A stretch of DNA of 64,000 nt from Candidatus Babeliales bacterium. GTDB lineage: Bacteria; Babelota; Babeliae; Babelales; JANWKD01. This document shows, piece after piece, positions 1 through 64,000 of the stretch (its first letter is position 1; every line of letters begins with the position of its first letter). The stretch is taken from positions 160,001 to 224,000 of the forward strand of contig CAVXJH010000003.1 of assembly GCA_963762115.1 (NCBI GenBank). The letters run 5' to 3'. A program made the translations under genes and the position numbers. The notes beneath the pieces are model-generated. The model was not told the origin of the DNA. It saw only the letters and a list, made by a program, of their open reading frames with translations, and made no database searches.

Positions 1-1833
1 GTTGCGCTTGATCAGTTCAGAAATTTGAATATCTATTCACCGGAAGATTTTTTGAGCATTGATTGTGCAACGCAACGTAATTTAGAGTTAGTAAAAAATA
101 CGCAAGATGGCAGCAGAAAAAATACCTTATTTCAGGTGATGGATGGTGCCGTGACGGCAATGGGATCACGTACTATAAAAAAATGGCTTATGCGACCTTT
201 AGTGACATTAGATGCCATTAAACAACGCCAGGATGTTGTTGAGCGATTTATATTTGATATTTCTTTGGCGCAACATATTCGAGCTTTGTTACAGCGCATT
301 GGTGATGCAGAAAGGGTTATCGGGCGTATAATTTTATCGCGTGCTTCAGTGCATGATTACACTGCTTTATTAACGATTTTGCATAGTATTCCTGAACTTT
401 ATAGTTCTTTGCAGCAAGATACTATGCCGTCGTTATTGCGTTCTATAGCGCACTATTTGAATAGTGGTGATGTTTTATGCAAAAAATTATCATGTGCATT
501 GAATACTGATACGTCAAAAGAATGGATTATTGCTGCTGGTTTTAATGAACGATTAGATGTGCTGCGTGATCTTGTGGAAAAAAGTACGGTATTATTACTT
601 GAATTTGAAAAACGAGAACAAGAAAAGACGGGAATTTCTTCACTTAAAGTTCGCTATAATACTATTCAAGGATATTATATTGAAGTTACAAAACCGAATG
701 CTCATTTGGTGCCTCTTGATTATATTCGTTCACAATCCTTAGTGGGTAAAGAGCGTTTTACAACGCTTGAACTTAAAAAATTAGAAGCAGAAATGAATGA
801 AGCGCGCTTGTATATTGATCAAGTAGAAAAAGATCTTTTTGCAAGTCTTAAGGCTGAAGTAATGTCTCATGCAACGAGTTTGCGTAAAATAGCGCAAGCA
901 TTATCACAATTGGATGCGTTATTTGGGTTTGCACAGATTGGTTATTTGCATGGCTATGTTCGACCAATTTTTAATGATGAACGCACGGTTATGATCAAGC
1001 AGGGGAAGCATCCTGTTGTTGCTTCGCAATTACAGAATCATTTTATTCCCAATGATACACAACTTTGTGATGAAAAAACGTTGTGGATTATCACCGGGCC
1101 AAATATGGGAGGTAAATCGACCTATTTGAGACAAGTTGCTTTGATCAGTATAATGGCGCAGTGTGGCTCATTTGTGCCTGCTCAATCGGCTAATGTACCT
1201 TTGTTTGATAAAATTTTTTCACGTATTGGGGCTGGTGATAATGTTGCTGGCGGTAAAAGTACCTTTTTAGTTGAAATGGAAGAGACTGCTTTAATTTGTA
1301 CACAAGCAACCCCAAAAAGTCTTATTATTTTTGATGAGATTGGTCGTGGCACGAGCACGTTTGATGGGCTTGCCATTGCGCAGGCGGTTATTGAATATAT
1401 TTATTCAATAGTGAAGGCGCGGTGTCTTTTTGCCACCCATTATCATGAATTAACGGTTTTGCAAAAACAATTTCCTGGTATTGTCTGTTATCATGCAGCA
1501 AGCAAAAAAACTGTTGCCGGCATTTCATTGTTATATTCAATTCTTGAGGGTCATGCTGATGGTAGTTTTGGCATTGATGTTGCGAAAGTTGCGCATATGC
1601 CTGATCCGATTATTCGTCGTGCTCAAGAAATATTACAACTGCTTTTGGAGCCTTCACCAGAGCAAAAAGGCGCTCTTATGCAACTGCCCAATGATGTTTT
1701 GATTACCTTACGTGCGACCGTTGAGCAACAGAAAGAACTTTTGTCTGATTTATATGAGTTAGATTATAATAATCTTTCGCCCAAACAGGCATTTGATTTT
1801 TTATGGGCTATGAAAGAGAAGATTGATAAGTAA
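1..1833 (+). CDS. mutS: DNA mismatch repair protein MutS (5'-truncated by window)
   Basis: Frame open from base 1; TGPNMGGKST Walker A, STFLVEM, DEIGRGTS and FATHYHEL motifs; C-terminal SPKQA helix. Confidence 0.97.
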   Translation, partial: VALDQFRNLNIYSPEDFLSIDCATQRNLELVKNTQDGSRKNTLFQVMDGAVTAMGSRTIKKWLMRPLVTLDAIKQRQDVVERFIFDISLAQHIRALLQRIGDAERVIGRIILSRASVHDYTALLTILHSIPELYSSLQQDTMPSLLRSIAHYLNSGDVLCKKLSCALNTDTSKEWIIAAGFNERLDVLRDLVEKSTVLLLEFEKREQEKTGISSLKVRYNTIQGYYIEVTKPNAHLVPLDYIRSQSLVGKERFTTLELKKLEAEMNEARLYIDQVEKDLFASLKAEVMSHATSLRKIAQALSQLDALFGFAQIGYLHGYVRPIFNDERTVMIKQGKHPVVASQLQNHFIPNDTQLCDEKTLWIITGPNMGGKSTYLRQVALISIMAQCGSFVPAQSANVPLFDKIFSRIGAGDNVAGGKSTFLVEMEETALICTQATPKSLIIFDEIGRGTSTFDGLAIAQAVIEYIYSIVKARCLFATHYHELTVLQKQFPGIVCYHAASKKTVAGISLLYSILEGHADGSFGIDVAKVAHMPDPIIRRAQEILQLLLEPSPEQKGALMQLPNDVLITLRATVEQQKELLSDLYELDYNNLSPKQAFDFLWAMKEKIDK

Positions 1834-1859
1834 AAGGGCGAATTATAATTCGCCCTTTT
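1832..1859. terminator. Bidirectional intrinsic terminator
   Basis: Perfect hairpin AAAAGGGCGAATT-AT-AATTCGCCCTTTT between convergent genes. Confidence 0.85.
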
Positions 1860-1876
1860 GATTTTGTGTTCAAATG

Positions 1877-2686
1877 TTATTTGATTATTGTTGTGCCTTC
1901 AGTAGTTTTTATAGCTCTTGTTGATTTTGTTGAGCCACCAAAAGAAGTTCCTTCAGTAGTTTTAGGTTGTTTCTTTTCAACGGGCAATATATTTACAAGT
2001 TCGCTTTTATAAATAACTAAGCGACCAATTGCATACGCAATAAAATGTTTTGCTTTTTCGTTTTGAGCAATGAAAGTACCTTCAGTTGTTTTTATAATGG
2101 CAGGAGTTAATGTTGTTGGCGCTGATGTTATGATGCCGCCATGTTGAATATTTGCAGGTATTACTACTTCAGGCAATACTTTTATTTCTGTAAAGTGTGC
2201 ATGTAAATTTTGTACTAAGTTAGCAGCATTCGCTACTAATGCCAATATCATGCCTGCAGGTCCTTCAGTGAAACCAGGAACTTGACCTTTTACAGCATCA
2301 GCATATGATTCGCCGTTATAAAGATTGACTAAAACTTTGATAAGATTATCAACGGTTATTTCTCGAATAGCAACTGTTGTTGATAATACTTTTTCAAGTT
2401 TTTCAGAAGCATTTTTGTATGCATCATGTAATGCTAACGATGCAGCCTGAATGTTCAAAAGTTCATTCTTTGTTAACTTTTTAAAGTTTGCATCAATTAA
2501 TTTTTTGAAATCTGACGCTGCTGTTAATGGTAAAAGTTTTTTTGTTTTTACTACTATTGACTCATTGGTGATATCGGCAATGTCTTTTGCAAGAGCATTA
2601 AGGGTTAATGCAGGAGTGTTTTCTCCAGCAAAGGCCGCGTTTGTTAAAGCTAATAAACCGGTTATTAAGATTAATTGTTTTTTCAT
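1877..2686 (-). CDS. Hypothetical secreted protein with three KTTEGT motifs
   Basis: Likely start MKKQLILITGLLALTNAAFA (signal peptide) at 2686 with AAAGG upstream; ORF track begins at 2728. Confidence 0.8.
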   Translation of the reverse strand: MKKQLILITGLLALTNAAFAGENTPALTLNALAKDIADITNESIVVKTKKLLPLTAASDFKKLIDANFKKLTKNELLNIQAASLALHDAYKNASEKLEKVLSTTVAIREITVDNLIKVLVNLYNGESYADAVKGQVPGFTEGPAGMILALVANAANLVQNLHAHFTEIKVLPEVVIPANIQHGGIITSAPTTLTPAIIKTTEGTFIAQNEKAKHFIAYAIGRLVIYKSELVNILPVEKKQPKTTEGTSFGGSTKSTRAIKTTEGTTIIK

Positions 2687-2988
2687 GATAATACCTTTCA
2701 AATTTTTGATATATAAAATTATATGCAATAAAAAAAATTATTGCAGCTTATTAAAATAAGAGCATGGGGAAAAATAGGATTGAGGTCTCTAGTATCATAT
2801 AAAGAGTTTTTAACAAAGCAGCTGATTAAACCAATACTGCTTATCTCTTTTAAGGATAGCCAAAAAAGTGTTTAGAATTCAATGGTTTTTGCATTATTCT
2901 TGGGTTATTACTGTTTTTTTTAAAAATGTATGAGTCTTCCTAACACATAACGCGCTCTAAAAGCAATAGTTACCTCAAAATTGTTGTA

Positions 2989-4578
2989 CTATGCTGTTGG
3001 TATTAAAAACGTATAGGTTCCATACATGCGTTGAATTATTGATTTTTTCTGTTCAACAGTCAAATTTGGGAGTAGGAGATCATTAAGATCTTCAATGAAT
3101 GGATATTGATCATCCAAAGGAAGATCAGTCGTGCTTTTTTTCAATTCATGTACCCAAAAAACTAATAATCCTTGATCGGTATATGATATTTCTGTTGTAT
3201 TACTATATTTGTTTAAGGTGCGATGGAGTAATCTAATAGTTTTTTTTAGGGGTAGATTGTTTTTTTGATTAAAATAGCTAAGACCGCTTTTTCCGGTATT
3301 ATAAAGCATTTTTGCTAAAAGTACGGTGGGGAATAATGCTAGTAATTCAATAATGAGCCTGTATGATCTTAGTGTTTTTACAAGGAGGTTGTGAGTTTCT
3401 ATTACATCTTTAGCCACTTCAGTTCCTTGGGTCTTGGCGTGTAATAATTCAATTTCTATTGCTTGGGGTAGTTCTCCATAGATTGTGTTTCTAATTGAGT
3501 TTCTCATTAAAATATTTCTATCGCGTATAATTTTGGCAATATGGCCTTTATTGGCGTCTTCAATTTCTTTTTCTATGTCATGGTTGCTTGCTGTTTCAGT
3601 AATTTTATTTCTTGGCCAAAAAAAATCTCGCGTTGCTCGCCAATAATACCCTATTGTTCCTGAAATTCCATGCATTTCTTGATTTTGATTCAGTTGTTCT
3701 CGATATGATCGTATTGCTTCATTTCTTGCTTGTCGTTCAATTTCTACTGATTGTTCATCAATTGGTTGTTTTTCTATGAAAGCTGATTTGTCAGTAAGTG
3801 TTTCTATTGAGTTCACAATAGGATCGTGCATATGTGTTTGCCAATAATTATTTAATGCAGTATTGAGACTAGAATACCATTGTTTAATCTGTTCTTGGTT
3901 TTGATAAGCATAGGTTGCCAAAGCAAGAGCACCTATGGTTGTCGCTGAATAGGCAAACCAGTTTCTTCTAAAATGATTTGGTTTTTTATAACCAAAATAG
4001 GCATGCAGCATTCTTTTTTTGAAGGTGATGAGGTTTTTTTTATTACTTATGAGTAATTCTGCCCACTGAGTTTTGGGTAGTTGTTCTGGTTGAATTTCAT
4101 GAGGGGGCGGTAGAGGTTTATAGGAAACGCATTGTTCGATAAGTAAGAGGAGTTCACGCATGTTTTTTTCAATTTCTTCGGTTGATTTTTCCTGGTAGTT
4201 TTGGCCGAGATAATATTGAATACTACCCAAATAATAAGCATTTTGCTCTAATGCTTGTTTTAAAAAGGTAATTTTTTCATTAAGTTCTTGTTGCTGTGAT
4301 TTTTCAGAAAACCAACCGGTTGGTCCTTTTGAAATAAAATAACTTAATGAGGTTAATTTTTGCATTCTCCAATAATCAATATTTTCAGAAAGTTCACGAA
4401 GTATCTCTAATAAATCTTTTCTGAGTTCTTGTGCTTGATTGCAGCAACTTCTGACAAAATGAAAGTTGATTTGGTTCATGGTTGGCAAGGGGACAAGTAC
4501 CGATGAATTTTGTGCCGCTAGGGAAAAACAGGTTAATAGTGCGAATAAATAGAACTTTATTTTTATAGGTATGATCAT
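2989..4578 (-). CDS. NCA2/DGS1-like protein with N-terminal signal peptide
   Basis: KKPNHFRRNW + TM helix + W..L..YW..H..DP; GEL...IE; LLALFP; GLL; C-terminal DLNDL..L.VEQK..I.RM...Y.FL pattern recalls the eukaryotic NCA2 family. Confidence 0.6.
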   Translation of the reverse strand: MIIPIKIKFYLFALLTCFSLAAQNSSVLVPLPTMNQINFHFVRSCCNQAQELRKDLLEILRELSENIDYWRMQKLTSLSYFISKGPTGWFSEKSQQQELNEKITFLKQALEQNAYYLGSIQYYLGQNYQEKSTEEIEKNMRELLLLIEQCVSYKPLPPPHEIQPEQLPKTQWAELLISNKKNLITFKKRMLHAYFGYKKPNHFRRNWFAYSATTIGALALATYAYQNQEQIKQWYSSLNTALNNYWQTHMHDPIVNSIETLTDKSAFIEKQPIDEQSVEIERQARNEAIRSYREQLNQNQEMHGISGTIGYYWRATRDFFWPRNKITETASNHDIEKEIEDANKGHIAKIIRDRNILMRNSIRNTIYGELPQAIEIELLHAKTQGTEVAKDVIETHNLLVKTLRSYRLIIELLALFPTVLLAKMLYNTGKSGLSYFNQKNNLPLKKTIRLLHRTLNKYSNTTEISYTDQGLLVFWVHELKKSTTDLPLDDQYPFIEDLNDLLLPNLTVEQKKSIIQRMYGTYTFLIPTA

Positions 4579-4768
4579 AAAATTCCTCTTTTTTGCTGTT
4601 AATTTTAGTAAAAATAGGTAAGATATAGTTTATACCATATCACAAAAGGCATTATTATTCTAAGGGTACGTTTTTTAAGGTAATGCATAAACATTCTAGA
4701 CAGAATGATACAATATGGTAAACTAAAAGGCAGATATTTTTTCATTTAAAGTAATTCCAAAAGGAAAT

Positions 4769-5110
4769 TTGATGGCAACAGAACAAAAAACATCTTTGTT
4801 TCCTCGTTATGCTATTTTTCAAACGGGCGGTAAACAGTATCAGGCAATTGAAGGAAAAACAATTGCTATAGAAAAAATTGAAGGTGAAGCTGGTACTAGC
4901 TTAGAATTTAATGATGTTTTGCTTCGCAAAAATAGTGATAATGACATTCAGGTTGGGCAGCCATTTTTAGGGAATCCTATTAAGGCTTCTATTGTAAAAC
5001 AAATGCGCGGACCTAAATTAATTGTTTTTAAATTTAAAAGACGTAAAAAATCACGAGTAAAAAAGGGTCACCGTCAAGCAATTACTGTTATTCGTATTGA
5101 AACGATTTAA
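4769..5110 (+). CDS. rplU: 50S ribosomal protein L21
   Basis: YAIFQTGGKQY and FKFKRRK...GHRQ motifs. Confidence 0.97.
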   Translation: MMATEQKTSLFPRYAIFQTGGKQYQAIEGKTIAIEKIEGEAGTSLEFNDVLLRKNSDNDIQVGQPFLGNPIKASIVKQMRGPKLIVFKFKRRKKSRVKKGHRQAITVIRIETI

Positions 5111-5136
5111 CAGAATTCTTTATCCCTTAAAAAATT

Positions 5137-5166
5137 AAAAAGCCTCCTGAATGGGAGGCTTTTTTT
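5137..5166. terminator. Bidirectional intrinsic terminator
   Basis: AAAAAGCCTCC-loop-GGAGGCTTTTTT between rplU and the convergent trkA. Confidence 0.85.
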
Positions 5167-5812
5167 ATGATGCTAATTTTGCTAGGGTAATAAGTTTTTC
5201 TATAGGACCGGCAAAGAGTAATTGTTCATCTTCATTAACTAAATAATCGACATCAATGGGAATGATGGTATCATTCTTTCTGACTGCTATGCAGTGAATC
5301 ATATATTTATCAAAAAGCCGTAACTCTCCTATTGTTTTTCCAACAAATTTTGAAGGAGTAATGATTTGGCTAAACCCAAAATCTTGGGTAATTCTGGTAA
5401 TATGCGCATAGGGATAGCTTAAATCATCAGCTAATTTGCTACCAATTTCCTGTTCAGGTAAAACAACTTGATCGGATCCAATAAGTTTCAAAATATCTTT
5501 ATGGATTTCACTAACGGCTCTCGTGATAACGCGAGGAATATTAAGTCTTTTTTTTAATAGCGCGGTAACCAAAATAGATTGTGCAAAATTTTCGCCCATA
5601 GCGACAATTACGGTATCCATTTCTTCAATGCCAATAGAGCGCAATGATGATTCATCCTGTACTTTTAAGCATACTGACTGGGTAATTTGATCGCGTATTG
5701 AGGCAACAATTGATTCATTGCTATCAATACCAAGAACCTCCATGCCATTTTCAGCTAAGGTTGTGGCAACTCTAAAGCCAAAACGACCAAGGCCAATAAC
5801 GCAAAATTTCAT
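5165..5812 (-). CDS. trkA: Trk/Ktr K+ uptake NAD-binding RCK subunit (TrkA/KtrA family)
   Basis: VIGLGRFG Rossmann motif, V.PE motif, C-terminal RCK_C domain. Confidence 0.92.
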   Translation of the reverse strand: MKFCVIGLGRFGFRVATTLAENGMEVLGIDSNESIVASIRDQITQSVCLKVQDESSLRSIGIEEMDTVIVAMGENFAQSILVTALLKKRLNIPRVITRAVSEIHKDILKLIGSDQVVLPEQEIGSKLADDLSYPYAHITRITQDFGFSQIITPSKFVGKTIGELRLFDKYMIHCIAVRKNDTIIPIDVDYLVNEDEQLLFAGPIEKLITLAKLAS

Positions 5813-5834
5813 ACAATAGTACCCTTTCTTGTAA

Positions 5835-7169
5835 TTAACCTAATATAATTCTTTCTTCTGGATAAGAAAATTCTGGATTTTCATGTTTTTTCCAGAAAGC
5901 GAGTACCAGACCTAAAGCGCCAATTCGCCCAATTATCATGCTTAGTATAATAAAAAATTTTCCTGTTGAAGATAAATAGGGGGTAATTCCTGTTGATAAT
6001 CCTAGGGTGGCAAATGATGACACTGATTCAAAGAGAATATCCAAAAATGACATTCCTTGTTCAGTAATGAGTAAACAGAAGGTGGTTATAAGAATCCAAG
6101 TACAACCAAGAACAATGATAGCAATTGCTTTATACGTTTGATCTTTGGCAATTGTTCTTCCCATAATCGTGACAATTGTTTGCCCTTTGATGGCGGATTT
6201 TATGGTCGCTATCAGAATTGCAAAGGTGGTAACTTTAATACCACTACCCGTTGAACCTGGTGATGATCCAATAAATGCCATTATCATGATTAATAAGAGG
6301 GTAGCTAGTTGTAATTGATCAATGGGTATTGTTGTAAATCCTGTTCCTCTGAGTGCAATGCCATTAAAAAGAGCATTGGTCAGTCCGAGCGGCATCGACA
6401 AGGGAAGGAGTGTATTGTGTCTTTCGAGGATCCAATATAATAGTGCTGATGATGAAATCAGAATAAATGTCATAGAAATAACAATTTTAGAATGTAATGA
6501 GAGATGATTTCTTTTTCTTTGTTTGTATGTTTTTATGCATTGCATGATATCGTACCAGGTAATGAACCCAAGTCCTGAAAAAGTCATAATGCATGATACG
6601 GTTAATAAAAGCATAAAATTATCTTTGTGGGTGATAAATCCTTGGGGGAAAAGTGAAAGCCCTGCATCACAAAATGATGAAACAGCATGAAACGTTGCCA
6701 GAAAAAAAGCTTTAGAAAGTGTGTAATCTTGATAAATACTGCCAAATATTAAAAGAGCGCCAAGACTTTCAATGCATAGGCTAACAAGAATGATAAAAAA
6801 AAGAATACTTCTAATATTTTTCCATGATTCAAGTTCAAGCAATTGTCCAGCCATGAGTTGTGTTGCAAAACCAAAACGAATAAAACAAGACATTAAAAAT
6901 AAGGTCAGTGTTATGAGTCCCAGTCCGCCAATTTGAATAAGTATTAAAAGCATGCAGTGGCCAAATGGAGTGAAATTACTGAGAGGTATGGTTAGTAGGC
7001 CACAGGTGCATAATGCTGAAGTTGCCGTGAAGAGGGTATCAAGGAAAGGAATAGGAACTTTTTGACTCCATGGAACCGATAATAAAATTGTACCAACAAT
7101 GATAGCAGCAATAATTGAAACGAGAATGAAACGGGCCGGTGAAAATTGTGCCATACTCCGCGGCGACAT
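5835..7169 (-). CDS. trkH: Trk/Ktr K+ uptake membrane subunit (TrkH/KtrB family)
   Basis: Multi-TM protein; LIQIGGLG, PGSTGSGIK, LGLSTG and GRIG motifs. Confidence 0.92.
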   Translation of the reverse strand: MSPRSMAQFSPARFILVSIIAAIIVGTILLSVPWSQKVPIPFLDTLFTATSALCTCGLLTIPLSNFTPFGHCMLLILIQIGGLGLITLTLFLMSCFIRFGFATQLMAGQLLELESWKNIRSILFFIILVSLCIESLGALLIFGSIYQDYTLSKAFFLATFHAVSSFCDAGLSLFPQGFITHKDNFMLLLTVSCIMTFSGLGFITWYDIMQCIKTYKQRKRNHLSLHSKIVISMTFILISSSALLYWILERHNTLLPLSMPLGLTNALFNGIALRGTGFTTIPIDQLQLATLLLIMIMAFIGSSPGSTGSGIKVTTFAILIATIKSAIKGQTIVTIMGRTIAKDQTYKAIAIIVLGCTWILITTFCLLITEQGMSFLDILFESVSSFATLGLSTGITPYLSSTGKFFIILSMIIGRIGALGLVLAFWKKHENPEFSYPEERIILG

Positions 7170-7196
7170 AAGTAACTATTCCTCTGCATTAAACCT

Positions 7197-7781
7197 TTAT
7201 CGAATGAATCGAAACGTTAAAATTAATAAAGCTGTAAATAAGAGTACAAGAAGATTAAAGTACCGGTCAATACATTCTTTAATTTGCGCTCCCCAAATCA
7301 TTATTACTCCTGCTTCAAGAAAGAAGCGTGCTCCTCGAGAAATAAAAGAACAAACAATGAATGGAATAAGCGGTAATTTACAAAAGCCTGCTGATAGCGT
7401 TACTATTTTGTAAGGTAATGGAGTGAATCCTGCAATTAACACAGCCCATGATTCATATAAAGTATACTGTTCTATAGCATGATCAAATTGCTGTTGGCTA
7501 AAGAGAAAACTCACGAGTGTTGTGCCAATTGATTCCCAAATAGCGTAGCCAATATAATAAGCAGCAATGCCGCCGGCAACCGAAGCAAGTGTTGCCAATG
7601 TTGCATAATACAAAGCTCTTGAACGATCTTCAATGCAATATAAAATTAATAACGGATCAACCGGTATAAAAAAAATTGCTTCGATAAAAAATAAAAATAT
7701 TAATAATGGTGTTGCATAGGGTGTGTGCACCTGTTTGCCGAACCAATCGTATACTCGTTTTAATGAGAATGATGCTACCAT
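7197..7781 (-). CDS. YqaA/DedA (SNARE-associated) family membrane protein
   Basis: FIEAIFFIPVD, AGFTPLPYK and SRGARFF motifs. Confidence 0.9.
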   Translation of the reverse strand: MVASFSLKRVYDWFGKQVHTPYATPLLIFLFFIEAIFFIPVDPLLILYCIEDRSRALYYATLATLASVAGGIAAYYIGYAIWESIGTTLVSFLFSQQQFDHAIEQYTLYESWAVLIAGFTPLPYKIVTLSAGFCKLPLIPFIVCSFISRGARFFLEAGVIMIWGAQIKECIDRYFNLLVLLFTALLILTFRFIR

Positions 7782-7805
7782 GAGACTCCTTCCTTTATAT
7801 TTTTT

Positions 7806-9149
7806 TTATGGCAGTGAAAGCATAGCTTTCATATATTCTTTAACAGTTCCTAATGGTATTCGATCTTGCGAAGTTGAATCGCGATGTCGTACCGTAACGC
7901 AATTATCTTGCTCTGAATCAAAATCATACGTGAAACAAAGCGGCGTGCCAATTTCATCTTGTCGTCTATACCGTTTTCCAATTGAACCTGAATCATCAAA
8001 TTCAAGAGAAATAGCCAATTTTTTTATATCTTGATAGAGTTTGTGCATTGGTTCAGATTGTTTTTTTGTTAAGGGTAAAAAAGCAGCTTTGATAGGCGCT
8101 ATGGTTGGTTTTAAACGTAAAACGACGCGTGTTTCATTTTCAACAACATCTTCATGATAGGCATCAAACAAAATAGTTAAAAACAAACGATCAACACCAA
8201 CAGAAGTTTCTACAACATGAGGCATATACGAAGTTTTGGTTTCTTCATCAAAAACTGCTAGATCTTTTCCTGAAAATTTACTGTGTTGTGTTAAATCAAA
8301 GTCGCCGCGATGCGCGATGCCTTCAATTTCTTTCCAACCGAAGGGAAAATGATACTCAACATCACCCGTTGCTTTTGAATAGTGTGCAAGTTCTGTTTTT
8401 TCTTGATAGCGAATTCGTAAGTTTTCTTCTTGTAAGCCAAAATAATGGGAGTAAGAGGCTAAACGATCTTTACACCACAACGTGAAGTAATCATCGGATT
8501 GTTCAGGTTTGCAAAACCATTCCATTTCCATTTGTTCAAATTCACGCATACGAAATAAAAATTGTTTTGGGGTGATTTCGTTTCTAAATGCCTTACCGAT
8601 TTGAGCGATGCCAAAAGGAATTTTTATGCGATTTGAACGCATAACATTTTTAAAATTAACAAAGATTGCTTGAGCTGTTTCGGGGCGTAAATAAGCATCG
8701 GTAGAATGTTCAGCTGATGCGCCAACATTAGTTTTGAACATCATATTGAATTGGCGAACATCGGTCCACGCTTTTTGGCCGCAATGAGGGCACGATTTAT
8801 CAAGATCAATATCATCAGCACGGTAACGATGTTTACAGTTTAAACAATCAACTAAAGGATCATTAAAATTTTCAAGGTGACCTGAAGCTTTCCAAACGAT
8901 TTCAGGGGCAAGAAGGGCTCCTTCAAGTAAAAGAATATCTTCTTGCGCTGCAAACATTGATTTTAACCATGCTTTGCGAATGTTTTGTTTGAGCAGAGTG
9001 CCTAATGGACCTACGTCATATACGCCATTTAACCCACCATAAATATCAGCTGATGGATAGACAAATCCTCTTCTTTTGCATAAGGCAACTAATTTTTCGA
9101 GAGTAACGACTGATTCTGCAGGTTTCATTGCAATACATATTCCTTTCAT
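7806..9149 (-). CDS. glyQS: Glycine--tRNA ligase, alpha2 (eukaryote/archaea-type)
   Basis: KRRGF..IYGG, YLRPETAQ, FRNEITP, REFEQ and GSIGKRYRRQDEIGTP motifs; start may be 9128. Confidence 0.96.
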   Translation of the reverse strand: MKGICIAMKPAESVVTLEKLVALCKRRGFVYPSADIYGGLNGVYDVGPLGTLLKQNIRKAWLKSMFAAQEDILLLEGALLAPEIVWKASGHLENFNDPLVDCLNCKHRYRADDIDLDKSCPHCGQKAWTDVRQFNMMFKTNVGASAEHSTDAYLRPETAQAIFVNFKNVMRSNRIKIPFGIAQIGKAFRNEITPKQFLFRMREFEQMEMEWFCKPEQSDDYFTLWCKDRLASYSHYFGLQEENLRIRYQEKTELAHYSKATGDVEYHFPFGWKEIEGIAHRGDFDLTQHSKFSGKDLAVFDEETKTSYMPHVVETSVGVDRLFLTILFDAYHEDVVENETRVVLRLKPTIAPIKAAFLPLTKKQSEPMHKLYQDIKKLAISLEFDDSGSIGKRYRRQDEIGTPLCFTYDFDSEQDNCVTVRHRDSTSQDRIPLGTVKEYMKAMLSLP

Positions 9150-9269
9150 TCTAGTCGCTGAGTGCTTTGGAGTTCGTTCTTGTTATATTTTTTGTTTTAT
9201 CCTATTTTAGGAATGATAAAACTCAAATATTATTGTATAGTACCATTATTTATAAGAAATGGAATCTTA

Positions 9270-10916
9270 ATGAAAATCGTTGAATTGTTGCGCACTATTT
9301 TATGTATCTTTTTATTCGTATTACTTTTTGGAGTCGCTTACTTTTTATATAAAAAGCAAGAACAACTTTCTTCTTCACTGCAAGAATTGCATAAAAAAGA
9401 ATTGGCAGTTGCCGGTGAAAAAGGCAAAGAAGCGCCAATTATTGAAAAAATAATTTCTCGACAGCAGACGTGGAGTGATTTACAAACGATTGTAAAAGAT
9501 ACCGTTGTACAAATATTTGCTCAAAAAGCTGCCCCTGACCTATTGCAACCTTATAAAACACCAACGCCGTATCAAGCTACGGGAAGCGGTTTTTTCATTA
9601 ATGAAGAAGGCGAAATTGTAACCAATGCTCATGTCGTTGATCAATCAAAATCAGTTTGGATTCAAATCCCTTCGCTAGGAAAACAGCAAATAGATGTTGA
9701 GGTTGTTGGTGTGAGTCCCGATCGTGATCTTGCTTTGTTACGAGTAAAGCCTGAAGGTATGGAGATTCTCAAAAAAGAAATCGGTTCTATTAAGTTTTTG
9801 CAGTTAGGAAATTCTGATTTTGTGCATCGTGCTGATGAAATCATGGCACTTGGTTATCCGCTTGGCCAACAAAGTTTAAAAAGTACAACCGGTGTGGTGA
9901 GTGGTCGCGAACAGCATTTAATTCAAATTAGTGCACCAATAAATCCGGGGAATTCTGGTGGGCCTTCATTAAATATTCAAGGCGAAGTTATCGGTATTAA
10001 TACTGCCTACGTTCCTGACGCACAAAGCGTTGGGTACCTTATTCCGATTAATGAACTTAAGATAATACTTGATGATTTGCGCAAAGTAATGCTGTTAAAA
10101 AGACCATTTTTGGGTGTTTTATTTAATAATGCTAGTGAAGCATTGACTCAATTTTTGGGTAATCCTTTACCGGGTGGTTTATATGTTGTTGATATTTATA
10201 AAGATAGTCCTTTGCATAAGGCCGGTGTGCAAAAACGTGATATGATTTATGAAATTAATGGTCATAAAATAGATTTTTATGGTGAATTATTATGGAACGA
10301 AGATAAGATTTCAATCGTTGATTATGTTTCACAGTTAAAATTGGGGCAAGAAGTTGATTTAACCGTGTATCGCAACGGCGTTCGCAAGGACCTTAAATTT
10401 ATCTTTGATCAAGCTGAATTTTTGCCCATTCATAAAATATATCCTGGATATGAAGATATTGATTATGAAATTTTCGCCGGTATGGTTGTGCAGCCCTTAA
10501 CGACAAATCATTTACCGTTACTCGTTAATATTGCGCCAGGATTAACGCGTTATGCGGAGATGAAATATCAAATGGAACCAGCACTGATTATTACGCATAT
10601 TTTCCCCGATTCGCAGGCACAACGATCACGATCTATTATGCCTGGAGGAATTTTAAATGAAGTTAATGGTATTCGCGTTAAAACATTAGATGAACTAAGA
10701 AAAGCATTATTCAAGAGTTTCGAAACAAATGTTGTTACTATTGAAACTGCTGATGCGATTTTTGTTGTAGTGCCTTTCAAAAAAATCATTGAAGATGAAA
10801 AACGTTTATCAAAAGACTATTTCTATCCAATGACCCAAGGGGTAAAGGCGCTTGTTGAAAAAGTTGAAGCTGAAGAAAAAGCTCAAGAAGTTGTTGATAC
10901 AAAAGAGAAAGAATAA
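9270..10916 (+). CDS. Membrane-anchored HtrA/Deg-family serine protease with PDZ domains
   Basis: TNAHVV, DLA and GNSGGP catalytic triad; N-terminal TM helix; two PDZ-like regions; likely start MKIVELL at 9270. Confidence 0.92.
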   Translation: MKIVELLRTILCIFLFVLLFGVAYFLYKKQEQLSSSLQELHKKELAVAGEKGKEAPIIEKIISRQQTWSDLQTIVKDTVVQIFAQKAAPDLLQPYKTPTPYQATGSGFFINEEGEIVTNAHVVDQSKSVWIQIPSLGKQQIDVEVVGVSPDRDLALLRVKPEGMEILKKEIGSIKFLQLGNSDFVHRADEIMALGYPLGQQSLKSTTGVVSGREQHLIQISAPINPGNSGGPSLNIQGEVIGINTAYVPDAQSVGYLIPINELKIILDDLRKVMLLKRPFLGVLFNNASEALTQFLGNPLPGGLYVVDIYKDSPLHKAGVQKRDMIYEINGHKIDFYGELLWNEDKISIVDYVSQLKLGQEVDLTVYRNGVRKDLKFIFDQAEFLPIHKIYPGYEDIDYEIFAGMVVQPLTTNHLPLLVNIAPGLTRYAEMKYQMEPALIITHIFPDSQAQRSRSIMPGGILNEVNGIRVKTLDELRKALFKSFETNVVTIETADAIFVVVPFKKIIEDEKRLSKDYFYPMTQGVKALVEKVEAEEKAQEVVDTKEKE

Positions 10917-11276
10917 TTATTCTTCTTTTTGCTCAATTAATTGTATGAGCATTGTTGCTGCACTAGCAAGCTCAGAATGGTGATATTCTTCAGCATGTTG
11001 TTTTGCAGCAACAAGGGCTGAATAATAGATTTTTTCAAAATTTCCCAGAGGAAATTCGTAATATGCTTTGGTACCTTGGCTTTCTTCGCAATTAATTGCT
11101 AAAAACCATAGACCATAGTTGTGCCATGCATGATTAGCTAGATAGGCATCTTCGCTTTCAGGAGAAGGTTTTTCTTTTTCCCAGGTTTTTTTGTTATGTA
11201 CATAATTACCATTGTTGATCTGGTCTTGTGCAAAAGATACTGCGTCTTTATTAAGTCTGAGATGAGGCGTAGCCAT
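10917..11276 (-). CDS. Conserved-looking hypothetical protein
   Basis: ORF with YGLWFL..TK..YEFP.G.F motif; likely start MATPHL. Confidence 0.7.
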   Translation of the reverse strand: MATPHLRLNKDAVSFAQDQINNGNYVHNKKTWEKEKPSPESEDAYLANHAWHNYGLWFLAINCEESQGTKAYYEFPLGNFEKIYYSALVAAKQHAEEYHHSELASAATMLIQLIEQKEE

Positions 11277-11422
11277 TTTGTTTTTTCCTTGAGGTTGTTT
11301 TGCTATACTAGTATTAAACATTTTTAGAGTACATACTTATTTTATAAAAAAGCAAGAGATGTACCATGATAATAAGAGAATATATTTTTATTGATAGTTG
11401 AAAATACCCCTGAAACAAAAAT

Positions 11423-12157
11423 ATGAAACAAAAAAAAAGACTCGATCAAAAAGTGCTTGAACTCTATCCAACATTAACAAGAACGTATATTCAAAGTTTG
11501 ATTATGCAGGGTAAGGTTTTGGTGGATGATGTCCCCTGCACAAAAGCGGGAACCCAAATTGCTGATGATGTTGTCATCAGACTTCGTGATATACAACAAA
11601 AATTTGTTTCACGTGCGGGATTTAAGCTTGAAAAAGCATTAGATCATTTTGGCATTTCTGTTCAAGATCTTATAGTTTTGGATGCAGGATTGTCAACCGG
11701 CGGTTTTAGTGATTGTTTGTTGCAACGTGGTGCAAAAAAAATATATGGCATTGATGTTGGGTATGGGCAAGCTCATGAAAAAATTCGTCAAGATCCTCGT
11801 GTTGTTGTTATGGAAAAAACGAATCTGAGATATGTTGATTCACTTCCTGAGCTTGTTGATTTGGTTACCTTAGATCTTTCTTTTATTTCAGTCCTCAAGG
11901 TTATTCCTGCCCTTAAAAAACTTATGCAGCCTTATGGGATGCTCATTGTTCTTATTAAACCTCAATTTGAAGCCCGGCGTAGCCAAGTTGGCAGTGGTGG
12001 TATTATCAAGGATGAAAAGATTCATGCCGAAGTTATTCATAACGTTGTTGAGGGTATCAAAGAACAGGGATTCACTTTTATTGGTGTTACTGATTCACCT
12101 ATTACCGGTACTGATGGCAATAAAGAATTCCTCGCGTATTTCAAGAAAATTGAATAA
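11423..12157 (+). CDS. tlyA: TlyA rRNA 2'-O-methyltransferase (S4 + FtsJ domains)
   Basis: RLD S4 domain; VSRAGFKL, D.G.STGGF, DLSFIS, LIKPQFE and GNKEF motifs. Confidence 0.96.
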   Translation: MKQKKRLDQKVLELYPTLTRTYIQSLIMQGKVLVDDVPCTKAGTQIADDVVIRLRDIQQKFVSRAGFKLEKALDHFGISVQDLIVLDAGLSTGGFSDCLLQRGAKKIYGIDVGYGQAHEKIRQDPRVVVMEKTNLRYVDSLPELVDLVTLDLSFISVLKVIPALKKLMQPYGMLIVLIKPQFEARRSQVGSGGIIKDEKIHAEVIHNVVEGIKEQGFTFIGVTDSPITGTDGNKEFLAYFKKIE

Positions 12158-12293
12158 TTATTTTTAAAATTTCCTTCAAAATATTTTCAGGCAGAAATGG
12201 CTACAGGGAAGGGCTCGCCCTCTGTGTAATTCATTTTGACATTATTATCAGTTTATAATAATCTATTCACTAGTAATAAGTTTCATAATTGAA

Positions 12294-15098
12294 ATGGGGT
12301 TTAGGATGAGTTATAAAAGTCTTTTTTTTGTTATAGTTCTGATTTTTTTCTGTGAAGTGCAGGGTATGCAGCGCAGAGTTATTGGAAATCTCAAGGCATC
12401 AACAAGCCTTTTTTCTGGATTTTGCCAAAAATATAATCCTTTTCGGTCTCTGCATTGGAGTAATCTTAAGGGTACATCAGCTGTTTTTACTAGTGAAAAA
12501 CAACATTTATCACCGGTAAATGGTGCAGCCTTGAGTGAAGGTAATTGGATTGAAAATGTATATCAATTTGGTCCTGATACTGATGCCACCACGACAATGA
12601 CGCGCAGTCTTTTTAATAAATTGGGAAATGAATATATTAGGCCGACAGCTAATAAATCATTGCCGGGTGCCTCTCTTACGCCTGAAATTACAGGGGATAT
12701 TATGAGTGCTTTGGAGCATAAAAATCTTAATAATCCTGAAATAAGAAAAGACATTATTGATAAATGGTGTGCGACTCATAAGACCCTTTTTGATACAAAA
12801 GTCACCAAAGCAAAAATAGAAAGATTGCTTGATACTATTGATCGGGCAGCTCAAGAATGCGATTTTAATAATAAAGATGCTTTATATATGCCTTATATGG
12901 TGCAGGCTATTTTGTTGGGGCATTTATATAAAAAAAGTGATACTAAAAAAGATCTTGAAAGTTATATACATGCAATACAAGACAAACTGCCGAGCGCTTT
13001 AAAACAACCTTATGTGCAAAAAAAATCGTATGTTGATTCTATAAAAAGATTTATTTTTGGAGAAAAATTTAAGGAAGAAGCTAAATTGGCAACCGACCCA
13101 CTTGCAGAAATTCTTGATACACAATTTGAAAACACGGTATTGGATTATTTTAAGCAAAAATATTCATTGCCTTTTGTTGAACAAAAATCATATCCATTTG
13201 CTGAGAAGTCCCCAACGCCAAACTGCATGGAAGCCTCTATGCAAAATATTTTTAATACATTATTGTATGATTCTGAAAAAAATATGTTTGATTTTTCTCG
13301 ATTGCCACAAGGTTTGGTAATACATCCTGATTTAAAAAAATTTTACAATGCGCACGCTGTTGATGCGGTTAATGAATCAACGGTTGGACGGGCTTGGATG
13401 AATCTTATGTCAGGCAAAGATTTTTTGCGTTATAAAAAGGGCGATTATGATTTGAATCCTCGTGTTTCAAATTTTATAAAAGTTATACAATATTTTTTAA
13501 ATATTGATGGTGAATTAACCCTTGAAGAATTAGCAAAAAAACTTTCTGATCACAGGAGAGAAATACAATTTATAAAACACAATGATAAAGATAATAATAA
13601 TCAGATTGATATTCATGTGACCGATAAGATTAATAAAGGGAAAGAAATTATTAAGCTGCATTTGGATGCTGGGCATGCATGGATAGAAAAGCCGAATGAT
13701 AGAAAATTATTATGTGATAATATAATGTTTGATACTTTTGCAGTTCCTTTTTTACAAGAAAAATTTTCTGGTGATCCCCAAAAAAGTAGTAAGCTCGGTA
13801 TTTTACAATCATTGGTATATCCTCGTGAAAGGTGTAATGGTGTTGTTTCGGGATATCGGCCTACAGCAACAAGGATGATGCAAGCTCATTTTTCAAGGAA
13901 TCTACAGGATCTTTTAGAAATTGTTAATACGTTTTCTGAGATTCTTGATCATTTAGATGATGATGATTGTCGATTGTCGTCTGTAATTTTGCGTTTCAGT
14001 AAGCTATTGCAGAGAAATGATCGTGCCGATGGTTGTTATTTATTGAATAGATTAAGAGCAAAACCAATTAATAGGCATCTCATACATGTTGATTTTCCAG
14101 AAGCAGTAGTAGTTGCCGTTGAACAATCTTCTTTTGATAATGATGAAAATAATGCTCTTTTAGACCAGTGGTTACAAAATCTTAATTCTTATCCGGTATT
14201 TAAAATTATTGCATTTGAATCAATTTTAAAAAAATGTCCTGATGAGAATAATCTTTTATTGAAAAATTATATTATTGATTTTGTTGAAAACAATAAAAAT
14301 ACAGTAAGTATGTGTGTAGAAGGGATTTTTAAATCAATAGAATCATATCCAGTAGATTTAATAGTGAAAATAAATAAATTATTGCCCGAATATAGCCAAG
14401 AAATAATTTTTGCGCAACGACCTTTTTGGGTTTCCACTGAAAGAATTGTTCCTCAGATTGTTAAAAATCCTGAGGCCCTTGAAAAACTTTTACAAATTAA
14501 ATTTCCTGAAGCTTTATATGTATCTGCTATGAACTTAATACCATTATTTGTTTCGGGTGCAAATCTGGATATAAATGAGCGGATTGATGCATTGTTAAAA
14601 GATCTTTCAGGGTATCCTGATCTTAAGCTTGACGTGCTGCGTAAGGGTATAAAACATTGTTCAAAAGAAGAAGATGCTGAAATGATCGAAAGACATATTT
14701 TTGACTTTTTATTACCAAGAAAGTCTGAAGTAAAGAAAAAAGAGATTTCAAAAGAAGAATATGATTTGTTATACAAACAATTTATTCAATATTCAGCAGG
14801 GTATCGAGTTCGAAATTGTAAGCAACCATCTGAGAGAATTATTCGTAATGAAAATTTCCTGAGTATTTTGCAAAGCGGTTCATCATTAGTGCGTTATCTT
14901 GTAGAGTATCCAGATAAAATTTTTCACAATATACAATTATTAATTGACTTAGAAGTAGATATTAACGAAAAAGATCGATCAGGATTAACATTCTTGGATT
15001 TTATTAAAAAACATCGTCGCTATCAATATAGTGATAAAATAATAGCTCAAATTCAAGAAGTTTTGGATAGGCATAATTCAGGTTCGGTTGAATCTTGA
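12294..15098 (+). CDS. Large hypothetical secreted protein (candidate effector) with C-terminal partial ankyrin-like repeat
   Basis: 934-aa ORF; signal peptide; PNCMEAS..NIFN..LYD motif; VDINEKDRSGLTFLD near C-terminus. Confidence 0.8.
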   Translation: MGFRMSYKSLFFVIVLIFFCEVQGMQRRVIGNLKASTSLFSGFCQKYNPFRSLHWSNLKGTSAVFTSEKQHLSPVNGAALSEGNWIENVYQFGPDTDATTTMTRSLFNKLGNEYIRPTANKSLPGASLTPEITGDIMSALEHKNLNNPEIRKDIIDKWCATHKTLFDTKVTKAKIERLLDTIDRAAQECDFNNKDALYMPYMVQAILLGHLYKKSDTKKDLESYIHAIQDKLPSALKQPYVQKKSYVDSIKRFIFGEKFKEEAKLATDPLAEILDTQFENTVLDYFKQKYSLPFVEQKSYPFAEKSPTPNCMEASMQNIFNTLLYDSEKNMFDFSRLPQGLVIHPDLKKFYNAHAVDAVNESTVGRAWMNLMSGKDFLRYKKGDYDLNPRVSNFIKVIQYFLNIDGELTLEELAKKLSDHRREIQFIKHNDKDNNNQIDIHVTDKINKGKEIIKLHLDAGHAWIEKPNDRKLLCDNIMFDTFAVPFLQEKFSGDPQKSSKLGILQSLVYPRERCNGVVSGYRPTATRMMQAHFSRNLQDLLEIVNTFSEILDHLDDDDCRLSSVILRFSKLLQRNDRADGCYLLNRLRAKPINRHLIHVDFPEAVVVAVEQSSFDNDENNALLDQWLQNLNSYPVFKIIAFESILKKCPDENNLLLKNYIIDFVENNKNTVSMCVEGIFKSIESYPVDLIVKINKLLPEYSQEIIFAQRPFWVSTERIVPQIVKNPEALEKLLQIKFPEALYVSAMNLIPLFVSGANLDINERIDALLKDLSGYPDLKLDVLRKGIKHCSKEEDAEMIERHIFDFLLPRKSEVKKKEISKEEYDLLYKQFIQYSAGYRVRNCKQPSERIIRNENFLSILQSGSSLVRYLVEYPDKIFHNIQLLIDLEVDINEKDRSGLTFLDFIKKHRRYQYSDKIIAQIQEVLDRHNSGSVES

Positions 15099-15174
15099 TG
15101 AACTATTGTTGCAATTTCATAATAAAGTATATTTTGGTAATAAATATCTTAAATACTTTAAAAAGGAGTTGTGT

Positions 15175-15501
15175 ATGATGCTTAAAAAATCTTATTTTTT
15201 CGTTTTGCTTATTACTGTTTTTTCGAAAAATGTTTTTGCTATGGAAGCAATACTTGGCAAAGTAGTGCCAGAATCTGAACTAAAAAATCTACGAGAATGG
15301 AATGAAAAAGCAGTAAAGAGAGGTGCACTTGTTGCGTATAAATCGGGACAACGCTTTTATTATGCTGCTTTACATGAAAAATTAATAGATAATAGTTATA
15401 CAGTCATTATATTACAAAAAACTGATGAGCGCGGGGTGCAATCAGCTCATGGCAGAAAAGCAGAACGTGAAGATTTACGTATTGTTGCTCAAGAAAAATA
15501 A
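15175..15501 (+). CDS. Small hypothetical secreted protein
   Basis: AAGGAG Shine-Dalgarno then MMLKKSYFFVLLITVFSKNVFA-ME signal peptide. Confidence 0.75.
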   Translation: MMLKKSYFFVLLITVFSKNVFAMEAILGKVVPESELKNLREWNEKAVKRGALVAYKSGQRFYYAALHEKLIDNSYTVIILQKTDERGVQSAHGRKAEREDLRIVAQEK

Positions 15502-15585
15502 GCCTTGTTTTGTATTTTTTATATAAAATTCATCTTTTAGATTAGCTTTTTTCTTTTTTTTTGGTATTTCTATATGGTACCCTTT

Positions 15586-15662
15586 GCGCCTGTAGCTCAA
15601 TTGGATAGAGCACCGGACTTCGAATCCGTAGGTTGCAGGTTCGACTCCTGCCGGGCGCACCA
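15586..15662 (+). tRNA. tRNA-Arg(TCG)
   Basis: Acceptor GCGCCTG/CGGGCGC, TAGCTCAATTGGATAGAGC D-arm, anticodon loop CT-TCG-AA, GGTTCGACTCC T-arm, encoded CCA. Confidence 0.95.
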
Positions 15663-15762
15663 TACTTCGCATAAAGCTTCGTATGGCAGGCCATTCTTCC
15701 GGCCTGTTCTTCATAGCTCGAAGAGCGAAGTAGAACTCGGCAAACTACGCCTGGCTTCGCCA
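15660..15762. repeat. Cluster of CTWCG hairpin modules plus a 27-bp repeat downstream of tRNA-Arg(TCG)
   Basis: 15660-15690 CCATA-CTTCG-CATAAAG-CTTCG-TATGG-CAGG; reverse-oriented module 15703-15735; 15736-15762 identical to 16162-16188. Confidence 0.85.
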
Positions 15763-15840
15763 GTTTTTTTAAATGATTAAAATAAATAATAAATAATGCT
15801 AACTTGATGAAGTTGATGCGAAGTAAAAAATACGTCAGAA

Positions 15841-15904
15841 TGTCATTGCGAACCTTCGAAGCTTTTAGCGAAGTAGGTGTGGCAACCCAGATTATGATGT
15901 TCTA
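15841..15904 (+). repeat. Solo TGTC-tagged hairpin arm (B-type tail) whose central loop is a CTWCG module
   Basis: TGTCATTGCGA-[ACCTTCGAAGCTTTTAGCGAAGTAGGT]-GTGGCAACCCAGATTATGATGTTCTA. Confidence 0.85.
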
Positions 15905-15942
15905 TTAAGTCAAATCATTAAAAAATATTAAATATAAAAAGA

Positions 15943-16019
15943 GCGCCCGTAGCTCAGATGGATAGAGCGACAGATTCCTAATCTGTAGGCCACCGGTTCG
16001 AATCCAGTCGGGCGCACCA
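15943..16019 (+). tRNA. tRNA-Arg(CCT)
   Basis: Acceptor GCGCCCG/CGGGCGC, anticodon arm ACAGA-TTCCTAA-TCTGT, GGTTCGAATCC T-arm, encoded CCA. Confidence 0.95.
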
Positions 16020-16188
16020 ACCTACGCCAAGGCTTCGGTTGGCAGGCCAGCTTTTTTAATGATTTTAATAAAATATTTATTTACGAATTGAAGGCGTAGG
16101 TTGTTCGCCGAAGCTTGCCAAGCCGGAAGGCGTGGATAAGCAAAGGCTGGACGATATTATCCTCGGCAAACTACGCCTGGCTTCGCCA
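16017..16188. repeat. Repeat cluster downstream of tRNA-Arg(CCT)
   Basis: 16017-16046 CCAAC-CTACG-CCAAGG-CTTCG-GTTGG-CAGG; 16104-16152 matches 46307-46355 at 48/49; 16162-16188 equals 15736-15762. Confidence 0.85.
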
Positions 16189-16208
16189 TTTTCTTAAATG
16201 AATTGATA

Positions 16209-16694
16209 TTAATAACGTGCTCTATCAGGCATTTTTGAAAACTTTTTCCAAACCTCTACTGCTTCTTCACGTAATTTTTCTGTTGATTTAATAACTCGAT
16301 CGACAGGTTTTTTACACACTTCTTTAAAGATATCGACATCTTTAAAATCGCCATATTTTAAAGCATCTTCCACATGTGCACCATAATAAATATGTTCTAA
16401 ATGTGCCCAATAGGCAGCTGAAAGGCACATAGGGCAAGATTCAGCGCTGGTATAAAGTACACAGCCGGTTAAATGTGGTGAGCCTAACTTTTTGCCAGCT
16501 TCTCTAATTGCCTGCATTTCTGCATGCCATGTAGGATCATTTTCTTTGATAACTTGGTTATATCCTTCAGCAATAATTTTGCCATCTTTTGCAATAACTG
16601 CTCCAAAAACTCCACCTGTTTTTTTAACAAGTGATCCTATCTCACTGAGTTCAATCGCTCGTTTCATAAATGCTTCATTATATTCATTTGCCAT
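16209..16694 (-). CDS. Zn-dependent nucleoside/guanine deaminase (GuaD-like)
   Basis: GGVFGAVI, DPTWHAE and SCPMCLSAAYWA motifs; likely start MANEY. Confidence 0.88.
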   Translation of the reverse strand: MANEYNEAFMKRAIELSEIGSLVKKTGGVFGAVIAKDGKIIAEGYNQVIKENDPTWHAEMQAIREAGKKLGSPHLTGCVLYTSAESCPMCLSAAYWAHLEHIYYGAHVEDALKYGDFKDVDIFKEVCKKPVDRVIKSTEKLREEAVEVWKKFSKMPDRARY

Positions 16695-16812
16695 AAGGGA
16701 ACCTTTCTTTTTTTTAAATTTTATCGCGTAGGGATATAACATTTATTTACTATAAGTTGTTAGGCGATAAAATTGTCAATAATTTGGCGTATTAAAAGAA
16801 GAGTTATGGAGA

Positions 16813-17760
16813 ATGCTTATGAATAATGATGCTAAAGTCACGGTGGTAACACAATTGCAGGTAAAATCTGATAAAAGTCATCAGTTTGCCCAATGGCAAG
16901 AAATGTTACATGAAGCAATAATTGCATTTCCCGGGTATATATCACAAACAATTATGGAACCGATGTTGCCCATGCAGCCTCATTGGGTTCTTATGCAGTA
17001 TTTTGTTTCAGAAGATGCAGCAAAGAATTGGTTACAATCAAATCAACGACAAGAATTATTGAAAACAGTTTTGCCCTTGTTAGTGGAAATAGAAGATATT
17101 TATGTGATTGATAAAAATAAACAGGGCCAAAATGTTGCAATTGCTACCATTTCAACACAAGTTCCTGCTGAATTTGAGCAAAAATTTTTAGATTTTCAGG
17201 TAAAAATAGCTGCTGTGCAATCAAAATTCCCAGGATTTTTGGGATACAAATTAGAGCGACCGCGCTCCGGAGTACATGATTTCTGGGTGGTAACGCTTAC
17301 TTTTGATTCAGAAAGTCATTTAGATGCATGGCTTAACTCTCTTGAGCGTCAAAAATTTGTTACTGCTTTAAATGTTTTTAGCGGAGAAAGTCATATTGAA
17401 AAATCTTCACGAGGATTTGCGTTTTGGTTTAACCCAGCAACAAAGCAAAATTCAATATGGAAGCAAAATATGTTAGTGTTGCTCACGTTGTATCCGGTAG
17501 TTTTTTTATTATCATATGTTCAAAATTTTTTGATGCAGCATGGGATGCCATTTTGGCTTACGTTATTTCTGGGAAATGCTTCCTCAACGGCAATTTTGGG
17601 CTGGTTTACCGTGCCTTGGTTAATGCAGCATTTTGTTTGGTGGCTTGAGCCTAAGGAGAAAGATATTCGTAAGAATACTATTTTGGGAACGGTATTTGTT
17701 ATAGTTTTATATTGCTTAAGCTTAATTATTTGTTGGCTACTTTCGACTTTTTCTAAGTAA
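16813..17760 (+). CDS. Tandem ABM (antibiotic biosynthesis monooxygenase)-like domains with C-terminal TM helices
   Basis: Two FPG[YF]...F.SE....WL.S.R repeats; WKQNMLVLLTLYP followed by three hydrophobic segments. Confidence 0.8.
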   Translation: MLMNNDAKVTVVTQLQVKSDKSHQFAQWQEMLHEAIIAFPGYISQTIMEPMLPMQPHWVLMQYFVSEDAAKNWLQSNQRQELLKTVLPLLVEIEDIYVIDKNKQGQNVAIATISTQVPAEFEQKFLDFQVKIAAVQSKFPGFLGYKLERPRSGVHDFWVVTLTFDSESHLDAWLNSLERQKFVTALNVFSGESHIEKSSRGFAFWFNPATKQNSIWKQNMLVLLTLYPVVFLLSYVQNFLMQHGMPFWLTLFLGNASSTAILGWFTVPWLMQHFVWWLEPKEKDIRKNTILGTVFVIVLYCLSLIICWLLSTFSK

Positions 17761-17842
17761 GTAAAAATAAGTTTGACTTTTACGCTTGTATATTTTACAT
17801 TGTATATACACTGTACAACATTATAACCGTAAAGGGACCAAA

Positions 17843-18604
17843 ATGCTTAAAAAATTGGTAAAATATGGCAACAGTAATGCTCTTGTGCTCGATAAGGCAT
17901 TGCTTGAATTGCTTAATATTTCAGAAGGCTCAGTAGTAAAAATTAAAACTGATGGAACTTCACTCATAATTACGCCGCAAAAAAGCGAAGTTGAGCAAAA
18001 TATTCTTACGCCTACAATAACTCCTGAAGATACCCTGCGCCAAGCCCTGAAGCAAGCGCAACAAAATATGGCACAGCATTATAACAATCCTGAAGAGTAT
18101 ATGAGTGAAGCAAGAAAGCTTTTTGCTCGTTATGATGGAACTATAAAAAAATTCAATTCGCCAGAATATAAAGAGGCGGTTTTGGAAATCGGTCGACGGT
18201 TTAAGGGGAATAGTTTGGATCCTGAATATGGTAAAGCATTAGAAAAATTGGGATATGAATATGCTCCTGAACTTGTGCAAATGGATCAAGAAATGCAAGT
18301 TCTTACTAAAAAATATGCCACGCAAGAGTTAAAAAAATCTCCACAATCTGATAGTGCGTTTTCGTCTTCTATTGTAAAGTTCAAGCATGTTCATGAAAAA
18401 TATCGTCATGTGCAAGAACAAGTTATGAAATTAAGTGAAAATTCAGATTATATTAATGAATCAGTGTTGTTGGCAGAAAAATATCAGGTGACTAAAAATT
18501 CTCCTGAATATATTCAGGAATATAAACAGCTTATTGCTAAATATATTCCTGAATATGCGCAGTATCAGGAAGAAATAACAGCTGTTGGTGACTCGTTAAA
18601 ATAA
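17843..18604 (+). CDS. AbrB/MazE/SpoVT DNA-binding domain fused to a duplicated helical domain
   Basis: KKLVKYGNSNALVLDKALLELL..I.P is a swapped-hairpin signature; start at 17843 after AAAGGG. Confidence 0.85.
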   Translation: MLKKLVKYGNSNALVLDKALLELLNISEGSVVKIKTDGTSLIITPQKSEVEQNILTPTITPEDTLRQALKQAQQNMAQHYNNPEEYMSEARKLFARYDGTIKKFNSPEYKEAVLEIGRRFKGNSLDPEYGKALEKLGYEYAPELVQMDQEMQVLTKKYATQELKKSPQSDSAFSSSIVKFKHVHEKYRHVQEQVMKLSENSDYINESVLLAEKYQVTKNSPEYIQEYKQLIAKYIPEYAQYQEEITAVGDSLK

Positions 18605-18628
18605 CATATAATTAGGTCTTTAATAATG

Positions 18629-18656
18629 CTGCCGGCACTGCCGGCAGTTTTGCATT
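18629..18656 (+). terminator. Terminator-like hairpin, copy 1
   Basis: CTGCCGG-CACTG-CCGGCAG-TTTTGCATT. Confidence 0.7.
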
Positions 18657-18774
18657 AGAGGGTAGGCGGCATATACAGTGTGTGGATCTAATTATTTGTT
18701 GGTAGCGTTTTTGTTTTTTTGTATAATTAGGCATTAGGTTGTCTGAATTTACTAGTATTAAAAGGGTGAATGGT

Positions 18775-19335
18775 ATGTACAAATTATTGTTAGTTCTTAT
18801 GTTGTTACAAGGTGTCGTGGCATATGCCATGGAAAAAGATTTAGGTTTAATTGGTTTAGATGCTAGCAAGTCAAATTTTTCTGATCAGCACAATAAAAAA
18901 TTTAGAAAAAGATTAGAAGAAATTCAAAGTAATTCTGTAGTACTTCTGTCGCATAATGAATTTGGTGATGGTGAATTAACACGATTTACAAAAAGTGAAT
19001 ATGCTCAAATTAAATGGATGTTTGATAGAAGGCGATCTGTACTTAGATTACATGAACAGGATGAAAATGGGTTGTTAATATATTATAAGCACTTTGCACA
19101 AATTGTTTTGAATGATGTTTGCCTTGAAGCAAAGGCATGGTCGCTTTATAGAAAAGAAGAAAAAATATACAAAAAAAATTATAATGAATATTTAAGAGAG
19201 ATTGGCAAATTAGCTATATTAGTTGCTGATGTTGAGTCTCGTGCGCCAGAAGTAAATAGGACCAATACTATGGATGAAAATTGTAAGTCATTCGTTGTTG
19301 GGCTTGAAAGTCTTTTTGGTGAAGTTTTTCATTGA
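18775..19335 (+). CDS. Hypothetical secreted protein
   Basis: MYKLLLVLMLLQGVVAYA-ME signal peptide; AAAGGGTG upstream. Confidence 0.75.
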   Translation: MYKLLLVLMLLQGVVAYAMEKDLGLIGLDASKSNFSDQHNKKFRKRLEEIQSNSVVLLSHNEFGDGELTRFTKSEYAQIKWMFDRRRSVLRLHEQDENGLLIYYKHFAQIVLNDVCLEAKAWSLYRKEEKIYKKNYNEYLREIGKLAILVADVESRAPEVNRTNTMDENCKSFVVGLESLFGEVFH

Positions 19336-19388
19336 AACTTTGAGGTTCAATTATTGAAATTACTCAGTATTTTATCGTTTAGATAATT

Positions 19389-19416
19389 CTGCCGACACTG
19401 TCGGCAGTTTTGCATT
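19389..19416 (+). terminator. Terminator-like hairpin, copy 2
   Basis: CTGCCGA-CACTG-TCGGCAG-TTTTGCATT, 26/28 identical to 18629-18656. Confidence 0.7.
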
Positions 19417-19499
19417 TTTACCTATTTTTTACAACATGAGTTTCATCGACTATACTTTTACTTATTCACTTTTTTCACTTACTCGTATAGAAAAATTAC

Positions 19500-20705
19500 A
19501 TGATAAAAAAACATATAATCATTGGCACTTCAGCGGCCGGTATAGGTGCGGCGCAAGAATTGCGTCAGCTTGATCAGGAATCAGAAATAATCTGTATTTC
19601 AGATGAATCAGAAATGCCCTATAATAAATGCTTTATTGCCGATTATTTGGCTGGTCGCAAAACATTGCAAGAAGTGTATACCAAAAAAACTGACTTTTTT
19701 GAAAAAAATAACATTCAATTATTATTGAACACCGCAGTGATAAAAATTGAACCAGAGAAAAAAAATATTATTCTTAGTGATGGCACATCATTGCCGTATG
19801 ATACGTTATTTCTTGGCATCGGCAGAAAATCACCACAATTATTTAAAGAACAGCATGAACTTTCTGGCATTTTTACCTTTCATGCATTACGTTCTTTGCT
19901 TCTTTTGGAAAAGTATATTGCGCAGCATAAAGTAGATTCTGTAATTATTGTTGGCGCAGGATTGAGTGGGCTTGAATGTGCAGATGCCTTGCAAAAATAT
20001 CAGTTGAGCATGCACATAGTTGATATGAATGATCAGGTTTTGGCAGCGCAAGCAGATGCTGAAGGCGCGAAGTTACTTCAAGAGACTATAAAAAAAGCAT
20101 CGGTGTCTTTGCATTTGCAAAAAACAGTAAGGCGTATTGTCCAAGAAAAAGGTGTTGTGACAGGTGTTGAACTGAGTGATGGCACCATTCTTACTGCGCA
20201 GATGATTATTGTTGCCGCAGGAGCGCGCATTAACACACAATTGGCCCAGGATGCAGGCATTTGTGTTGATGAAACAACAAAAGCAATTATGACCAATGAA
20301 TATTTGCAAACGAATGTTGAGCATATTTACGCTGGCGGTGATGCTATTTTGGTGTACGATCAGTTACAAAAAAAACAGGTGCCAAGTTGTCTGTGGCCAG
20401 ATGCAATGTTGCAGGGTGCAACCGCTGCGCACACTATGGCTGGGCATAAAAAGGCCTATGCAGGGGCTATTTTGTTGGCTGGATCATCTTTTTTTGACTT
20501 ACAATTTGCCAGTTGCGGTTCAATTGTGAAGCCACCTTCAGAATATGAGATTATCGTTAAGCAGGGTGAGCATTTCTATCATAAGTACTTGTTGCATGAA
20601 AATAGGCTTCAAGGGTTCTTGCTTATAGGTAAATCTTTCAATCTGTCATCTTTAAAAAGGGCTGTTTTGACGCAAGAGCAGATAAATGCTGATATGCTAC
20701 CCTAA
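19500..20705 (+). CDS. FAD/NAD(P)H-dependent oxidoreductase (rubredoxin reductase/NirB N-terminal type)
   Basis: IIG...AG, IVGAGLSGLE and TN..HIYAGGD motifs. Confidence 0.88.
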   Translation: MIKKHIIIGTSAAGIGAAQELRQLDQESEIICISDESEMPYNKCFIADYLAGRKTLQEVYTKKTDFFEKNNIQLLLNTAVIKIEPEKKNIILSDGTSLPYDTLFLGIGRKSPQLFKEQHELSGIFTFHALRSLLLLEKYIAQHKVDSVIIVGAGLSGLECADALQKYQLSMHIVDMNDQVLAAQADAEGAKLLQETIKKASVSLHLQKTVRRIVQEKGVVTGVELSDGTILTAQMIIVAAGARINTQLAQDAGICVDETTKAIMTNEYLQTNVEHIYAGGDAILVYDQLQKKQVPSCLWPDAMLQGATAAHTMAGHKKAYAGAILLAGSSFFDLQFASCGSIVKPPSEYEIIVKQGEHFYHKYLLHENRLQGFLLIGKSFNLSSLKRAVLTQEQINADMLP

Positions 20706-20815
20706 AAAATTACAATATGAAAACATTGTGAGAATAAAACAAGTTAATTTATTGTAATTTTATTATTATATGCTATTCTATAAAGTATATAAATGGTTAT
20801 TTGGGAGGTTATTCT

Positions 20816-21838
20816 ATGATACGAATTCAAAAAAATATTCTTTTAGTGCTTATGCTTTTTTGCGTAAGTTCTTCTTTTTCAATGGATTTACTCAAAAATT
20901 GTTATGGCGGTGTCACAAAAGGGGTAAATTGGACCTTTGATACTTATTCTTCAGGATTAGAATCAGTTGAAGATGTATTGCATTTGCCAAAAACAACTCT
21001 TCAAGCAGGGATTCCTGTTGTTACAGCGGCATCATTAGCGTGGTATTTTACTCGTTCAAATGATGATATTAAGAAATTTATTGAACATGTTGATACGGCA
21101 AAAAAAATTACTTTAGGTTGTGGTGCTTTATATAGTGCCCGCTTTTTAAAGCGCTGGTGGGATTTTTCAAGTTTGGAAAAAGAGTTGTTGGATGCTTCAT
21201 CTCCTGAAACGGCGCATTATAAAAAATTTAGATTTGCAACCTGGGCAAAAAGCATGTGGCCTCTTGCATCGAATATTATTGGTGCAGCAAATGCAGTCCG
21301 GGCAAAACTGAAACATGATGTTACGACCTGTGATGATCAAGTTTATTTGCACGGTAATAAAATTGATGGTAAAAAACCTATTACGGCAAAAATGATAAAA
21401 GATTCAATCAATACTGAGTTAGAACAATTAAAAAAAGATCTTGGTTATGTTGGTGCGTGTACTGATGCGCCGGAAGTTTTAGTTAGTCTATTACAACAAC
21501 ATCCAAAAGCTGCTGTTTCCGATACTGTTTCTTCGTTTATTAATATTGCCGATAATATTAATATTTTGCAAAAAAGTGATTTATATTTTATTAATAGCAT
21601 AAAAAAAGCTTCAAAAGCAAATTGGTTTAAACGGTTTGTTTATTTCCCCGGCTACCAATTTTGGAATTTTCGATTTGCTCCCTATTATAAACGAGCCACA
21701 AATTTATATTGTGATTTGTTGAAAAATTATATTCGTTTGAGTGCGCTAAAATCAGTTGCTGATCAGATGGAAGCATGGGAAGAAAAACCAAAAACTCCTG
21801 GGCATACGGTGAACGTTAATTTTAAGAAGGTTAATTAA
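20816..21838 (+). CDS. Hypothetical secreted/membrane protein
   Basis: GGAGG then MIRIQKNILLVLMLFCVSSSFS-MD; long ORF. Confidence 0.75.
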   Translation: MIRIQKNILLVLMLFCVSSSFSMDLLKNCYGGVTKGVNWTFDTYSSGLESVEDVLHLPKTTLQAGIPVVTAASLAWYFTRSNDDIKKFIEHVDTAKKITLGCGALYSARFLKRWWDFSSLEKELLDASSPETAHYKKFRFATWAKSMWPLASNIIGAANAVRAKLKHDVTTCDDQVYLHGNKIDGKKPITAKMIKDSINTELEQLKKDLGYVGACTDAPEVLVSLLQQHPKAAVSDTVSSFINIADNINILQKSDLYFINSIKKASKANWFKRFVYFPGYQFWNFRFAPYYKRATNLYCDLLKNYIRLSALKSVADQMEAWEEKPKTPGHTVNVNFKKVN

Positions 21839-21930
21839 CCTTAAAACTCCAAATCTTTTTAGTAAATGATAATAGTGCTATACTGTTGTCGTCAGTACAT
21901 TATTTTCAACTAAAAAAATAAGGGGCTGTT

Positions 21931-22704
21931 ATGGCAATTACCTTAAGGTCTGTTGCTCAAATGAGTGGTAAGCGGTGTAAAAAATCGCTCTTTCTTATTC
22001 CCTATTGTTTTACGTTTGCGAATGCATTTTTTGGCTTTATTTCCGTTATAGAAGCATTGCAAGGAAATTTAGTTAAAGCAGCCTGCTATATCGGCTTGGC
22101 AGCCTGTGCCGATGCGCTTGATGGCAGATTGGCCAGAGCATTTGGCTCCTCAAGTTATCTCGGTGCTGAATTAGACGGATTATGCGATGCCATTTCTTTT
22201 TGTTTTGCACCAACAATTCTCATTTATAGTCTTTTTCAAGAAAACATACCATCTGTTGGTGTTGGGATTCTTGGTCTTTATTTGTGTGCGGGTTTATTCA
22301 GACTTGCAAAATTCAATGTTACTCAGAGTAGCAGTAAAGCTTATTTTTCTGGGCTTTCCACGCCGGTGTCAGCATTTTTCTTAGCAACATTGGTTCTTTA
22401 TTATGACTGGTTTGCACAATCATGCCTTTGGTTTTTAGTTGAAGTTCACGGCATTATGTTTGTGGTGAGTATCCTTTCAATTTTAATGATATCAACCATT
22501 CCTTTTTCCTCTTTTAAGGGAACTTGTTATTCGCCTTCATTGGTATATTTGATTGCTGTTTATGGCAGCTTATTGATTATTGCTTCACTGCAATGGGGAA
22601 TTCCTATTTTATTTTTGTTGCTTGCGGCGTATATTAGTTTTTCAATTATTGCGTGGCTTATTGCTCCTGGCAAAATTGGTAAAAAAATTAAAAAAATGGG
22701 ATGA
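21931..22704 (+). CDS. pssA: CDP-diacylglycerol--serine O-phosphatidyltransferase (CDP-alcohol phosphotransferase)
   Basis: DALDGRLAR...G.ELD.L.D.ISF signature and RLAKFN motif. Confidence 0.88.
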   Translation: MAITLRSVAQMSGKRCKKSLFLIPYCFTFANAFFGFISVIEALQGNLVKAACYIGLAACADALDGRLARAFGSSSYLGAELDGLCDAISFCFAPTILIYSLFQENIPSVGVGILGLYLCAGLFRLAKFNVTQSSSKAYFSGLSTPVSAFFLATLVLYYDWFAQSCLWFLVEVHGIMFVVSILSILMISTIPFSSFKGTCYSPSLVYLIAVYGSLLIIASLQWGIPILFLLLAAYISFSIIAWLIAPGKIGKKIKKMG

Positions 22705-22707
22705 AGG

Positions 22708-23958
22708 TTACTGCCATATACTGCGCAATGAAAGTATCTTGCATTGTAGGATTTTTTGTGCAACTAAGCCATCTCGATCTATTCTTTCAAGAGGTGTGTT
22801 GGCAGAACACATTTCTAATAACTCTTTGAGGGTGTTTGCATTTTTAAAAATGGCGCGAATATGCGCTTCATGTATTTTTCCCCAACCGTGATCATAAGAG
22901 CGTGCTTCTATGACAAGATTTTTTTTGGCATCACTGATGATCATAATATGGCCGGGCAACCAAATAATATCCCCGCTTTCTGGTGAATCTTTTGGTGTTA
23001 ATTCCTTTAAATGGTGTAAGATTGTTGTGCTATTTTTAAAATAATATGGCATACCGGCAGCTTGCGCAGCTCGCGCGAGTAATCCAGTACAATCAAAGCC
23101 AGTTTTTGTTACTCCTTTGCAATAATTTTCTCGATGATAAGTATTCAAAGAAGATGGTTTTTTTGTAAATGCATCGTGTAAACAAGTGTGCGTATAACTG
23201 CATCCTCCCCAAACATAAGGAATAAAGCCTTGTTTTGGGTGTGCCCATACTTTTATTAATGTTAAAAATGTTTTTATCCGTTCTTCTTGCGTTTGATTTT
23301 TGTTTTCCACGAGAGTAATTTTTTTAGGAATAAGCATTGTCGTTATTTTGGAAGCGTCGGCATTTAAGACATAGACGCTAACGTTGGTTACATTATTGTT
23401 TTTAATAACAAATCGGGTGCCAACAGAAAAGGTATGATTAGTTTGTTCATCATGATGAGGCAATAAGAGTGTTAGTGTCATGCGTGGTTGAATTTTTACT
23501 ATTTTCGTATCATCATACTGTATTGGTTGTGGTAGCATGGCTGCATGAATATTATTTTTTTTGAGAATTTCCAAGGAAACAAAATTTTTTTTGAGTGCCC
23601 AATAGGTACTATTTTTTTTTGTAGTACCAGCAGTTTCAAAAAAAAGATTGGGAACAATAATGCGTACTTCATCATTTTTTTCTTCAATAACGGTGACAAT
23701 TTCATTAAAAAGTAGTTGATGTAATCGTGAACAAGCAGGTGCTTTTTGACTGCATAAGGGTAATTGATTATAACAAGGAGAGATGTTTTTTTGTGAAGTT
23801 ATATTTTGTGCCGCGTCTCCTAATAAATCTGCAACAGGGACAATCGTTATTGCTTGGTAGGGTGTTAAGCAATAAAGAGAAGGTAGCGATGCTCCTATCA
23901 AAGCAGTTAAAAGTAGTCTGCGAGTAATGCTTTTCATTGCTCTATGCCTCTCTTGCAA
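22708..23958 (-). CDS. NlpC/P60 (C40) cell-wall peptidase, secreted
   Basis: PYVWGG, GFDCTGL and GD...LPGH motifs; signal peptide. Confidence 0.88.
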   Translation of the reverse strand: MQERHRAMKSITRRLLLTALIGASLPSLYCLTPYQAITIVPVADLLGDAAQNITSQKNISPCYNQLPLCSQKAPACSRLHQLLFNEIVTVIEEKNDEVRIIVPNLFFETAGTTKKNSTYWALKKNFVSLEILKKNNIHAAMLPQPIQYDDTKIVKIQPRMTLTLLLPHHDEQTNHTFSVGTRFVIKNNNVTNVSVYVLNADASKITTMLIPKKITLVENKNQTQEERIKTFLTLIKVWAHPKQGFIPYVWGGCSYTHTCLHDAFTKKPSSLNTYHRENYCKGVTKTGFDCTGLLARAAQAAGMPYYFKNSTTILHHLKELTPKDSPESGDIIWLPGHIMIISDAKKNLVIEARSYDHGWGKIHEAHIRAIFKNANTLKELLEMCSANTPLERIDRDGLVAQKILQCKILSLRSIWQ

Positions 23959-24169
23959 TGCATTGAAAAAATAGTGTTTATACTATTATTATTGACAATT
24001 AAAAATAAAAAACTCAAGAGATTGTCATTAATATTTGTTTGCCAATGAATAAATACGTTTTTTTTGTGTGGCGTTTATAATATTTATAAAAAAAACAAAT
24101 TTATTGATAAATAGAAATAAATTTTATTACAATGATGCTAGGTTAAGAGAAAATAGTTGAAAGAGCGTT

Positions 24170-25210
24170 ATGAATTATTTAAAAAAAATAGTTGTTATCT
24201 TTTTGATGATGAATTCTGCCAATTTTTATTGTTATGCACAAAAATCTAGCGATTGGACATGGTCACTTAAGAAAGAATTTACGGCAACAGAAATTCTTGA
24301 GAATACAAATCGTAAACAAATTATATTTTGTAAAAACGATATTTCTTTGTTTTCGCAATTAATTTTTTATTGGAATGCATTTCGCCCTGAAAAGGGCTAT
24401 TTTTCATTTCATGCTCAAGTATTGGATGAAAAAAATAAATGGCATGATTGGCATACCATGATTAACTGGGGGAAAGATATTCAAAAATCTTTTTTTAGTG
24501 AAGGCGCTTTGGGTACCAAATATTGTCATGTTCGTCTTGAAATGCCACCTAAAAAATTAGCAAAAGGAGTACGGATTAAAGTTGTTGCTCATGATGGTGC
24601 TAATTTATCATCATTAAGAGCACTTGGGATTAATGTTGCGAATTTAGCAGCATTTAGTGAAGAATTTAATCATTCAATTGGACTTTTGCCTTCGGTAATG
24701 ATTAGCGGTATTCCAAAACAATCTCAAATGGTTTTGGATCATCCCAAGGCTGATGTTATGTGCTCTCCGACATCCTGCAGTATGCTTATGGGATATTTAA
24801 AAAAACAACCATCAAATACACTAGAATTTGCACTCGGTGTTTATGATTACGGCTTAAATTCGTATGGTAGTTGGCCATTTAATATTGCTCATGCTTTTGA
24901 GCATTGTGAAGGCGAAGTTTTTTTTAAAGTTATGCGATTGCCATCTTTTCTTGAGTTGCATAGCATGTTGCAAAAATCAATTCCCGTTGTGGTGAGTGTA
25001 CGAGGAAAATTGCAGGGTGCCCCGAAGGAATATAACAATGGCCATTTGTTATTAGTTATCGGTTGGGATCAACAAAAGCAAAAAGTGCTTTGTCATGATC
25101 CTGCTTTTGATCAAAGTGAAAAGGTTTATGCAGAATATGATATAAAATCATTTTGCACAGCTTGGGGCCGTTCTCGTCATTTGGCCTATGTTGCTGAACC
25201 AAATTATTAG
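24170..25210 (+). CDS. Peptidase C39-like family protein, secreted
   Basis: SQM...CSPTS, YGSWPFN and GHLLLVIG..HDP (Cys-His-Asp) motifs. Confidence 0.82.
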   Translation: MNYLKKIVVIFLMMNSANFYCYAQKSSDWTWSLKKEFTATEILENTNRKQIIFCKNDISLFSQLIFYWNAFRPEKGYFSFHAQVLDEKNKWHDWHTMINWGKDIQKSFFSEGALGTKYCHVRLEMPPKKLAKGVRIKVVAHDGANLSSLRALGINVANLAAFSEEFNHSIGLLPSVMISGIPKQSQMVLDHPKADVMCSPTSCSMLMGYLKKQPSNTLEFALGVYDYGLNSYGSWPFNIAHAFEHCEGEVFFKVMRLPSFLELHSMLQKSIPVVVSVRGKLQGAPKEYNNGHLLLVIGWDQQKQKVLCHDPAFDQSEKVYAEYDIKSFCTAWGRSRHLAYVAEPNY

Positions 25211-25406
25211 AAAATAGTTAAACTTTTCTTAATGTAATCCCCTCTTTTTTTATCTGATACGCTGAGAATACAATTATTAAAATAATCTTACTTAACACAA
25301 ATAAATAATTTATTAATAACTCTATTGACTAACTGAATTAAAAATTGTTACAGTATCAATGAAATAATGAGCTTGATACGATAATTTTTTTTTAGGGGGA
25401 AGGGAC

Positions 25407-26537
25407 ATGAATTATTCAAAATTATTATTATTTTTTTGTATACCGACATTTTTGAGTGCTGCATCAACGATGAATGAATTAACAAAAGTCTTTCATCATC
25501 AAAGTCCGCTTGGAGATAAATTGGTATGTTATTTTACGCAAGATCCAATTTGTAACCGGCTGCCAACAAAGAATGGGCAGAAGGAATCTGAAAAAGCTGT
25601 TTTGCAATTTTTTATGCCGATGACCATTGAAGGCAGTGAGGCCCAAGCAATGATCAAGAAAATTCAAGCAGCAAATCATTCTTTTTATACCGTTGCATTT
25701 GCACAAGTAACCAAACCAATGAAGGGTATTAGTCTCATAATTACCTATGATCCCAAAAAAATTACCTGCAACTACGAATCGTTTGATGCCATAAATACTC
25801 ATAAAGGATTAATATTTTCATTTCATAATAAAGAAATTTTACAGCAGTTAAAATTGAAAACTGATGGATTGTTGCAATATGCTTGTAACAATCCATCAAC
25901 AAAACCCCGTATCATGCTTGATTATGGGCATGGGGGGTCAGATGATGGTAAAGTCGGGTGTTTCAATGTAAAAGAAAAAGATATTAATTTAGAAGTGGGA
26001 ATACGCGTTTCAAGGTTGTTATCTCATAAAGGATATGAGGTGTTTTCCACACGTAAGACAGATTGTTTTGTTGCGCTTGATGCAAGAACAAAATATGCTA
26101 ATCAAAAAAATGTTGATCTTTTTGTTTCCATTCATGCAAATGCCGCTCAAAAATCTGAAATACAGGGGATTGAAACCTATTGGATGAATTATGATTTATT
26201 TAAACCGGGTATGAGTCTCTCAGATCCTACAGAAGTGACGATGTTGAATGCATTGAAACATTCACGGAGTACTCAAAGTCAAAAGCTTGCTGCGCTTATT
26301 CACGAACACGTGGTAGCGGCGACAAAAAAAGTACATAATACTATTGATAGAAAAGTAAAACAGTCAGTAGCACAAGTTTTACTAGGCTCTGAAATGCCGT
26401 CTGCGCTTATAGAAATTGGCTTTTTGTCAAATCCAGAAGAAACAAAATTGTTAACAGATCATCATTATCAACAAATAGTTGCTCAAGGAATTGCTTCTGG
26501 TATTATTGCTTATCTAACTATGCGTAAAATTGCCTAA
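25407..26537 (+). CDS. N-acetylmuramoyl-L-alanine amidase (Amidase_3)
   Basis: LDYGHGG..EK, SIHAN and LIEIGF Zn-amidase motifs; signal peptide. Confidence 0.92.
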   Translation: MNYSKLLLFFCIPTFLSAASTMNELTKVFHHQSPLGDKLVCYFTQDPICNRLPTKNGQKESEKAVLQFFMPMTIEGSEAQAMIKKIQAANHSFYTVAFAQVTKPMKGISLIITYDPKKITCNYESFDAINTHKGLIFSFHNKEILQQLKLKTDGLLQYACNNPSTKPRIMLDYGHGGSDDGKVGCFNVKEKDINLEVGIRVSRLLSHKGYEVFSTRKTDCFVALDARTKYANQKNVDLFVSIHANAAQKSEIQGIETYWMNYDLFKPGMSLSDPTEVTMLNALKHSRSTQSQKLAALIHEHVVAATKKVHNTIDRKVKQSVAQVLLGSEMPSALIEIGFLSNPEETKLLTDHHYQQIVAQGIASGIIAYLTMRKIA

Positions 26538-26656
26538 AAAAAGGCTTTTTTAAAAAAATCTAGACTTCCGCAATAAAGATTGATCTGCTAAAGTAATAAT
26601 AATGTGAAAAAAGCTTTATTATAAAGCATTGTGATAAAAATAGTGTATTACCTTTA

Positions 26657-28090
26657 ATGAATTCAATAGTAAGTGATAAGATTGCTGTGATAAAAACAAT
26701 TTGGGAAGAATTTTTAAAAATAGTTGCTCAAGAAGCAGGTAGTCATGTTGTTCAAACATGGCTTAACGCGGTAACACTTACTGATTGGGATGTACATGAA
26801 AAAATCGTGTACATAAAAGCACCAAATGTATTTGTTAAAGAATGGATTAAAAGTCATTATTTGTCTTTATTTCAAGCGCATTTGAGTAGATTGTTGAATG
26901 TTGATATGGTAAAAATCATGTTTCTTGATAATGATTTTAATCAACGACCATTGATTTCAACAACAGAACACGTTGTTTCCTATCCTACGATTATCCCTGC
27001 CATTTCAGCGCAAGATTTTTTGCTTAAAAAAAATAATTTAATGCTTAAGCGTAATACAGGATCAAAATATCGGAATTCGATAAATCGTAATTATCAGTTT
27101 AATACGTTTGTTGTTGGTCCAAGCAATCAACTTGCTTATGCTGCAGCGCATGCTGTTACGGAAAAATTAGGAAAATTATATAATCCGTTATTCATTTATG
27201 GTGGGTCTGGGTTGGGTAAAACACATCTCCTGCATGCCATTGGTAATAGTATAAAAAATAGTAATAAACGTCTTGAAATCATGTATCAAACAGCCGATCA
27301 TTTTGTAAATGAATTTATTAATGCTATTCGTTTTGATAAAGTTCATCAATTTAAAGAAAAATATAAAGAAATTGATGTTTTGCTTATTGATGATGTGCAA
27401 TTTATTTCCAATAAAGAACAAACACAAGAAGCTTTTTTTCATATTTTTAATATGTTGTATGAATCACATAAACAAATAGTTTTTTCGAGTGATTCTGATC
27501 CGGCAGGTATAAATGGACTTGCTGAACGATTACGATCACGTTTTGAATGGGGCTTAGTTACTGATATTCAAATACCGACAACTGAAACAAAAATAGCAAT
27601 TCTAAAGCGCAAGGCCGAGATTTGTAATCAAAAAATAGGCGATGATGTTATTGAGTTTGTTGCATCCAGAGTTGTCTCGAACATCAGGGAATTAGAGGGT
27701 TCTTTAATTCGTATTACTGCCTTTGCGGCATTTACTGAACAAGAAATTACGTTAGAGCTTGCCAAAAAAATATTACAAAACGGAAAATCACCTAAAACAA
27801 CAAAAATTGACTTTAATGATATTATTAAATTATTACATAAACAATATTCTTATTCATTAGCCGAATTACGATCCCAAAGTCGCGATAAAGATCTTTCATT
27901 TGCGCGGCAACTAGCGATGTATCTCATGAAGAAACATACTGATAAATCATTGCATGAAGTTGGTTATTTTTTTGGGAGAAAAGATCACACAACAGTTATG
28001 CATGCTGTGCAAAAAATTGAAAAATGCTTAGAAAAAGATGTAAGCTTAGCCAACAAGATAAAAGAGATAGAGGAAAATTTGGTTGGGTGA
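26657..28090 (+). CDS. dnaA: Chromosomal replication initiator DnaA
   Basis: YNPLFIYGGSGLGKTHL, LLIDDVQF, RLRSRF, NIRELEG, RQLAMYL and KDHTTV motifs. Confidence 0.97.
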   Translation: MNSIVSDKIAVIKTIWEEFLKIVAQEAGSHVVQTWLNAVTLTDWDVHEKIVYIKAPNVFVKEWIKSHYLSLFQAHLSRLLNVDMVKIMFLDNDFNQRPLISTTEHVVSYPTIIPAISAQDFLLKKNNLMLKRNTGSKYRNSINRNYQFNTFVVGPSNQLAYAAAHAVTEKLGKLYNPLFIYGGSGLGKTHLLHAIGNSIKNSNKRLEIMYQTADHFVNEFINAIRFDKVHQFKEKYKEIDVLLIDDVQFISNKEQTQEAFFHIFNMLYESHKQIVFSSDSDPAGINGLAERLRSRFEWGLVTDIQIPTTETKIAILKRKAEICNQKIGDDVIEFVASRVVSNIRELEGSLIRITAFAAFTEQEITLELAKKILQNGKSPKTTKIDFNDIIKLLHKQYSYSLAELRSQSRDKDLSFARQLAMYLMKKHTDKSLHEVGYFFGRKDHTTVMHAVQKIEKCLEKDVSLANKIKEIEENLVG

Positions 28091-28104
28091 AAGAAAGGGA
28101 CGTT

Positions 28105-28602
28105 ATGAAAGCTACTTTTATTACTCTGTTGTTTGTGTTGGGTGTTTTAGAATCGTATGCATTGGAGACTCGTTCATTAGAGTTTGTTGCACCGGATTAC
28201 TTTATGAAGAATATTGTTGCTTCTGAAGATCGAACAGCTTTTGAAGCATTTTACCAAAATTTTACTTCTCAAGTAAAATTAATGAAAAACGAACAAAAAG
28301 CGAAGGTTTTACAGGAAATACGAGATAGTGCCTGCAATAATCTTGCCATTAAATATCCTCAATGGTCGCAAGAACTTAAGCCTTACAATTATTTTGAACG
28401 TAGTGATAAAAAAATGCTCAATGCACAACAATGTGTTCAAGTAAGATCATTTTTAACACGGTATGGCCTTTACGAAAAATTTCTTAAAGAAAAAGCACAA
28501 CAACAAGCAAGCTTTTGGTGTAAAATAAAATCATATACCAAAGATGTTGGTCAACAACTTGCTCAGTTGGGAAGCTCATTGAGAAGAACTATAGGAGCTT
28601 GA
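28105..28602 (+). CDS. Hypothetical secreted protein
   Basis: AAAGGGA then MKATFITLLFVLGVLESYA signal peptide. Confidence 0.72.
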   Translation: MKATFITLLFVLGVLESYALETRSLEFVAPDYFMKNIVASEDRTAFEAFYQNFTSQVKLMKNEQKAKVLQEIRDSACNNLAIKYPQWSQELKPYNYFERSDKKMLNAQQCVQVRSFLTRYGLYEKFLKEKAQQQASFWCKIKSYTKDVGQQLAQLGSSLRRTIGA

Positions 28603-28611
28603 TGTTAATTG

Positions 28612-30285
28612 TTATGTAGCTTGTTCTGAAGTTATATAAGATAATATTTTCTCTTTATTTCTTTTTATAAGGCGTAGAATTTTCTCTTTGGTTTCTTGAT
28701 TTTCAAGTGATTCATAAGCATTCTTTCTTTCATGTGCACTTAAGAGCTTATCAACCATTTCCATAGAAGGTTTTTTTGCTCCTAAATCTATTAAATGCTT
28801 AACAACTTTAGGGAGACTGAATCCTATTGCCATTATGAGTAGTGTTCTATTTATTTTGTCAATTGCATTAATGTTACACCCATGTTCTTTGCAATGACTA
28901 ATAATTTTATTCCACTTTTTCATATATATTTTTTGTTGTTTTTTGGCATTTTCAAAATTTTGAGAATTTTCAGAAATTTTCTTATGAAACATATCATACA
29001 TATAATATAATGGGTGAGATTGGCCCCTTGGAGTATCAATGAGGGATGATTCTAAGCATGTAGTGCCGGCTTTAAGGAGTAATTTTACTCCTTTTGCATT
29101 GCATTCTAAAATTGTGTGAATTAATGGGGTAATGCCATCAAATTCTTTACTATTCAGTAATTTTTCTTTGTTTTCTGGATCATAATGACTGACATGGTTA
29201 AGTAAAATTCGAATTGCTTTATTATGATTTTTCTTTGTTGCACAAAGCAATCCTTTTGCAAGTTCACTATCATTTAGTTCAGTACCTAAAAATAATTGCA
29301 TGGCGATTATATTATTATTTTCTACGGCAAGTTCTATAAGGTCTATGGAACTTTCATTAACATATTTTTTCATTTCTTTGGTTAATAAATCTGGCAGAAG
29401 AGTATTATAACCAAATTTGATTGCGTATAAGATAGGAAGAGGAATTCTGTTCTTATCTATTAGCATTAAGTTTGCACCGGCGTTTAATAATGCCCGTGCG
29501 CATTGAGGTCTATTTTGCTGAAGATGATATAAAAAAGGTTCTTCTCTCCAAATATCTTGCATATTAATCTTATAACCTTTGTCCAATAATTCAGCGATTT
29601 TTTCGGGTGTTTGTGCATAATATAAATCCGTTTTATTGGTTAGATTGTAAGATATTTGTGTTTTTGGTTGTATAAATAGATTGTCTTGACAGAGGCCCAA
29701 TTTGTTCAAAATTTGAATGAGATTTTCATGCATTTGTTCAATATTATCTTCTTCGATTCGATGAAATTCAACACGGTTTGTAGGGTTTATTTTATTATGC
29801 ATGTTAACTAATGATCCAATGAGATTTTCATATTTTTTTAAAGATTGATAATTGTGAGTAGTAAGTGACAATGCTTGTGCTGCGGCCCGGCAATTACCTT
29901 CTCGTATAAAATATTCAATTGTTGATATATCTATTTTATTTTTAACATCTATTGTTGCACCATGTTTAACTAACGTAGGAATTTGTTCAGCGTTGGCAAA
30001 AAAAATTGGTGTACGACCTACAGAATCAACGGGTTTGTTAATATATTCTTCGGTTAATTCTGTTGGTAGTGCAGGAAAAATTGCATCAAGATTTGGTTGT
30101 TGAGGTAGCAAATAAAATGCAACACGTGCAGCAGTATCTTTGAGTGATCGTGGTTGGAATTTTTCTTGGGGTATAACAATAGCTTTTGTTTTTTTATCAT
30201 TATTTTCGTTATTTTCAATAGTTTCCATGCTTATAAGTGGGCAGGCATAAAAAAGCATTAAAAGTGTTAATAATTGTAATTTCAT
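28612..30285 (-). CDS. Ankyrin-repeat protein with signal peptide and SOCS-box-like segment
   Basis: GRTPIFFA, LLNAGAN, GITPLIH..LLLKAG and INAIDKINRTLL repeats; start MKLQLL. Confidence 0.85.
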   Translation of the reverse strand: MKLQLLTLLMLFYACPLISMETIENNENNDKKTKAIVIPQEKFQPRSLKDTAARVAFYLLPQQPNLDAIFPALPTELTEEYINKPVDSVGRTPIFFANAEQIPTLVKHGATIDVKNKIDISTIEYFIREGNCRAAAQALSLTTHNYQSLKKYENLIGSLVNMHNKINPTNRVEFHRIEEDNIEQMHENLIQILNKLGLCQDNLFIQPKTQISYNLTNKTDLYYAQTPEKIAELLDKGYKINMQDIWREEPFLYHLQQNRPQCARALLNAGANLMLIDKNRIPLPILYAIKFGYNTLLPDLLTKEMKKYVNESSIDLIELAVENNNIIAMQLFLGTELNDSELAKGLLCATKKNHNKAIRILLNHVSHYDPENKEKLLNSKEFDGITPLIHTILECNAKGVKLLLKAGTTCLESSLIDTPRGQSHPLYYMYDMFHKKISENSQNFENAKKQQKIYMKKWNKIISHCKEHGCNINAIDKINRTLLIMAIGFSLPKVVKHLIDLGAKKPSMEMVDKLLSAHERKNAYESLENQETKEKILRLIKRNKEKILSYITSEQAT

Positions 30286-30472
30286 AGTTTTCCCTGTTTT
30301 TTCTGTATTTTTATTATTGAATAAAAGTAACTTATTATTTAATAATAATATATTATGTAAAATTGTCAAATTGAAATATAAAAAAAGAACAGGTTCAGAG
30401 TATGTTAATCAAAAAAGGTTTGGGTATTTATAGGTTAAAAAAAGCCATAAAAGAGGGGTTTGCCAAACTAGG

Positions 30473-31579
30473 TTACCAACCATTATAGGCCTGATACTGT
30501 GCTCGACGGCGGTCATATTTATTGCGAAACATCATAGAACTGAACATTTTATCAGATAAATAGAGGTACCAGTCGAAATAGCAGGAAAAATACTTTTGAT
30601 CCATGCCTACAGCGATGGGAAAACGTTCAAAATCGATTGGAACGATGAGATTACTTTCTTTTTCTATACCAAAATTATTAATATGTGCATCTATGCGATG
30701 CTCAAGAAAGTTACTATAGGCCATAGCAATTTTTCTTTGTTCTGGATTTTGTAAATTATATGGTTCACCCCAAACAATCTCATCACAAATAATTGCATAG
30801 GTACCGGGAATAACGGTGCTTACGTGCCTATTAGGACCAATATTCCAGCCTTCAAGATGTATCCAACGAGGGTTTTTAGGTAACCAAAACCATTTTCTTG
30901 GAAAATCAACTTTTATGCTCCAATACGGATCTGCCTGGGTGAGTTTTTTTATTTCATGCAAATTTTTTATACGAGTAAATCCTAACAAATGCCTACTAAC
31001 GCCACCGGCCGTATAAAAAAATACATTAGGTTCTAAGCCCTTAGCAAGAGGATCAACAAAACTTTCAGGTGTTTCTATAAATAATTTTAAGATGAATGGG
31101 TACTCTTTGAATCGTAGTACATAGAGTCCGGTGTAGTATGATGTTTCGGTGTTTTGATTTTTGATGATAGTAAAGTGTTTGAAATTAATTTTCTTTTGAT
31201 TTTTGGGTAAATATTGTAGCTCTATTAATAATTCTTCGATCAAGATGCTGAGTGTTTTACCGGTTACTGATTTGTTTTTGTGGTAACGAAAAGTGATGTC
31301 AGTTTGAGGAAGCAGATTTGCATAAAAATGTTTTTTATCAAATACCCTAAAAACGACTTCTTCAAGATGAGAATTTTTCAAACTATACATTGTTGTATCG
31401 TTAAGATACCGTGCATGCAGGGTAGGAATTTGTTTATCAACAGGACGATGTGGACTTCTATCGCTGCGGATAAGGTGGGTAGTTAGTATGGTAATGATGA
31501 ACATGTACCAATATATTGATTTTTTTTTTTCACAAGCAGCTCTTTTTTGCTTAATTATTATCTCAAAATACTGATTCAA
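30473..31579 (-). CDS. Hypothetical protein, possible atypical kinase fold
   Basis: N-terminal hydrophobic segment; FILKLF, DAHINNF and PIDFE motifs. Confidence 0.65.
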   Translation of the reverse strand: MNQYFEIIIKQKRAACEKKKSIYWYMFIITILTTHLIRSDRSPHRPVDKQIPTLHARYLNDTTMYSLKNSHLEEVVFRVFDKKHFYANLLPQTDITFRYHKNKSVTGKTLSILIEELLIELQYLPKNQKKINFKHFTIIKNQNTETSYYTGLYVLRFKEYPFILKLFIETPESFVDPLAKGLEPNVFFYTAGGVSRHLLGFTRIKNLHEIKKLTQADPYWSIKVDFPRKWFWLPKNPRWIHLEGWNIGPNRHVSTVIPGTYAIICDEIVWGEPYNLQNPEQRKIAMAYSNFLEHRIDAHINNFGIEKESNLIVPIDFERFPIAVGMDQKYFSCYFDWYLYLSDKMFSSMMFRNKYDRRRAQYQAYNGW

Positions 31580-31808
31580 GGTGAATGTTTTATCTCAATT
31601 GTACACAATTTTTGTAATAAAAGTAATGAAAGTGCAGTACATTTAGCAAGATATTGAAATATTGATTTCAGAGAACTCATCATTGTACCTTATCCAATAG
31701 TAAGAAAAGTGTATTGAAAAAATCTTGTTGATCAAGGATCGATCCCATAGTAGCTTGAGGTATGAGAGAGAAGCTGACCAAGTATAAGACTAAAAAAAAG
31801 GTTGAGAT

Positions 31809-32339
31809 ATGGAGAAAAAAAATATGCAAAAACATTATGAGCTTGTGCAATTTTTATCAAATATTCCTGGAAAAATTGTAGAATTGCATGGCCTTGAAAA
31901 TATTACCGAATTTGTTTTACATGATTTATCAAGTCCGCAGTGCTTTAATTTTTCCAAAGTAGGCTATTTTGTAGATAATCCAGATTTTAATTGCTTTAAA
32001 GGTGTTGTTGGCTATCATACAAATCAACAATTTTCACCACAACATGTAATTTGGGATGATCCAGATCTTTTTACGGCACATATGAAACAAGTTAATTTCA
32101 ATAATGAAGTAAGAAAATTGGCATGTTCGAGTCCTAAAAAAGGTTCGGTATGTGAAAAAGCATTTGTTCAGGAAGTTGCACAGGAATTAAAGTTTAATGA
32201 TCCATCCTATTTTTGTTGGAAAATGAAACATGATAACCACGGTTTAGTAATTTTTGAACATGGAAATGGTCATACTCATTGGGATCAAAAAGATTTGGCA
32301 AATGGCGTAAATCTTTTGAGTTTGTGCCCTATTTTTTAA
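31809..32339 (+). CDS. Hypothetical protein (possibly GAF-like)
   Basis: 176-aa ORF in an otherwise unoccupied interval. Confidence 0.7.
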   Translation: MEKKNMQKHYELVQFLSNIPGKIVELHGLENITEFVLHDLSSPQCFNFSKVGYFVDNPDFNCFKGVVGYHTNQQFSPQHVIWDDPDLFTAHMKQVNFNNEVRKLACSSPKKGSVCEKAFVQEVAQELKFNDPSYFCWKMKHDNHGLVIFEHGNGHTHWDQKDLANGVNLLSLCPIF

Positions 32340-32356
32340 TGAATGTAAGGGGACAT

Positions 32357-33535
32357 TTATTTTTGCATGGCAATGAGTCCAGGCATTATTTCGCCACTTA
32401 AATAGGCTAATGTTGAACCGCCTCCGGTTGAGAGGAAATTTATTTTTTCTGCTAGGCCAAATTTTCTGACGGCACTTACAGAATCACCACCGCCAACAAC
32501 GGTGAAAGCTGGTGATTGAGCAACTAACTCTAAAAGTTTCTGTAATTCTTGCATAGTTTCTGGTTGATTTGCAAATCCCATTGCAGCATTAAAAAAAATA
32601 GTTTTTGCTTGTTTAATTGTTTTAGAAAATTGAATAAGAGTTTTAGGTCCAATCGATATACCCATGCTTGATTTTGGTAGAGCATTGGCATCAACGGTAA
32701 TGAGTTTTTTTTCTTTCCCTTGCAGCATAACACGATAATCTTCAGGGAAAACGAGCGTTACTTCTTTGTTTTTTGCTTCTTCTAGCAAGGCTAATGATTT
32801 TGCAAGAGCAGGAGTATCAACAAGAGAATTACCAACTTCAAATCCTAATGCTTTCATAAAGGTGAACACTAAAGCAGGGCAGAGCAAAATAGTGTTAGCA
32901 ACATTAATAATATGATGAAGCATTGGTAACTTGGTGGTAACTTTGCCGCCGCCCATGATAACAACAAAGGGGTGTTCTGGGTGAATGAGTTTATCTAAAG
33001 CGTTGAGTTCATGTCCAATAAGTAACCCTATGGTGCAATGCTGTGCATCAAATAATGTGGGAACCAAGGTTATTGAAGTGTCATTTCGGTGAAGAAGGCC
33101 AAATGCATCGTTAACATAAAAATCTGCTAATGAAGCTAACTCTTGAGCAAAAGAAGGATCTTGATTTTGTTCGCCAGGAAAAAATCTGAGATTTTCGAGT
33201 AAAATAATCGGTGAATCTAGTAACCTTGCGTCAGCAAAAGTAGGGCTAAATTGTATTTGATATGTATGTTTTTGAAACCATGGTAATAAAATTTTTGTTG
33301 ATAGTTTTTGATTATATTTCCCTTCAGGTCTTCCCAGATGTGTTGCCAAAATAATCTGACCACCTTTTTTTAAAATGAGATTAATCGTTGGTAAAATCGC
33401 CAGCAAGCGATAATCATCAAGAATTTTTTCATTGCTTAAAGGAACATTGAGATCTGCTCTGAGTAGAATTTTTTTATCTTTTAGATTGAATTCAGATAAT
33501 AAACTTTTGTAGCTATATTTTTTTTCATTGCGCAT
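32357..33535 (-). CDS. pgk: Phosphoglycerate kinase
   Basis: RADLNVP, HLGRP, LLENLRF, NDAFG, GGGDS and STGGG motifs. Confidence 0.97.
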   Translation of the reverse strand: MRNEKKYSYKSLLSEFNLKDKKILLRADLNVPLSNEKILDDYRLLAILPTINLILKKGGQIILATHLGRPEGKYNQKLSTKILLPWFQKHTYQIQFSPTFADARLLDSPIILLENLRFFPGEQNQDPSFAQELASLADFYVNDAFGLLHRNDTSITLVPTLFDAQHCTIGLLIGHELNALDKLIHPEHPFVVIMGGGKVTTKLPMLHHIINVANTILLCPALVFTFMKALGFEVGNSLVDTPALAKSLALLEEAKNKEVTLVFPEDYRVMLQGKEKKLITVDANALPKSSMGISIGPKTLIQFSKTIKQAKTIFFNAAMGFANQPETMQELQKLLELVAQSPAFTVVGGGDSVSAVRKFGLAEKINFLSTGGGSTLAYLSGEIMPGLIAMQK

Positions 33536-33708
33536 ACAGGATTTCTTTCTTGTTTATCTATTAAAAACAGTGTAACTATAGTTTGCATTTTTTTTGTTGT
33601 AAATGGCATAAAAGATGTATGCATTGTGTTAATAATTTGAAAAAATATATAAAAAGGGTATGTTGTGAAAACTTATTGTATAAGTCTAATGTTTAATTAT
33701 TTTTAACG

Positions 33709-34161
33709 ATGAAAGGAATCGTTATGTTTCGAAAAAAATTATTAATAGTGGCGTTATGTGTGACAGCGCAATCTTTTGCTTTACCGTCAAAATTCGAAGG
33801 TGAACAGAACTCACGGCATGAAAAACATAGATGTTTTAAGGGTTTCAAGAAAGGTGACATATGTCAATTTGTGGAAGGTGCCGATGGCAAGCTAACTCCA
33901 CAAAAAGTTGATAATTCAAGAACCGAACAAGTAAATTCTGGTATTCGTGCGTTTACTGTATCAATGCTTATTGGATTTATTGCTCAAGGCTACTCAAGGA
34001 GTAATGGTGATATGACACCACATCTTCTAGGTTTAGTTACCAATCTTGCTGCGAATCTTTTTATTGGCGGGTTAGTATGCCAAGATCGTAAATTTATGAC
34101 CCAGTTTGGTGGGGGTTTAACAGGTTATATTCTTGGATCAGTTGGAAGAAATTCTTTTTAG
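33709..34161 (+). CDS. Hypothetical secreted/membrane protein with Gly-rich C-terminal helices
   Basis: Signal peptide (start may be 33724); three hydrophobic Gly-rich segments. Confidence 0.7.
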   Translation: MKGIVMFRKKLLIVALCVTAQSFALPSKFEGEQNSRHEKHRCFKGFKKGDICQFVEGADGKLTPQKVDNSRTEQVNSGIRAFTVSMLIGFIAQGYSRSNGDMTPHLLGLVTNLAANLFIGGLVCQDRKFMTQFGGGLTGYILGSVGRNSF

Positions 34162-34253
34162 TAATTTATTGCTAATTTTATTAATTTTTTGTTAAAGTAG
34201 GGTTCGTATGTACATATGTCTCTCTTAAATTTTTTCAATAAAAAGGATCTCTT

Positions 34254-34691
34254 ATGATACTACATAAACAATTAATTCTTACTTTGTCATTCGCTTTGTT
34301 AACAACATCTTTGTGTAATGCTAACGACATACCGTTATATAAGGAAAAAACAACTCAACAAAAAGCAGCTGGAATTGTCAAAGAAGGATCTATTTCTGCG
34401 GTCTGTTTTTTTGTTGCGTCATTTATTATGAAAGGCTTAGTTCCTCAAGAATGGGAACAAGCAGCAGCATTGCTTCTAGGTATATCGGCAACAGGTCTTG
34501 CAAATCATAAAACGGTAAAACAAGTAGTAAAACATCCAATGGTCAGTGCAAAAGATCCAGAAACTGCTGGTAAAGTTTTAGCAATGGTTGTTGGTGGTGT
34601 TGCAGGTAATTATGGTTCAGGATATACTTCTGGTGCAAAAAGAACTTTTGAAAACTTAAGAAGTGACTCTAAGAGTAATCCTACAATCTAA
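34254..34691 (+). CDS. Hypothetical secreted/membrane protein with Gly-rich helices
   Basis: Signal peptide; VVGGVAGNYG glycine-zipper-like segment. Confidence 0.7.
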   Translation: MILHKQLILTLSFALLTTSLCNANDIPLYKEKTTQQKAAGIVKEGSISAVCFFVASFIMKGLVPQEWEQAAALLLGISATGLANHKTVKQVVKHPMVSAKDPETAGKVLAMVVGGVAGNYGSGYTSGAKRTFENLRSDSKSNPTI

Positions 34692-34712
34692 TTCGATGTC
34701 GTAATAAAGTTA

Positions 34713-34752
34713 AAAAAACAAGCGGATGTAAAAGAGCATCCGCTTGTTTTTT
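34713..34752. terminator. Bidirectional intrinsic terminator
   Basis: AAAAAACAAGCGGATG-loop-CATCCGCTTGTTTTTT between convergent genes. Confidence 0.85.
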
Positions 34753-34753
34753 A

Positions 34754-35971
34754 TTAATTTTTTAATGAATGCGCAATAAGCATATCATCGATTTTTCTTA
34801 TCGATATAAAAGCGGCAATACTGCTGAGTAGCATCACTACACAAAAGACTATCAAAAAAATTTCTGGATCCAAAGCAATGGGCAGATGCGTAGCAAAATA
34901 AGCATCAGGCAGTTCAATATGCACATAACGTTGTAAAATGAGTCCAACTAAAAGTGCACACAATAAGCCGGTGATGCAAGCCAAAAGTGCAATGCTCATA
35001 CCCATAATAAAAAATATTTTTTTTATATCACTAAACGATGTGCCTAATGTTTGCAAAATGGCAATGTCAGTTTTTTTTTGTATAATTTGCATGAATAATA
35101 ATGAAACAATGCTCATACTCGCCACTAAAATAATTAAAGTGAGAATGAAAAAACTGGCATATTTTTCTAGTCTGAGTGCTGCTAACAATGCTGGATATAA
35201 TTCTTTCCATGAATAACAATCCAACTCAAATCGTTTTTTTAATTTTTTTATAAGTATTGATTCATCGGTTTTATTTTTCAATTTTAATTGAACGCTGGTG
35301 ATGCCCGCATCGGGAAAAAGTTCTTGTGCTTGTTCAAGTGTGCAAAGAATAAGTGACGAATCAAATTCTTCAATACCAGTTTTAAAAACGCCACCAACCG
35401 TGAGATTGGCAGAATCTAACTGAATTGTTTTTGACCAATCTTGTGTTGCCGGTGCAAATAACAGTTGAAATTGATTGTTGATGCTGGTGTGTAATTTAGC
35501 AGCAAGTTTTTCGCCGATTGCAACGCGATTAGTATGCACACTTTTTTTTAAAGATTCTTTATTGAGTAGTTTTGTTTCAATTGAAGTTGTTTGTGATTCA
35601 GCGATTGGATCGATGGCCTTGAGGGTGATCAACATGCTTAATTGGCCGCTACCATCTTGAATTATTCCATAATGCTGATTGGTGGGGGAAATGCCAACAA
35701 CTTCCGGAAATTCATTTTTTAAAACGCGTTGTATTGCATCAAAATCTAATTGTTCATTGCCATATGCTTGCATAATAATGTGTGCATGGATGCCTTGCAT
35801 ATGCTCATGGGTAGCTTGTTCAAAGCCACGCATGATGGAAACAACCAATGCTAAACTGAAAGAGCCAAGGGCAATACCAAGAAAACAAATTTTGATCATT
35901 GTATTGATAGATCGTTCTTGTTTTGTTTTTACTAAATAACGCCACGAAAGGAGTAAAGAAAGAGAATTCAT
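34754..35971 (-). CDS. LolC/LolE (MacB/FtsX-type) ABC transporter permease
   Basis: WRYL, VSIMRGF, GVFKTG, W.E and K..DIAILQTLG motifs; start MNSLS. Confidence 0.9.
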   Translation of the reverse strand: MNSLSLLLSWRYLVKTKQERSINTMIKICFLGIALGSFSLALVVSIMRGFEQATHEHMQGIHAHIIMQAYGNEQLDFDAIQRVLKNEFPEVVGISPTNQHYGIIQDGSGQLSMLITLKAIDPIAESQTTSIETKLLNKESLKKSVHTNRVAIGEKLAAKLHTSINNQFQLLFAPATQDWSKTIQLDSANLTVGGVFKTGIEEFDSSLILCTLEQAQELFPDAGITSVQLKLKNKTDESILIKKLKKRFELDCYSWKELYPALLAALRLEKYASFFILTLIILVASMSIVSLLFMQIIQKKTDIAILQTLGTSFSDIKKIFFIMGMSIALLACITGLLCALLVGLILQRYVHIELPDAYFATHLPIALDPEIFLIVFCVVMLLSSIAAFISIRKIDDMLIAHSLKN

Positions 35972-36055
35972 AAGTAACCTTACATGCTTGTCAATTTGTT
36001 TCGTTTTAATTAGGATACTAGTAACGTTTTTTGATTGCAAAACAAAAGGTATAGT

Positions 36056-36760
36056 ATGAAGCAAATAGTATATGCTGCATTGTTAGTTTTTCTTGTTTTA
36101 TCGTTCTCGAGCTGTTCTCGATACATTTCTTGGGGCAAAGAAGTTTTTAATCAAGGAGAGAAACTTGATACCTATGCCGAAAATGTAAAACCTTACATTC
36201 GATCAGGAAGAGTGTACGATCAATTTACTACCTTAGGTAATTTTGATGCGATGTGGTTGGCTGATCCTGTGCGTCGTGCTTATGCACAATCATATTCACA
36301 TAAGCGTGGTTATTCAAAAGAACAATACGTTAATTTTTTACAAAATCAATTGGAAGAGAATGATCATTTTATTTCATTCTATCTTTTAGCGATTGTTGGT
36401 GGGCCAGGCGTTATTGAGCTTAATAACAAAAATTCGCTCTGGGCTATTCAACTAAAAATTGGTGATGATTATTTTACGCCCGTGAAAATAGAAGTTGTTG
36501 AACAATTACCTGCTGAATATCAATATTTCTTTGGTAAATATTGGACGGTATTTAAAGCGCAATATCTTATTTCATTTAATGCTATTGATGAAGATGATGA
36601 TCCTTTACTCTATTCTTCATTGCGATCAATCTCATTGGTGTTTAGACGTGTTGGTCATCAAATTGAATTAGTGTGGCCGCTTGATGGTCAAACGCATATA
36701 ATTCCTCGCTGTGGTCTTAATACTGATGTGCTTGCCTATGATCTTTATGATAACATTTAA
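36056..36760 (+). CDS. Putative lipoprotein
   Basis: MKQIVYAALLVFLVLSFSS-C lipobox-like signal. Confidence 0.75.
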   Translation: MKQIVYAALLVFLVLSFSSCSRYISWGKEVFNQGEKLDTYAENVKPYIRSGRVYDQFTTLGNFDAMWLADPVRRAYAQSYSHKRGYSKEQYVNFLQNQLEENDHFISFYLLAIVGGPGVIELNNKNSLWAIQLKIGDDYFTPVKIEVVEQLPAEYQYFFGKYWTVFKAQYLISFNAIDEDDDPLLYSSLRSISLVFRRVGHQIELVWPLDGQTHIIPRCGLNTDVLAYDLYDNI

Positions 36761-36818
36761 GGTGGATTTGATGAATAAGGGTATTTTTTTATAAGCAAAA
36801 TTAATAATTTAATCACCA

Positions 36819-36931
36819 TGTCATCATGAGGAGCTTTGCGACGTAGTGATCCAGTCTATAAAATAAAAAAAACTTAAATCATGGATTCCTACGCCGTGCT
36901 TCGCCAAGGCTACGCAGGGCTCAGAATGACA
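36819..36931. repeat. Inverted dimer of TGTC-tagged hairpin arms
   Basis: Left TGTCATCATGAG..CGTAGTGATCCAG; right (revcomp) TGTCATTCTGAG-[CTWCG module]-CGTAGGAATCCA. Confidence 0.85.
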
Positions 36932-36963
36932 AGCGGGAATATTTAGAAGTATGAAAGTCATAT

Positions 36964-37419
36964 ATGAAAAAAAAGTATACCATTGTCATCGGCGCTGATC
37001 ATCGTGGTTTTGCGCTTAAACAATTTTTAATGGCGCATGATTATGAGCATGTTGCTATCACTTGGATTGATGTTGGTGCATTTTCTGATGAGCGTTCTGA
37101 TTATCCAGAATTTGCGCTGGAAGCTACAAAAGCGATTGTAGAAAAAAAAGCTGAATGTGGTGTTTTGCTCTGCGCTTCTGGTGTTGGCATGGCTGTTGTT
37201 GCAAATAGATTTCCTGGCATTTATGCAGGAGTCGCTTGGAATGCAGAGATTGCTGCAAGTGCAAAAGAAGATGATAACATTAATATGTTAGTGATGCCTT
37301 CTGATTATGTTACGCATGAAGAGAGTGTGCGCATCCTGATTGCTTGGTTGTCAGCTGAATTCAAGCATGGGCGCTATGAAAAGCGCATTGCTTTAATTGA
37401 TGCAATTTCAGTGAAATAG
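36964..37419 (+). CDS. rpiB: Ribose-5-phosphate isomerase B (RpiB/LacAB family)
   Basis: GADHRG, DYP, LCASGVG..ANR and F..GRY..R motifs. Confidence 0.92.
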   Translation: MKKKYTIVIGADHRGFALKQFLMAHDYEHVAITWIDVGAFSDERSDYPEFALEATKAIVEKKAECGVLLCASGVGMAVVANRFPGIYAGVAWNAEIAASAKEDDNINMLVMPSDYVTHEESVRILIAWLSAEFKHGRYEKRIALIDAISVK

Positions 37420-37476
37420 ATTTAAATACTTTGTAAAAAAATAATTTTGCTTTTGCACATGTGTATTATCGCCCAA

Positions 37477-37634
37477 TGTCATTCCGAGGCACATTGTGCC
37501 GTGGGAACCCAGCTTATAAAATTCTTTTTATTTTCCTATTAGTTGGACCTACCAATTCAATAAGTTTTAGTTTTGTGTATTGATTTATTAGAACATTATA
37601 ATCTGGGTTGCCACGGCACAATGTGCCTCGCAAT
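37477..37634. repeat. Inverted dimer of TGTC arms, right arm split by the IS (remainder at 38811-38819)
   Basis: Left TGTCATTCCGAGGCACATTGTGCCGTGGGAACCCAG; right arm matches 58923-58972 once the IS and one GCAAT are removed. Confidence 0.92.
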
Positions 37635-38810
37635 TGTAAAAGTTCATAATTTCGGTGAATAAAAAATACCCACAAAAGTAAATCAGAGTTAGAATTGAAT
37701 ACGCAATATTAACAATTTTAACGCAGGAGTTCTTTTGTGAGTATAAATACATCGTATCCTACTTTGGTTAGCAATTCAATAAAGTACATGCTAAAATATG
37801 TAGAAGAATATGAGCTTGTTAAGGCAAAGAAGCACCCACAATTTAGGTTTGTTCGAGAATTTTTTGAAGCCAGGGAACTCTGTTTCCAGAATTTTTATAA
37901 ACTTTATGGGCGTTATAAAGCAGCCCAGGGAATTCCCGAACTTCTACTGCCTATAAGGCGCGGCCCTAAACCAAAATTTGAAGAATTGCCACTTGCAGAT
38001 GATAGCCTTGTAAAAAAAATTTTAGAATACCGAAAATCAGGTTTAAATAGGTATGTTATCGCTGCAGCTCTCAAGAAAAATCCTTCGATCAAAAAAGGTA
38101 TTTCTGCAAGTTCAGTGTACCGAACTTTACGAAAATATGGTGTGTCAAAATTAACCAAGTTAGCGCAAGAGGAAAAAAGAAAGATTGTGAGAACATTTGC
38201 AGGATCATTAGCTCATATAGATTGCCATTACCTACCTAAGGGAATTGTACAATCTGAACCTAAAAAGAAATATTTTGTATTGGGTGTAATTGATGATTTT
38301 TCGAGAATAGTTTGGGTCGAAGTAATTGAATCTTTAAAGGCAATTGATGTTGCCTTTGCTATGATGGATATTATTTTACATATGAACCAACGATATAGTA
38401 TCACCTTTGATGAAGCTCTGACAGATAATGGTGCTGAGTTTTGTTCAACGCCAGAAAAATTAAAAAATCATCCTTTTGAACGATTGCTACTTCATTTTGC
38501 GATTAAACATCGAAGAACTTTGCCTTATCGACCACAAACAAATGGAAAAATTGAAAGATTTTGGCGTTCTTTTGATGATGAAGTTATTGAAGGATCCATC
38601 TTTAACACAATCGATGAATTAAAAGATGCTGTTCTTGGATATAATTTCTATCACAATGAACATCGGCCGCATCAAGGTTTGAATGGCAAAGTACCATTCG
38701 AATTGTTGAAAGAAACCGGCATACCCGTTTAAGGAATTAAAAAACTTACAATTCAACTTTGATTGCCACTTTGTGCAAAAAATTATTCACCGAAACTCTG
38801 AACACATACA
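37635..38810 (+). mobile_element. IS481-family insertion sequence, 1176 bp
   Basis: TGT...ACA ends; 28-bp imperfect terminal inverted repeats (23/28: 37635-37662 and 38783-38810); 5-bp target duplication GCAAT at 37630-37634 and 38811-38815. Confidence 0.92.
37737..38732 (+). CDS. IS481-family DDE transposase (rve integrase core)
   Basis: HIDC, IDDFSR, LTDNGAEF, PQTNGKIERF and YN..RPHQGL motifs. Confidence 0.93.
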   Translation: MSINTSYPTLVSNSIKYMLKYVEEYELVKAKKHPQFRFVREFFEARELCFQNFYKLYGRYKAAQGIPELLLPIRRGPKPKFEELPLADDSLVKKILEYRKSGLNRYVIAAALKKNPSIKKGISASSVYRTLRKYGVSKLTKLAQEEKRKIVRTFAGSLAHIDCHYLPKGIVQSEPKKKYFVLGVIDDFSRIVWVEVIESLKAIDVAFAMMDIILHMNQRYSITFDEALTDNGAEFCSTPEKLKNHPFERLLLHFAIKHRRTLPYRPQTNGKIERFWRSFDDEVIEGSIFNTIDELKDAVLGYNFYHNEHRPHQGLNGKVPFELLKETGIPV

Positions 38811-38872
38811 GCAATGACAATTCGAGTGATTTGTTTTTGTTTAAATTTGTTTATCTTGTATTTGGTATTTCA

Positions 38873-38919
38873 AAAAAAACTGGCGATGAAAGTATTAAAT
38901 TTTCATCGCCAGTTTTTTT
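38873..38919. terminator. Intrinsic terminator (bidirectional form)
   Basis: AAAAAAACTGGCGATGAAA-loop-TTTCATCGCCAGTTTTTTT just past the stop of the FtsH-like gene. Confidence 0.85.
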
Positions 38920-38934
38920 ATTTAAACAGGTTTT

Positions 38935-41685
38935 TTATGCAGCAGCAATTGCTTGATCTGCATCAGAAGATTGTACTTCTTCTGGTTTATTTCCTTTTGC
39001 TTTTTCAGTAACAACAAAATTCATGATGTGCATGATTTGCTCTGCTGTTAACAATTCTTCTTTAAGAAGAACAAGAGCAACGAATGCCAATTCTTCTTTA
39101 TGTTCAGCAAGAAGATTATACGCAATCTCTTTATGCTTAGTAATTAAAGCATGAGCTTCAGTTAATTTGCGTTCTTTCAATTCTTTAGGTGCGTCTTTTT
39201 CGCGCATACCTTCGAACACAATGCGTTTTGCAATACTCATTGCTTGCTCATTATCTTCAGCGTGATAACTATAACTTGTGTTACCATATAATAGTTTCTC
39301 AGCAGCATGACCAGCAAGGCAGATTGTCAATTCATCAAGAAGATCTTGATGTGAATCAAACTTCAAGGTGTGTGGTTTATGCATCGTGAAGGTGCTACCA
39401 TACACAACGGTTGTACGTGCTTTCCTTTGTTCTTCATCTTTTTCTTCTTTGTCTTTCCAGCCATTAAAGAGAAGATCTTCTTCAGGAATTCTCACGCCTG
39501 TTGGTCGTGTGGTAACTTTGGTCAACTGCAAGTTTGCATCAAGCAAGATGCGCGCCATAGCATGACCAGATTGGTGAATAGAAACAAGTTCTTGTTCAGC
39601 CAAAGGTAGCGGTGATTTATCCGAAAGAATCAGATTGATGTCTTCATCAAATGCGCGTTCAAAATCTTCTGCACGAGGCAACTTACCTTGAATTTTACCA
39701 TCGATTAACGCAGTGCGTAACATTTCAGATAACGCATCAAAAGGATAGCCTTCGCTTTCTTGAGCAAGTTTATCAATAAGTTCTTCTTCGATAAATATTG
39801 CACGTTTTTCAAGTTCTTTTTGTAAGAATATCTTACGTTCATCCAATGTTGGATAGACAAAGTGTAAGTGTTTACCAAATCTTCCTGATGCACGCAATGA
39901 ATCATCAAGTTGTTCAGGTTTATTGGTTGCTGCAATAATGATAACCTTATTTTTATTTTTTCTATTTAAGGTACTCATTGCTGTTAACATTTCACCAAAA
40001 CGCTTACTATCACGCAGTCTGTGAAGCCCGATTGTATCCAATTCGTCGATGAATATAATAAGAGGAGCATAATTTTGTGCTTCATCAAAGAATTGGGTAA
40101 TACCAACTTCAACAAGTTCTGCAGCTTTGATTTCAACATAGTGCAAGGTATCTTTCTTGCCCATTTCTTTATCGATTTGTTTAATCGTTCCTGCTGTTGC
40201 TTCTGCCATGAAACTCTTACCAGTTCGTGTTGGACCTTCAAGTAAAATACCTGTTGGTGGCACGATGCCTGGACGATCAAAGAATTCATTGTTCGTTACA
40301 TAGGCAACAATTCTGAGCATCTCTTGTTTTGCATGATCGTTACCGATAACGTCATCAAGAGTTACTGAAACTTCTTTTTCATATTGACTGATTAAACCAG
40401 CTTTTTTAACCGGCCCACCAGCTAAGTAATCATCGATTTGGTTGATATTACCGTTAAATAAATTACTCATATATTTAGCAGAACTTTTAAGCACTGGTGC
40501 AATATAATCAGGGAAAATTGCAATACCGGGACATGCAAAGCTAAGTAAGCTTAATCCAAATTCACCTAAAGTATCCTCTGCATAGGTTAAGAATCCAATA
40601 GTGGTTGGATTCATCCTATCAATGCCACCTAATTCGCGAGCAGGAGGTCGGAACCCAATAGCTTTTTTTATAGGCATAAGCCATTTTTTTATTGTTGATT
40701 GTGGTGTTAACAAATTATCGTCAATATATCCTGATGAGTCGTTATTTTTATGATTATTTATTTTTCGTTGGGTCTTTGCCAATATATCTTTTTCAGTTGC
40801 AGAAAGTCTTTCTTTTGAATTATAAATTCTTTTTTCTTCAGGAGAACCATTTTCTTCGAGTTTCCATTTTTGTGGTTTATCTATAAAGAGTCTGCCATGC
40901 AACCTATAAATTACCCAGGTCAAAAGAGCGGCTCCGCCTACAACATAAAGAGACTTTTTAGCAATGCCATAATCGTGATTTAATTTTTTTAGTTTGCGAT
41001 ACATAATATTAAACGTCGATAACCCAACGGTAGGAGCTTTTTTGCCCAAAGCAGTAATACGATCAGTATTTCCCGTTAAGCTTTCTTCTAATTGCCCTAA
41101 ATCAACGTCATCAGTTGGATTTGCGCGGGTATTAAGATCATATTCAGTATGAGGAAATGTTTTAAGGCCACTTTTGATCGCGGTCGTAAGATTTTCATGA
41201 ACCGTGTTAATAAGAGTAACAAGGCTGGGGAAATTTTCTTTTTGGGCGAGTAAGAAGGCGCTATACCTGATTTTTCCAATCATGGTACCCAAGCTTGTCA
41301 GTTCTTTTTTTGCAGCAGATTTTTCAGCAGGGGTAAGGCGTACCTGGTTATTGTTAAGGATTTGCGCCACGTCGCTGGTGATTTCCGCAAGCATATCAAG
41401 CTGCTTGAGAATTTCTTGTGCAACCATTTCTGCTTGTTGAGCTTGCGTTGCTTGCGCCATCAAAGCATTTAAATTTTGTTCTTGATCATTATGAGAATCT
41501 TGTGATTCTTCTTGTTCAAGCATATCGAGTTGAATAGGTTCTTCTGTTTGTGCTTGATCGATGATTTGTTCTTGTTCCGGGGTGTTTTCGCTGTTATCTG
41601 CATAGATTAAAGGTGCAGAACCCATAAGAATGCCAAAAAGCATTGAAAGAATCAGTGGTTTGAAAAAACGAGTTTTCGATTTCAT
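38935..41685 (-). CDS. FtsH-like AAA+ ATPase with degenerate M41 protease motif and long N-terminal extension
   Basis: GPTRTGKS, IIFIDE, AATNKPEQLD..L..GRF; HQSGH in place of HEAGH; LAGHAAE. Confidence 0.88.
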   Translation of the reverse strand: MKSKTRFFKPLILSMLFGILMGSAPLIYADNSENTPEQEQIIDQAQTEEPIQLDMLEQEESQDSHNDQEQNLNALMAQATQAQQAEMVAQEILKQLDMLAEITSDVAQILNNNQVRLTPAEKSAAKKELTSLGTMIGKIRYSAFLLAQKENFPSLVTLINTVHENLTTAIKSGLKTFPHTEYDLNTRANPTDDVDLGQLEESLTGNTDRITALGKKAPTVGLSTFNIMYRKLKKLNHDYGIAKKSLYVVGGAALLTWVIYRLHGRLFIDKPQKWKLEENGSPEEKRIYNSKERLSATEKDILAKTQRKINNHKNNDSSGYIDDNLLTPQSTIKKWLMPIKKAIGFRPPARELGGIDRMNPTTIGFLTYAEDTLGEFGLSLLSFACPGIAIFPDYIAPVLKSSAKYMSNLFNGNINQIDDYLAGGPVKKAGLISQYEKEVSVTLDDVIGNDHAKQEMLRIVAYVTNNEFFDRPGIVPPTGILLEGPTRTGKSFMAEATAGTIKQIDKEMGKKDTLHYVEIKAAELVEVGITQFFDEAQNYAPLIIFIDELDTIGLHRLRDSKRFGEMLTAMSTLNRKNKNKVIIIAATNKPEQLDDSLRASGRFGKHLHFVYPTLDERKIFLQKELEKRAIFIEEELIDKLAQESEGYPFDALSEMLRTALIDGKIQGKLPRAEDFERAFDEDINLILSDKSPLPLAEQELVSIHQSGHAMARILLDANLQLTKVTTRPTGVRIPEEDLLFNGWKDKEEKDEEQRKARTTVVYGSTFTMHKPHTLKFDSHQDLLDELTICLAGHAAEKLLYGNTSYSYHAEDNEQAMSIAKRIVFEGMREKDAPKELKERKLTEAHALITKHKEIAYNLLAEHKEELAFVALVLLKEELLTAEQIMHIMNFVVTEKAKGNKPEEVQSSDADQAIAAA

Positions 41686-41804
41686 AATAATAAGCCTCCA
41701 TCAAAAATAAATACATTTATCTGTATTTTCATAATATCCTCTATTAAAACAGTTGTCAAACAGTAAAATTCAGTTAAGAATTATTTTTTGTTAAAAAACG
41801 GTTA

Positions 41805-41838
41805 GGAAAAAACCCGGTCAAAAATACCGGGTTTTTCC
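41805..41838 (-). terminator. Terminator-like hairpin
   Basis: GGAAAAAACCCGGT-loop-ACCGGGTTTTTCC downstream of 41869-42486. Confidence 0.7.
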
Positions 41839-41868
41839 ATATTTTAGTTTATCTTTTTTGAGAGGAAG

Positions 41869-42486
41869 TTATGCAGCTGCAATAACCGCTTCTGTTTCTT
41901 CTTTTGTTTCTTCTGGCGCATTATAACCAAAGAGATTGTTGATATAGTTATCAAATGAATCTCTGTAATATTCATAATAAGGCTTGGTGTGATCTTTGAA
42001 TGGTTCTGTTAATAACCATGTTACCGCCGATAATTTCATTATTTCGCCGAAAGCATCATTTTTCCAATTCTCTTTGAAGTGCGTCGCGCAATGTCGGTAA
42101 TAGAGATAAATTAAAGGTGTGCGTACTATTATAGAAAATACAAAGGCAGGTGTTAAATTAGGTAATTTTTTTGCTTCTTTTTTATCTGTTTTACTTTCTT
42201 TTGCTGCTTCTGTAATAAGCGTTTGAAATGCAGCAACTAATTGAGCATGATCTTTTTGAGATAATTTAAATTCTGTTTTAGCTTCTTTTTCAGTGTATTC
42301 ATCAGAGATGTTTGTATCCAATTGTTCATCAGGCTTTTCAACTAGTTCAGCACAGATGTTTATATCAGATTCAGCAAATGAAGTTGTAATCGAATCTTGT
42401 GAAAAAAGAGGCGATACGGTAATACTACTAACTAATAGAAACAACGATGCTTGTGCATAAAGGGATATTTTTCTTGTGTGCGACAT
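41869..42486 (-). CDS. Hypothetical secreted/membrane protein ending in VIAAA
   Basis: Signal peptide, acidic region, hydrophobic segments. Confidence 0.75.
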   Translation of the reverse strand: MSHTRKISLYAQASLFLLVSSITVSPLFSQDSITTSFAESDINICAELVEKPDEQLDTNISDEYTEKEAKTEFKLSQKDHAQLVAAFQTLITEAAKESKTDKKEAKKLPNLTPAFVFSIIVRTPLIYLYYRHCATHFKENWKNDAFGEIMKLSAVTWLLTEPFKDHTKPYYEYYRDSFDNYINNLFGYNAPEETKEETEAVIAAA

Positions 42487-42638
42487 GAATTTTTACCTTT
42501 TTATAATAAGGGTTATACTAAACGGGTGAATTATGCTTATAGTATGTGTTTCTTCAAGGTTTTTGTCAAACGGTTTTAGGAAAAAAAAGCCGTAAATTAT
42601 TCCAATTGTAACATTTTTTTATTAAAGGAATCTTAATT

Positions 42639-44102
42639 ATGCAAATGAAAAATTATGTCGGCTACTTGGCGGGTGCAGCAGTAATCTTGGCGGGGTTATT
42701 GGCTTATTTTGTAGTAAAACAGCATTACGTTGATTTTTCTTCACTGTATGTGCCTGCGCAACAAAAGATTGCTATGAAAGCTGCGCTAGAATATGAGAAT
42801 ATTGTACCCTTATTGATTGTTGGTTCAGGGTGTGCAGGGTATAGCGCCGCCATATATGGTTCGCGAGGAAAGATCAAAACGGTGTTATTTACCGGCAATA
42901 AGCCCGGAGGTCAATTAAGTGGTACATCAAAAGTTGAAAATTGGCCTGGGTTGTTTCAGGAGCTTGGCCCTGATATTATGCAAAAATTAAGGAAACAGGC
43001 TGAAAGTTTTGGCGCGCAGGTGGTTAATGACACTATTTTTGGGATTGATTTTAAACAATGGCCTTATGAAGTCACCACGGAAGATGGTAAAAAGATACAT
43101 GCCTTATCAATAGTGTTAGCAACAGGCGCTTCACCAGCAATGCTTACTATTCCCGGTGAACAAGAATATTGGGGCAAAGGGGTGACCACGTGTGCCATTT
43201 GTGATGCACCATTCCATAAAGATAAAGAGGTGATTGTTGTTGGTGGTGGTGATTCAGCAGCTGAAGAGGCATTACAGCTTTCTGCATATGCAAAAAAAGT
43301 GACCATTGCTGTGCGCAAGGGCGAGATGCGTGCTTCACCATCGATGCAAGATCGTTTGCGTGATGTTCCCTCAATTAGTGTTGTTTATAATACCGAAGTA
43401 AAAAGTATCGTTGGTAACGAGAACGAAGTTACTGGTGTGCAGTTATTTAATAATGCGACCCAGGAAACAGAATATAAAGTGGTGAGTGGTGTGTTCTTGG
43501 CTATTGGGCATACACCAAATACTGGGTTGGTAAAAAATCAAATTGATACTGATAAAGAAGGATATATTCTTGTGCAGGGTAGAACGCAACAAACAAATGT
43601 TCCCGGTGTTTTTGCCGCAGGAGATGTTGAAGATAAGCTTTATCGTCAAGCGGGAGTAGCTTCGGGCAGTGGTATTCGTGCTGCACTTGATGCGCTCAAT
43701 TTCTTGCAAAATAATGGGTTTACTCCTGAACTGGCTAAAAAGATGAAATCTCGTTATTTCAAGCCTGAAGCGGTTCGTGCATCTTCGGTGATTAAGCTTA
43801 CTTCTATGCAAGAATTTGAAGAAATACGTAAAAGCAAACGAATATTTGTTCTTGATTTCTATACTAATTTCTGCCCAAGTTGTATGCAGATGATGCCTGC
43901 GCTTGAATCAGTTGCCTATAAATATATTGATCAAGTTGCTTTCTGCAAAGTTGATGCAAGTCAATTGCTCGATTTAGCTCAAATGTTCCATGTTTCTTCA
44001 GTGCCAGCTATTTTGGTCTTTAAGGATGGTTCATTAGTTGGTCGTTATAATCAGGCGATGACTAAAAAGCAGTTGTATGAATTTGTAGAACGATTTTTGT
44101 AA
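42639..44102 (+). CDS. trxB: Thioredoxin reductase-thioredoxin fusion with N-terminal TM anchor (copy 1)
   Basis: GSGCAG, GGQL, CAICD, GGGDSA and FAAGD motifs; C-terminal DFYTNFCPSC Trx domain. Confidence 0.9.
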   Translation: MQMKNYVGYLAGAAVILAGLLAYFVVKQHYVDFSSLYVPAQQKIAMKAALEYENIVPLLIVGSGCAGYSAAIYGSRGKIKTVLFTGNKPGGQLSGTSKVENWPGLFQELGPDIMQKLRKQAESFGAQVVNDTIFGIDFKQWPYEVTTEDGKKIHALSIVLATGASPAMLTIPGEQEYWGKGVTTCAICDAPFHKDKEVIVVGGGDSAAEEALQLSAYAKKVTIAVRKGEMRASPSMQDRLRDVPSISVVYNTEVKSIVGNENEVTGVQLFNNATQETEYKVVSGVFLAIGHTPNTGLVKNQIDTDKEGYILVQGRTQQTNVPGVFAAGDVEDKLYRQAGVASGSGIRAALDALNFLQNNGFTPELAKKMKSRYFKPEAVRASSVIKLTSMQEFEEIRKSKRIFVLDFYTNFCPSCMQMMPALESVAYKYIDQVAFCKVDASQLLDLAQMFHVSSVPAILVFKDGSLVGRYNQAMTKKQLYEFVERFL

Positions 44103-44282
44103 ATTAAATTTAATACTAGATTAAGCCTCGAAAAATAAATATTTGAATATTTTTCAATAATTTCAAATCATTGATTTTTCGGGGCTTTTTTTGTTACCCT
44201 GATACTAAGAACGAGCTTATTTGAGGCAAATCTTGCCTATAAAATATGGTTCAGAATGAAATAGGTAAAAAAAGGAAAGAAT

Positions 44283-44405
44283 ATGAAAAAAATGATTTCT
44301 TTAATGGCCTTGATAATCGTTGGTTTTATGGTTGCGGGAACTTCAGTCAAACATACTATTGAAACAACCAAAACTACCTATAAAACTATTGGTTATCAAA
44401 AATAG
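44283..44405 (+). CDS. 40-aa small protein with signal/TM helix
   Basis: MKKMISLMALIIVGFMVAGTSVKHTIETTKTTYKTIGYQK*; AAGGAAAG upstream; absent from the ORF track. Confidence 0.55.
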   Translation: MKKMISLMALIIVGFMVAGTSVKHTIETTKTTYKTIGYQK

Positions 44406-44479
44406 TCAGTAAAAAAACAGATTTTTTATAGTTTCATTTTAAAAAAAAATTATTTGTAACCCAGTGCAATACAAAAAAT

Positions 44480-45943
44480 GTGCAAAAAGGAGTATCGATT
44501 GTGAAGATTAATGCACGTTATAGGTATGCCATTATTGGTAGTATTATTTGTAGTATTGCTTTTGGGTTATATTATCTTACTTCTAAGCCTTCAAAACAAT
44601 CATCATTTTCTGTTTCATCACTTCTCAAGGAAAAAAATCTTGTTCCTGTTGTTGTCATTGGTTCCGGGCCAGCCGGTTTGAGTGCTGCGTTATTTACTGC
44701 GCGTGCTAATTTCAAAACAATCGTGATTGCTGGACAACAAGAAGGTGGACAATTAATGGAAGCGGCTTATGTAGAAAATTGGCCTTCAAAGAAAAAAATG
44801 AGTGGTAGTGATATGATGCGTGATTTAAAAGAACAAGCAGAGCAATTTGGCGCAAAAGTTATTACTGCCTATGTTGATTATGTAGATTTTTCAACATTTC
44901 CCTTTACTCTTCATCTTAATACAGGCGAAATTCTTAAAGCATTATCAGTTATTGTTGCAACAGGTGGTTCGCAACGTACGTTGCCAATTCCCGGTGTAAA
45001 AGAATATTGGGGTAAAGGTATTGGTGTGTGTACTATTTGTGATGCGCCTTTTGATAAAGGTAAAGAGGTGGTTGTCATTGGCGGTGGCGATGCTGCTTGT
45101 GATAAAGCGTTACAGCTTGCTGCTTTTGCCAAACAAGTCACCATGTTGGTGCGTGATAAAGAAATGCGTGCGGCTGATATTGTGCAAGGATATGTAAAAA
45201 ATACAAAAAATATTGCGGTGCGCTGCGATGTTGCGGTTGAAAAAATTATTGGTGCAAATGGTAGAGTTTCTGCTCTTGAATTGCGTGATGCGCAATCAGG
45301 AAAAAATGAGACAATGCCGATTCAATCAGTTTATTTTGCTCTCGGTTTTGATCCTAATTCTCAATTATTTAAAGGATTGTTGCAACTTAACAAAAATGGT
45401 TACGTCGTGTTGCATGAAAATATCCAAAAAACATCAGTTGATGGCGTATTCGCTGCTGGCAACATAGAAGATCCCTTGTATCAAAAAGCGAGCGTCGCTG
45501 CAGGTGCCGGTGCGAGGGCAGGTCTAGATGCAATCCAATTTTTACAAGAAAAAGGTTTCACGCCAACGGTGGCAGAAGCGCTCAAGAATGTTTTGTATGT
45601 TGAACATAAGAATTGTAAAAATGGCATTCTTACCCCTTCAACGCAAGAAGAATTACAAAAAATCTTTGCCGAGCATGATACTCTTATTATTGATTTTTAT
45701 GCTCGCACGTGTCCTGTTTGTAAAATGCTTGCTCCTTATTTTCAACAAGCATGTGCGCAGATGGGTGAAAGTGTTACCTTTGCTTCATTTGATATTCAAA
45801 ATTCATCTGAGATTGTCAAACAATTTAACATTGAATCGACACCAACGCTGATTTTCTTAAAATCAGGAAAAGAGGTTGCACGTTCAATTGCTTTGCGTTC
45901 GCTTAAAGATATCGTTGATTTTGTTCAGAAAAACAAAAAATAA
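44480..45943 (+). CDS. trxB: Thioredoxin reductase-thioredoxin fusion with N-terminal TM anchor (copy 2)
   Basis: GSGPAG, GGQL, CTICD and GGGDAA motifs; C-terminal DFYARTCPVC; likely start GTG 44501 after AAGGAG. Confidence 0.9.
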   Translation: MQKGVSIVKINARYRYAIIGSIICSIAFGLYYLTSKPSKQSSFSVSSLLKEKNLVPVVVIGSGPAGLSAALFTARANFKTIVIAGQQEGGQLMEAAYVENWPSKKKMSGSDMMRDLKEQAEQFGAKVITAYVDYVDFSTFPFTLHLNTGEILKALSVIVATGGSQRTLPIPGVKEYWGKGIGVCTICDAPFDKGKEVVVIGGGDAACDKALQLAAFAKQVTMLVRDKEMRAADIVQGYVKNTKNIAVRCDVAVEKIIGANGRVSALELRDAQSGKNETMPIQSVYFALGFDPNSQLFKGLLQLNKNGYVVLHENIQKTSVDGVFAAGNIEDPLYQKASVAAGAGARAGLDAIQFLQEKGFTPTVAEALKNVLYVEHKNCKNGILTPSTQEELQKIFAEHDTLIIDFYARTCPVCKMLAPYFQQACAQMGESVTFASFDIQNSSEIVKQFNIESTPTLIFLKSGKEVARSIALRSLKDIVDFVQKNKK

Positions 45944-45959
45944 AACTCAAATTTATTGA

Positions 45960-45995
45960 CTGGATCACTACGGAACTTCGTTCCTCATGATGACA
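45960..45995 (-). repeat. Solo TGTC-tagged hairpin arm
   Basis: Revcomp TGTCATCATGAG-GAACGAAGTTC-CGTAGTGATCCAG. Confidence 0.85.
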
Positions 45996-46112
45996 TTCTG
46001 TTAAAATTGTTAATTTTGCTTGTAGAAATCTATATTGCTTCGTCGAGTTCGCGTTAATTAACATTAGTTCGATAAAAAATTATTGATTGATTAATGAGTA
46101 AAATATCTCCCA

Positions 46113-46372
46113 TGTCTTCCCGAGGAGCATTGCGACGTGGGGATCCAGCCTATAAAATTCTTTTTCTTTTTTCCTATTTCCTAATTAGGTTGCTTTTATT
46201 GATTCAATAAATTTTAATTTTAGGAATTTTATTTATAGAACATTATAAGCTGGGTTCCCACGGTCCGCCTTCGTTAAAACTATGGCGAACAGGCACAATT
46301 GGTGGATTCGCCGAAGCTTGCCAAGCCGGAAGGCGTGGATAAGCATAGGCTGGACTGTGCCTCGGAATGACA
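46113..46372. repeat. Inverted TGTC dimer; right arm carries two nested insertions
   Basis: Left TGTCTTCCCGAG..CGTGGGGATCCAG; right arm interrupted by 46264-46293 and 46299-46355. Confidence 0.9.
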
Positions 46373-46539
46373 TTTCGGGGTTTGATATCTTTTTGTTGAG
46401 GCCAAATTTTCTTAATAACTCTCCCAAGATAAATGTATTTATAAAAAATAAAATGCAAAATATTGCAAATTGAAAAATAAAAATGCTACACTCAGGTACA
46501 GATAAAATGTTACGATAAAATTAGCTGAGAGGATGTGTT

Positions 46540-47556
46540 GTGAGTGTTAGGAATAATCGGTTATTGATGCTCATATGGTTATGTGTAATGAGCCAAATTA
46601 CTAAAACTGAAGATGAAAAATATTTAGTTAAAAGTAAGTTAGAGCCGGTTGTTTTCACGTCTAATTCACCCTTTTATGATGAAAATGGTTTAATTACTAT
46701 TACACGCAAAGGTTTTCTTCTTAAAAAACCAAAGGCGCAAGCAACAGTGCTCGTGTGTCATGGTTTTATGTGTGATAAATTTGATTCTGCTTTCTTGCGT
46801 ATGATATTTCCTACGTGTTGTAATGTTATGACATTTGATTTCAGAGCGCATGGTGAAAATGTGAGCGAACATCAATATTGTACCTTTGGTCGCGATGAAG
46901 CGAATGACGTTATTGCGGCAGTTAACTATTTGAAATCTCGTCCTGATATTGGTCACATGCCTATTATTGCTTATGGTTTTTCAATGGGTGCCGTTGCATC
47001 AATTCAAGCACAGGCAGCATATCCTAATCTTTTTTGTGCCATGATTTTAGATTGTCCTTATGACCACAGTAAAAATGTTATTAAAAAAGGTCTTGAGAAT
47101 TTAAAGTTTTCATTTTTTGGCTATCAATTTTCCTTGCCTGGAAAAGAGCTGCTTGAACAATATGCTTTTCATCCGTATGTGCAATCATTTCTCAAAGCAG
47201 TGTTAAAAACGGTTGCTAATATGGATGCAACGGCAACAAACACGTATATTTATCCGGTAAGTCCTATGGATTCTATTAAAAATGTTATGGTTCCTTGTTT
47301 CTTTATTCATTGTTTGAATGATGAAAAAGTGCCGGTAAGTGCGGCAAGAAATTTATTTAATGGTGCGCGTGGGTATAAACGATTATGGCTTACTTCTGGC
47401 CGCCGCCATTTTGATTCATTTTTCTATAACCCAGAAAAATATGTGTATAGAATAAATCGTTTTATTCAAAAAGTTCTTGAATCGTCACTTGAAGGAAAAG
47501 AACAACAAAAAATTAAGCAGGATGCGATCGTCGATCAAGCAATTGCTGCTGCATAA
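46540..47556 (+). CDS. Alpha/beta hydrolase (serine esterase/peptidase fold)
   Basis: HGF, FDFRAHG, GFSMG nucleophile elbow, D..VP and RH motifs; hydrophobic N-terminus; ends DQAIAAA. Confidence 0.88.
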   Translation: MSVRNNRLLMLIWLCVMSQITKTEDEKYLVKSKLEPVVFTSNSPFYDENGLITITRKGFLLKKPKAQATVLVCHGFMCDKFDSAFLRMIFPTCCNVMTFDFRAHGENVSEHQYCTFGRDEANDVIAAVNYLKSRPDIGHMPIIAYGFSMGAVASIQAQAAYPNLFCAMILDCPYDHSKNVIKKGLENLKFSFFGYQFSLPGKELLEQYAFHPYVQSFLKAVLKTVANMDATATNTYIYPVSPMDSIKNVMVPCFFIHCLNDEKVPVSAARNLFNGARGYKRLWLTSGRRHFDSFFYNPEKYVYRINRFIQKVLESSLEGKEQQKIKQDAIVDQAIAAA

Positions 47557-47674
47557 ATTTGATGAGAGTAAAGCAATGTATTGAAATTCAATTAGAATTT
47601 ATTATACACTTGATGCTAGTGATTTGTTAAAAAAATTAAAAGTGGTAGTTAGAAAGCTTTGGGGAGTTGGCATA

Positions 47675-50600
47675 ATGAAATTTTTAAACTGTTCTTGGTT
47701 AAAAATAATGTTTGTCGGTGCGCTACTTGCAGTGCCTTTTTTTGGTGTTGAAGATAATTTTGCTATGGAAGGTGAAATTATTGGTCGATTGGTTTCAGAA
47801 GGTTTAGAAGAAGGTGTTGCGCAGGGAATTGGTCGTGCTGCACAAGAAGGATTTGCCTTTGGCGCAGAAGAATTTGCGCAAAAAGGCTTAAGTGAAGGTG
47901 TTGAGGGCGCTTTGAATTCCAGTATCAAAGAAGGTCTTCAAGCTTTAGAGGGAGATATTGCGAAATTTAAAGCGGGTACAATTTCGATTGAAGAATTAAA
48001 ACAATCAGCAGCTACTGTTTTTGGTGAACAGAAAGGGAATTTTCTTAAAAATGCATCTAATGCTTTAGAAAAACAAGGAAGTTTTACTCAATTTGATAAG
48101 GCGCTTTTGGAAGGTAAACTTCCTGAGGGTTCATTTGCCAAATTTGGCGAACTGAAGCCACGTGCACTTGCCGAACAAGGAAATGTGTTAAAAGTAGAAA
48201 TAGTAAAAGGTACTCCTGATGCGCAAATTAGTGAATCTTTGGTGAAAGAAGATGCTGTTGACGTTGCGCAAAATGAGGTAACGGCGGCTAAAAATGCTGG
48301 TGGGTCATCCGAAGAAATTGCAGCAAAAGAAGGTGACTTAAAAACAGCAAAAAATGATTTGGCTGCAGATCAAAAAGTGCGAGCAAATGAAAGAGAAACA
48401 AAAGTAACTAAGGCAAAATCAGACCTAGATGCAGCGCAGAAAGAATTTGATGAAGCAACCTCGATAAAAGGAAAAAAAGAAGCTGGTGATAAATTAACTA
48501 AAGCTAATGAAAAACTTAATAAAACTAAAATTGAATATGAAGAATCATTAAAAGAAAAAGTAGCTGATGAAAAGTTAACGTATAAGCAAGAGCATGATAT
48601 TGCAAAAGAAGAGTATAAAAATGCTAAAACGGCAAAGGATACAGCAGACACTGAACTTAAACAAGCTAAACAAGAGTTAAAAGATGCCAATAACATACAA
48701 CCAAAAGATCAAGCAAAAATTGATGAAGCCCAAGCAAAAGTGAAAGAAAAGACGGCTGATTATGAACAATCGGGCAGAAATGTTGAAGAGGCACAAAAGA
48801 ATCTTATTGAAAAAGAAAATCAAGTATTAGAAAAATCTGATATTTTTAAAAATAAATGGGAAAAAACAAAGATCTTTGGCACAAAAGGTAAACGTGGTGC
48901 TTGGGAAATGGTGAAGGGAATTCCAGCATCGTTATACAATAAAGCACTCTTTATGGTTGATCAAATGTGGATAAGTATTCTTTTTGGTGCGCCAAATATG
49001 CTTATTGAGGGTTATAACTCTGCTATGGCCAAGAAAAAATTATTAGAAACAAAAGAAAGTTTTCAAAGATGGGGATATACGTGGCTTAAAATTCCAGGTT
49101 TTTGGATTAACAAAGAAGATCCGGCTAACTCACTGAATATCTATGTTGGTGTGCCAAATGATGGGTTCCCTATTACTGATACTTTCTTGCAGACTGCAAA
49201 TTACTATGTGGTGAAAAGTGATTATACCCCTTGGGGTAGTTCTTCTATTTTTGATAATATTTCCGATATGGTTCATTTAAACACCGGTTTTGTTTTTGTG
49301 AGCGATGGTCAGGCTGCAGATCTAAATGCTCCTACAATGCCTTTTATAGATGAAAAAAAACCTGAAAATGGTTTAATCTATCAATTGGATGCATTGGCTG
49401 GAAAAGCTTCTGCGGGTGTAAAAACTCAAGGTATTGAATATTATGTTGATGATTATGAGGCTGGTTACCAAGGTAATTTTAAAGTAGCTAATTTATTTAA
49501 AACGGTTGGTGTGCCATCTATAACTAATTTTCCTCCATTGCTTATGCCAACAGTTAAAGCATTACAAGATGGTTTAAGCTTTGGTATTGATAAAACAGGA
49601 AAAGCGCTTTATTTGGTACAAGGTTTTAGAGGATTTAATAAATCAGAACAAAACAATGGTAAAAACATTATGGCGGCATTAAGAGGTGACTCTACTATTG
49701 AGAGTGCGCCTGAAGCGGCTAGAGATGAAAACTATGTTATACAAGGTGTTTATATTTATCAAACAAAAGATACACCAATTGTTGATTTGGTCAAAAAGCA
49801 AATTGCTGCTGATGATGCTGAAAAACAGTTGTTATTGGATGCGATTACTGATTATGTGGTGATGCTTGATAGCAGCAATAATATTGTTCCTTTGATGACG
49901 CCTCAGCCGATGGTGTTGCCTGCTGGTTCAAAAGATTCTGCGTTTGTACATTATGCACTTAATCCGCAAATTGATAAAATGAAAAGTCTTGTTGATGGCA
50001 GCAGTAGTGCTTATGATGCTCATGGTGGCATTGAAAATAATGTAGCACTTCCTGCAGATCTTTCTGCGCCAAAAGCGGTTGCTGATCAAATTCAAGCAAT
50101 GCAAACATTCTTTAACACAAAAATCAAATATGGGCCATTCAAATATAACGGTACCATTTTAACGATTGATAAAACGCTTGCTGATGCAAATATTTTTGCG
50201 TATAAAGCTGCAGGATTCTTGGAAGGTGGCTTTGATGATTATTTTGTCGCCTTAGAAGCAATGAAAGATGAGAAAACCGGCAAAACAGTATTAGTTGCTG
50301 CTTCATTGCCTTCAAATGGCATTGTTTATTTTGTTAGTTTAGTAACATCGCGTTTTTATGATAAAAATTTGCAACCATATGCACCGCCGGTTGCACCGAA
50401 TTTAAGAGATTATTATATAAAAGATAACAATGTTGCAACAGGAAAACCTGATGATGCTACTTTACCACAAGCAAAAGCGGCGTTATATACCTTATTTGTT
50501 CAGGGCGAATATAACCCAAGTCCAAAACCGGCAAATTTTGTGGGTTCTTTACCCGTGAAGCCTTATTGGGCGCTTGATTCATCGATGTTTAATCTGCAAG

Positions 50601-53600
50601 GTATTAGTCCAATCAGTAAGGCATTAACAGATTTAAAACAGACAACATTACTTGCAGCAATTAAAACGGCACATGAAAATTGGATTACTGTGCTTGATGT
50701 TTCTGATCCTGGCGCTTTATCCAAAAAAATGGGGCCTTTTGATTTCACCACAGGGGCTATTGAGAATGTTCGTTTGCGAGCGTTGAATGCATCGGCTCTT
50801 AAACTTGGGTATTATATCTATACTTCAGGTCGTTATCCGGATGAGTTTTTAGTGGTTTCAAAAAATGAAACGGGAACTGATGGCGTTGGTGAAGAATTTG
50901 GTGATCAACAATATTTGATTAGCCTTTCAAATGGTAATGTGTATGATGCACAAGCAAATGGTAATGCTCGTACGCCAATTAAGAATATTGATTCGTTAAT
51001 GAAAACATTAGCATTAAATAATGCTGGTGTTGATAGTCGTATTGCTCATGAGCAAACAACATTGAATACTCTTAAGAGGACCACACAAGCGGATACAAAA
51101 ATCAAAGCGGCTGATAAACAAGCAAAAATTAAAACTATTGATGCGCAAATTGCTTCTATACCAACACAAAAAGCTGCATTGTATGCTATGGTGAATACCA
51201 TTGAGCAATCGCAAGTTGGTTATAATCGTTCAATGATGAATAATCTGTATAGTGATGATCTGACTTTTGGTGGTAGACAATTATATCTGTCAAAAGAATC
51301 ATATCTTGCTGGTCAATATATTTATGCTGATGTAACGGGTCTTGGTGATCCTTTAGATGCAAATGGAAAAGAAATAAAGGCGGTGACTGATCAAATTAAA
51401 GATTATTATGTTACGTATGAAGAAGGTCCAATAAATGTCGATACGGGTAAGCCTGATCCAGAAAATATTATTGCAAATCAACTCAATAAAAATACTACAC
51501 GAATAATAAGTCTTATTTCTGGTGGTGAATTTGATCGTGGTGGTGCCTTTGTTAGATCATATCAAACGATTACAATTGCTGATAAAACTACTTCTGATTT
51601 AATGGATTTTGTTAAAAAGATATTTGATATTATTAAAGCGCGCATGGATAAAGAAGGACGGCCACAAACGATTATATTACTAGGCAAAATACAACCATTG
51701 CTTGATGTGCAATATGCTGCAGTGAAAAAAGAATTGGATGCCATAGCAGAAGCTAAGAAAAATGCACTTGATCAGTACCCATCAGAATCTAATCTTGCAT
51801 CGAATCTTTTTGCAAGAAAAGATCCGTCAGATTTTTCTTCCAAAGATGTTGTACCGTATGTTGAGCAAAGTCCGGCATTATTACCACGGTATTTAAAACA
51901 AGTAACCAAAGGGAGCAAATATTATTTTGTTGCGCCTCCTGCATCAGATCCTGAGAGTGATTCTGGTAAAAAATATGAAGCAAGTCGTGCATTTATCGAT
52001 TACGATATTGATGCAAAAGATCATATCGGTCCAAATGCAAAAGGTATGATGTATGATCGTAGTGGTAAACCGCTGCAATTATTGACTGGTTGGATGTTAA
52101 ATAGTATGCGTGCTTATGCAGGACTTCTTATTGATGCAAGTGGAAAACAAAGTCTCGGCATTGGCGTTGAACATCCTTCATTGCCATTAACGGTGGTAAG
52201 AAACGGAAAAACAGAAAATGTTATGATTGATACGGGTATTAAAATCCCTGCTGATAAAGGAGCAACATTTACCGCTTATTATAATACACAAATTGATAAT
52301 TACTTTGTGCAAATTACCACAAAGCTATCAAATTACTTCATTGATTTAACAGCCGGTTATGGTTACAACCTTGATGGAACGCCGCGTTGGTATGAAGCAC
52401 CACTATTTACTGATGATAAAGGTGAAGTGTTGTTGGTTGGTACTGATAGTTTTGGGCTTAAAAAAGTTGCTTTCAAAAAACAAGGAGCAACAAAATATCT
52501 TATTTATAATCAAATGGTGAGCTTTGGTGATCTTGCTTCCTATCAAACAACTGATGAGTTGGGAAATCCAATTACTAAAAACTATATTGCTACTTCAGGC
52601 AGTGTTAAATTTCCAGAATATGGTAATGCGCAAGGTTCTTATTTCACTATGTTGAGTGACAGTTTTGGTGATCAAGGTGCGGCACCTGTTTCAACAGCAG
52701 GAGGAGAGCCAACATTGCAAGAATTACGTATAGGGTATGCTTATTTAGATCAAACAGGCAATCAATTGACGGCACCATTTTATGTTGTATGGGATCAAGT
52801 GCAAGTGGATAATCCTGGCTATGATACCTCCAAAGACGAAGGTTTTCAAAATCCTAAATATTTGGTGAAAACAAAATTGGTTGGTAAATTTATTCAAAGT
52901 CCAACAATGAAATTCTCATTGTTAAATTATGTGCAAACGCGTAATTCAGCTGGAAGTTTAGCAGGAACTTATAAGCCCGAAGATTTTTATAATTTCCCCC
53001 GTGGTGCGTGCGATCCAACTGATAGTGCTTGTATCAAAACACCAAAAGTTGTTGGGATTCTTTTCACCGTTGAATCAATAACTGGTAAGCAAGTAATCAA
53101 AGAACTTTTCTATGAAAATCAACGATGTGCGCTTACGCTTAAATCAAAAGATGCGTATTCAAGTTCCTATCAAGATGCAACAGGAAAAATTAAACCAATT
53201 ACGGTTAAACTTGAAAGTTCGCAACAAAAAGATTCACCGCTATCTGCTCATTGGCTAAGCATTACTGATGGCGCAAAAATTCTTGATTTTGCCCATGAAT
53301 CAATGGTTTGGGATACTTCACCGATGCGCTCTGATATGCCAGAAACAACAAATCTTGATTATAGAAAACGAAGAACATGGCAATTAAATGTGAGTAATTT
53401 TATAACCAATGCTGCTCTTTCGGCGAATTTTCCTGGTATTCACACCAATGCATTAGCAACAAGTCTTAATGCGGGAGTTCAAGGAGTTAATTTTGAGAGT
53501 CTTGTTGGTTGTAAGGTTTCTGATAGTATCAAAGCAGAAATTAATTTTGGCTTGAAAGCAATATCTGTTGATATGGCAGGTAACCTTTATCTCCCTCATG

Positions 53601-53935
53601 TGCCAAGTGCAAAAAAAGAAAGTCCTGTGGTGAAACGATACGTGTATACTTTTGGCAAAAATGTGCTTGAGAAAAATCTTTCATTCTATGATCCAGGCTT
53701 GGATGGTTGGTCGGTAGATTTAAATAATGGTATTTTATATGAACCGGCAACACCAAGATTTGGTTCGTATCCTATTGGAGTTGCTTTACATCCAGATGCG
53801 CTTGCTGAATTACTTGGTTCATTGCGATTATATGTTGATCGTGATTTACAAGGTAATCCAAAAGGATTGGGTATTGCAAATTGTCGTGATGAGTTAAAAC
53901 CAGCACCAACAACGAAGTCAGCTTTAAAACGTTAG
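47675..53935 (+). CDS. Giant (about 2090 aa) secreted protein with coiled coil and repeated beta-rich domains
   Basis: Uninterrupted ORF; GGGGAG then MKFLNCSW signal peptide; K/E/A-rich heptads at about aa 205-410; recurring SL..G..YD..G motif. Confidence 0.85.
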   Translation: MKFLNCSWLKIMFVGALLAVPFFGVEDNFAMEGEIIGRLVSEGLEEGVAQGIGRAAQEGFAFGAEEFAQKGLSEGVEGALNSSIKEGLQALEGDIAKFKAGTISIEELKQSAATVFGEQKGNFLKNASNALEKQGSFTQFDKALLEGKLPEGSFAKFGELKPRALAEQGNVLKVEIVKGTPDAQISESLVKEDAVDVAQNEVTAAKNAGGSSEEIAAKEGDLKTAKNDLAADQKVRANERETKVTKAKSDLDAAQKEFDEATSIKGKKEAGDKLTKANEKLNKTKIEYEESLKEKVADEKLTYKQEHDIAKEEYKNAKTAKDTADTELKQAKQELKDANNIQPKDQAKIDEAQAKVKEKTADYEQSGRNVEEAQKNLIEKENQVLEKSDIFKNKWEKTKIFGTKGKRGAWEMVKGIPASLYNKALFMVDQMWISILFGAPNMLIEGYNSAMAKKKLLETKESFQRWGYTWLKIPGFWINKEDPANSLNIYVGVPNDGFPITDTFLQTANYYVVKSDYTPWGSSSIFDNISDMVHLNTGFVFVSDGQAADLNAPTMPFIDEKKPENGLIYQLDALAGKASAGVKTQGIEYYVDDYEAGYQGNFKVANLFKTVGVPSITNFPPLLMPTVKALQDGLSFGIDKTGKALYLVQGFRGFNKSEQNNGKNIMAALRGDSTIESAPEAARDENYVIQGVYIYQTKDTPIVDLVKKQIAADDAEKQLLLDAITDYVVMLDSSNNIVPLMTPQPMVLPAGSKDSAFVHYALNPQIDKMKSLVDGSSSAYDAHGGIENNVALPADLSAPKAVADQIQAMQTFFNTKIKYGPFKYNGTILTIDKTLADANIFAYKAAGFLEGGFDDYFVALEAMKDEKTGKTVLVAASLPSNGIVYFVSLVTSRFYDKNLQPYAPPVAPNLRDYYIKDNNVATGKPDDATLPQAKAALYTLFVQGEYNPSPKPANFVGSLPVKPYWALDSSMFNLQGISPISKALTDLKQTTLLAAIKTAHENWITVLDVSDPGALSKKMGPFDFTTGAIENVRLRALNASALKLGYYIYTSGRYPDEFLVVSKNETGTDGVGEEFGDQQYLISLSNGNVYDAQANGNARTPIKNIDSLMKTLALNNAGVDSRIAHEQTTLNTLKRTTQADTKIKAADKQAKIKTIDAQIASIPTQKAALYAMVNTIEQSQVGYNRSMMNNLYSDDLTFGGRQLYLSKESYLAGQYIYADVTGLGDPLDANGKEIKAVTDQIKDYYVTYEEGPINVDTGKPDPENIIANQLNKNTTRIISLISGGEFDRGGAFVRSYQTITIADKTTSDLMDFVKKIFDIIKARMDKEGRPQTIILLGKIQPLLDVQYAAVKKELDAIAEAKKNALDQYPSESNLASNLFARKDPSDFSSKDVVPYVEQSPALLPRYLKQVTKGSKYYFVAPPASDPESDSGKKYEASRAFIDYDIDAKDHIGPNAKGMMYDRSGKPLQLLTGWMLNSMRAYAGLLIDASGKQSLGIGVEHPSLPLTVVRNGKTENVMIDTGIKIPADKGATFTAYYNTQIDNYFVQITTKLSNYFIDLTAGYGYNLDGTPRWYEAPLFTDDKGEVLLVGTDSFGLKKVAFKKQGATKYLIYNQMVSFGDLASYQTTDELGNPITKNYIATSGSVKFPEYGNAQGSYFTMLSDSFGDQGAAPVSTAGGEPTLQELRIGYAYLDQTGNQLTAPFYVVWDQVQVDNPGYDTSKDEGFQNPKYLVKTKLVGKFIQSPTMKFSLLNYVQTRNSAGSLAGTYKPEDFYNFPRGACDPTDSACIKTPKVVGILFTVESITGKQVIKELFYENQRCALTLKSKDAYSSSYQDATGKIKPITVKLESSQQKDSPLSAHWLSITDGAKILDFAHESMVWDTSPMRSDMPETTNLDYRKRRTWQLNVSNFITNAALSANFPGIHTNALATSLNAGVQGVNFESLVGCKVSDSIKAEINFGLKAISVDMAGNLYLPHVPSAKKESPVVKRYVYTFGKNVLEKNLSFYDPGLDGWSVDLNNGILYEPATPRFGSYPIGVALHPDALAELLGSLRLYVDRDLQGNPKGLGIANCRDELKPAPTTKSALKR

Positions 53936-53940
53936 AACAG

Positions 53941-53978
53941 TGTGGGGAGATGGAAATTATTATTTCTGTCTCCCCACA
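53941..53978. terminator. Long hairpin just after the giant ORF
   Basis: TGTGGGGAGATGGAAAT-TATT-ATTTCTGTCTCCCCACA; no strong T-tail. Confidence 0.55.
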
Positions 53979-54097
53979 GAATATCATAGTTCTTTTTACC
54001 ATAAGTTCCGTTATACTAGAACGCGATAAGTTAAAATAATGTAACGTGAATTCGATGTATCAAATTAGTGATTTGCAAATGACTAAAATAACCAAAG

Positions 54098-54325
54098 TGT
54101 CATTGCGAGGAGCAATTGCGACGTGGCAACCCAGATTATAATGTTCTAATAAATAAGACTGCTTAATCTGTTGTGAAAAATTTTCAGCACAAAAATAATA
54201 AGAAAAATAAATAGAATTTTATATGCTGGATCCTCCTACGTCAAGACTTCGGAGGACAGGTCCCCACTAGACCCTTCGTAGCTTTAGCGTAGTAGGGCCA
54301 CGGCACAATGTGCCTCGGGAAGACA
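54098..54325. repeat. Inverted TGTC dimer (reverse polarity); right arm carries two nested hairpin modules
   Basis: Left TGTCATTGCGAG..CGTGGCAACCCAGATTATAATGTTCTA; inserts at 54231-54260 and 54268-54301. Confidence 0.9.
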
Positions 54326-54399
54326 TTTGTGTTTATCTTAGTTGCGGTAAAATTATTTATTGGTATATCGAATTTGGTTCATCACCATAAGGACATGTC

Positions 54400-55911
54400 A
54401 TGGTAAAAATACAACTTACTGATACGCCTTTGTTAGAAACAAAGACATCAGCAACCATTTTCTTTTTAGAACAAGATTTTAATGCACAGGTGCTTGAGAA
54501 GATAGCACAAAAATATTTTCCTGATTTAACAGAATATATGCAAGAATCAGAATTTACTGGCAAAGCAACGAATCTTTTAGCCGTGCCGAGTTCGGTTAAT
54601 AAAAAAGTCCATACACTTTTTTTTGCGGGCTTAGGGAAGCAACACGATACTAAGGCAATTGATATTGAAGTATATCGACGCTCACTAGGGCGCGTTATCA
54701 AAGCATTGCAAAGTAAAAAAATTGCAAAAGCGGCGATGAGTTTACCGTCGGCAGCATTATTTGGTGTTTCAGATGACTATTTAGCACGAGAAACCATTAT
54801 TATTGCCAATATGGCAGCATATCGTTTTGATGAATTTATTACCGATCCAGAGCGCAAAGTAAATCAAAATATTGATCTTGAATGTACTATTGATGCACAT
54901 GATAAAAAAGCAGTTGAACGCGGTTTGAAAACAGGCGCAATTATTGCACACTCAGTTAATCGTGCGCGTCATTGGATTGATTTGCCACCCATTGCATTAC
55001 CACCAATTGCCTTAGCCGATAAAGCAGTTGCCATTGCAAAAGAACATAATCTTGCCATTACGGTGTTTGGTGAACAAGAAATCATAAAAATGGGCATGGG
55101 CGGCCTCGCAGCAGTTTCGGCTGGATCTGAACAAGATTGTAAGTTGGTTGTTATGAAATATACAACAGACAAAAAAGATGCTCCAACTATCGCCTTTGTT
55201 GGTAAAGGAATTACGTTTGATTCTGGCGGGTTAAGTTTAAAACCAGCAGCTTCCATGGAAACAATGAAAGAAGATATGTCCGGCGCGGCAGCAGTCATTA
55301 GCGCAATGGAATCATTGGCACAATTAAAACCGGAAGTAAATATTATTGCCTTAACACCACTTTCAGAAAATTTACCAAGTGGTAAGGCAACAAAACCGGG
55401 TGATATTATACGTTTTTATAACGGTAAAACAGCTGAAGTACGCAATACTGATGCTGAAGGTCGTTTGATTTTAGCAGATGCGCTTTCATATGCAGTCAAG
55501 CAGTATAAGCCTGATGCAATTATTGATCTTGCAACGTTAACGGGTGCTTGCGCTTATGCTTTAGGGCCTTTTTTTAGTGGTATGATGTCACAGCATGAAG
55601 ATTTTGCACAAAAAGTAGAAAAAGCATCACACACTTCTGGTGACCGCGTGTGGGCATTGCCTTTTAATAATGATTATAAAGTAGCAATCAAGTCAGACGT
55701 TGCTGATATTTGTAACATTGGTAGCGGTAAATATAAAGCTGGCGCTATCACAGCAGGATTCTTCTTACAAAATTTTGTTGAAAATACGCCGTGGGTTCAC
55801 TTAGATATTGCAGGAACAGCCTTTGATGTACCTGACATTAGTTATTATTCAACGGGTGCCACTGGTGTTGGTGTGAGATTGCTTGTTGATCTTGCGATGG
55901 CATGGCAATAA
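54400..55911 (+). CDS. pepA: Leucyl aminopeptidase (M17)
   Basis: VGKGITFDSGG, MKEDM, NTDAEGRL, ATLTGA and HLDIAG motifs. Confidence 0.96.
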   Translation: MVKIQLTDTPLLETKTSATIFFLEQDFNAQVLEKIAQKYFPDLTEYMQESEFTGKATNLLAVPSSVNKKVHTLFFAGLGKQHDTKAIDIEVYRRSLGRVIKALQSKKIAKAAMSLPSAALFGVSDDYLARETIIIANMAAYRFDEFITDPERKVNQNIDLECTIDAHDKKAVERGLKTGAIIAHSVNRARHWIDLPPIALPPIALADKAVAIAKEHNLAITVFGEQEIIKMGMGGLAAVSAGSEQDCKLVVMKYTTDKKDAPTIAFVGKGITFDSGGLSLKPAASMETMKEDMSGAAAVISAMESLAQLKPEVNIIALTPLSENLPSGKATKPGDIIRFYNGKTAEVRNTDAEGRLILADALSYAVKQYKPDAIIDLATLTGACAYALGPFFSGMMSQHEDFAQKVEKASHTSGDRVWALPFNNDYKVAIKSDVADICNIGSGKYKAGAITAGFFLQNFVENTPWVHLDIAGTAFDVPDISYYSTGATGVGVRLLVDLAMAWQ

Positions 55912-55934
55912 AGAGAAATTAATTATTATTGTTA

Positions 55935-55973
55935 AGGCGCGAAAGAAAATAATTTTTCTTTCGCGCCTCTTTT
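55935..55973 (+). terminator. Intrinsic terminator
   Basis: AGGCGCGAAAGAAAA-loop-TTTTCTTTCGCGCCT-CTTTT after pepA. Confidence 0.8.
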
Positions 55974-56028
55974 CTTGCATCACCTATTTCTCTTTATGTA
56001 TAGTCATATAACAAAAGGGAAAATAATC

Positions 56029-56703
56029 ATGAATAAAAATTATATTTTTGTATTAGTTCTTTGTTTGGGTGTGTTTCTTGTGGAGGGAATCAGGATGCCG
56101 ACTAAAAAAAAATCTTTAGCAACCTATACAAAAAAGCGCGATTTTACTCTTACGCCAGAACCTTCAGGAAAAAAAACAAAAAAATCAAAAGAACCAATCT
56201 TTGTGATGCAAAAGCATGATGCTTCACATTTGCATTATGATTTTCGTTTAGAAATTGATGGTGTGTTGGTTTCTTGGGCAATTCCAAAAGGTCCTTCAAC
56301 TGATCCTGAAGTAAAGCATTTAGCCGTTATGACGGAAGATCATCCTCTTGATTATGCAACGTTTGAGGGAACAATTCCTGCAGGTCAATATGGTGGAGGA
56401 ACCGTTATGGTATGGGATATTGGCACGTATGTGAATTTAAAACAAGAATATGGCATTTCGATGGAGCAAGCAGTTAAAAATGGCAAAATTGAAATTGAAT
56501 TGCACGGAAAAAAATTACAAGGTCCTTATGCACTCATTCGCACCAAACTTCATAATGACAAACGTAATTGGCTCTTTTTTAAAATGAAAGATAATGTTGT
56601 GCAAAAAAAGGTTATAAAAAATAAAGAAAAATCAGTTTTGACTAATCGCACTATGAAACAAATTGCGCAAGAAAAAACTAAAAAAAAGAGCGCCAATGAA
56701 TAA
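56029..56703 (+). CDS. LigD 3'-phosphoesterase domain (stand-alone)
   Basis: Y..KRDF..TPEP, FVMQKHDASHLHYDFRLE, SWAIPKGPS, TEDHP and YGGGTVMVWD motifs; start 56029 or 56095. Confidence 0.93.
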   Translation: MNKNYIFVLVLCLGVFLVEGIRMPTKKKSLATYTKKRDFTLTPEPSGKKTKKSKEPIFVMQKHDASHLHYDFRLEIDGVLVSWAIPKGPSTDPEVKHLAVMTEDHPLDYATFEGTIPAGQYGGGTVMVWDIGTYVNLKQEYGISMEQAVKNGKIEIELHGKKLQGPYALIRTKLHNDKRNWLFFKMKDNVVQKKVIKNKEKSVLTNRTMKQIAQEKTKKKSANE

Positions 56704-57613
56704 AGAGAATGCCGTTATCAAGGTTGATGGTTATTCAATTCAGGTCAGCTCTATTGAAAAAATATTATTTCCTGGCGAGGGAATCACTAAAGGTGATCTT
56801 ATTAACTATTATTATTCAATTGCACCGATTATGTTACCGTATGTCAATAAGCGACCAATCTCAATGCATCGTTATCCAAATGGTATTGATCATGAGGGTT
56901 TTTATCAAAAAAATGCGAGTGATTATTTCCCGGCATGGGTTACCAGAAAATCATTGAAAACAGAGCAGGGTGAAGTGGTGAACTATGTGGTGATTGATAA
57001 AAGAGCTACATTAGTCTATTTAGCTAATCAAGGATGCATTACGCCGCATAGTTGGTTGAGCAAAATTGATAAATTAGATTATCCCGATCGTATGATTTTT
57101 GATCTTGATCCTTCAGGAGAAAAGTTTGATTTTTCTCACATTCGTGCAACAGCTTTATCAATAAAAACAGTACTTGAAGAGTTGTCGTTAATACCTTTTG
57201 TTATGACCACCGGTTCGCGAGGCTTGCACGTTGTGGTGCCATTAAAACGCACGGAAGATTTTGATGATGTGCGTTCTTTTGCACGATCTATTGCTGAATA
57301 TTTAGTAAAGAATGATCCTAAAAATCTTACGATTGAAATAAATAAAAAAAAGCGCGGCAAAAAAATTTTTGTAGATTATTTACGTAATGCTTATAGTGCT
57401 ACCGGCGTTGCGCCATACGCAATCCGTGCACGGGCGCATGCTCCCGTGGCAACGCCACTTGATTGGGATGAAATTCATGATAGTACATTACGATCAGATC
57501 GTTATACTCTTGACACTGTTTTTGATCGATTGAATAAGCATGGTGATCCGTGGCATGGTATAACACGTTCTGCCCGATCGCTTAAAGCAGCGATGAAAAA
57601 ATTTCAGTGTTGA
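56696..57613 (+). CDS. LigD primase-polymerase domain (stand-alone PolDom)
   Basis: ITKGDL..YY, RYPNG, FYQKN, FDLDP, TGSRGLH and DYLRN motifs; ATG overlaps the upstream stop. Confidence 0.93.
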   Translation: MNKENAVIKVDGYSIQVSSIEKILFPGEGITKGDLINYYYSIAPIMLPYVNKRPISMHRYPNGIDHEGFYQKNASDYFPAWVTRKSLKTEQGEVVNYVVIDKRATLVYLANQGCITPHSWLSKIDKLDYPDRMIFDLDPSGEKFDFSHIRATALSIKTVLEELSLIPFVMTTGSRGLHVVVPLKRTEDFDDVRSFARSIAEYLVKNDPKNLTIEINKKKRGKKIFVDYLRNAYSATGVAPYAIRARAHAPVATPLDWDEIHDSTLRSDRYTLDTVFDRLNKHGDPWHGITRSARSLKAAMKKFQC

Positions 57614-58713
57614 CTGTCATTATGCACAATATTCATAATTAATCCCACCATGAACATGCCACAAATGAGTGATGATTTTCCATAACTGACAAAGGGTAAT
57701 CCAATTCCTTTTGTGGGAGCCAATCCGGTGGTAACTGCAAGATTAATGATGGTTTGCAGCGAGGTGAGTATGACAAATCCTGTGCAGGTGAGCATGCCAA
57801 AATCATCTTTAAGTTGCCAGGCAATGCGCATACCGCAATATAAAAAAATCATATATAAAGTAATGAGTAATAATGAGCCAATAAAGCCGGTTTCTTCGGC
57901 AATAATGGAAAAAATAAAATCAGTATGTTGCATGGGCAAATAGAAAAATTTTTGTTTTGAATTTGAAACGCCGATGCCAAGCCAGCTGCCAGAACCAATG
58001 GCAATTAATGATTGAATAATTTGAAATCCAGCTCCTTGAGGATCATGCCAAGGATTTAAGAAGGTAATAATTCTTTTCCAGCGATACGGGCGAATATAAA
58101 TTAAGGTCATTAAAGTAGGAATGAGGGTTGCAAGGGTAATGATGATATATTTAATTTTAAATTGTACTAAGAAAAAAAGAATGCATGCTGTGGTGATCAT
58201 GGTGACCGTCATGCCAAAATCAGGTTGCTTGAGCAAGACAAGAGCTACGAGACTCATGATGCATATGAATGGTATATATTTACTTTTGAAGCTACTTTGT
58301 ATGCCATCTTTGGTAAGCCAATAAGCGAGATATATTATTAAGGTGATTTTGAGCAGTTCGCTCGGTTGGAAGGTGAGGCCAAAGAGTTTTAACCATCTGC
58401 TTGAACCATGAATGTGTTCTCCCCATCGTGGTATGAGTGTCATGCTTGTTAGGATAAGAGAACTAAAAAAAACATAGGGGCTCATTGTTTTGATGATATC
58501 AAGTGGCACCAGTCGTGCAAAAATAAGGGCACATAAACCAAGCAGAATACCCATTGATTGTTTTTTAACAAAAAAATTTGCGGCACCGAATTTTTCCAAA
58601 GCAAATACAGAACTTGATGAATAGATAAAGAGTAAGCCAATAATGATGAGGGTGACAATGACACCAATAAAAATTTTTAGATCGGTGTAAAGACGTTTTT
58701 GTTGAATAAACAT
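57604..58713 (-). CDS. ftsW: SEDS peptidoglycan glycosyltransferase FtsW
   Basis: RW..FQPSE..K, QPDFG, SKQKFFYLP..HTDFIF and PTKG..LPFVSYG motifs. Confidence 0.93.
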   Translation of the reverse strand: MFIQQKRLYTDLKIFIGVIVTLIIIGLLFIYSSSSVFALEKFGAANFFVKKQSMGILLGLCALIFARLVPLDIIKTMSPYVFFSSLILTSMTLIPRWGEHIHGSSRWLKLFGLTFQPSELLKITLIIYLAYWLTKDGIQSSFKSKYIPFICIMSLVALVLLKQPDFGMTVTMITTACILFFLVQFKIKYIIITLATLIPTLMTLIYIRPYRWKRIITFLNPWHDPQGAGFQIIQSLIAIGSGSWLGIGVSNSKQKFFYLPMQHTDFIFSIIAEETGFIGSLLLITLYMIFLYCGMRIAWQLKDDFGMLTCTGFVILTSLQTIINLAVTTGLAPTKGIGLPFVSYGKSSLICGMFMVGLIMNIVHNDSQH

Positions 58714-58783
58714 ACGTTTTGTCTTTGCTTAAAAAATTTTAAAAATTAACTTGAGTTTGATAAATAAACATTAAAATCGCGAG

Positions 58784-58972
58784 TGTCATTGCGAGCCAAC
58801 ATTGTTGGCGTGGCAACCCAGCATATAAAATTCTTGATAATAAGAAGTCATATATAAAAAACGCAATTTTATTTAATTTGTCATAATGCGGGCAGTAGAT
58901 GCCTTTGGGGAATTTTATTTATTAGAACATTATAATCTGGGTTGCCACGGCACAATGTGCCTCGCAATGACA
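58784..58972. repeat. Uninterrupted inverted TGTC dimer
   Basis: Left TGTCATTGCGAG-CCAACATTGTTGG-CGTGGCAACCCAG; right CTGGGTTGCCACGGCACAATGTGCCTCGCAATGACA. Confidence 0.92.
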
Positions 58973-59024
58973 TTTGTAGAATAAATTGTTTATTTCTTTA
59001 TATATCAAATTCATGTTCAAACTA

Positions 59025-60698
59025 CTATGGTGCACTATTGCTGTCAATGAATCGTTTAAATTCTGGTAATGGTGGATAGAGACATGCTGATGGTGCATTA
59101 ACAGAAAAAAATTGTGCCAATGTTGGTGCAAGTTGTGTCATTTCTACTGATTTTTCAACAATTTTTTGTTGCGTGAAATTTTTTTGATATAACACCAGAG
59201 GTACATGCGTTGTATAATCATAGGGAGAAGAATGACCAGTTCCTAAAGCATGTTTTGTGACAAAGCAATATGGTTCCAATTGATATTGTATTTCGCCACT
59301 GCGTCCAGCAAAAAGGCTGTTTTTGAAATAATTTTTAACATCATGTTTTTGTACGGGAGATTTTTCTAATTCATGAAATGTCCAAGCATCTTTAAAGCCA
59401 GGTTGCTTTCTTAGATAATGTTTAATATCAGAAAGAATTTTTGTTTTTAGTTTAGGCTCTAACGTTACGAGTTTTTGTTTATCAAGAAAAAGTGACGGCG
59501 TATCCATGTGAGCAATAATATCAGGAATGCGATGTTTGTTCATGATAAAAGCATTAAGTTTTGTCCGTAATGCTTTTTGATCAATTCTTTGGGCTAAGTT
59601 AAATCCATCTTCTTGTAATAATTCGGGTATTGGTGCGCTACCATGATCAGCAGTTAAGGCAAAAATAATTTTTTTGTCTGAAAATGTTGTGTGAGCCCAT
59701 TGCATAAATTCTTCTAAATACGAGTCAATGTGGTAGATCGTATCAATATATTCAAAACTGTGCGGGCCATATATATGGCCAACTTTATCAAGACTGCTTA
59801 AGCAAACCCATACGAGAACTTTTGTGGGGTTGTTATTTTGTGCATCTAATAAGCATTCTTTTGAAGCATCTAATACCGCTTTATTTGACTCAGGTAATTT
59901 TGAAAAAGGCGCATAAGGATCATCGTTCATGGTGGAAAATTTATCAATACCAAGTGGTTTTCCGATCATGCTTGGTACTCTACAAAATTGATAATGATGC
60001 GTTGTAATGAAGCTATATGCTTTATCATTTTTTGGATAACGTAATTGCCATTCAAAATTGTTTTTTTCTGCTATGCCAATTTTTTTATTAAAAGAAATAA
60101 GCCATGAAGGCAGTTCAGAGTAATATGCTTTTCCTGTCGTAAAATGACCAGATTTTTCATCAAACCAAAAAGCTTTTCCCATTCTTCCGGCTGTGCAAAC
60201 AGCGGCACGTGGTTTGATTGAAATTGAGAATACAAGATGCTCAGAATTATTGTTGTTGGCAAGCACTAATTGATCTGAAATGCCATCAACTTTGATCTGT
60301 GCAGCTGATTTACCAAAATCATAGAAGCTACCATCGGGTTTGAAAACTGCTGATTGTGCAACGGGTCCAGAATCGCACGTGATTTTATTGTTGTTTATAT
60401 CAAACCATGAATTTTTAACGATTGCATTATCTTTGGGGGTAACGCCGGTATTTAAGCATGCATGCCCTGGTCCGGTGGAAGTTCCTGCATAAGGATAATG
60501 AGCATTTTCATAAATAATACCATTATCAATCATAGTGCGCATGCCACCGCGCAAATAGGGTCTAACTTTTTGGAATGCGTGATAAGCAAATTGGTCGACA
60601 ACAAAGATGATAGCAAGTTCGTTAGTAGAATAAATATTTTGATAACATATGAGAATAAAAATCGTTGATATATAATATCTGAAGCGATTTTTGTGCAT
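59025..60698 (-). CDS. Alkaline phosphatase superfamily protein (PafA/nucleotide pyrophosphatase type)
   Basis: VVDQ, T.PGHA (Thr nucleophile), D..GH.YGP, TADHG and H.SPY.Y.THVP motifs. Confidence 0.9.
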   Translation of the reverse strand: MHKNRFRYYISTIFILICYQNIYSTNELAIIFVVDQFAYHAFQKVRPYLRGGMRTMIDNGIIYENAHYPYAGTSTGPGHACLNTGVTPKDNAIVKNSWFDINNNKITCDSGPVAQSAVFKPDGSFYDFGKSAAQIKVDGISDQLVLANNNNSEHLVFSISIKPRAAVCTAGRMGKAFWFDEKSGHFTTGKAYYSELPSWLISFNKKIGIAEKNNFEWQLRYPKNDKAYSFITTHHYQFCRVPSMIGKPLGIDKFSTMNDDPYAPFSKLPESNKAVLDASKECLLDAQNNNPTKVLVWVCLSSLDKVGHIYGPHSFEYIDTIYHIDSYLEEFMQWAHTTFSDKKIIFALTADHGSAPIPELLQEDGFNLAQRIDQKALRTKLNAFIMNKHRIPDIIAHMDTPSLFLDKQKLVTLEPKLKTKILSDIKHYLRKQPGFKDAWTFHELEKSPVQKHDVKNYFKNSLFAGRSGEIQYQLEPYCFVTKHALGTGHSSPYDYTTHVPLVLYQKNFTQQKIVEKSVEMTQLAPTLAQFFSVNAPSACLYPPLPEFKRFIDSNSAP

Positions 60699-60807
60699 GG
60701 AATTTTCCTTTTATTAAACTATTTTTTTATGTAGATGTAAAAGTAGTTTAATAAAAAGTGTTTTTTAAACTCAATAAAAAGATTTTTTTATTAAAAGCTT
60801 CTGATAA

Positions 60808-61344
60808 TTAATTATTATGTAAGAAATCAAGTTGCTCATTTTCGTGTTCTATTATTGTTCGATTGAGAATATTAAATAAAGCATCAGTTGTTTTTCTTTT
60901 AAATTTAGCTTTTTTAATTTTAAATTTAGCTTTTATTTCATCGATTTCATCGATCTTTTTTTGTTTATTAATGAATGTATCAACATTAAAACAAAGCAAC
61001 CCAACGATAGAACATCCAACAGGAAATAAGAATCGAGTCGCATTTTGTGTAAGAAGGGGGGTTAGTGATTTGGCTATTTGTATATCTTCAAAAGTATTTT
61101 TGGCAATAATTGTTGTTGTAATGGCAGCCGTTAGCAAACAAGATGTTCCGGCAATACGCCAGGCATTATTAACTAAACATGAGCTTGCTAATGCTATTTT
61201 TTGCTGAGTAGCCTGTAAAAATTGTTTTCCTGGAAAATCTGCTTGTGTAGTGGCATAAGAACCAAGACAAAAAATGACTAAAAAAGTAAAAAATATTTTT
61301 TTCATAATAACCCATAATAACACTTCAATCAGCATTAAATACAC
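60808..61344 (-). CDS. Hypothetical membrane/secreted protein
   Basis: Signal peptide (MKKIFF), two hydrophobic segments, Lys-rich tail. Confidence 0.65.
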   Translation of the reverse strand: MYLMLIEVLLWVIMKKIFFTFLVIFCLGSYATTQADFPGKQFLQATQQKIALASSCLVNNAWRIAGTSCLLTAAITTTIIAKNTFEDIQIAKSLTPLLTQNATRFLFPVGCSIVGLLCFNVDTFINKQKKIDEIDEIKAKFKIKKAKFKRKTTDALFNILNRTIIEHENEQLDFLHNN

Positions 61345-61463
61345 TAATTGTATATTATTAGGTTACCATACATTAAAAAAAGGTCAATTATTGACAATTT
61401 GTGCATAGCTTTTTGATCGAATCATTAGGCGTGTTACAAATAGAAAATCAATACAGGTGATTT

Positions 61464-62501
61464 TTATCGCTGCCAAAGTCCTTGGTCATCAATCTTCATG
61501 GTGCCCAATTCTTGTGATAATTTTTGCATTTTCTGTATGAGTCTTAGTGCATCTTTGCCTTCGGCTTTATTGACTTGCATATTTGAAATGATAGCAGGTA
61601 TTAATTGCAATTTTTGTATCCCCTGCGTGTCTACCGTTACCACAAATAAAAAAGTTTCATCATTTCTTAATACTTTATCAATTGCATAATCATCTAAGAA
61701 GTCACCACAACTATAGAAAATAAGTTTGTTTTTATAGAGTTCAATGCCTTGAAAAATATGAGGACTATGTCCATGAATGATATCAACACCAGCATCAATC
61801 AGGGTATGCGCAAAATCCCTGAAATCTTTGTTGGGTTTCTCTTCCCAATTTGGTCCCCAATGAAGACTAACAATGAGAACATCGGAATTTTTTTTGGTAT
61901 TTTTAATTAAATCTTTAAGTGAATCAGCAGTTTTTTGATGTATGGTAATATAATTAATGCCGGGTTTTTTATCCGTTGCAGCCCAAAGTGCTTCGTTGTC
62001 AGTAAAGCCAAGAACAGCAAAACGAATGCCATTTTTTGTAAAAAATACAGGTCGTTGTGCTTGTTGTAAATTCATACCGGCACCAACATGATAAATATTG
62101 GTCTTATTTAAAGCAATAAGAGTTTCTTCCATGCCTTTGATACCAAAATCAAGGATGTGGTTATTTGCATTGTTTACGATTTGGATATTAGCTTCTTTTA
62201 AAGCGAGAGCATGTTCTGGTTTTGATTTGAAATTGAAGGCCTTTGGGACTTTTTTTTTGTTTGTTGTTAAAGTTGTCTCGAGATTTACCATATTAAAATT
62301 ATTTTTTTTTAATAATGGCAACATAGTTCCCCAAGGATATAGGATGTCTTTTTTTAACATCATTTTATTAACTAATCTGCCAAGCATAACATCTCCTGCA
62401 AGGCCAAAAGTTATATTTTTTTTTGTTGGGACAATAGAAAATGATAAAGAAAGAGTAGATATAAGAATAAAAAGTAATCGAAATGATTTTTTGTGCAACA
62501 T
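61464..62501 (-). CDS. CapA/PGA_cap family metallophosphatase-fold protein
   Basis: GDVMLGR, NLET, ANNHILDFG, HWG, GHSPH and YS.GDF motifs. Confidence 0.92.
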   Translation of the reverse strand: MLHKKSFRLLFILISTLSLSFSIVPTKKNITFGLAGDVMLGRLVNKMMLKKDILYPWGTMLPLLKKNNFNMVNLETTLTTNKKKVPKAFNFKSKPEHALALKEANIQIVNNANNHILDFGIKGMEETLIALNKTNIYHVGAGMNLQQAQRPVFFTKNGIRFAVLGFTDNEALWAATDKKPGINYITIHQKTADSLKDLIKNTKKNSDVLIVSLHWGPNWEEKPNKDFRDFAHTLIDAGVDIIHGHSPHIFQGIELYKNKLIFYSCGDFLDDYAIDKVLRNDETFLFVVTVDTQGIQKLQLIPAIISNMQVNKAEGKDALRLIQKMQKLSQELGTMKIDDQGLWQR

Positions 62502-62649
62502 ATAGTTTTTCCTCTTAAAATATACTCAGTATGTTCTTAAGAAGTATAAAAAAAACAATGCTGAGCACACAAGAGTAGCTCCTTTTGTTTGCTGCCTAAT
62601 GACGCATAATTGATTGTTATGTAAAAAAATTAAAAAATGTGCCTCGTGA

Positions 62650-63999
62650 CTATGAATATTGATTTTTATATTCTTCAACTAATTTTTTAAAACAATTGCC
62701 ACGTTCTTCATAATGAGCAAAAAGATCATAACTTGCGCCGCTTGGTGAAAATAAAATTTGATCTCCTGCTTTTGCTTGCGATAAAGCACCTTTAAATGCT
62801 TCTTCAAGAGTGGCAAATGCAAAGCAGGGAATAGCGTGTAATTCGGCGTGTTTTTTTAAAAAATCAGCTTCTGTGCCAAAGCAAAAAATAGTAGAAACGT
62901 TATTTTTTAATTCTTTGAAAGCAGTTGTTCGATCAACGCCTTTACTGATGCCGCCCATAAAGAGTACAATTGGTTTTCCTTGTAATTTTTTAACGGCGGC
63001 CAGTGTTGCTTCGATAATGGTACCTTTGGAATCATTATAAAAATCAAGGTGATTTATTGTTGCTACTTTTTCGATGCGATGAGAAGGTAAGGTGAGCGAT
63101 GGCAGTGATTGTAATATATCTTGAGGAATATCAAGAAGAGTCAAAGCCGCGCTTATGATGAGCCAATTTTGTGCAAAAGTAATATCTGGCAATAGTGTTA
63201 GATTTATTACAGCGGTTGTTTGATGAGTATGTAACCGCATAATGCTCTTGTTTTTAAGCCAAAAAAAGTTTGCATGAGGAAACTGTTTTTGCTGATCTTT
63301 TGTCGGTGCTTGATCACAAAAAAAATGAAATTGTTGAATATAGTTTTTGAGCGATCGAGTAATCATGGGTGCAAGATTTAGGGGAACTAATGCTTGTTGG
63401 TTTTTTTTTTGTTGAGCAAGAAGCATACATTTTGCTTTAAAATAATTTTCTAATGAGCCGTGCCTATCAAGATGATTAGGAAAAAAATTTGTCCAAATTG
63501 CTAAATCCGGCGCAAATGAGGAGCATGATTCAAGTTGAAAGCTAGAAAGTTCTAGTAATGCATAGTCAACAGTTTTTTGTTGCCCTATCAATGAAAGCAT
63601 GCCGGTGCCGATGTTGCCACCCGTTGCTACTTTTTTTTGAGTGCCAAGAATAGAAGATAAAAGGTGCGTTATACTTGTTTTGCCAATGGTACCAGTTATG
63701 GCGATGATTGGTTTTTTGAATTCATGATAAAAAAGATCAAGTTCGGTAATAAATTTATGTTTGTAGCTTTCATAGGGGCGTAGATCAATGCCAGGACTTG
63801 CCAAAATGAGATCATGTTCTTCTAAAAAAAAAGTACATTTTTCTTGAGGTATAAACGTACTTTTCGATTCTTGAATTAACAAATATTCTTCTTGGGTTAA
63901 TTGTTTTGCATCCATAACATTTGTTACAAAACCATGCTTTGCAAAATATGCTAATGCAGTTTTTCCAACAACGCCGAAACCCCAAATGCCGATTTTTTT
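62650..63999 (-). CDS. murD: UDP-N-acetylmuramoyl-L-alanine--D-glutamate ligase (5'-truncated by window)
   Basis: Frame stays open to the window edge (KKIGIWGFGVVGK); SPGI, ITGT.GKT, GGNIG, ELSSFQL, HLDRH, NDSK and SP..AS.D.F..Y..RG motifs. Confidence 0.96.
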   Translation of the reverse strand, partial: KKIGIWGFGVVGKTALAYFAKHGFVTNVMDAKQLTQEEYLLIQESKSTFIPQEKCTFFLEEHDLILASPGIDLRPYESYKHKFITELDLFYHEFKKPIIAITGTIGKTSITHLLSSILGTQKKVATGGNIGTGMLSLIGQQKTVDYALLELSSFQLESCSSFAPDLAIWTNFFPNHLDRHGSLENYFKAKCMLLAQQKKNQQALVPLNLAPMITRSLKNYIQQFHFFCDQAPTKDQQKQFPHANFFWLKNKSIMRLHTHQTTAVINLTLLPDITFAQNWLIISAALTLLDIPQDILQSLPSLTLPSHRIEKVATINHLDFYNDSKGTIIEATLAAVKKLQGKPIVLFMGGISKGVDRTTAFKELKNNVSTIFCFGTEADFLKKHAELHAIPCFAFATLEEAFKGALSQAKAGDQILFSPSGASYDLFAHYEERGNCFKKLVEEYKNQYS

Positions 64000-64000
64000 A

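Follow-up and report, generated by a model that had tools for sequence, protein, structure and literature searches.

Hairpins nested in known repeats of a Babeliales bacterium are gene-less copies from a GIY-YIG gene cassette at tRNA 3' ends

Background

The window analyzed here, a stretch of 64,000 nucleotides from a Candidatus Babeliales genome (G000), contains paired repeat arms tagged TGTC, some of which enclose short GC-rich hairpins that plain arms lack. What are these hairpins, and what places them within other structured sequences? The original prediction, which we find partly supported, regarded them as a minimal, self-contained mobile hairpin, one tier among several elements parasitizing one another. 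An rve-domain ORF was seen for the putative IS481 tier. We find that the nested hairpins lack a gene and are copies of the hairpin from a tiny element that carries a nuclease; in many bacterial phyla this element sits behind tRNA genes.

Results and discussion

Nested hairpins are insertions into a known repeat

The TGTC arms are not novel but a known repeat: the CGTC-tagged REPs, alias NTS/SRM motifs. The arms of this genome agree with the CGTC REP definition in PMC3733652, and they lie on both sides of two SsnA-like GIY-YIG ORFs of about 98 amino acids (C3:533000-533206 and C3:558505-558723), in agreement with the NTS-ssnA-NTS layout in PMC11893778. Inverted arm pairs that lack an ORF constitute the 170-220-bp MITEs of the window.

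Comparison with about 90 plain arms of the genome confirms that the nested GC-rich hairpins are real insertions, cleanly 30 nucleotides long, and direct reading places all three predicted arm inserts at the predicted coordinates (Table 1). In the right arm of the 46-kb MITE the order is CTGGGTTCCCACGG, a 30-nucleotide module (TCCGCC TTCGTTAAAACTAT GGCGAA CAGG), CACAAT, a 57-nucleotide insert and GTGCCTCGGAATGACA, where plain arms read ...CCCACGGCACAATGTGCCTCGGAATGACA. The 57-nucleotide insert is the same kind of module with a long inner hairpin, of which the window holds another copy at 16104-16157; blastn copies at 90-97% identity occur in the congener G001. The right arm of the 54-kb MITE runs from CTGGA through a first module (TCCTCC TACGTCAAGACTTC GGAGGA CAGG), TCCCCAC and a reverse module to GGCACAATGTGCCTCGGGAAGACA. 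A 4-nucleotide duplication (CCAC...CCAC on the plus strand) flanks the reverse module, and the arm site of the first module is also occupied in MITEs of G001 and in arms of Opitutaceae (L044, L100).

Table 1. tRNA genes, repeat arms and modules in the window
Feature	Coordinates	Strand	Sequence or basis
tRNA-Arg(TCG)	15586..15662	+	ARAGORN, Rfam; next hairpin opens with the encoded CCA (3 nt)
Module anchored on tRNA-Arg(TCG) CCA	15660..15690	+	CCATAC TTC GCATAAAGC TTC GTATGG, then CAGG; hairpin 15660-15686
Inverted module	15703..15735	-	TTCTAC TTC GCTCTTCGAGC TAT GAAGAA, then CAGG
CGTC/TGTC-tagged arm (SRM-type)	15841..15890	+	Central hairpin is module 15852-15878 (- strand)
tRNA-Arg(CCT)	15943..16019	+	ARAGORN, Rfam
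Module anchored on tRNA-Arg(CCT) CCA	16017..16046	+	CCAACC TAC GCCAAGGC TTC GGTTGG, then CAGG; hairpin 16017-16042
Inverted copy of module 5' half (GGCGTAGGTTG), then inverted long-inner module	16093..16157	-	Direct reading, fold
MITE left arm	36819..36854	+	TGTCATCATGAGG...CGTAGTGATCCAG
MITE right arm	36882..36931	+	Centre is module 36894-36919 (+ strand), CCGTGC TTC GCCAAGGC TAC GCAGGG
MITE left arm	46113..46148	+	TGTCTTCCCGAGGAGCATTGCGACGTGGGGATCCAG
MITE right arm, two nested inserts	46250..46372	+	Direct reading, comparison with plain arms
30-nt module insert	46264..46293	+	TCCGCC TTC GTTAAAAC TAT GGCGAA CAGG; clean against plain arms
57-nt insert in loop of the arm's central hairpin	46300..46356	-	Long-inner module, paralogue of 16104-16157
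MITE left arm	54098..54134	+	Comparison with plain arms
MITE right arm with inverted module pair	54226..54325	+	Comparison with plain arms
30-nt module insert, CTGGA and TCCCCAC on its two sides	54231..54260	+	TCCTCC TAC GTCAAGAC TTC GGAGGA CAGG
Reverse module	54268..54301	-	CCCTAC TAC GCTAAAGC TAC GAAGGG; hairpin 54272-54297

The module is also seen, as predicted, as the centre of two further arms and behind both tRNA genes of the window, so that hairpins of this kind occupy tRNA 3' ends and, within other hairpin repeats, loops and the feet of stems. The arm variant downstream of tRNA-Arg(TCG) recurs at C3:325215, C6:149296 and C6:386473, and the congener has no MITE at the locus corresponding to 36819. 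Within the inverted module that follows tRNA-Arg(TCG), GCGAAGTAG pairs with ATACTTCGC of the tRNA-anchored module, and this long-range stem is present in the minimum-energy fold. Arm-plus-module composites have themselves spread as MITE subfamilies; thus, many nested copies need just one original insertion.

Anatomy and constraint of the module

The module comprises a variable 6-bp outer stem, a 3x3 internal loop of TWC/TWY, a covarying inner stem (G-YY-AA-RR-C) and a CAGG-like tail. Outer stems, predicted to differ in every copy, instead group into classes (CCAGCT, CCATAC, CCAACC, CCCTAC, TCCGCC/TCCTCC, ACCTAC and TTCTAC), the CCATAC type of tRNA-Arg(TCG) being found behind six tRNAs of the genome. 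The nearly fixed CTWCG pair of the original prediction does mark a conserved core, but one made of the internal loop plus the covarying inner stem and not of the boxes alone; likewise, the CAGG tail holds in this genome but varies elsewhere (CACGGCC, CAAGCCA, CATGGCC).

Covariation is evident across phyla. Among 79 matches selected by loop and tail only, with the 5' flank unconstrained, the outer stem pairs at five or more of six positions in 67, against 3, 0, 0 and 1 when the flank is shifted by 1, 2, 3 and 6 nucleotides. Both inner YY/RR pairs are Watson-Crick in 77 of 82 cases (shuffle mean 34.5, maximum 46 in 2000). Stem mismatches have no strand bias (9 of G-T types, 14 of A-C types) and so do not identify an active strand. 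The functional fold is uncertain, as an inverted copy, when present, draws the minimum-energy fold into the long-range stem at the expense of the local hairpin.

The regular expression originally proposed for a genome-wide search gives 45 matches, above the 17, 22 and 19 obtained in three Markov-1 simulations. A structural scan for 6-nucleotide flanks of at least 5/6 complementarity around TWCG...CTWY gave 39 genome matches against 17, 9, 10 and 10 in comparison runs; we kept the 30 with GC-rich stems and excluded nine AT-rich ones as chance-like. None of the 30 lies within an ORF of at least 120 amino acids, although such ORFs make up 85.5% of the genome. Inverted pairs are frequent (for example, 54231-54301 and C3:527754-527813), and about 17 of the 41 tRNAs of the genome have a module behind them, its stem beginning at the encoded CCA.

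A cassette with an 80-amino-acid GIY-YIG gene at tRNA ends

The module belongs to another, separate cassette, of which it is the signature hairpin and which adjoins precisely the 3' end of tRNA or tmRNA genes; it is one part of a larger unit and not the self-contained element first envisaged. The cassette starts with ...CCA-NNN-TWCG-inner stem-CTWC-N'N'N'-TGG, the CAGG-like tail and a spacer of about 70 nucleotides, and continues with an exact 10-nucleotide inverted copy of CA-NNN-TWCGC, an inverted second hairpin and, after about 20 nucleotides, the gene GIY2. This gene encodes an 80-amino-acid SLX1/UPF0213-like GIY-YIG protein, with profile matches to SLX1 (7cq2, E 7e-10) and UPF0213 proteins (1zg2, 1ywl), invariant or nearly invariant residues Y5, Y17, R27, H31 and E63, and 4,707 cluster representatives at E 1e-10 or better. 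The SsnA-like protein of this genome shares 28% identity with the GIY2 protein.

A GIY-YIG gene was among the enzymes that the original prediction had listed to look for, and the hairpin precedes one here, across the order and in other phyla. The layout stands upstream of all three GIY2 genes in this genome. GIY2 occurs in 28 of 41 genomes of the order, and a strict scan of these genomes found the module upstream in 22 of 29 GIY2 gene rows, with variants recognizable by eye in six of the seven misses. A protein-first metagenome sample yielded 80 GIY2 loci, 67 with at least 250 nucleotides upstream; the strict module was present in 31, a tRNA or tmRNA in 32 and either one in 48, and 18 of the 20 misses listed have variant hairpins by eye. 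Perfect inverted repeats of at least 10 nucleotides are found in 60 of 83 distinct upstream regions, as compared with 18 of 75 downstream regions and 1-4 of 83 in shuffles; in 50 of the 83 such a repeat starts at CCA. The tRNA-hairpin-gene layout also appears in Nitrospira, Saccharibacteria and Opitutus records.

No module copy in the window comes with the gene: each of the two tRNA-Arg genes is followed by a cassette arm, and the remaining copies are single or paired hairpins in arm loops and stem feet. The sequence from the tRNA-Arg(CCT) module through 16157 matches the layout upstream of GIY-YIG genes and represents the non-coding arm of the cassette, copied without the gene; its module is missing behind the orthologous tRNA in G001. 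A target-site duplication of the tRNA end after the gene was found in one of 42 cassettes and a direct downstream repeat of the hairpin in only three of 42, leaving the right boundary of the element undefined. Paralogues of GIY2 within one genome are 44-53% identical, and are thus old enough that a recent burst of the gene is not indicated. A literature search found no paper on a tRNA-end hairpin/GIY-YIG cassette.

Distribution and turnover

Among the 41 genomes of the order, which are related and non-independent, 23 have the hairpin and the reversed pattern has no match. Eighteen have both module and strong GIY2 match, five the module only, seven GIY2 only (with variant hairpins at their loci) and 11 neither. 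The hairpin is also present in many phyla, including isolate genomes of Bradyrhizobium, Mesorhizobium and Brevifollis.

Between congeners, the module family turns over. Trailer types are homogeneous inside G000 and inside G001, yet differ between the two; the hairpin follows tRNA-Arg(CCT) and Arg(TCT) only in G000, and Thr(CGT) and Ala(TGC) only in G001. In G001, an identical module occupies one arm site in at least six different arm contexts. A module-free allele probably also exists: the 54-kb MITE has a probable orthologue in G001 whose arm carries neither module, an orthology left short of proof by differing core lengths.

How the hairpins may have spread

We think it somewhat probable that two hairpin-repeat systems are nested here, each tied to its own small single-domain GIY-YIG nuclease. 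If it behaves like SsnA on its NTS and like the structure-selective SLX1, the 80-amino-acid nuclease would recognize the folded, single-stranded hairpin and nick at a junction between single- and double-stranded DNA; repair or strand transfer could then copy hairpins, whether or not the gene goes along, to further junctions of this type. Candidate targets are loops in other hairpin repeats and the unpaired NCCA tail that comes after a tRNA gene's acceptor stem; even a lone 30-nucleotide hairpin may be carried to them. GIY2, which has no obvious promoter of its own, would moreover be strongly transcribed from its place behind tRNA genes.

The hairpin might alternatively function in RNA, as a tRNA 3' trailer acting as terminator or processing signal or as a stabilizer of the mRNA 5' end, the GIY-YIG gene hitch-hiking and the arm copies being by-products. 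We regard this as unlikely. In its favour, the encoded CCA of about 17 of 41 tRNAs takes part in the stem, GIY2 has no obvious promoter and is always oriented in the tRNA direction, and a true terminator-like hairpin with T7 is present at 15749-15768. A T-run often follows the hairpin in this AT-rich genome (CAGGCCATTTTTTT), but it lies 7 nucleotides off the hairpin and is missing in GC-rich phyla (Nitrospira, Opitutus). A role in RNA also fits poorly with a cluster in which every tRNA can have its own copy (C7:29862-30298), with the differing presence and type of hairpin at orthologous tRNAs of congeners, with arm copies in both orientations, with stem mismatches that have no excess of G-U over A-C, and with the lack of the module in 11 of 13 genomes without any GIY2 match.

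The two remaining GIY2-free genomes, G013 (seven modules, 85% complete) and G014 (one module), count against spread by the linked nuclease. In another reading, something else moves the hairpin (an SsnA-like arm enzyme, host recombination or gene conversion, or template switching during replication) and GIY2 is a passenger. Modules lie in or beside SsnA-type arms here, in G001, in G013 and in Opitutaceae; the homogenized trailers are as expected of gene conversion; and the three cassettes with direct repeats would also suit such a mover. We nonetheless consider it improbable, since hairpin-gene linkage is kept across phyla in the protein-first sample and modules occur in 18 of 25 genomes with a strong GIY2 match against 5 of 16 without, again among related genomes. 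Stem class also follows the GIY2 tree (21 changes versus 26-34 in 200 shuffles), as linkage alone would produce.

An ordinary REP/REPIN mobilized by a RAYT or IS200-type Y1 transposase would account for small, extragenic palindromes with an adjacent tetranucleotide and frequent inverted pairs, and Y1_Tnp genes are present in the genome. A RAYT, also suggested originally, was not found: the genome has no module-flanked, single-copy RAYT, and its five Y1 genes, all identical, belong to IS200-type copies whose end hairpins (CCCCAGGG...CCTGGGG; CCACGGC...GCCGTG) bear no relation to the module. The tail resembles CAGG, with variation, instead of GTAG, and the gene linked across phyla is GIY-YIG, which largely refutes this reading and makes it very improbable.

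Misassembly, local slippage or chance palindromes, conceivable in a seven-contig assembly of an uncultured organism whose repeats are hard to assemble, have a negligible probability given inserts of exactly 30 non-repetitive nucleotides, compensatory stems across the order and in isolates, and a public-run contig identical to 46119-46280 with no differences, though perhaps from the source sample.

Comparison with known systems

The closest known parallel is the Ssn family, whose NTS/SRM repeats (Chenal et al. 2025, PMC11893778) correspond to CGTC-tagged REPs, dRS3, RPE-4 and RPE-6 (Di Nocera et al. 2013, PMC3733652). The arms of the window share with them, as described there, the YGTC tag, a stem starting with AT, the CCAG tail, head-to-head pairing and a position on both sides of SsnA-like genes. 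The module system is alike in pairing a tiny single-domain GIY-YIG protein with a directional hairpin repeat that has many gene-less copies. GIY2, however, belongs to another GIY-YIG clade, with SLX1 and UPF0213 as nearest solved relatives; the module lacks the CGTC tag and has an internal loop of 3x3 pyrimidines; its hairpins are confined to the upstream side of the gene instead of flanking it; and its cassette, known here from sequence, has the terminal CCA of tRNA and tmRNA genes as its anchor, while the word 'tRNA' is absent from the main text of the Ssn paper (PMC11893778).

Phage T4 SegB is a free-standing GIY-YIG homing endonuclease gene in a tRNA gene cluster, as summarized in PMC2330249. 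The resemblance lies in a small GIY-YIG nuclease gene among tRNA genes that presumably favours its own inheritance. The Seg enzymes carry a DNA-binding domain and cleave double-stranded DNA at a target sequence, whereas GIY2 is an 80-amino-acid catalytic domain alone, accompanied by structured non-coding hairpins, in a chromosomal cassette of many phyla.

With REP/BIME/REPIN repeats and their RAYTs, the module has in common the short extragenic palindrome with an adjacent conserved tetranucleotide, the frequent inverted doublets and clusters, and gene-less copies far outnumbering the linked enzyme gene. It differs in its genome, which is without a RAYT and has only IS200 copies as Y1 genes; in its tail, GTAG in REPs; in its anchorage on tRNA ends; and in a loop sequence common to several phyla, REPs usually being lineage-specific.

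Finally, Rickettsia palindromic elements and the GC clusters of yeast mitochondria are GC-rich hairpins of AT-rich genomes, some located inside structured sequences, and the module resembles both in its spread across an AT-rich genome and its insertion into other structured sequences. Rickettsia elements are located in frame within genes, unlike the module copies, all 30 of which avoid long ORFs, and unlike both families the module has a linked nuclease gene that has been identified.

Hairpin modules nested in repeat arms

The original prediction placed ~30-nucleotide hairpins inside the TGTC arms of the window, and comparison with plain, module-free arms bears this out. Relative to plain arms, the right arm at 46 kb carries two inserts, of 30 and 57 nucleotides, and the right arm at 54 kb carries one of 30 nucleotides together with a reverse-oriented insert of 34 nucleotides. 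Two further arms have a module as their center, and both tRNA-Arg genes of the window are followed by a module that starts at their CCA. Modules have inserted into loops or at stem feet: in the center of the arm, in its internal loop on the 3' side of the central hairpin, at the base of the arm stem and, behind tRNAs, in the NCCA tail that follows the acceptor stem.

The module consists of a 6-bp outer stem with compensatory variation, a 3x3 internal loop (5' TWC, 3' TWY), an inner part that is either the stem G-YY-AA-RR-C or a longer hairpin, and a CAGG-like tail (CAGG, CAAG or CATG in the window's genome, G000; CACGGCC or CAAGCCA elsewhere). The outer stems, predicted to differ in every copy, instead group into classes. 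The regular expression originally suggested has 45 matches in the genome versus 17-22 in simulations, and a structural scan gave 39 versus 9-17; after removal of nine AT-rich matches from the 39, none of the remaining 30 modules lies in an ORF of at least 120 amino acids, such ORFs making up 85.5% of the genome. Among 79 matches from other phyla, chosen by loop and tail alone, 67 have a free 5' flank complementary to the 3' flank at 5/6 positions or better (slid-flank controls, 0-3 of 79). Of 82 instances, 77 have Watson-Crick pairs at both inner YY/RR positions, against a mean of 34.5 and a maximum of 46 in shuffles. No strand bias was seen in the mismatches of module stems.

Coordinates of the features described here (window positions unless a contig, C, of the window's genome or another genome is named)
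Feature	Location	Remarks
Right arm, 46 kb	46250-46372	
Inserts in 46-kb arm	46264-46293; 46300-46356	30 nt; 57 nt
Right arm, 54 kb	54226-54325	
Insert in 54-kb arm	54231-54260	30 nt
Reverse insert in 54-kb arm	54268-54301	34 nt; 4-nt duplication at bounds
Inverted doublet	54231-54301	
Arms with central module	15841-15890; 36882-36931	
First hairpins starting at CCA	15660-15686; 16017-16042	
Inverted copy	16018-16028 with 16093-16103	
Second inverted hairpin	16104-16157	
Repeated segment	15737-15771; 16163-16197	CGGCAAACTACGCCTGGCTTCGCCA
934-aa ORF	12294-15098 (+)	
331-aa ORF	37737-38732 (+)	
2103-aa ORF	47624-53935 (+)	
SsnA-like ~98-aa GIY-YIG ORF	C3:533000-533206	Inverted arms on both sides
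SsnA-like ~98-aa GIY-YIG ORF	C3:558505-558723	Inverted arms on both sides
80-aa GIY-YIG gene	C5:10640-10876	
80-aa GIY-YIG gene	C5:155834-156073	
80-aa GIY-YIG gene	C5:148331-148567	In-frame TGA
~100-nt pre-cassette sequence	C5:156226-156330; C5:148660-148760	
~100-nt pre-cassette sequence	G001 ~224,440-224,540	Congener
Four tandem modules	G026:C12:27114-27230	Same-order relative
54-aa Y1_Tnp fragment	C3:515450-515560	
Module near fragment	C3:515102-515127	Duplicated, with flank, at C3:527788-527813
IS200-type copies	C3:498763-499122; C6:283117-283476; C6:404294-404653; C7:24556-24915; C5:13616-13966	

The module belongs to a tRNA-end GIY-YIG cassette

Besides SsnA-like genes, the window's genome has three more GIY-YIG genes, each of ~80 amino acids and each directly downstream of a module. 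The cassette runs from a CCA-ending tRNA or tmRNA through a hairpin whose stem starts from the CCA, a CAGG-like tail, a spacer of ~70 nucleotides, an exact inverted copy of CA-NNN-TWCGC, an inverted second module and ~20 nucleotides to the ATG of the gene. A first hairpin starting at CCA follows ~17 of the 41 tRNAs in this genome; the window has two, as well as an inverted copy followed by the second inverted hairpin. No 80-aa SLX1/UPF0213-like GIY-YIG gene is present in the window, so its cassette copies are gene-less. Solo modules in arms resemble the cassette's second hairpin (a hairpin of the TCCGCC class, with CAG next in its own orientation), and the two modules of the 54-kb arm form an inverted doublet that resembles a cassette arm and also resembles REPINs.

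Within the order, the 80-aa gene occurs in 28 of 41 genomes. Of 29 gene rows, 22 have an upstream module by a strict scan, and variants were visible by eye in six of the other seven. The motif itself is present in 23 of the 41 genomes (the reversed pattern in 0). A GIY-YIG gene was among the partners originally suggested for the module, and motif and strong gene match do occur together in 18 genomes, with motif only in 5, gene only in 7 (variant hairpins) and neither in 11, counts to which no test was applied because the genomes are related.

One loop variant yielded at least 120 stretches across 185,579 species genomes, against a chance estimate of ~17; the matches listed include Patescibacteria, Verrucomicrobiota, Planctomycetota, Alphaproteobacteria (isolates included), Acidobacteriota, Nitrospira, Babeliales and others, and four of five genomes checked from these matches have the 80-aa gene. 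Records of Nitrospira and Saccharibacteria place the gene ~110 nucleotides downstream of a tRNA-plus-hairpin found by the DNA scan, and an Opitutus record contains the array tRNA-gene-tRNA-gene. A protein-first metagenome sample of 80 loci included 67 with at least 250 nucleotides upstream of the gene: a strict module was found there in 31, a same-direction tRNA or tmRNA in 32, either in 48 and neither in 19, and variant or nested hairpins were seen by eye in 18 of the 20 listed misses. Of 83 distinct upstream regions, 50 contain a perfect inverted repeat of 10 nucleotides or more that starts from a CCA, and the covarying arm sequences among them number at least 13; with no CCA required, a perfect inverted repeat this long turns up in 18 of 75 regions downstream and in 1-4 of 83 shuffled ones. 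The pairing of nuclease and hairpin, anchored on tRNA ends, extends over Dependentiae, Patescibacteria, Nitrospirota, Verrucomicrobiota and others.

Several variants of this arrangement were observed. In four metagenome loci from GC-rich relatives (L315, L318, L321 and L333), the loop of the first hairpin encloses both the inverted copy and the second hairpin, which elsewhere come after it; the 5' CCA-NNN strand can still pair with either of two partners, with their order swapped. A same-order relative has four tandem modules with a period of 31 nucleotides, and an Acidobacteriota record (L052) has head-to-tail modules. Three GIY-YIG cassettes not behind a known tRNA are preceded by a conserved sequence of ~100 nucleotides ending ...CTACTAGGTAACGCCA, with ~90% identity between congeners and no match in Rfam; it is a possible unannotated small RNA ending in CCA. 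Rfam searches gave two tRNAs and nothing else in the whole window at the gathering threshold, no relevant match in 15500-16300 at E up to 5, and no match at four non-tRNA cassette loci at E up to 0.01.

The best PDB matches to a profile of the 80-aa protein are SLX1 nuclease domains and UPF0213 proteins; identity to the local SsnA-like protein is 28% (hhalign probability 96%). Both results bear indirectly on where the two local families stand relative to the Ssn nuclease family (cd10448). The catalytic positions of GIY-YIG enzymes hardly vary: Y5, R27, H31 and E63 are invariant, and Y17 almost is. The family comprises 4,707 cluster representatives at 50% identity (E 1e-10 or better), and paralogous genes within one genome are old. 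Many database versions of the protein have spurious N-terminal extensions, which, judged by eye, are presumably translated hairpins and tRNA genes. Hairpin stem class follows the protein tree (21 changes versus 26-34 in shuffles); physical linkage alone explains this fit, so it is no evidence of specificity between nuclease and hairpin. One rival to a hairpin mobilized by this nuclease makes the 80-aa gene a passenger, with hairpins spread by SsnA or gene conversion.

Arms, MITEs and the SsnA-like genes

The arm consensus obtained by reading the window is TGTCATTGCGAGG-CACATTGTG-CCGTGGCAACCCAG. Arms open with a TGTC or CGTC tag and end in a CCAG tail, and the stem, which starts with AT, encloses GAG...CGTG plus an extra central hairpin. 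A genome-wide seed search found many plain arms of 30-49 nucleotides, mostly as inverted pairs 100-200 bp apart, that is, MITEs; 91 of 107 regular-expression matches fall in this length range, and the longer ones are mostly false, the nested arm excepted. At the two arm-bracketed SsnA-like loci the sub-terminal sequences match those of the window MITEs, which are therefore ORF-less derivatives.

CGTC-tagged REPs were described in 2013 (Di Nocera et al., PMC3733652), with a TGTC tag allowed, AT-starting stems, a CCA tail and head-to-head dimers; they are defined by an 8-9-bp stem, a 4-5-nucleotide loop and a short CCA-like tail, and that study found no transposase. The arms fit this description in tag, AT stem start and tail; their stem is ~5 bp here (ATTGC/GCAAC, covarying with ATTCC/GGAAC, ATCAC/GTGAC and others). 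They likewise fit the NTS/SRM motifs in the main text of Chenal et al. (2025; PMC11893778), where SsnA is a single-domain GIY-YIG protein, typically NTS/SRM-flanked, that cleaves ssDNA adjoining the motif; flanking on both sides of an SsnA-like gene is likewise found in the window's genome. The arms and their nuclease are biology already in print, and the contribution of the window is the tRNA-cassette hairpin nested in Ssn-type arms. This nesting, which recurs as the same arm-module composite in Opitutaceae (L044, L100), shows two GIY-YIG/hairpin systems interacting.

Turnover between congeners

Mobility was assessed against the whole genome of a congener (G001), in which window synteny is kept. 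Its 54-kb MITE has the same asymmetric arm types, with a right arm, CTGGATCCCCACG...CTCGGGAAGACA, from which both modules are absent. The two MITEs are probably orthologous, and to that extent this arm supplies the module-free allele that the original prediction required. The 46-kb MITE of the congener has a module at another arm site, and the 36-kb MITE is absent. At the arm site TGGA^TYSCCA, six or more different arm contexts of the congener carry one identical module, and at least ten composite arms of 102-124 nucleotides in that genome fall into subfamilies; composite arm-plus-module units also spread whole.

At tRNAs, trailer types are near-uniform inside each of the two genomes and different between them: the hairpin is on tRNA-Arg(CCT) and Arg(TCT) in the window's genome only and on Thr(CGT) and Ala(TGC) in the congener only. 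The tRNA-Arg(TCT) loci gave no clean alignment, because the congener has ~1.4 kb of other DNA there, and they yield no empty cassette site. Of 42 cassettes, one has the tRNA 3' end copied downstream of the gene and three have a direct hairpin repeat there; target duplication is therefore not general.

Two public DNA runs match parts of 45900-54700 (shares 0.27 and 0.09), and no RNA runs matching this region are listed among public sequencing runs. A run contig joins 46263 to 46357, skipping both inserts. We discounted this joint as an excision allele on account of its shorter side of 21 nucleotides and the likeness of the run, below 95%; its most likely source is a plain arm, paralogous to this one, in a relative.

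The 331-aa ORF of the window has rve integrase-core domains and three copies of ~86% identity in the congener, and is presumably the IS481-type element of the original prediction. A Pfam search (E up to 0.001) matched nothing in either of two very long ORFs, of 2103 and 934 amino acids.

Another rival has the module act purely at the RNA level, as a tRNA trailer or terminator. Against it stand GC-rich phyla that have no T-run, congeners that disagree in their tRNA trailers, and genomes free of the 80-aa gene, which are mostly without modules; a mobile hairpin remains our preferred reading. The module does not fit the form of an intrinsic terminator, in which a T-run directly adjoins a GC-rich hairpin: the T-run is absent from Nitrospira and Opitutus copies and, where present, comes only after a 7-nucleotide CAGGCCA spacer. 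In the window, the first copy of the repeated segment is canonical terminator-like (CTGGC-TTC-GCCAG, then T7) and lies after the tRNA-Arg(TCG) trailer; CTACGCCTGGCTTCGCCA, which it shares, ends many tRNA trailers of the congener.

Nor is a RAYT/IS200 enzyme the mover, or the module a RAYT REP/REPIN: the Y1 genes (PF01797) are five near-identical IS200-type copies with unrelated end hairpins and one 54-aa fragment, the GTAG tetranucleotide is absent from the hairpin foot, and the tail is CAGG-like. The IS200-type elements, all outside the window, are ~640 bp long with a 156-aa Y1_Tnp frame each and end hairpins CCCCAGGGTTTTAAACCTGGGG and CCACGGCTTTTAAGCCGTG; they appear recently active and unrelated to the module. 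The fragment, a weak Y1_Tnp match (E 0.002), lies ~330 nucleotides from a module. The weakest alternative, that the inserts are artefacts, was rejected on recurrence of the motif in the order and across phyla.

Proposed mechanism and relation to known systems

Starting from the demonstrated structure, gene linkage and turnover of module and cassette, we suggest that the 80-aa nuclease would recognize single-stranded DNA folded into the hairpin and nick the junction between single and double strand, by analogy with SsnA at its own motif and SLX1 on branched DNA. Repair or strand transfer could then carry hairpin copies to similar junctions, and the place behind tRNA genes would supply transcription. 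Where both can form, the minimum-energy fold favors the long-range stem of 10-12 bp and not the local hairpin.

Tentatively, and with somewhat more doubt than belief, we propose a cross-phylum group of undescribed, ultra-small selfish elements, each made of a structured hairpin arm and an 80-aa SLX1-like GIY-YIG nuclease, that would home to single-stranded NCCA tails at tRNA and tmRNA genes. Detached ~30-nucleotide hairpins would invade the loops and stem feet of Ssn-associated CGTC/SRM repeats, making the two systems mutually parasitic, and the enzyme would represent a second natural class of ssDNA nuclease specific to hairpins, with a programmable outer stem. Were the hairpin an RNA trailer only, the interest would be modest. 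If the proposal is true, it accounts for a class of GC-rich tRNA trailers, with their spurious short ORFs, in many metagenome-assembled genomes, provides a testable example of a hairpin element that inserts into a second one, and points to possibly more small enzymes that cut structured single-stranded DNA.

A full-text literature search found no paper on a tRNA-anchored GIY-YIG hairpin cassette, and the words tRNA and UPF0213 are absent from the main text of the Ssn paper (PMC11893778); cassette and hairpin are apparently undescribed. With Ssn/NTS, hairpin repeats tied to tiny GIY-YIG nucleases first acquired a biochemical meaning, in 2025. If true, a second pairing of nuclease and hairpin would make this a general strategy, not a single case. 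Compared with Ssn/NTS, the cassette pairs a nuclease probably of another clade with another hairpin, and is anchored at tRNA ends.
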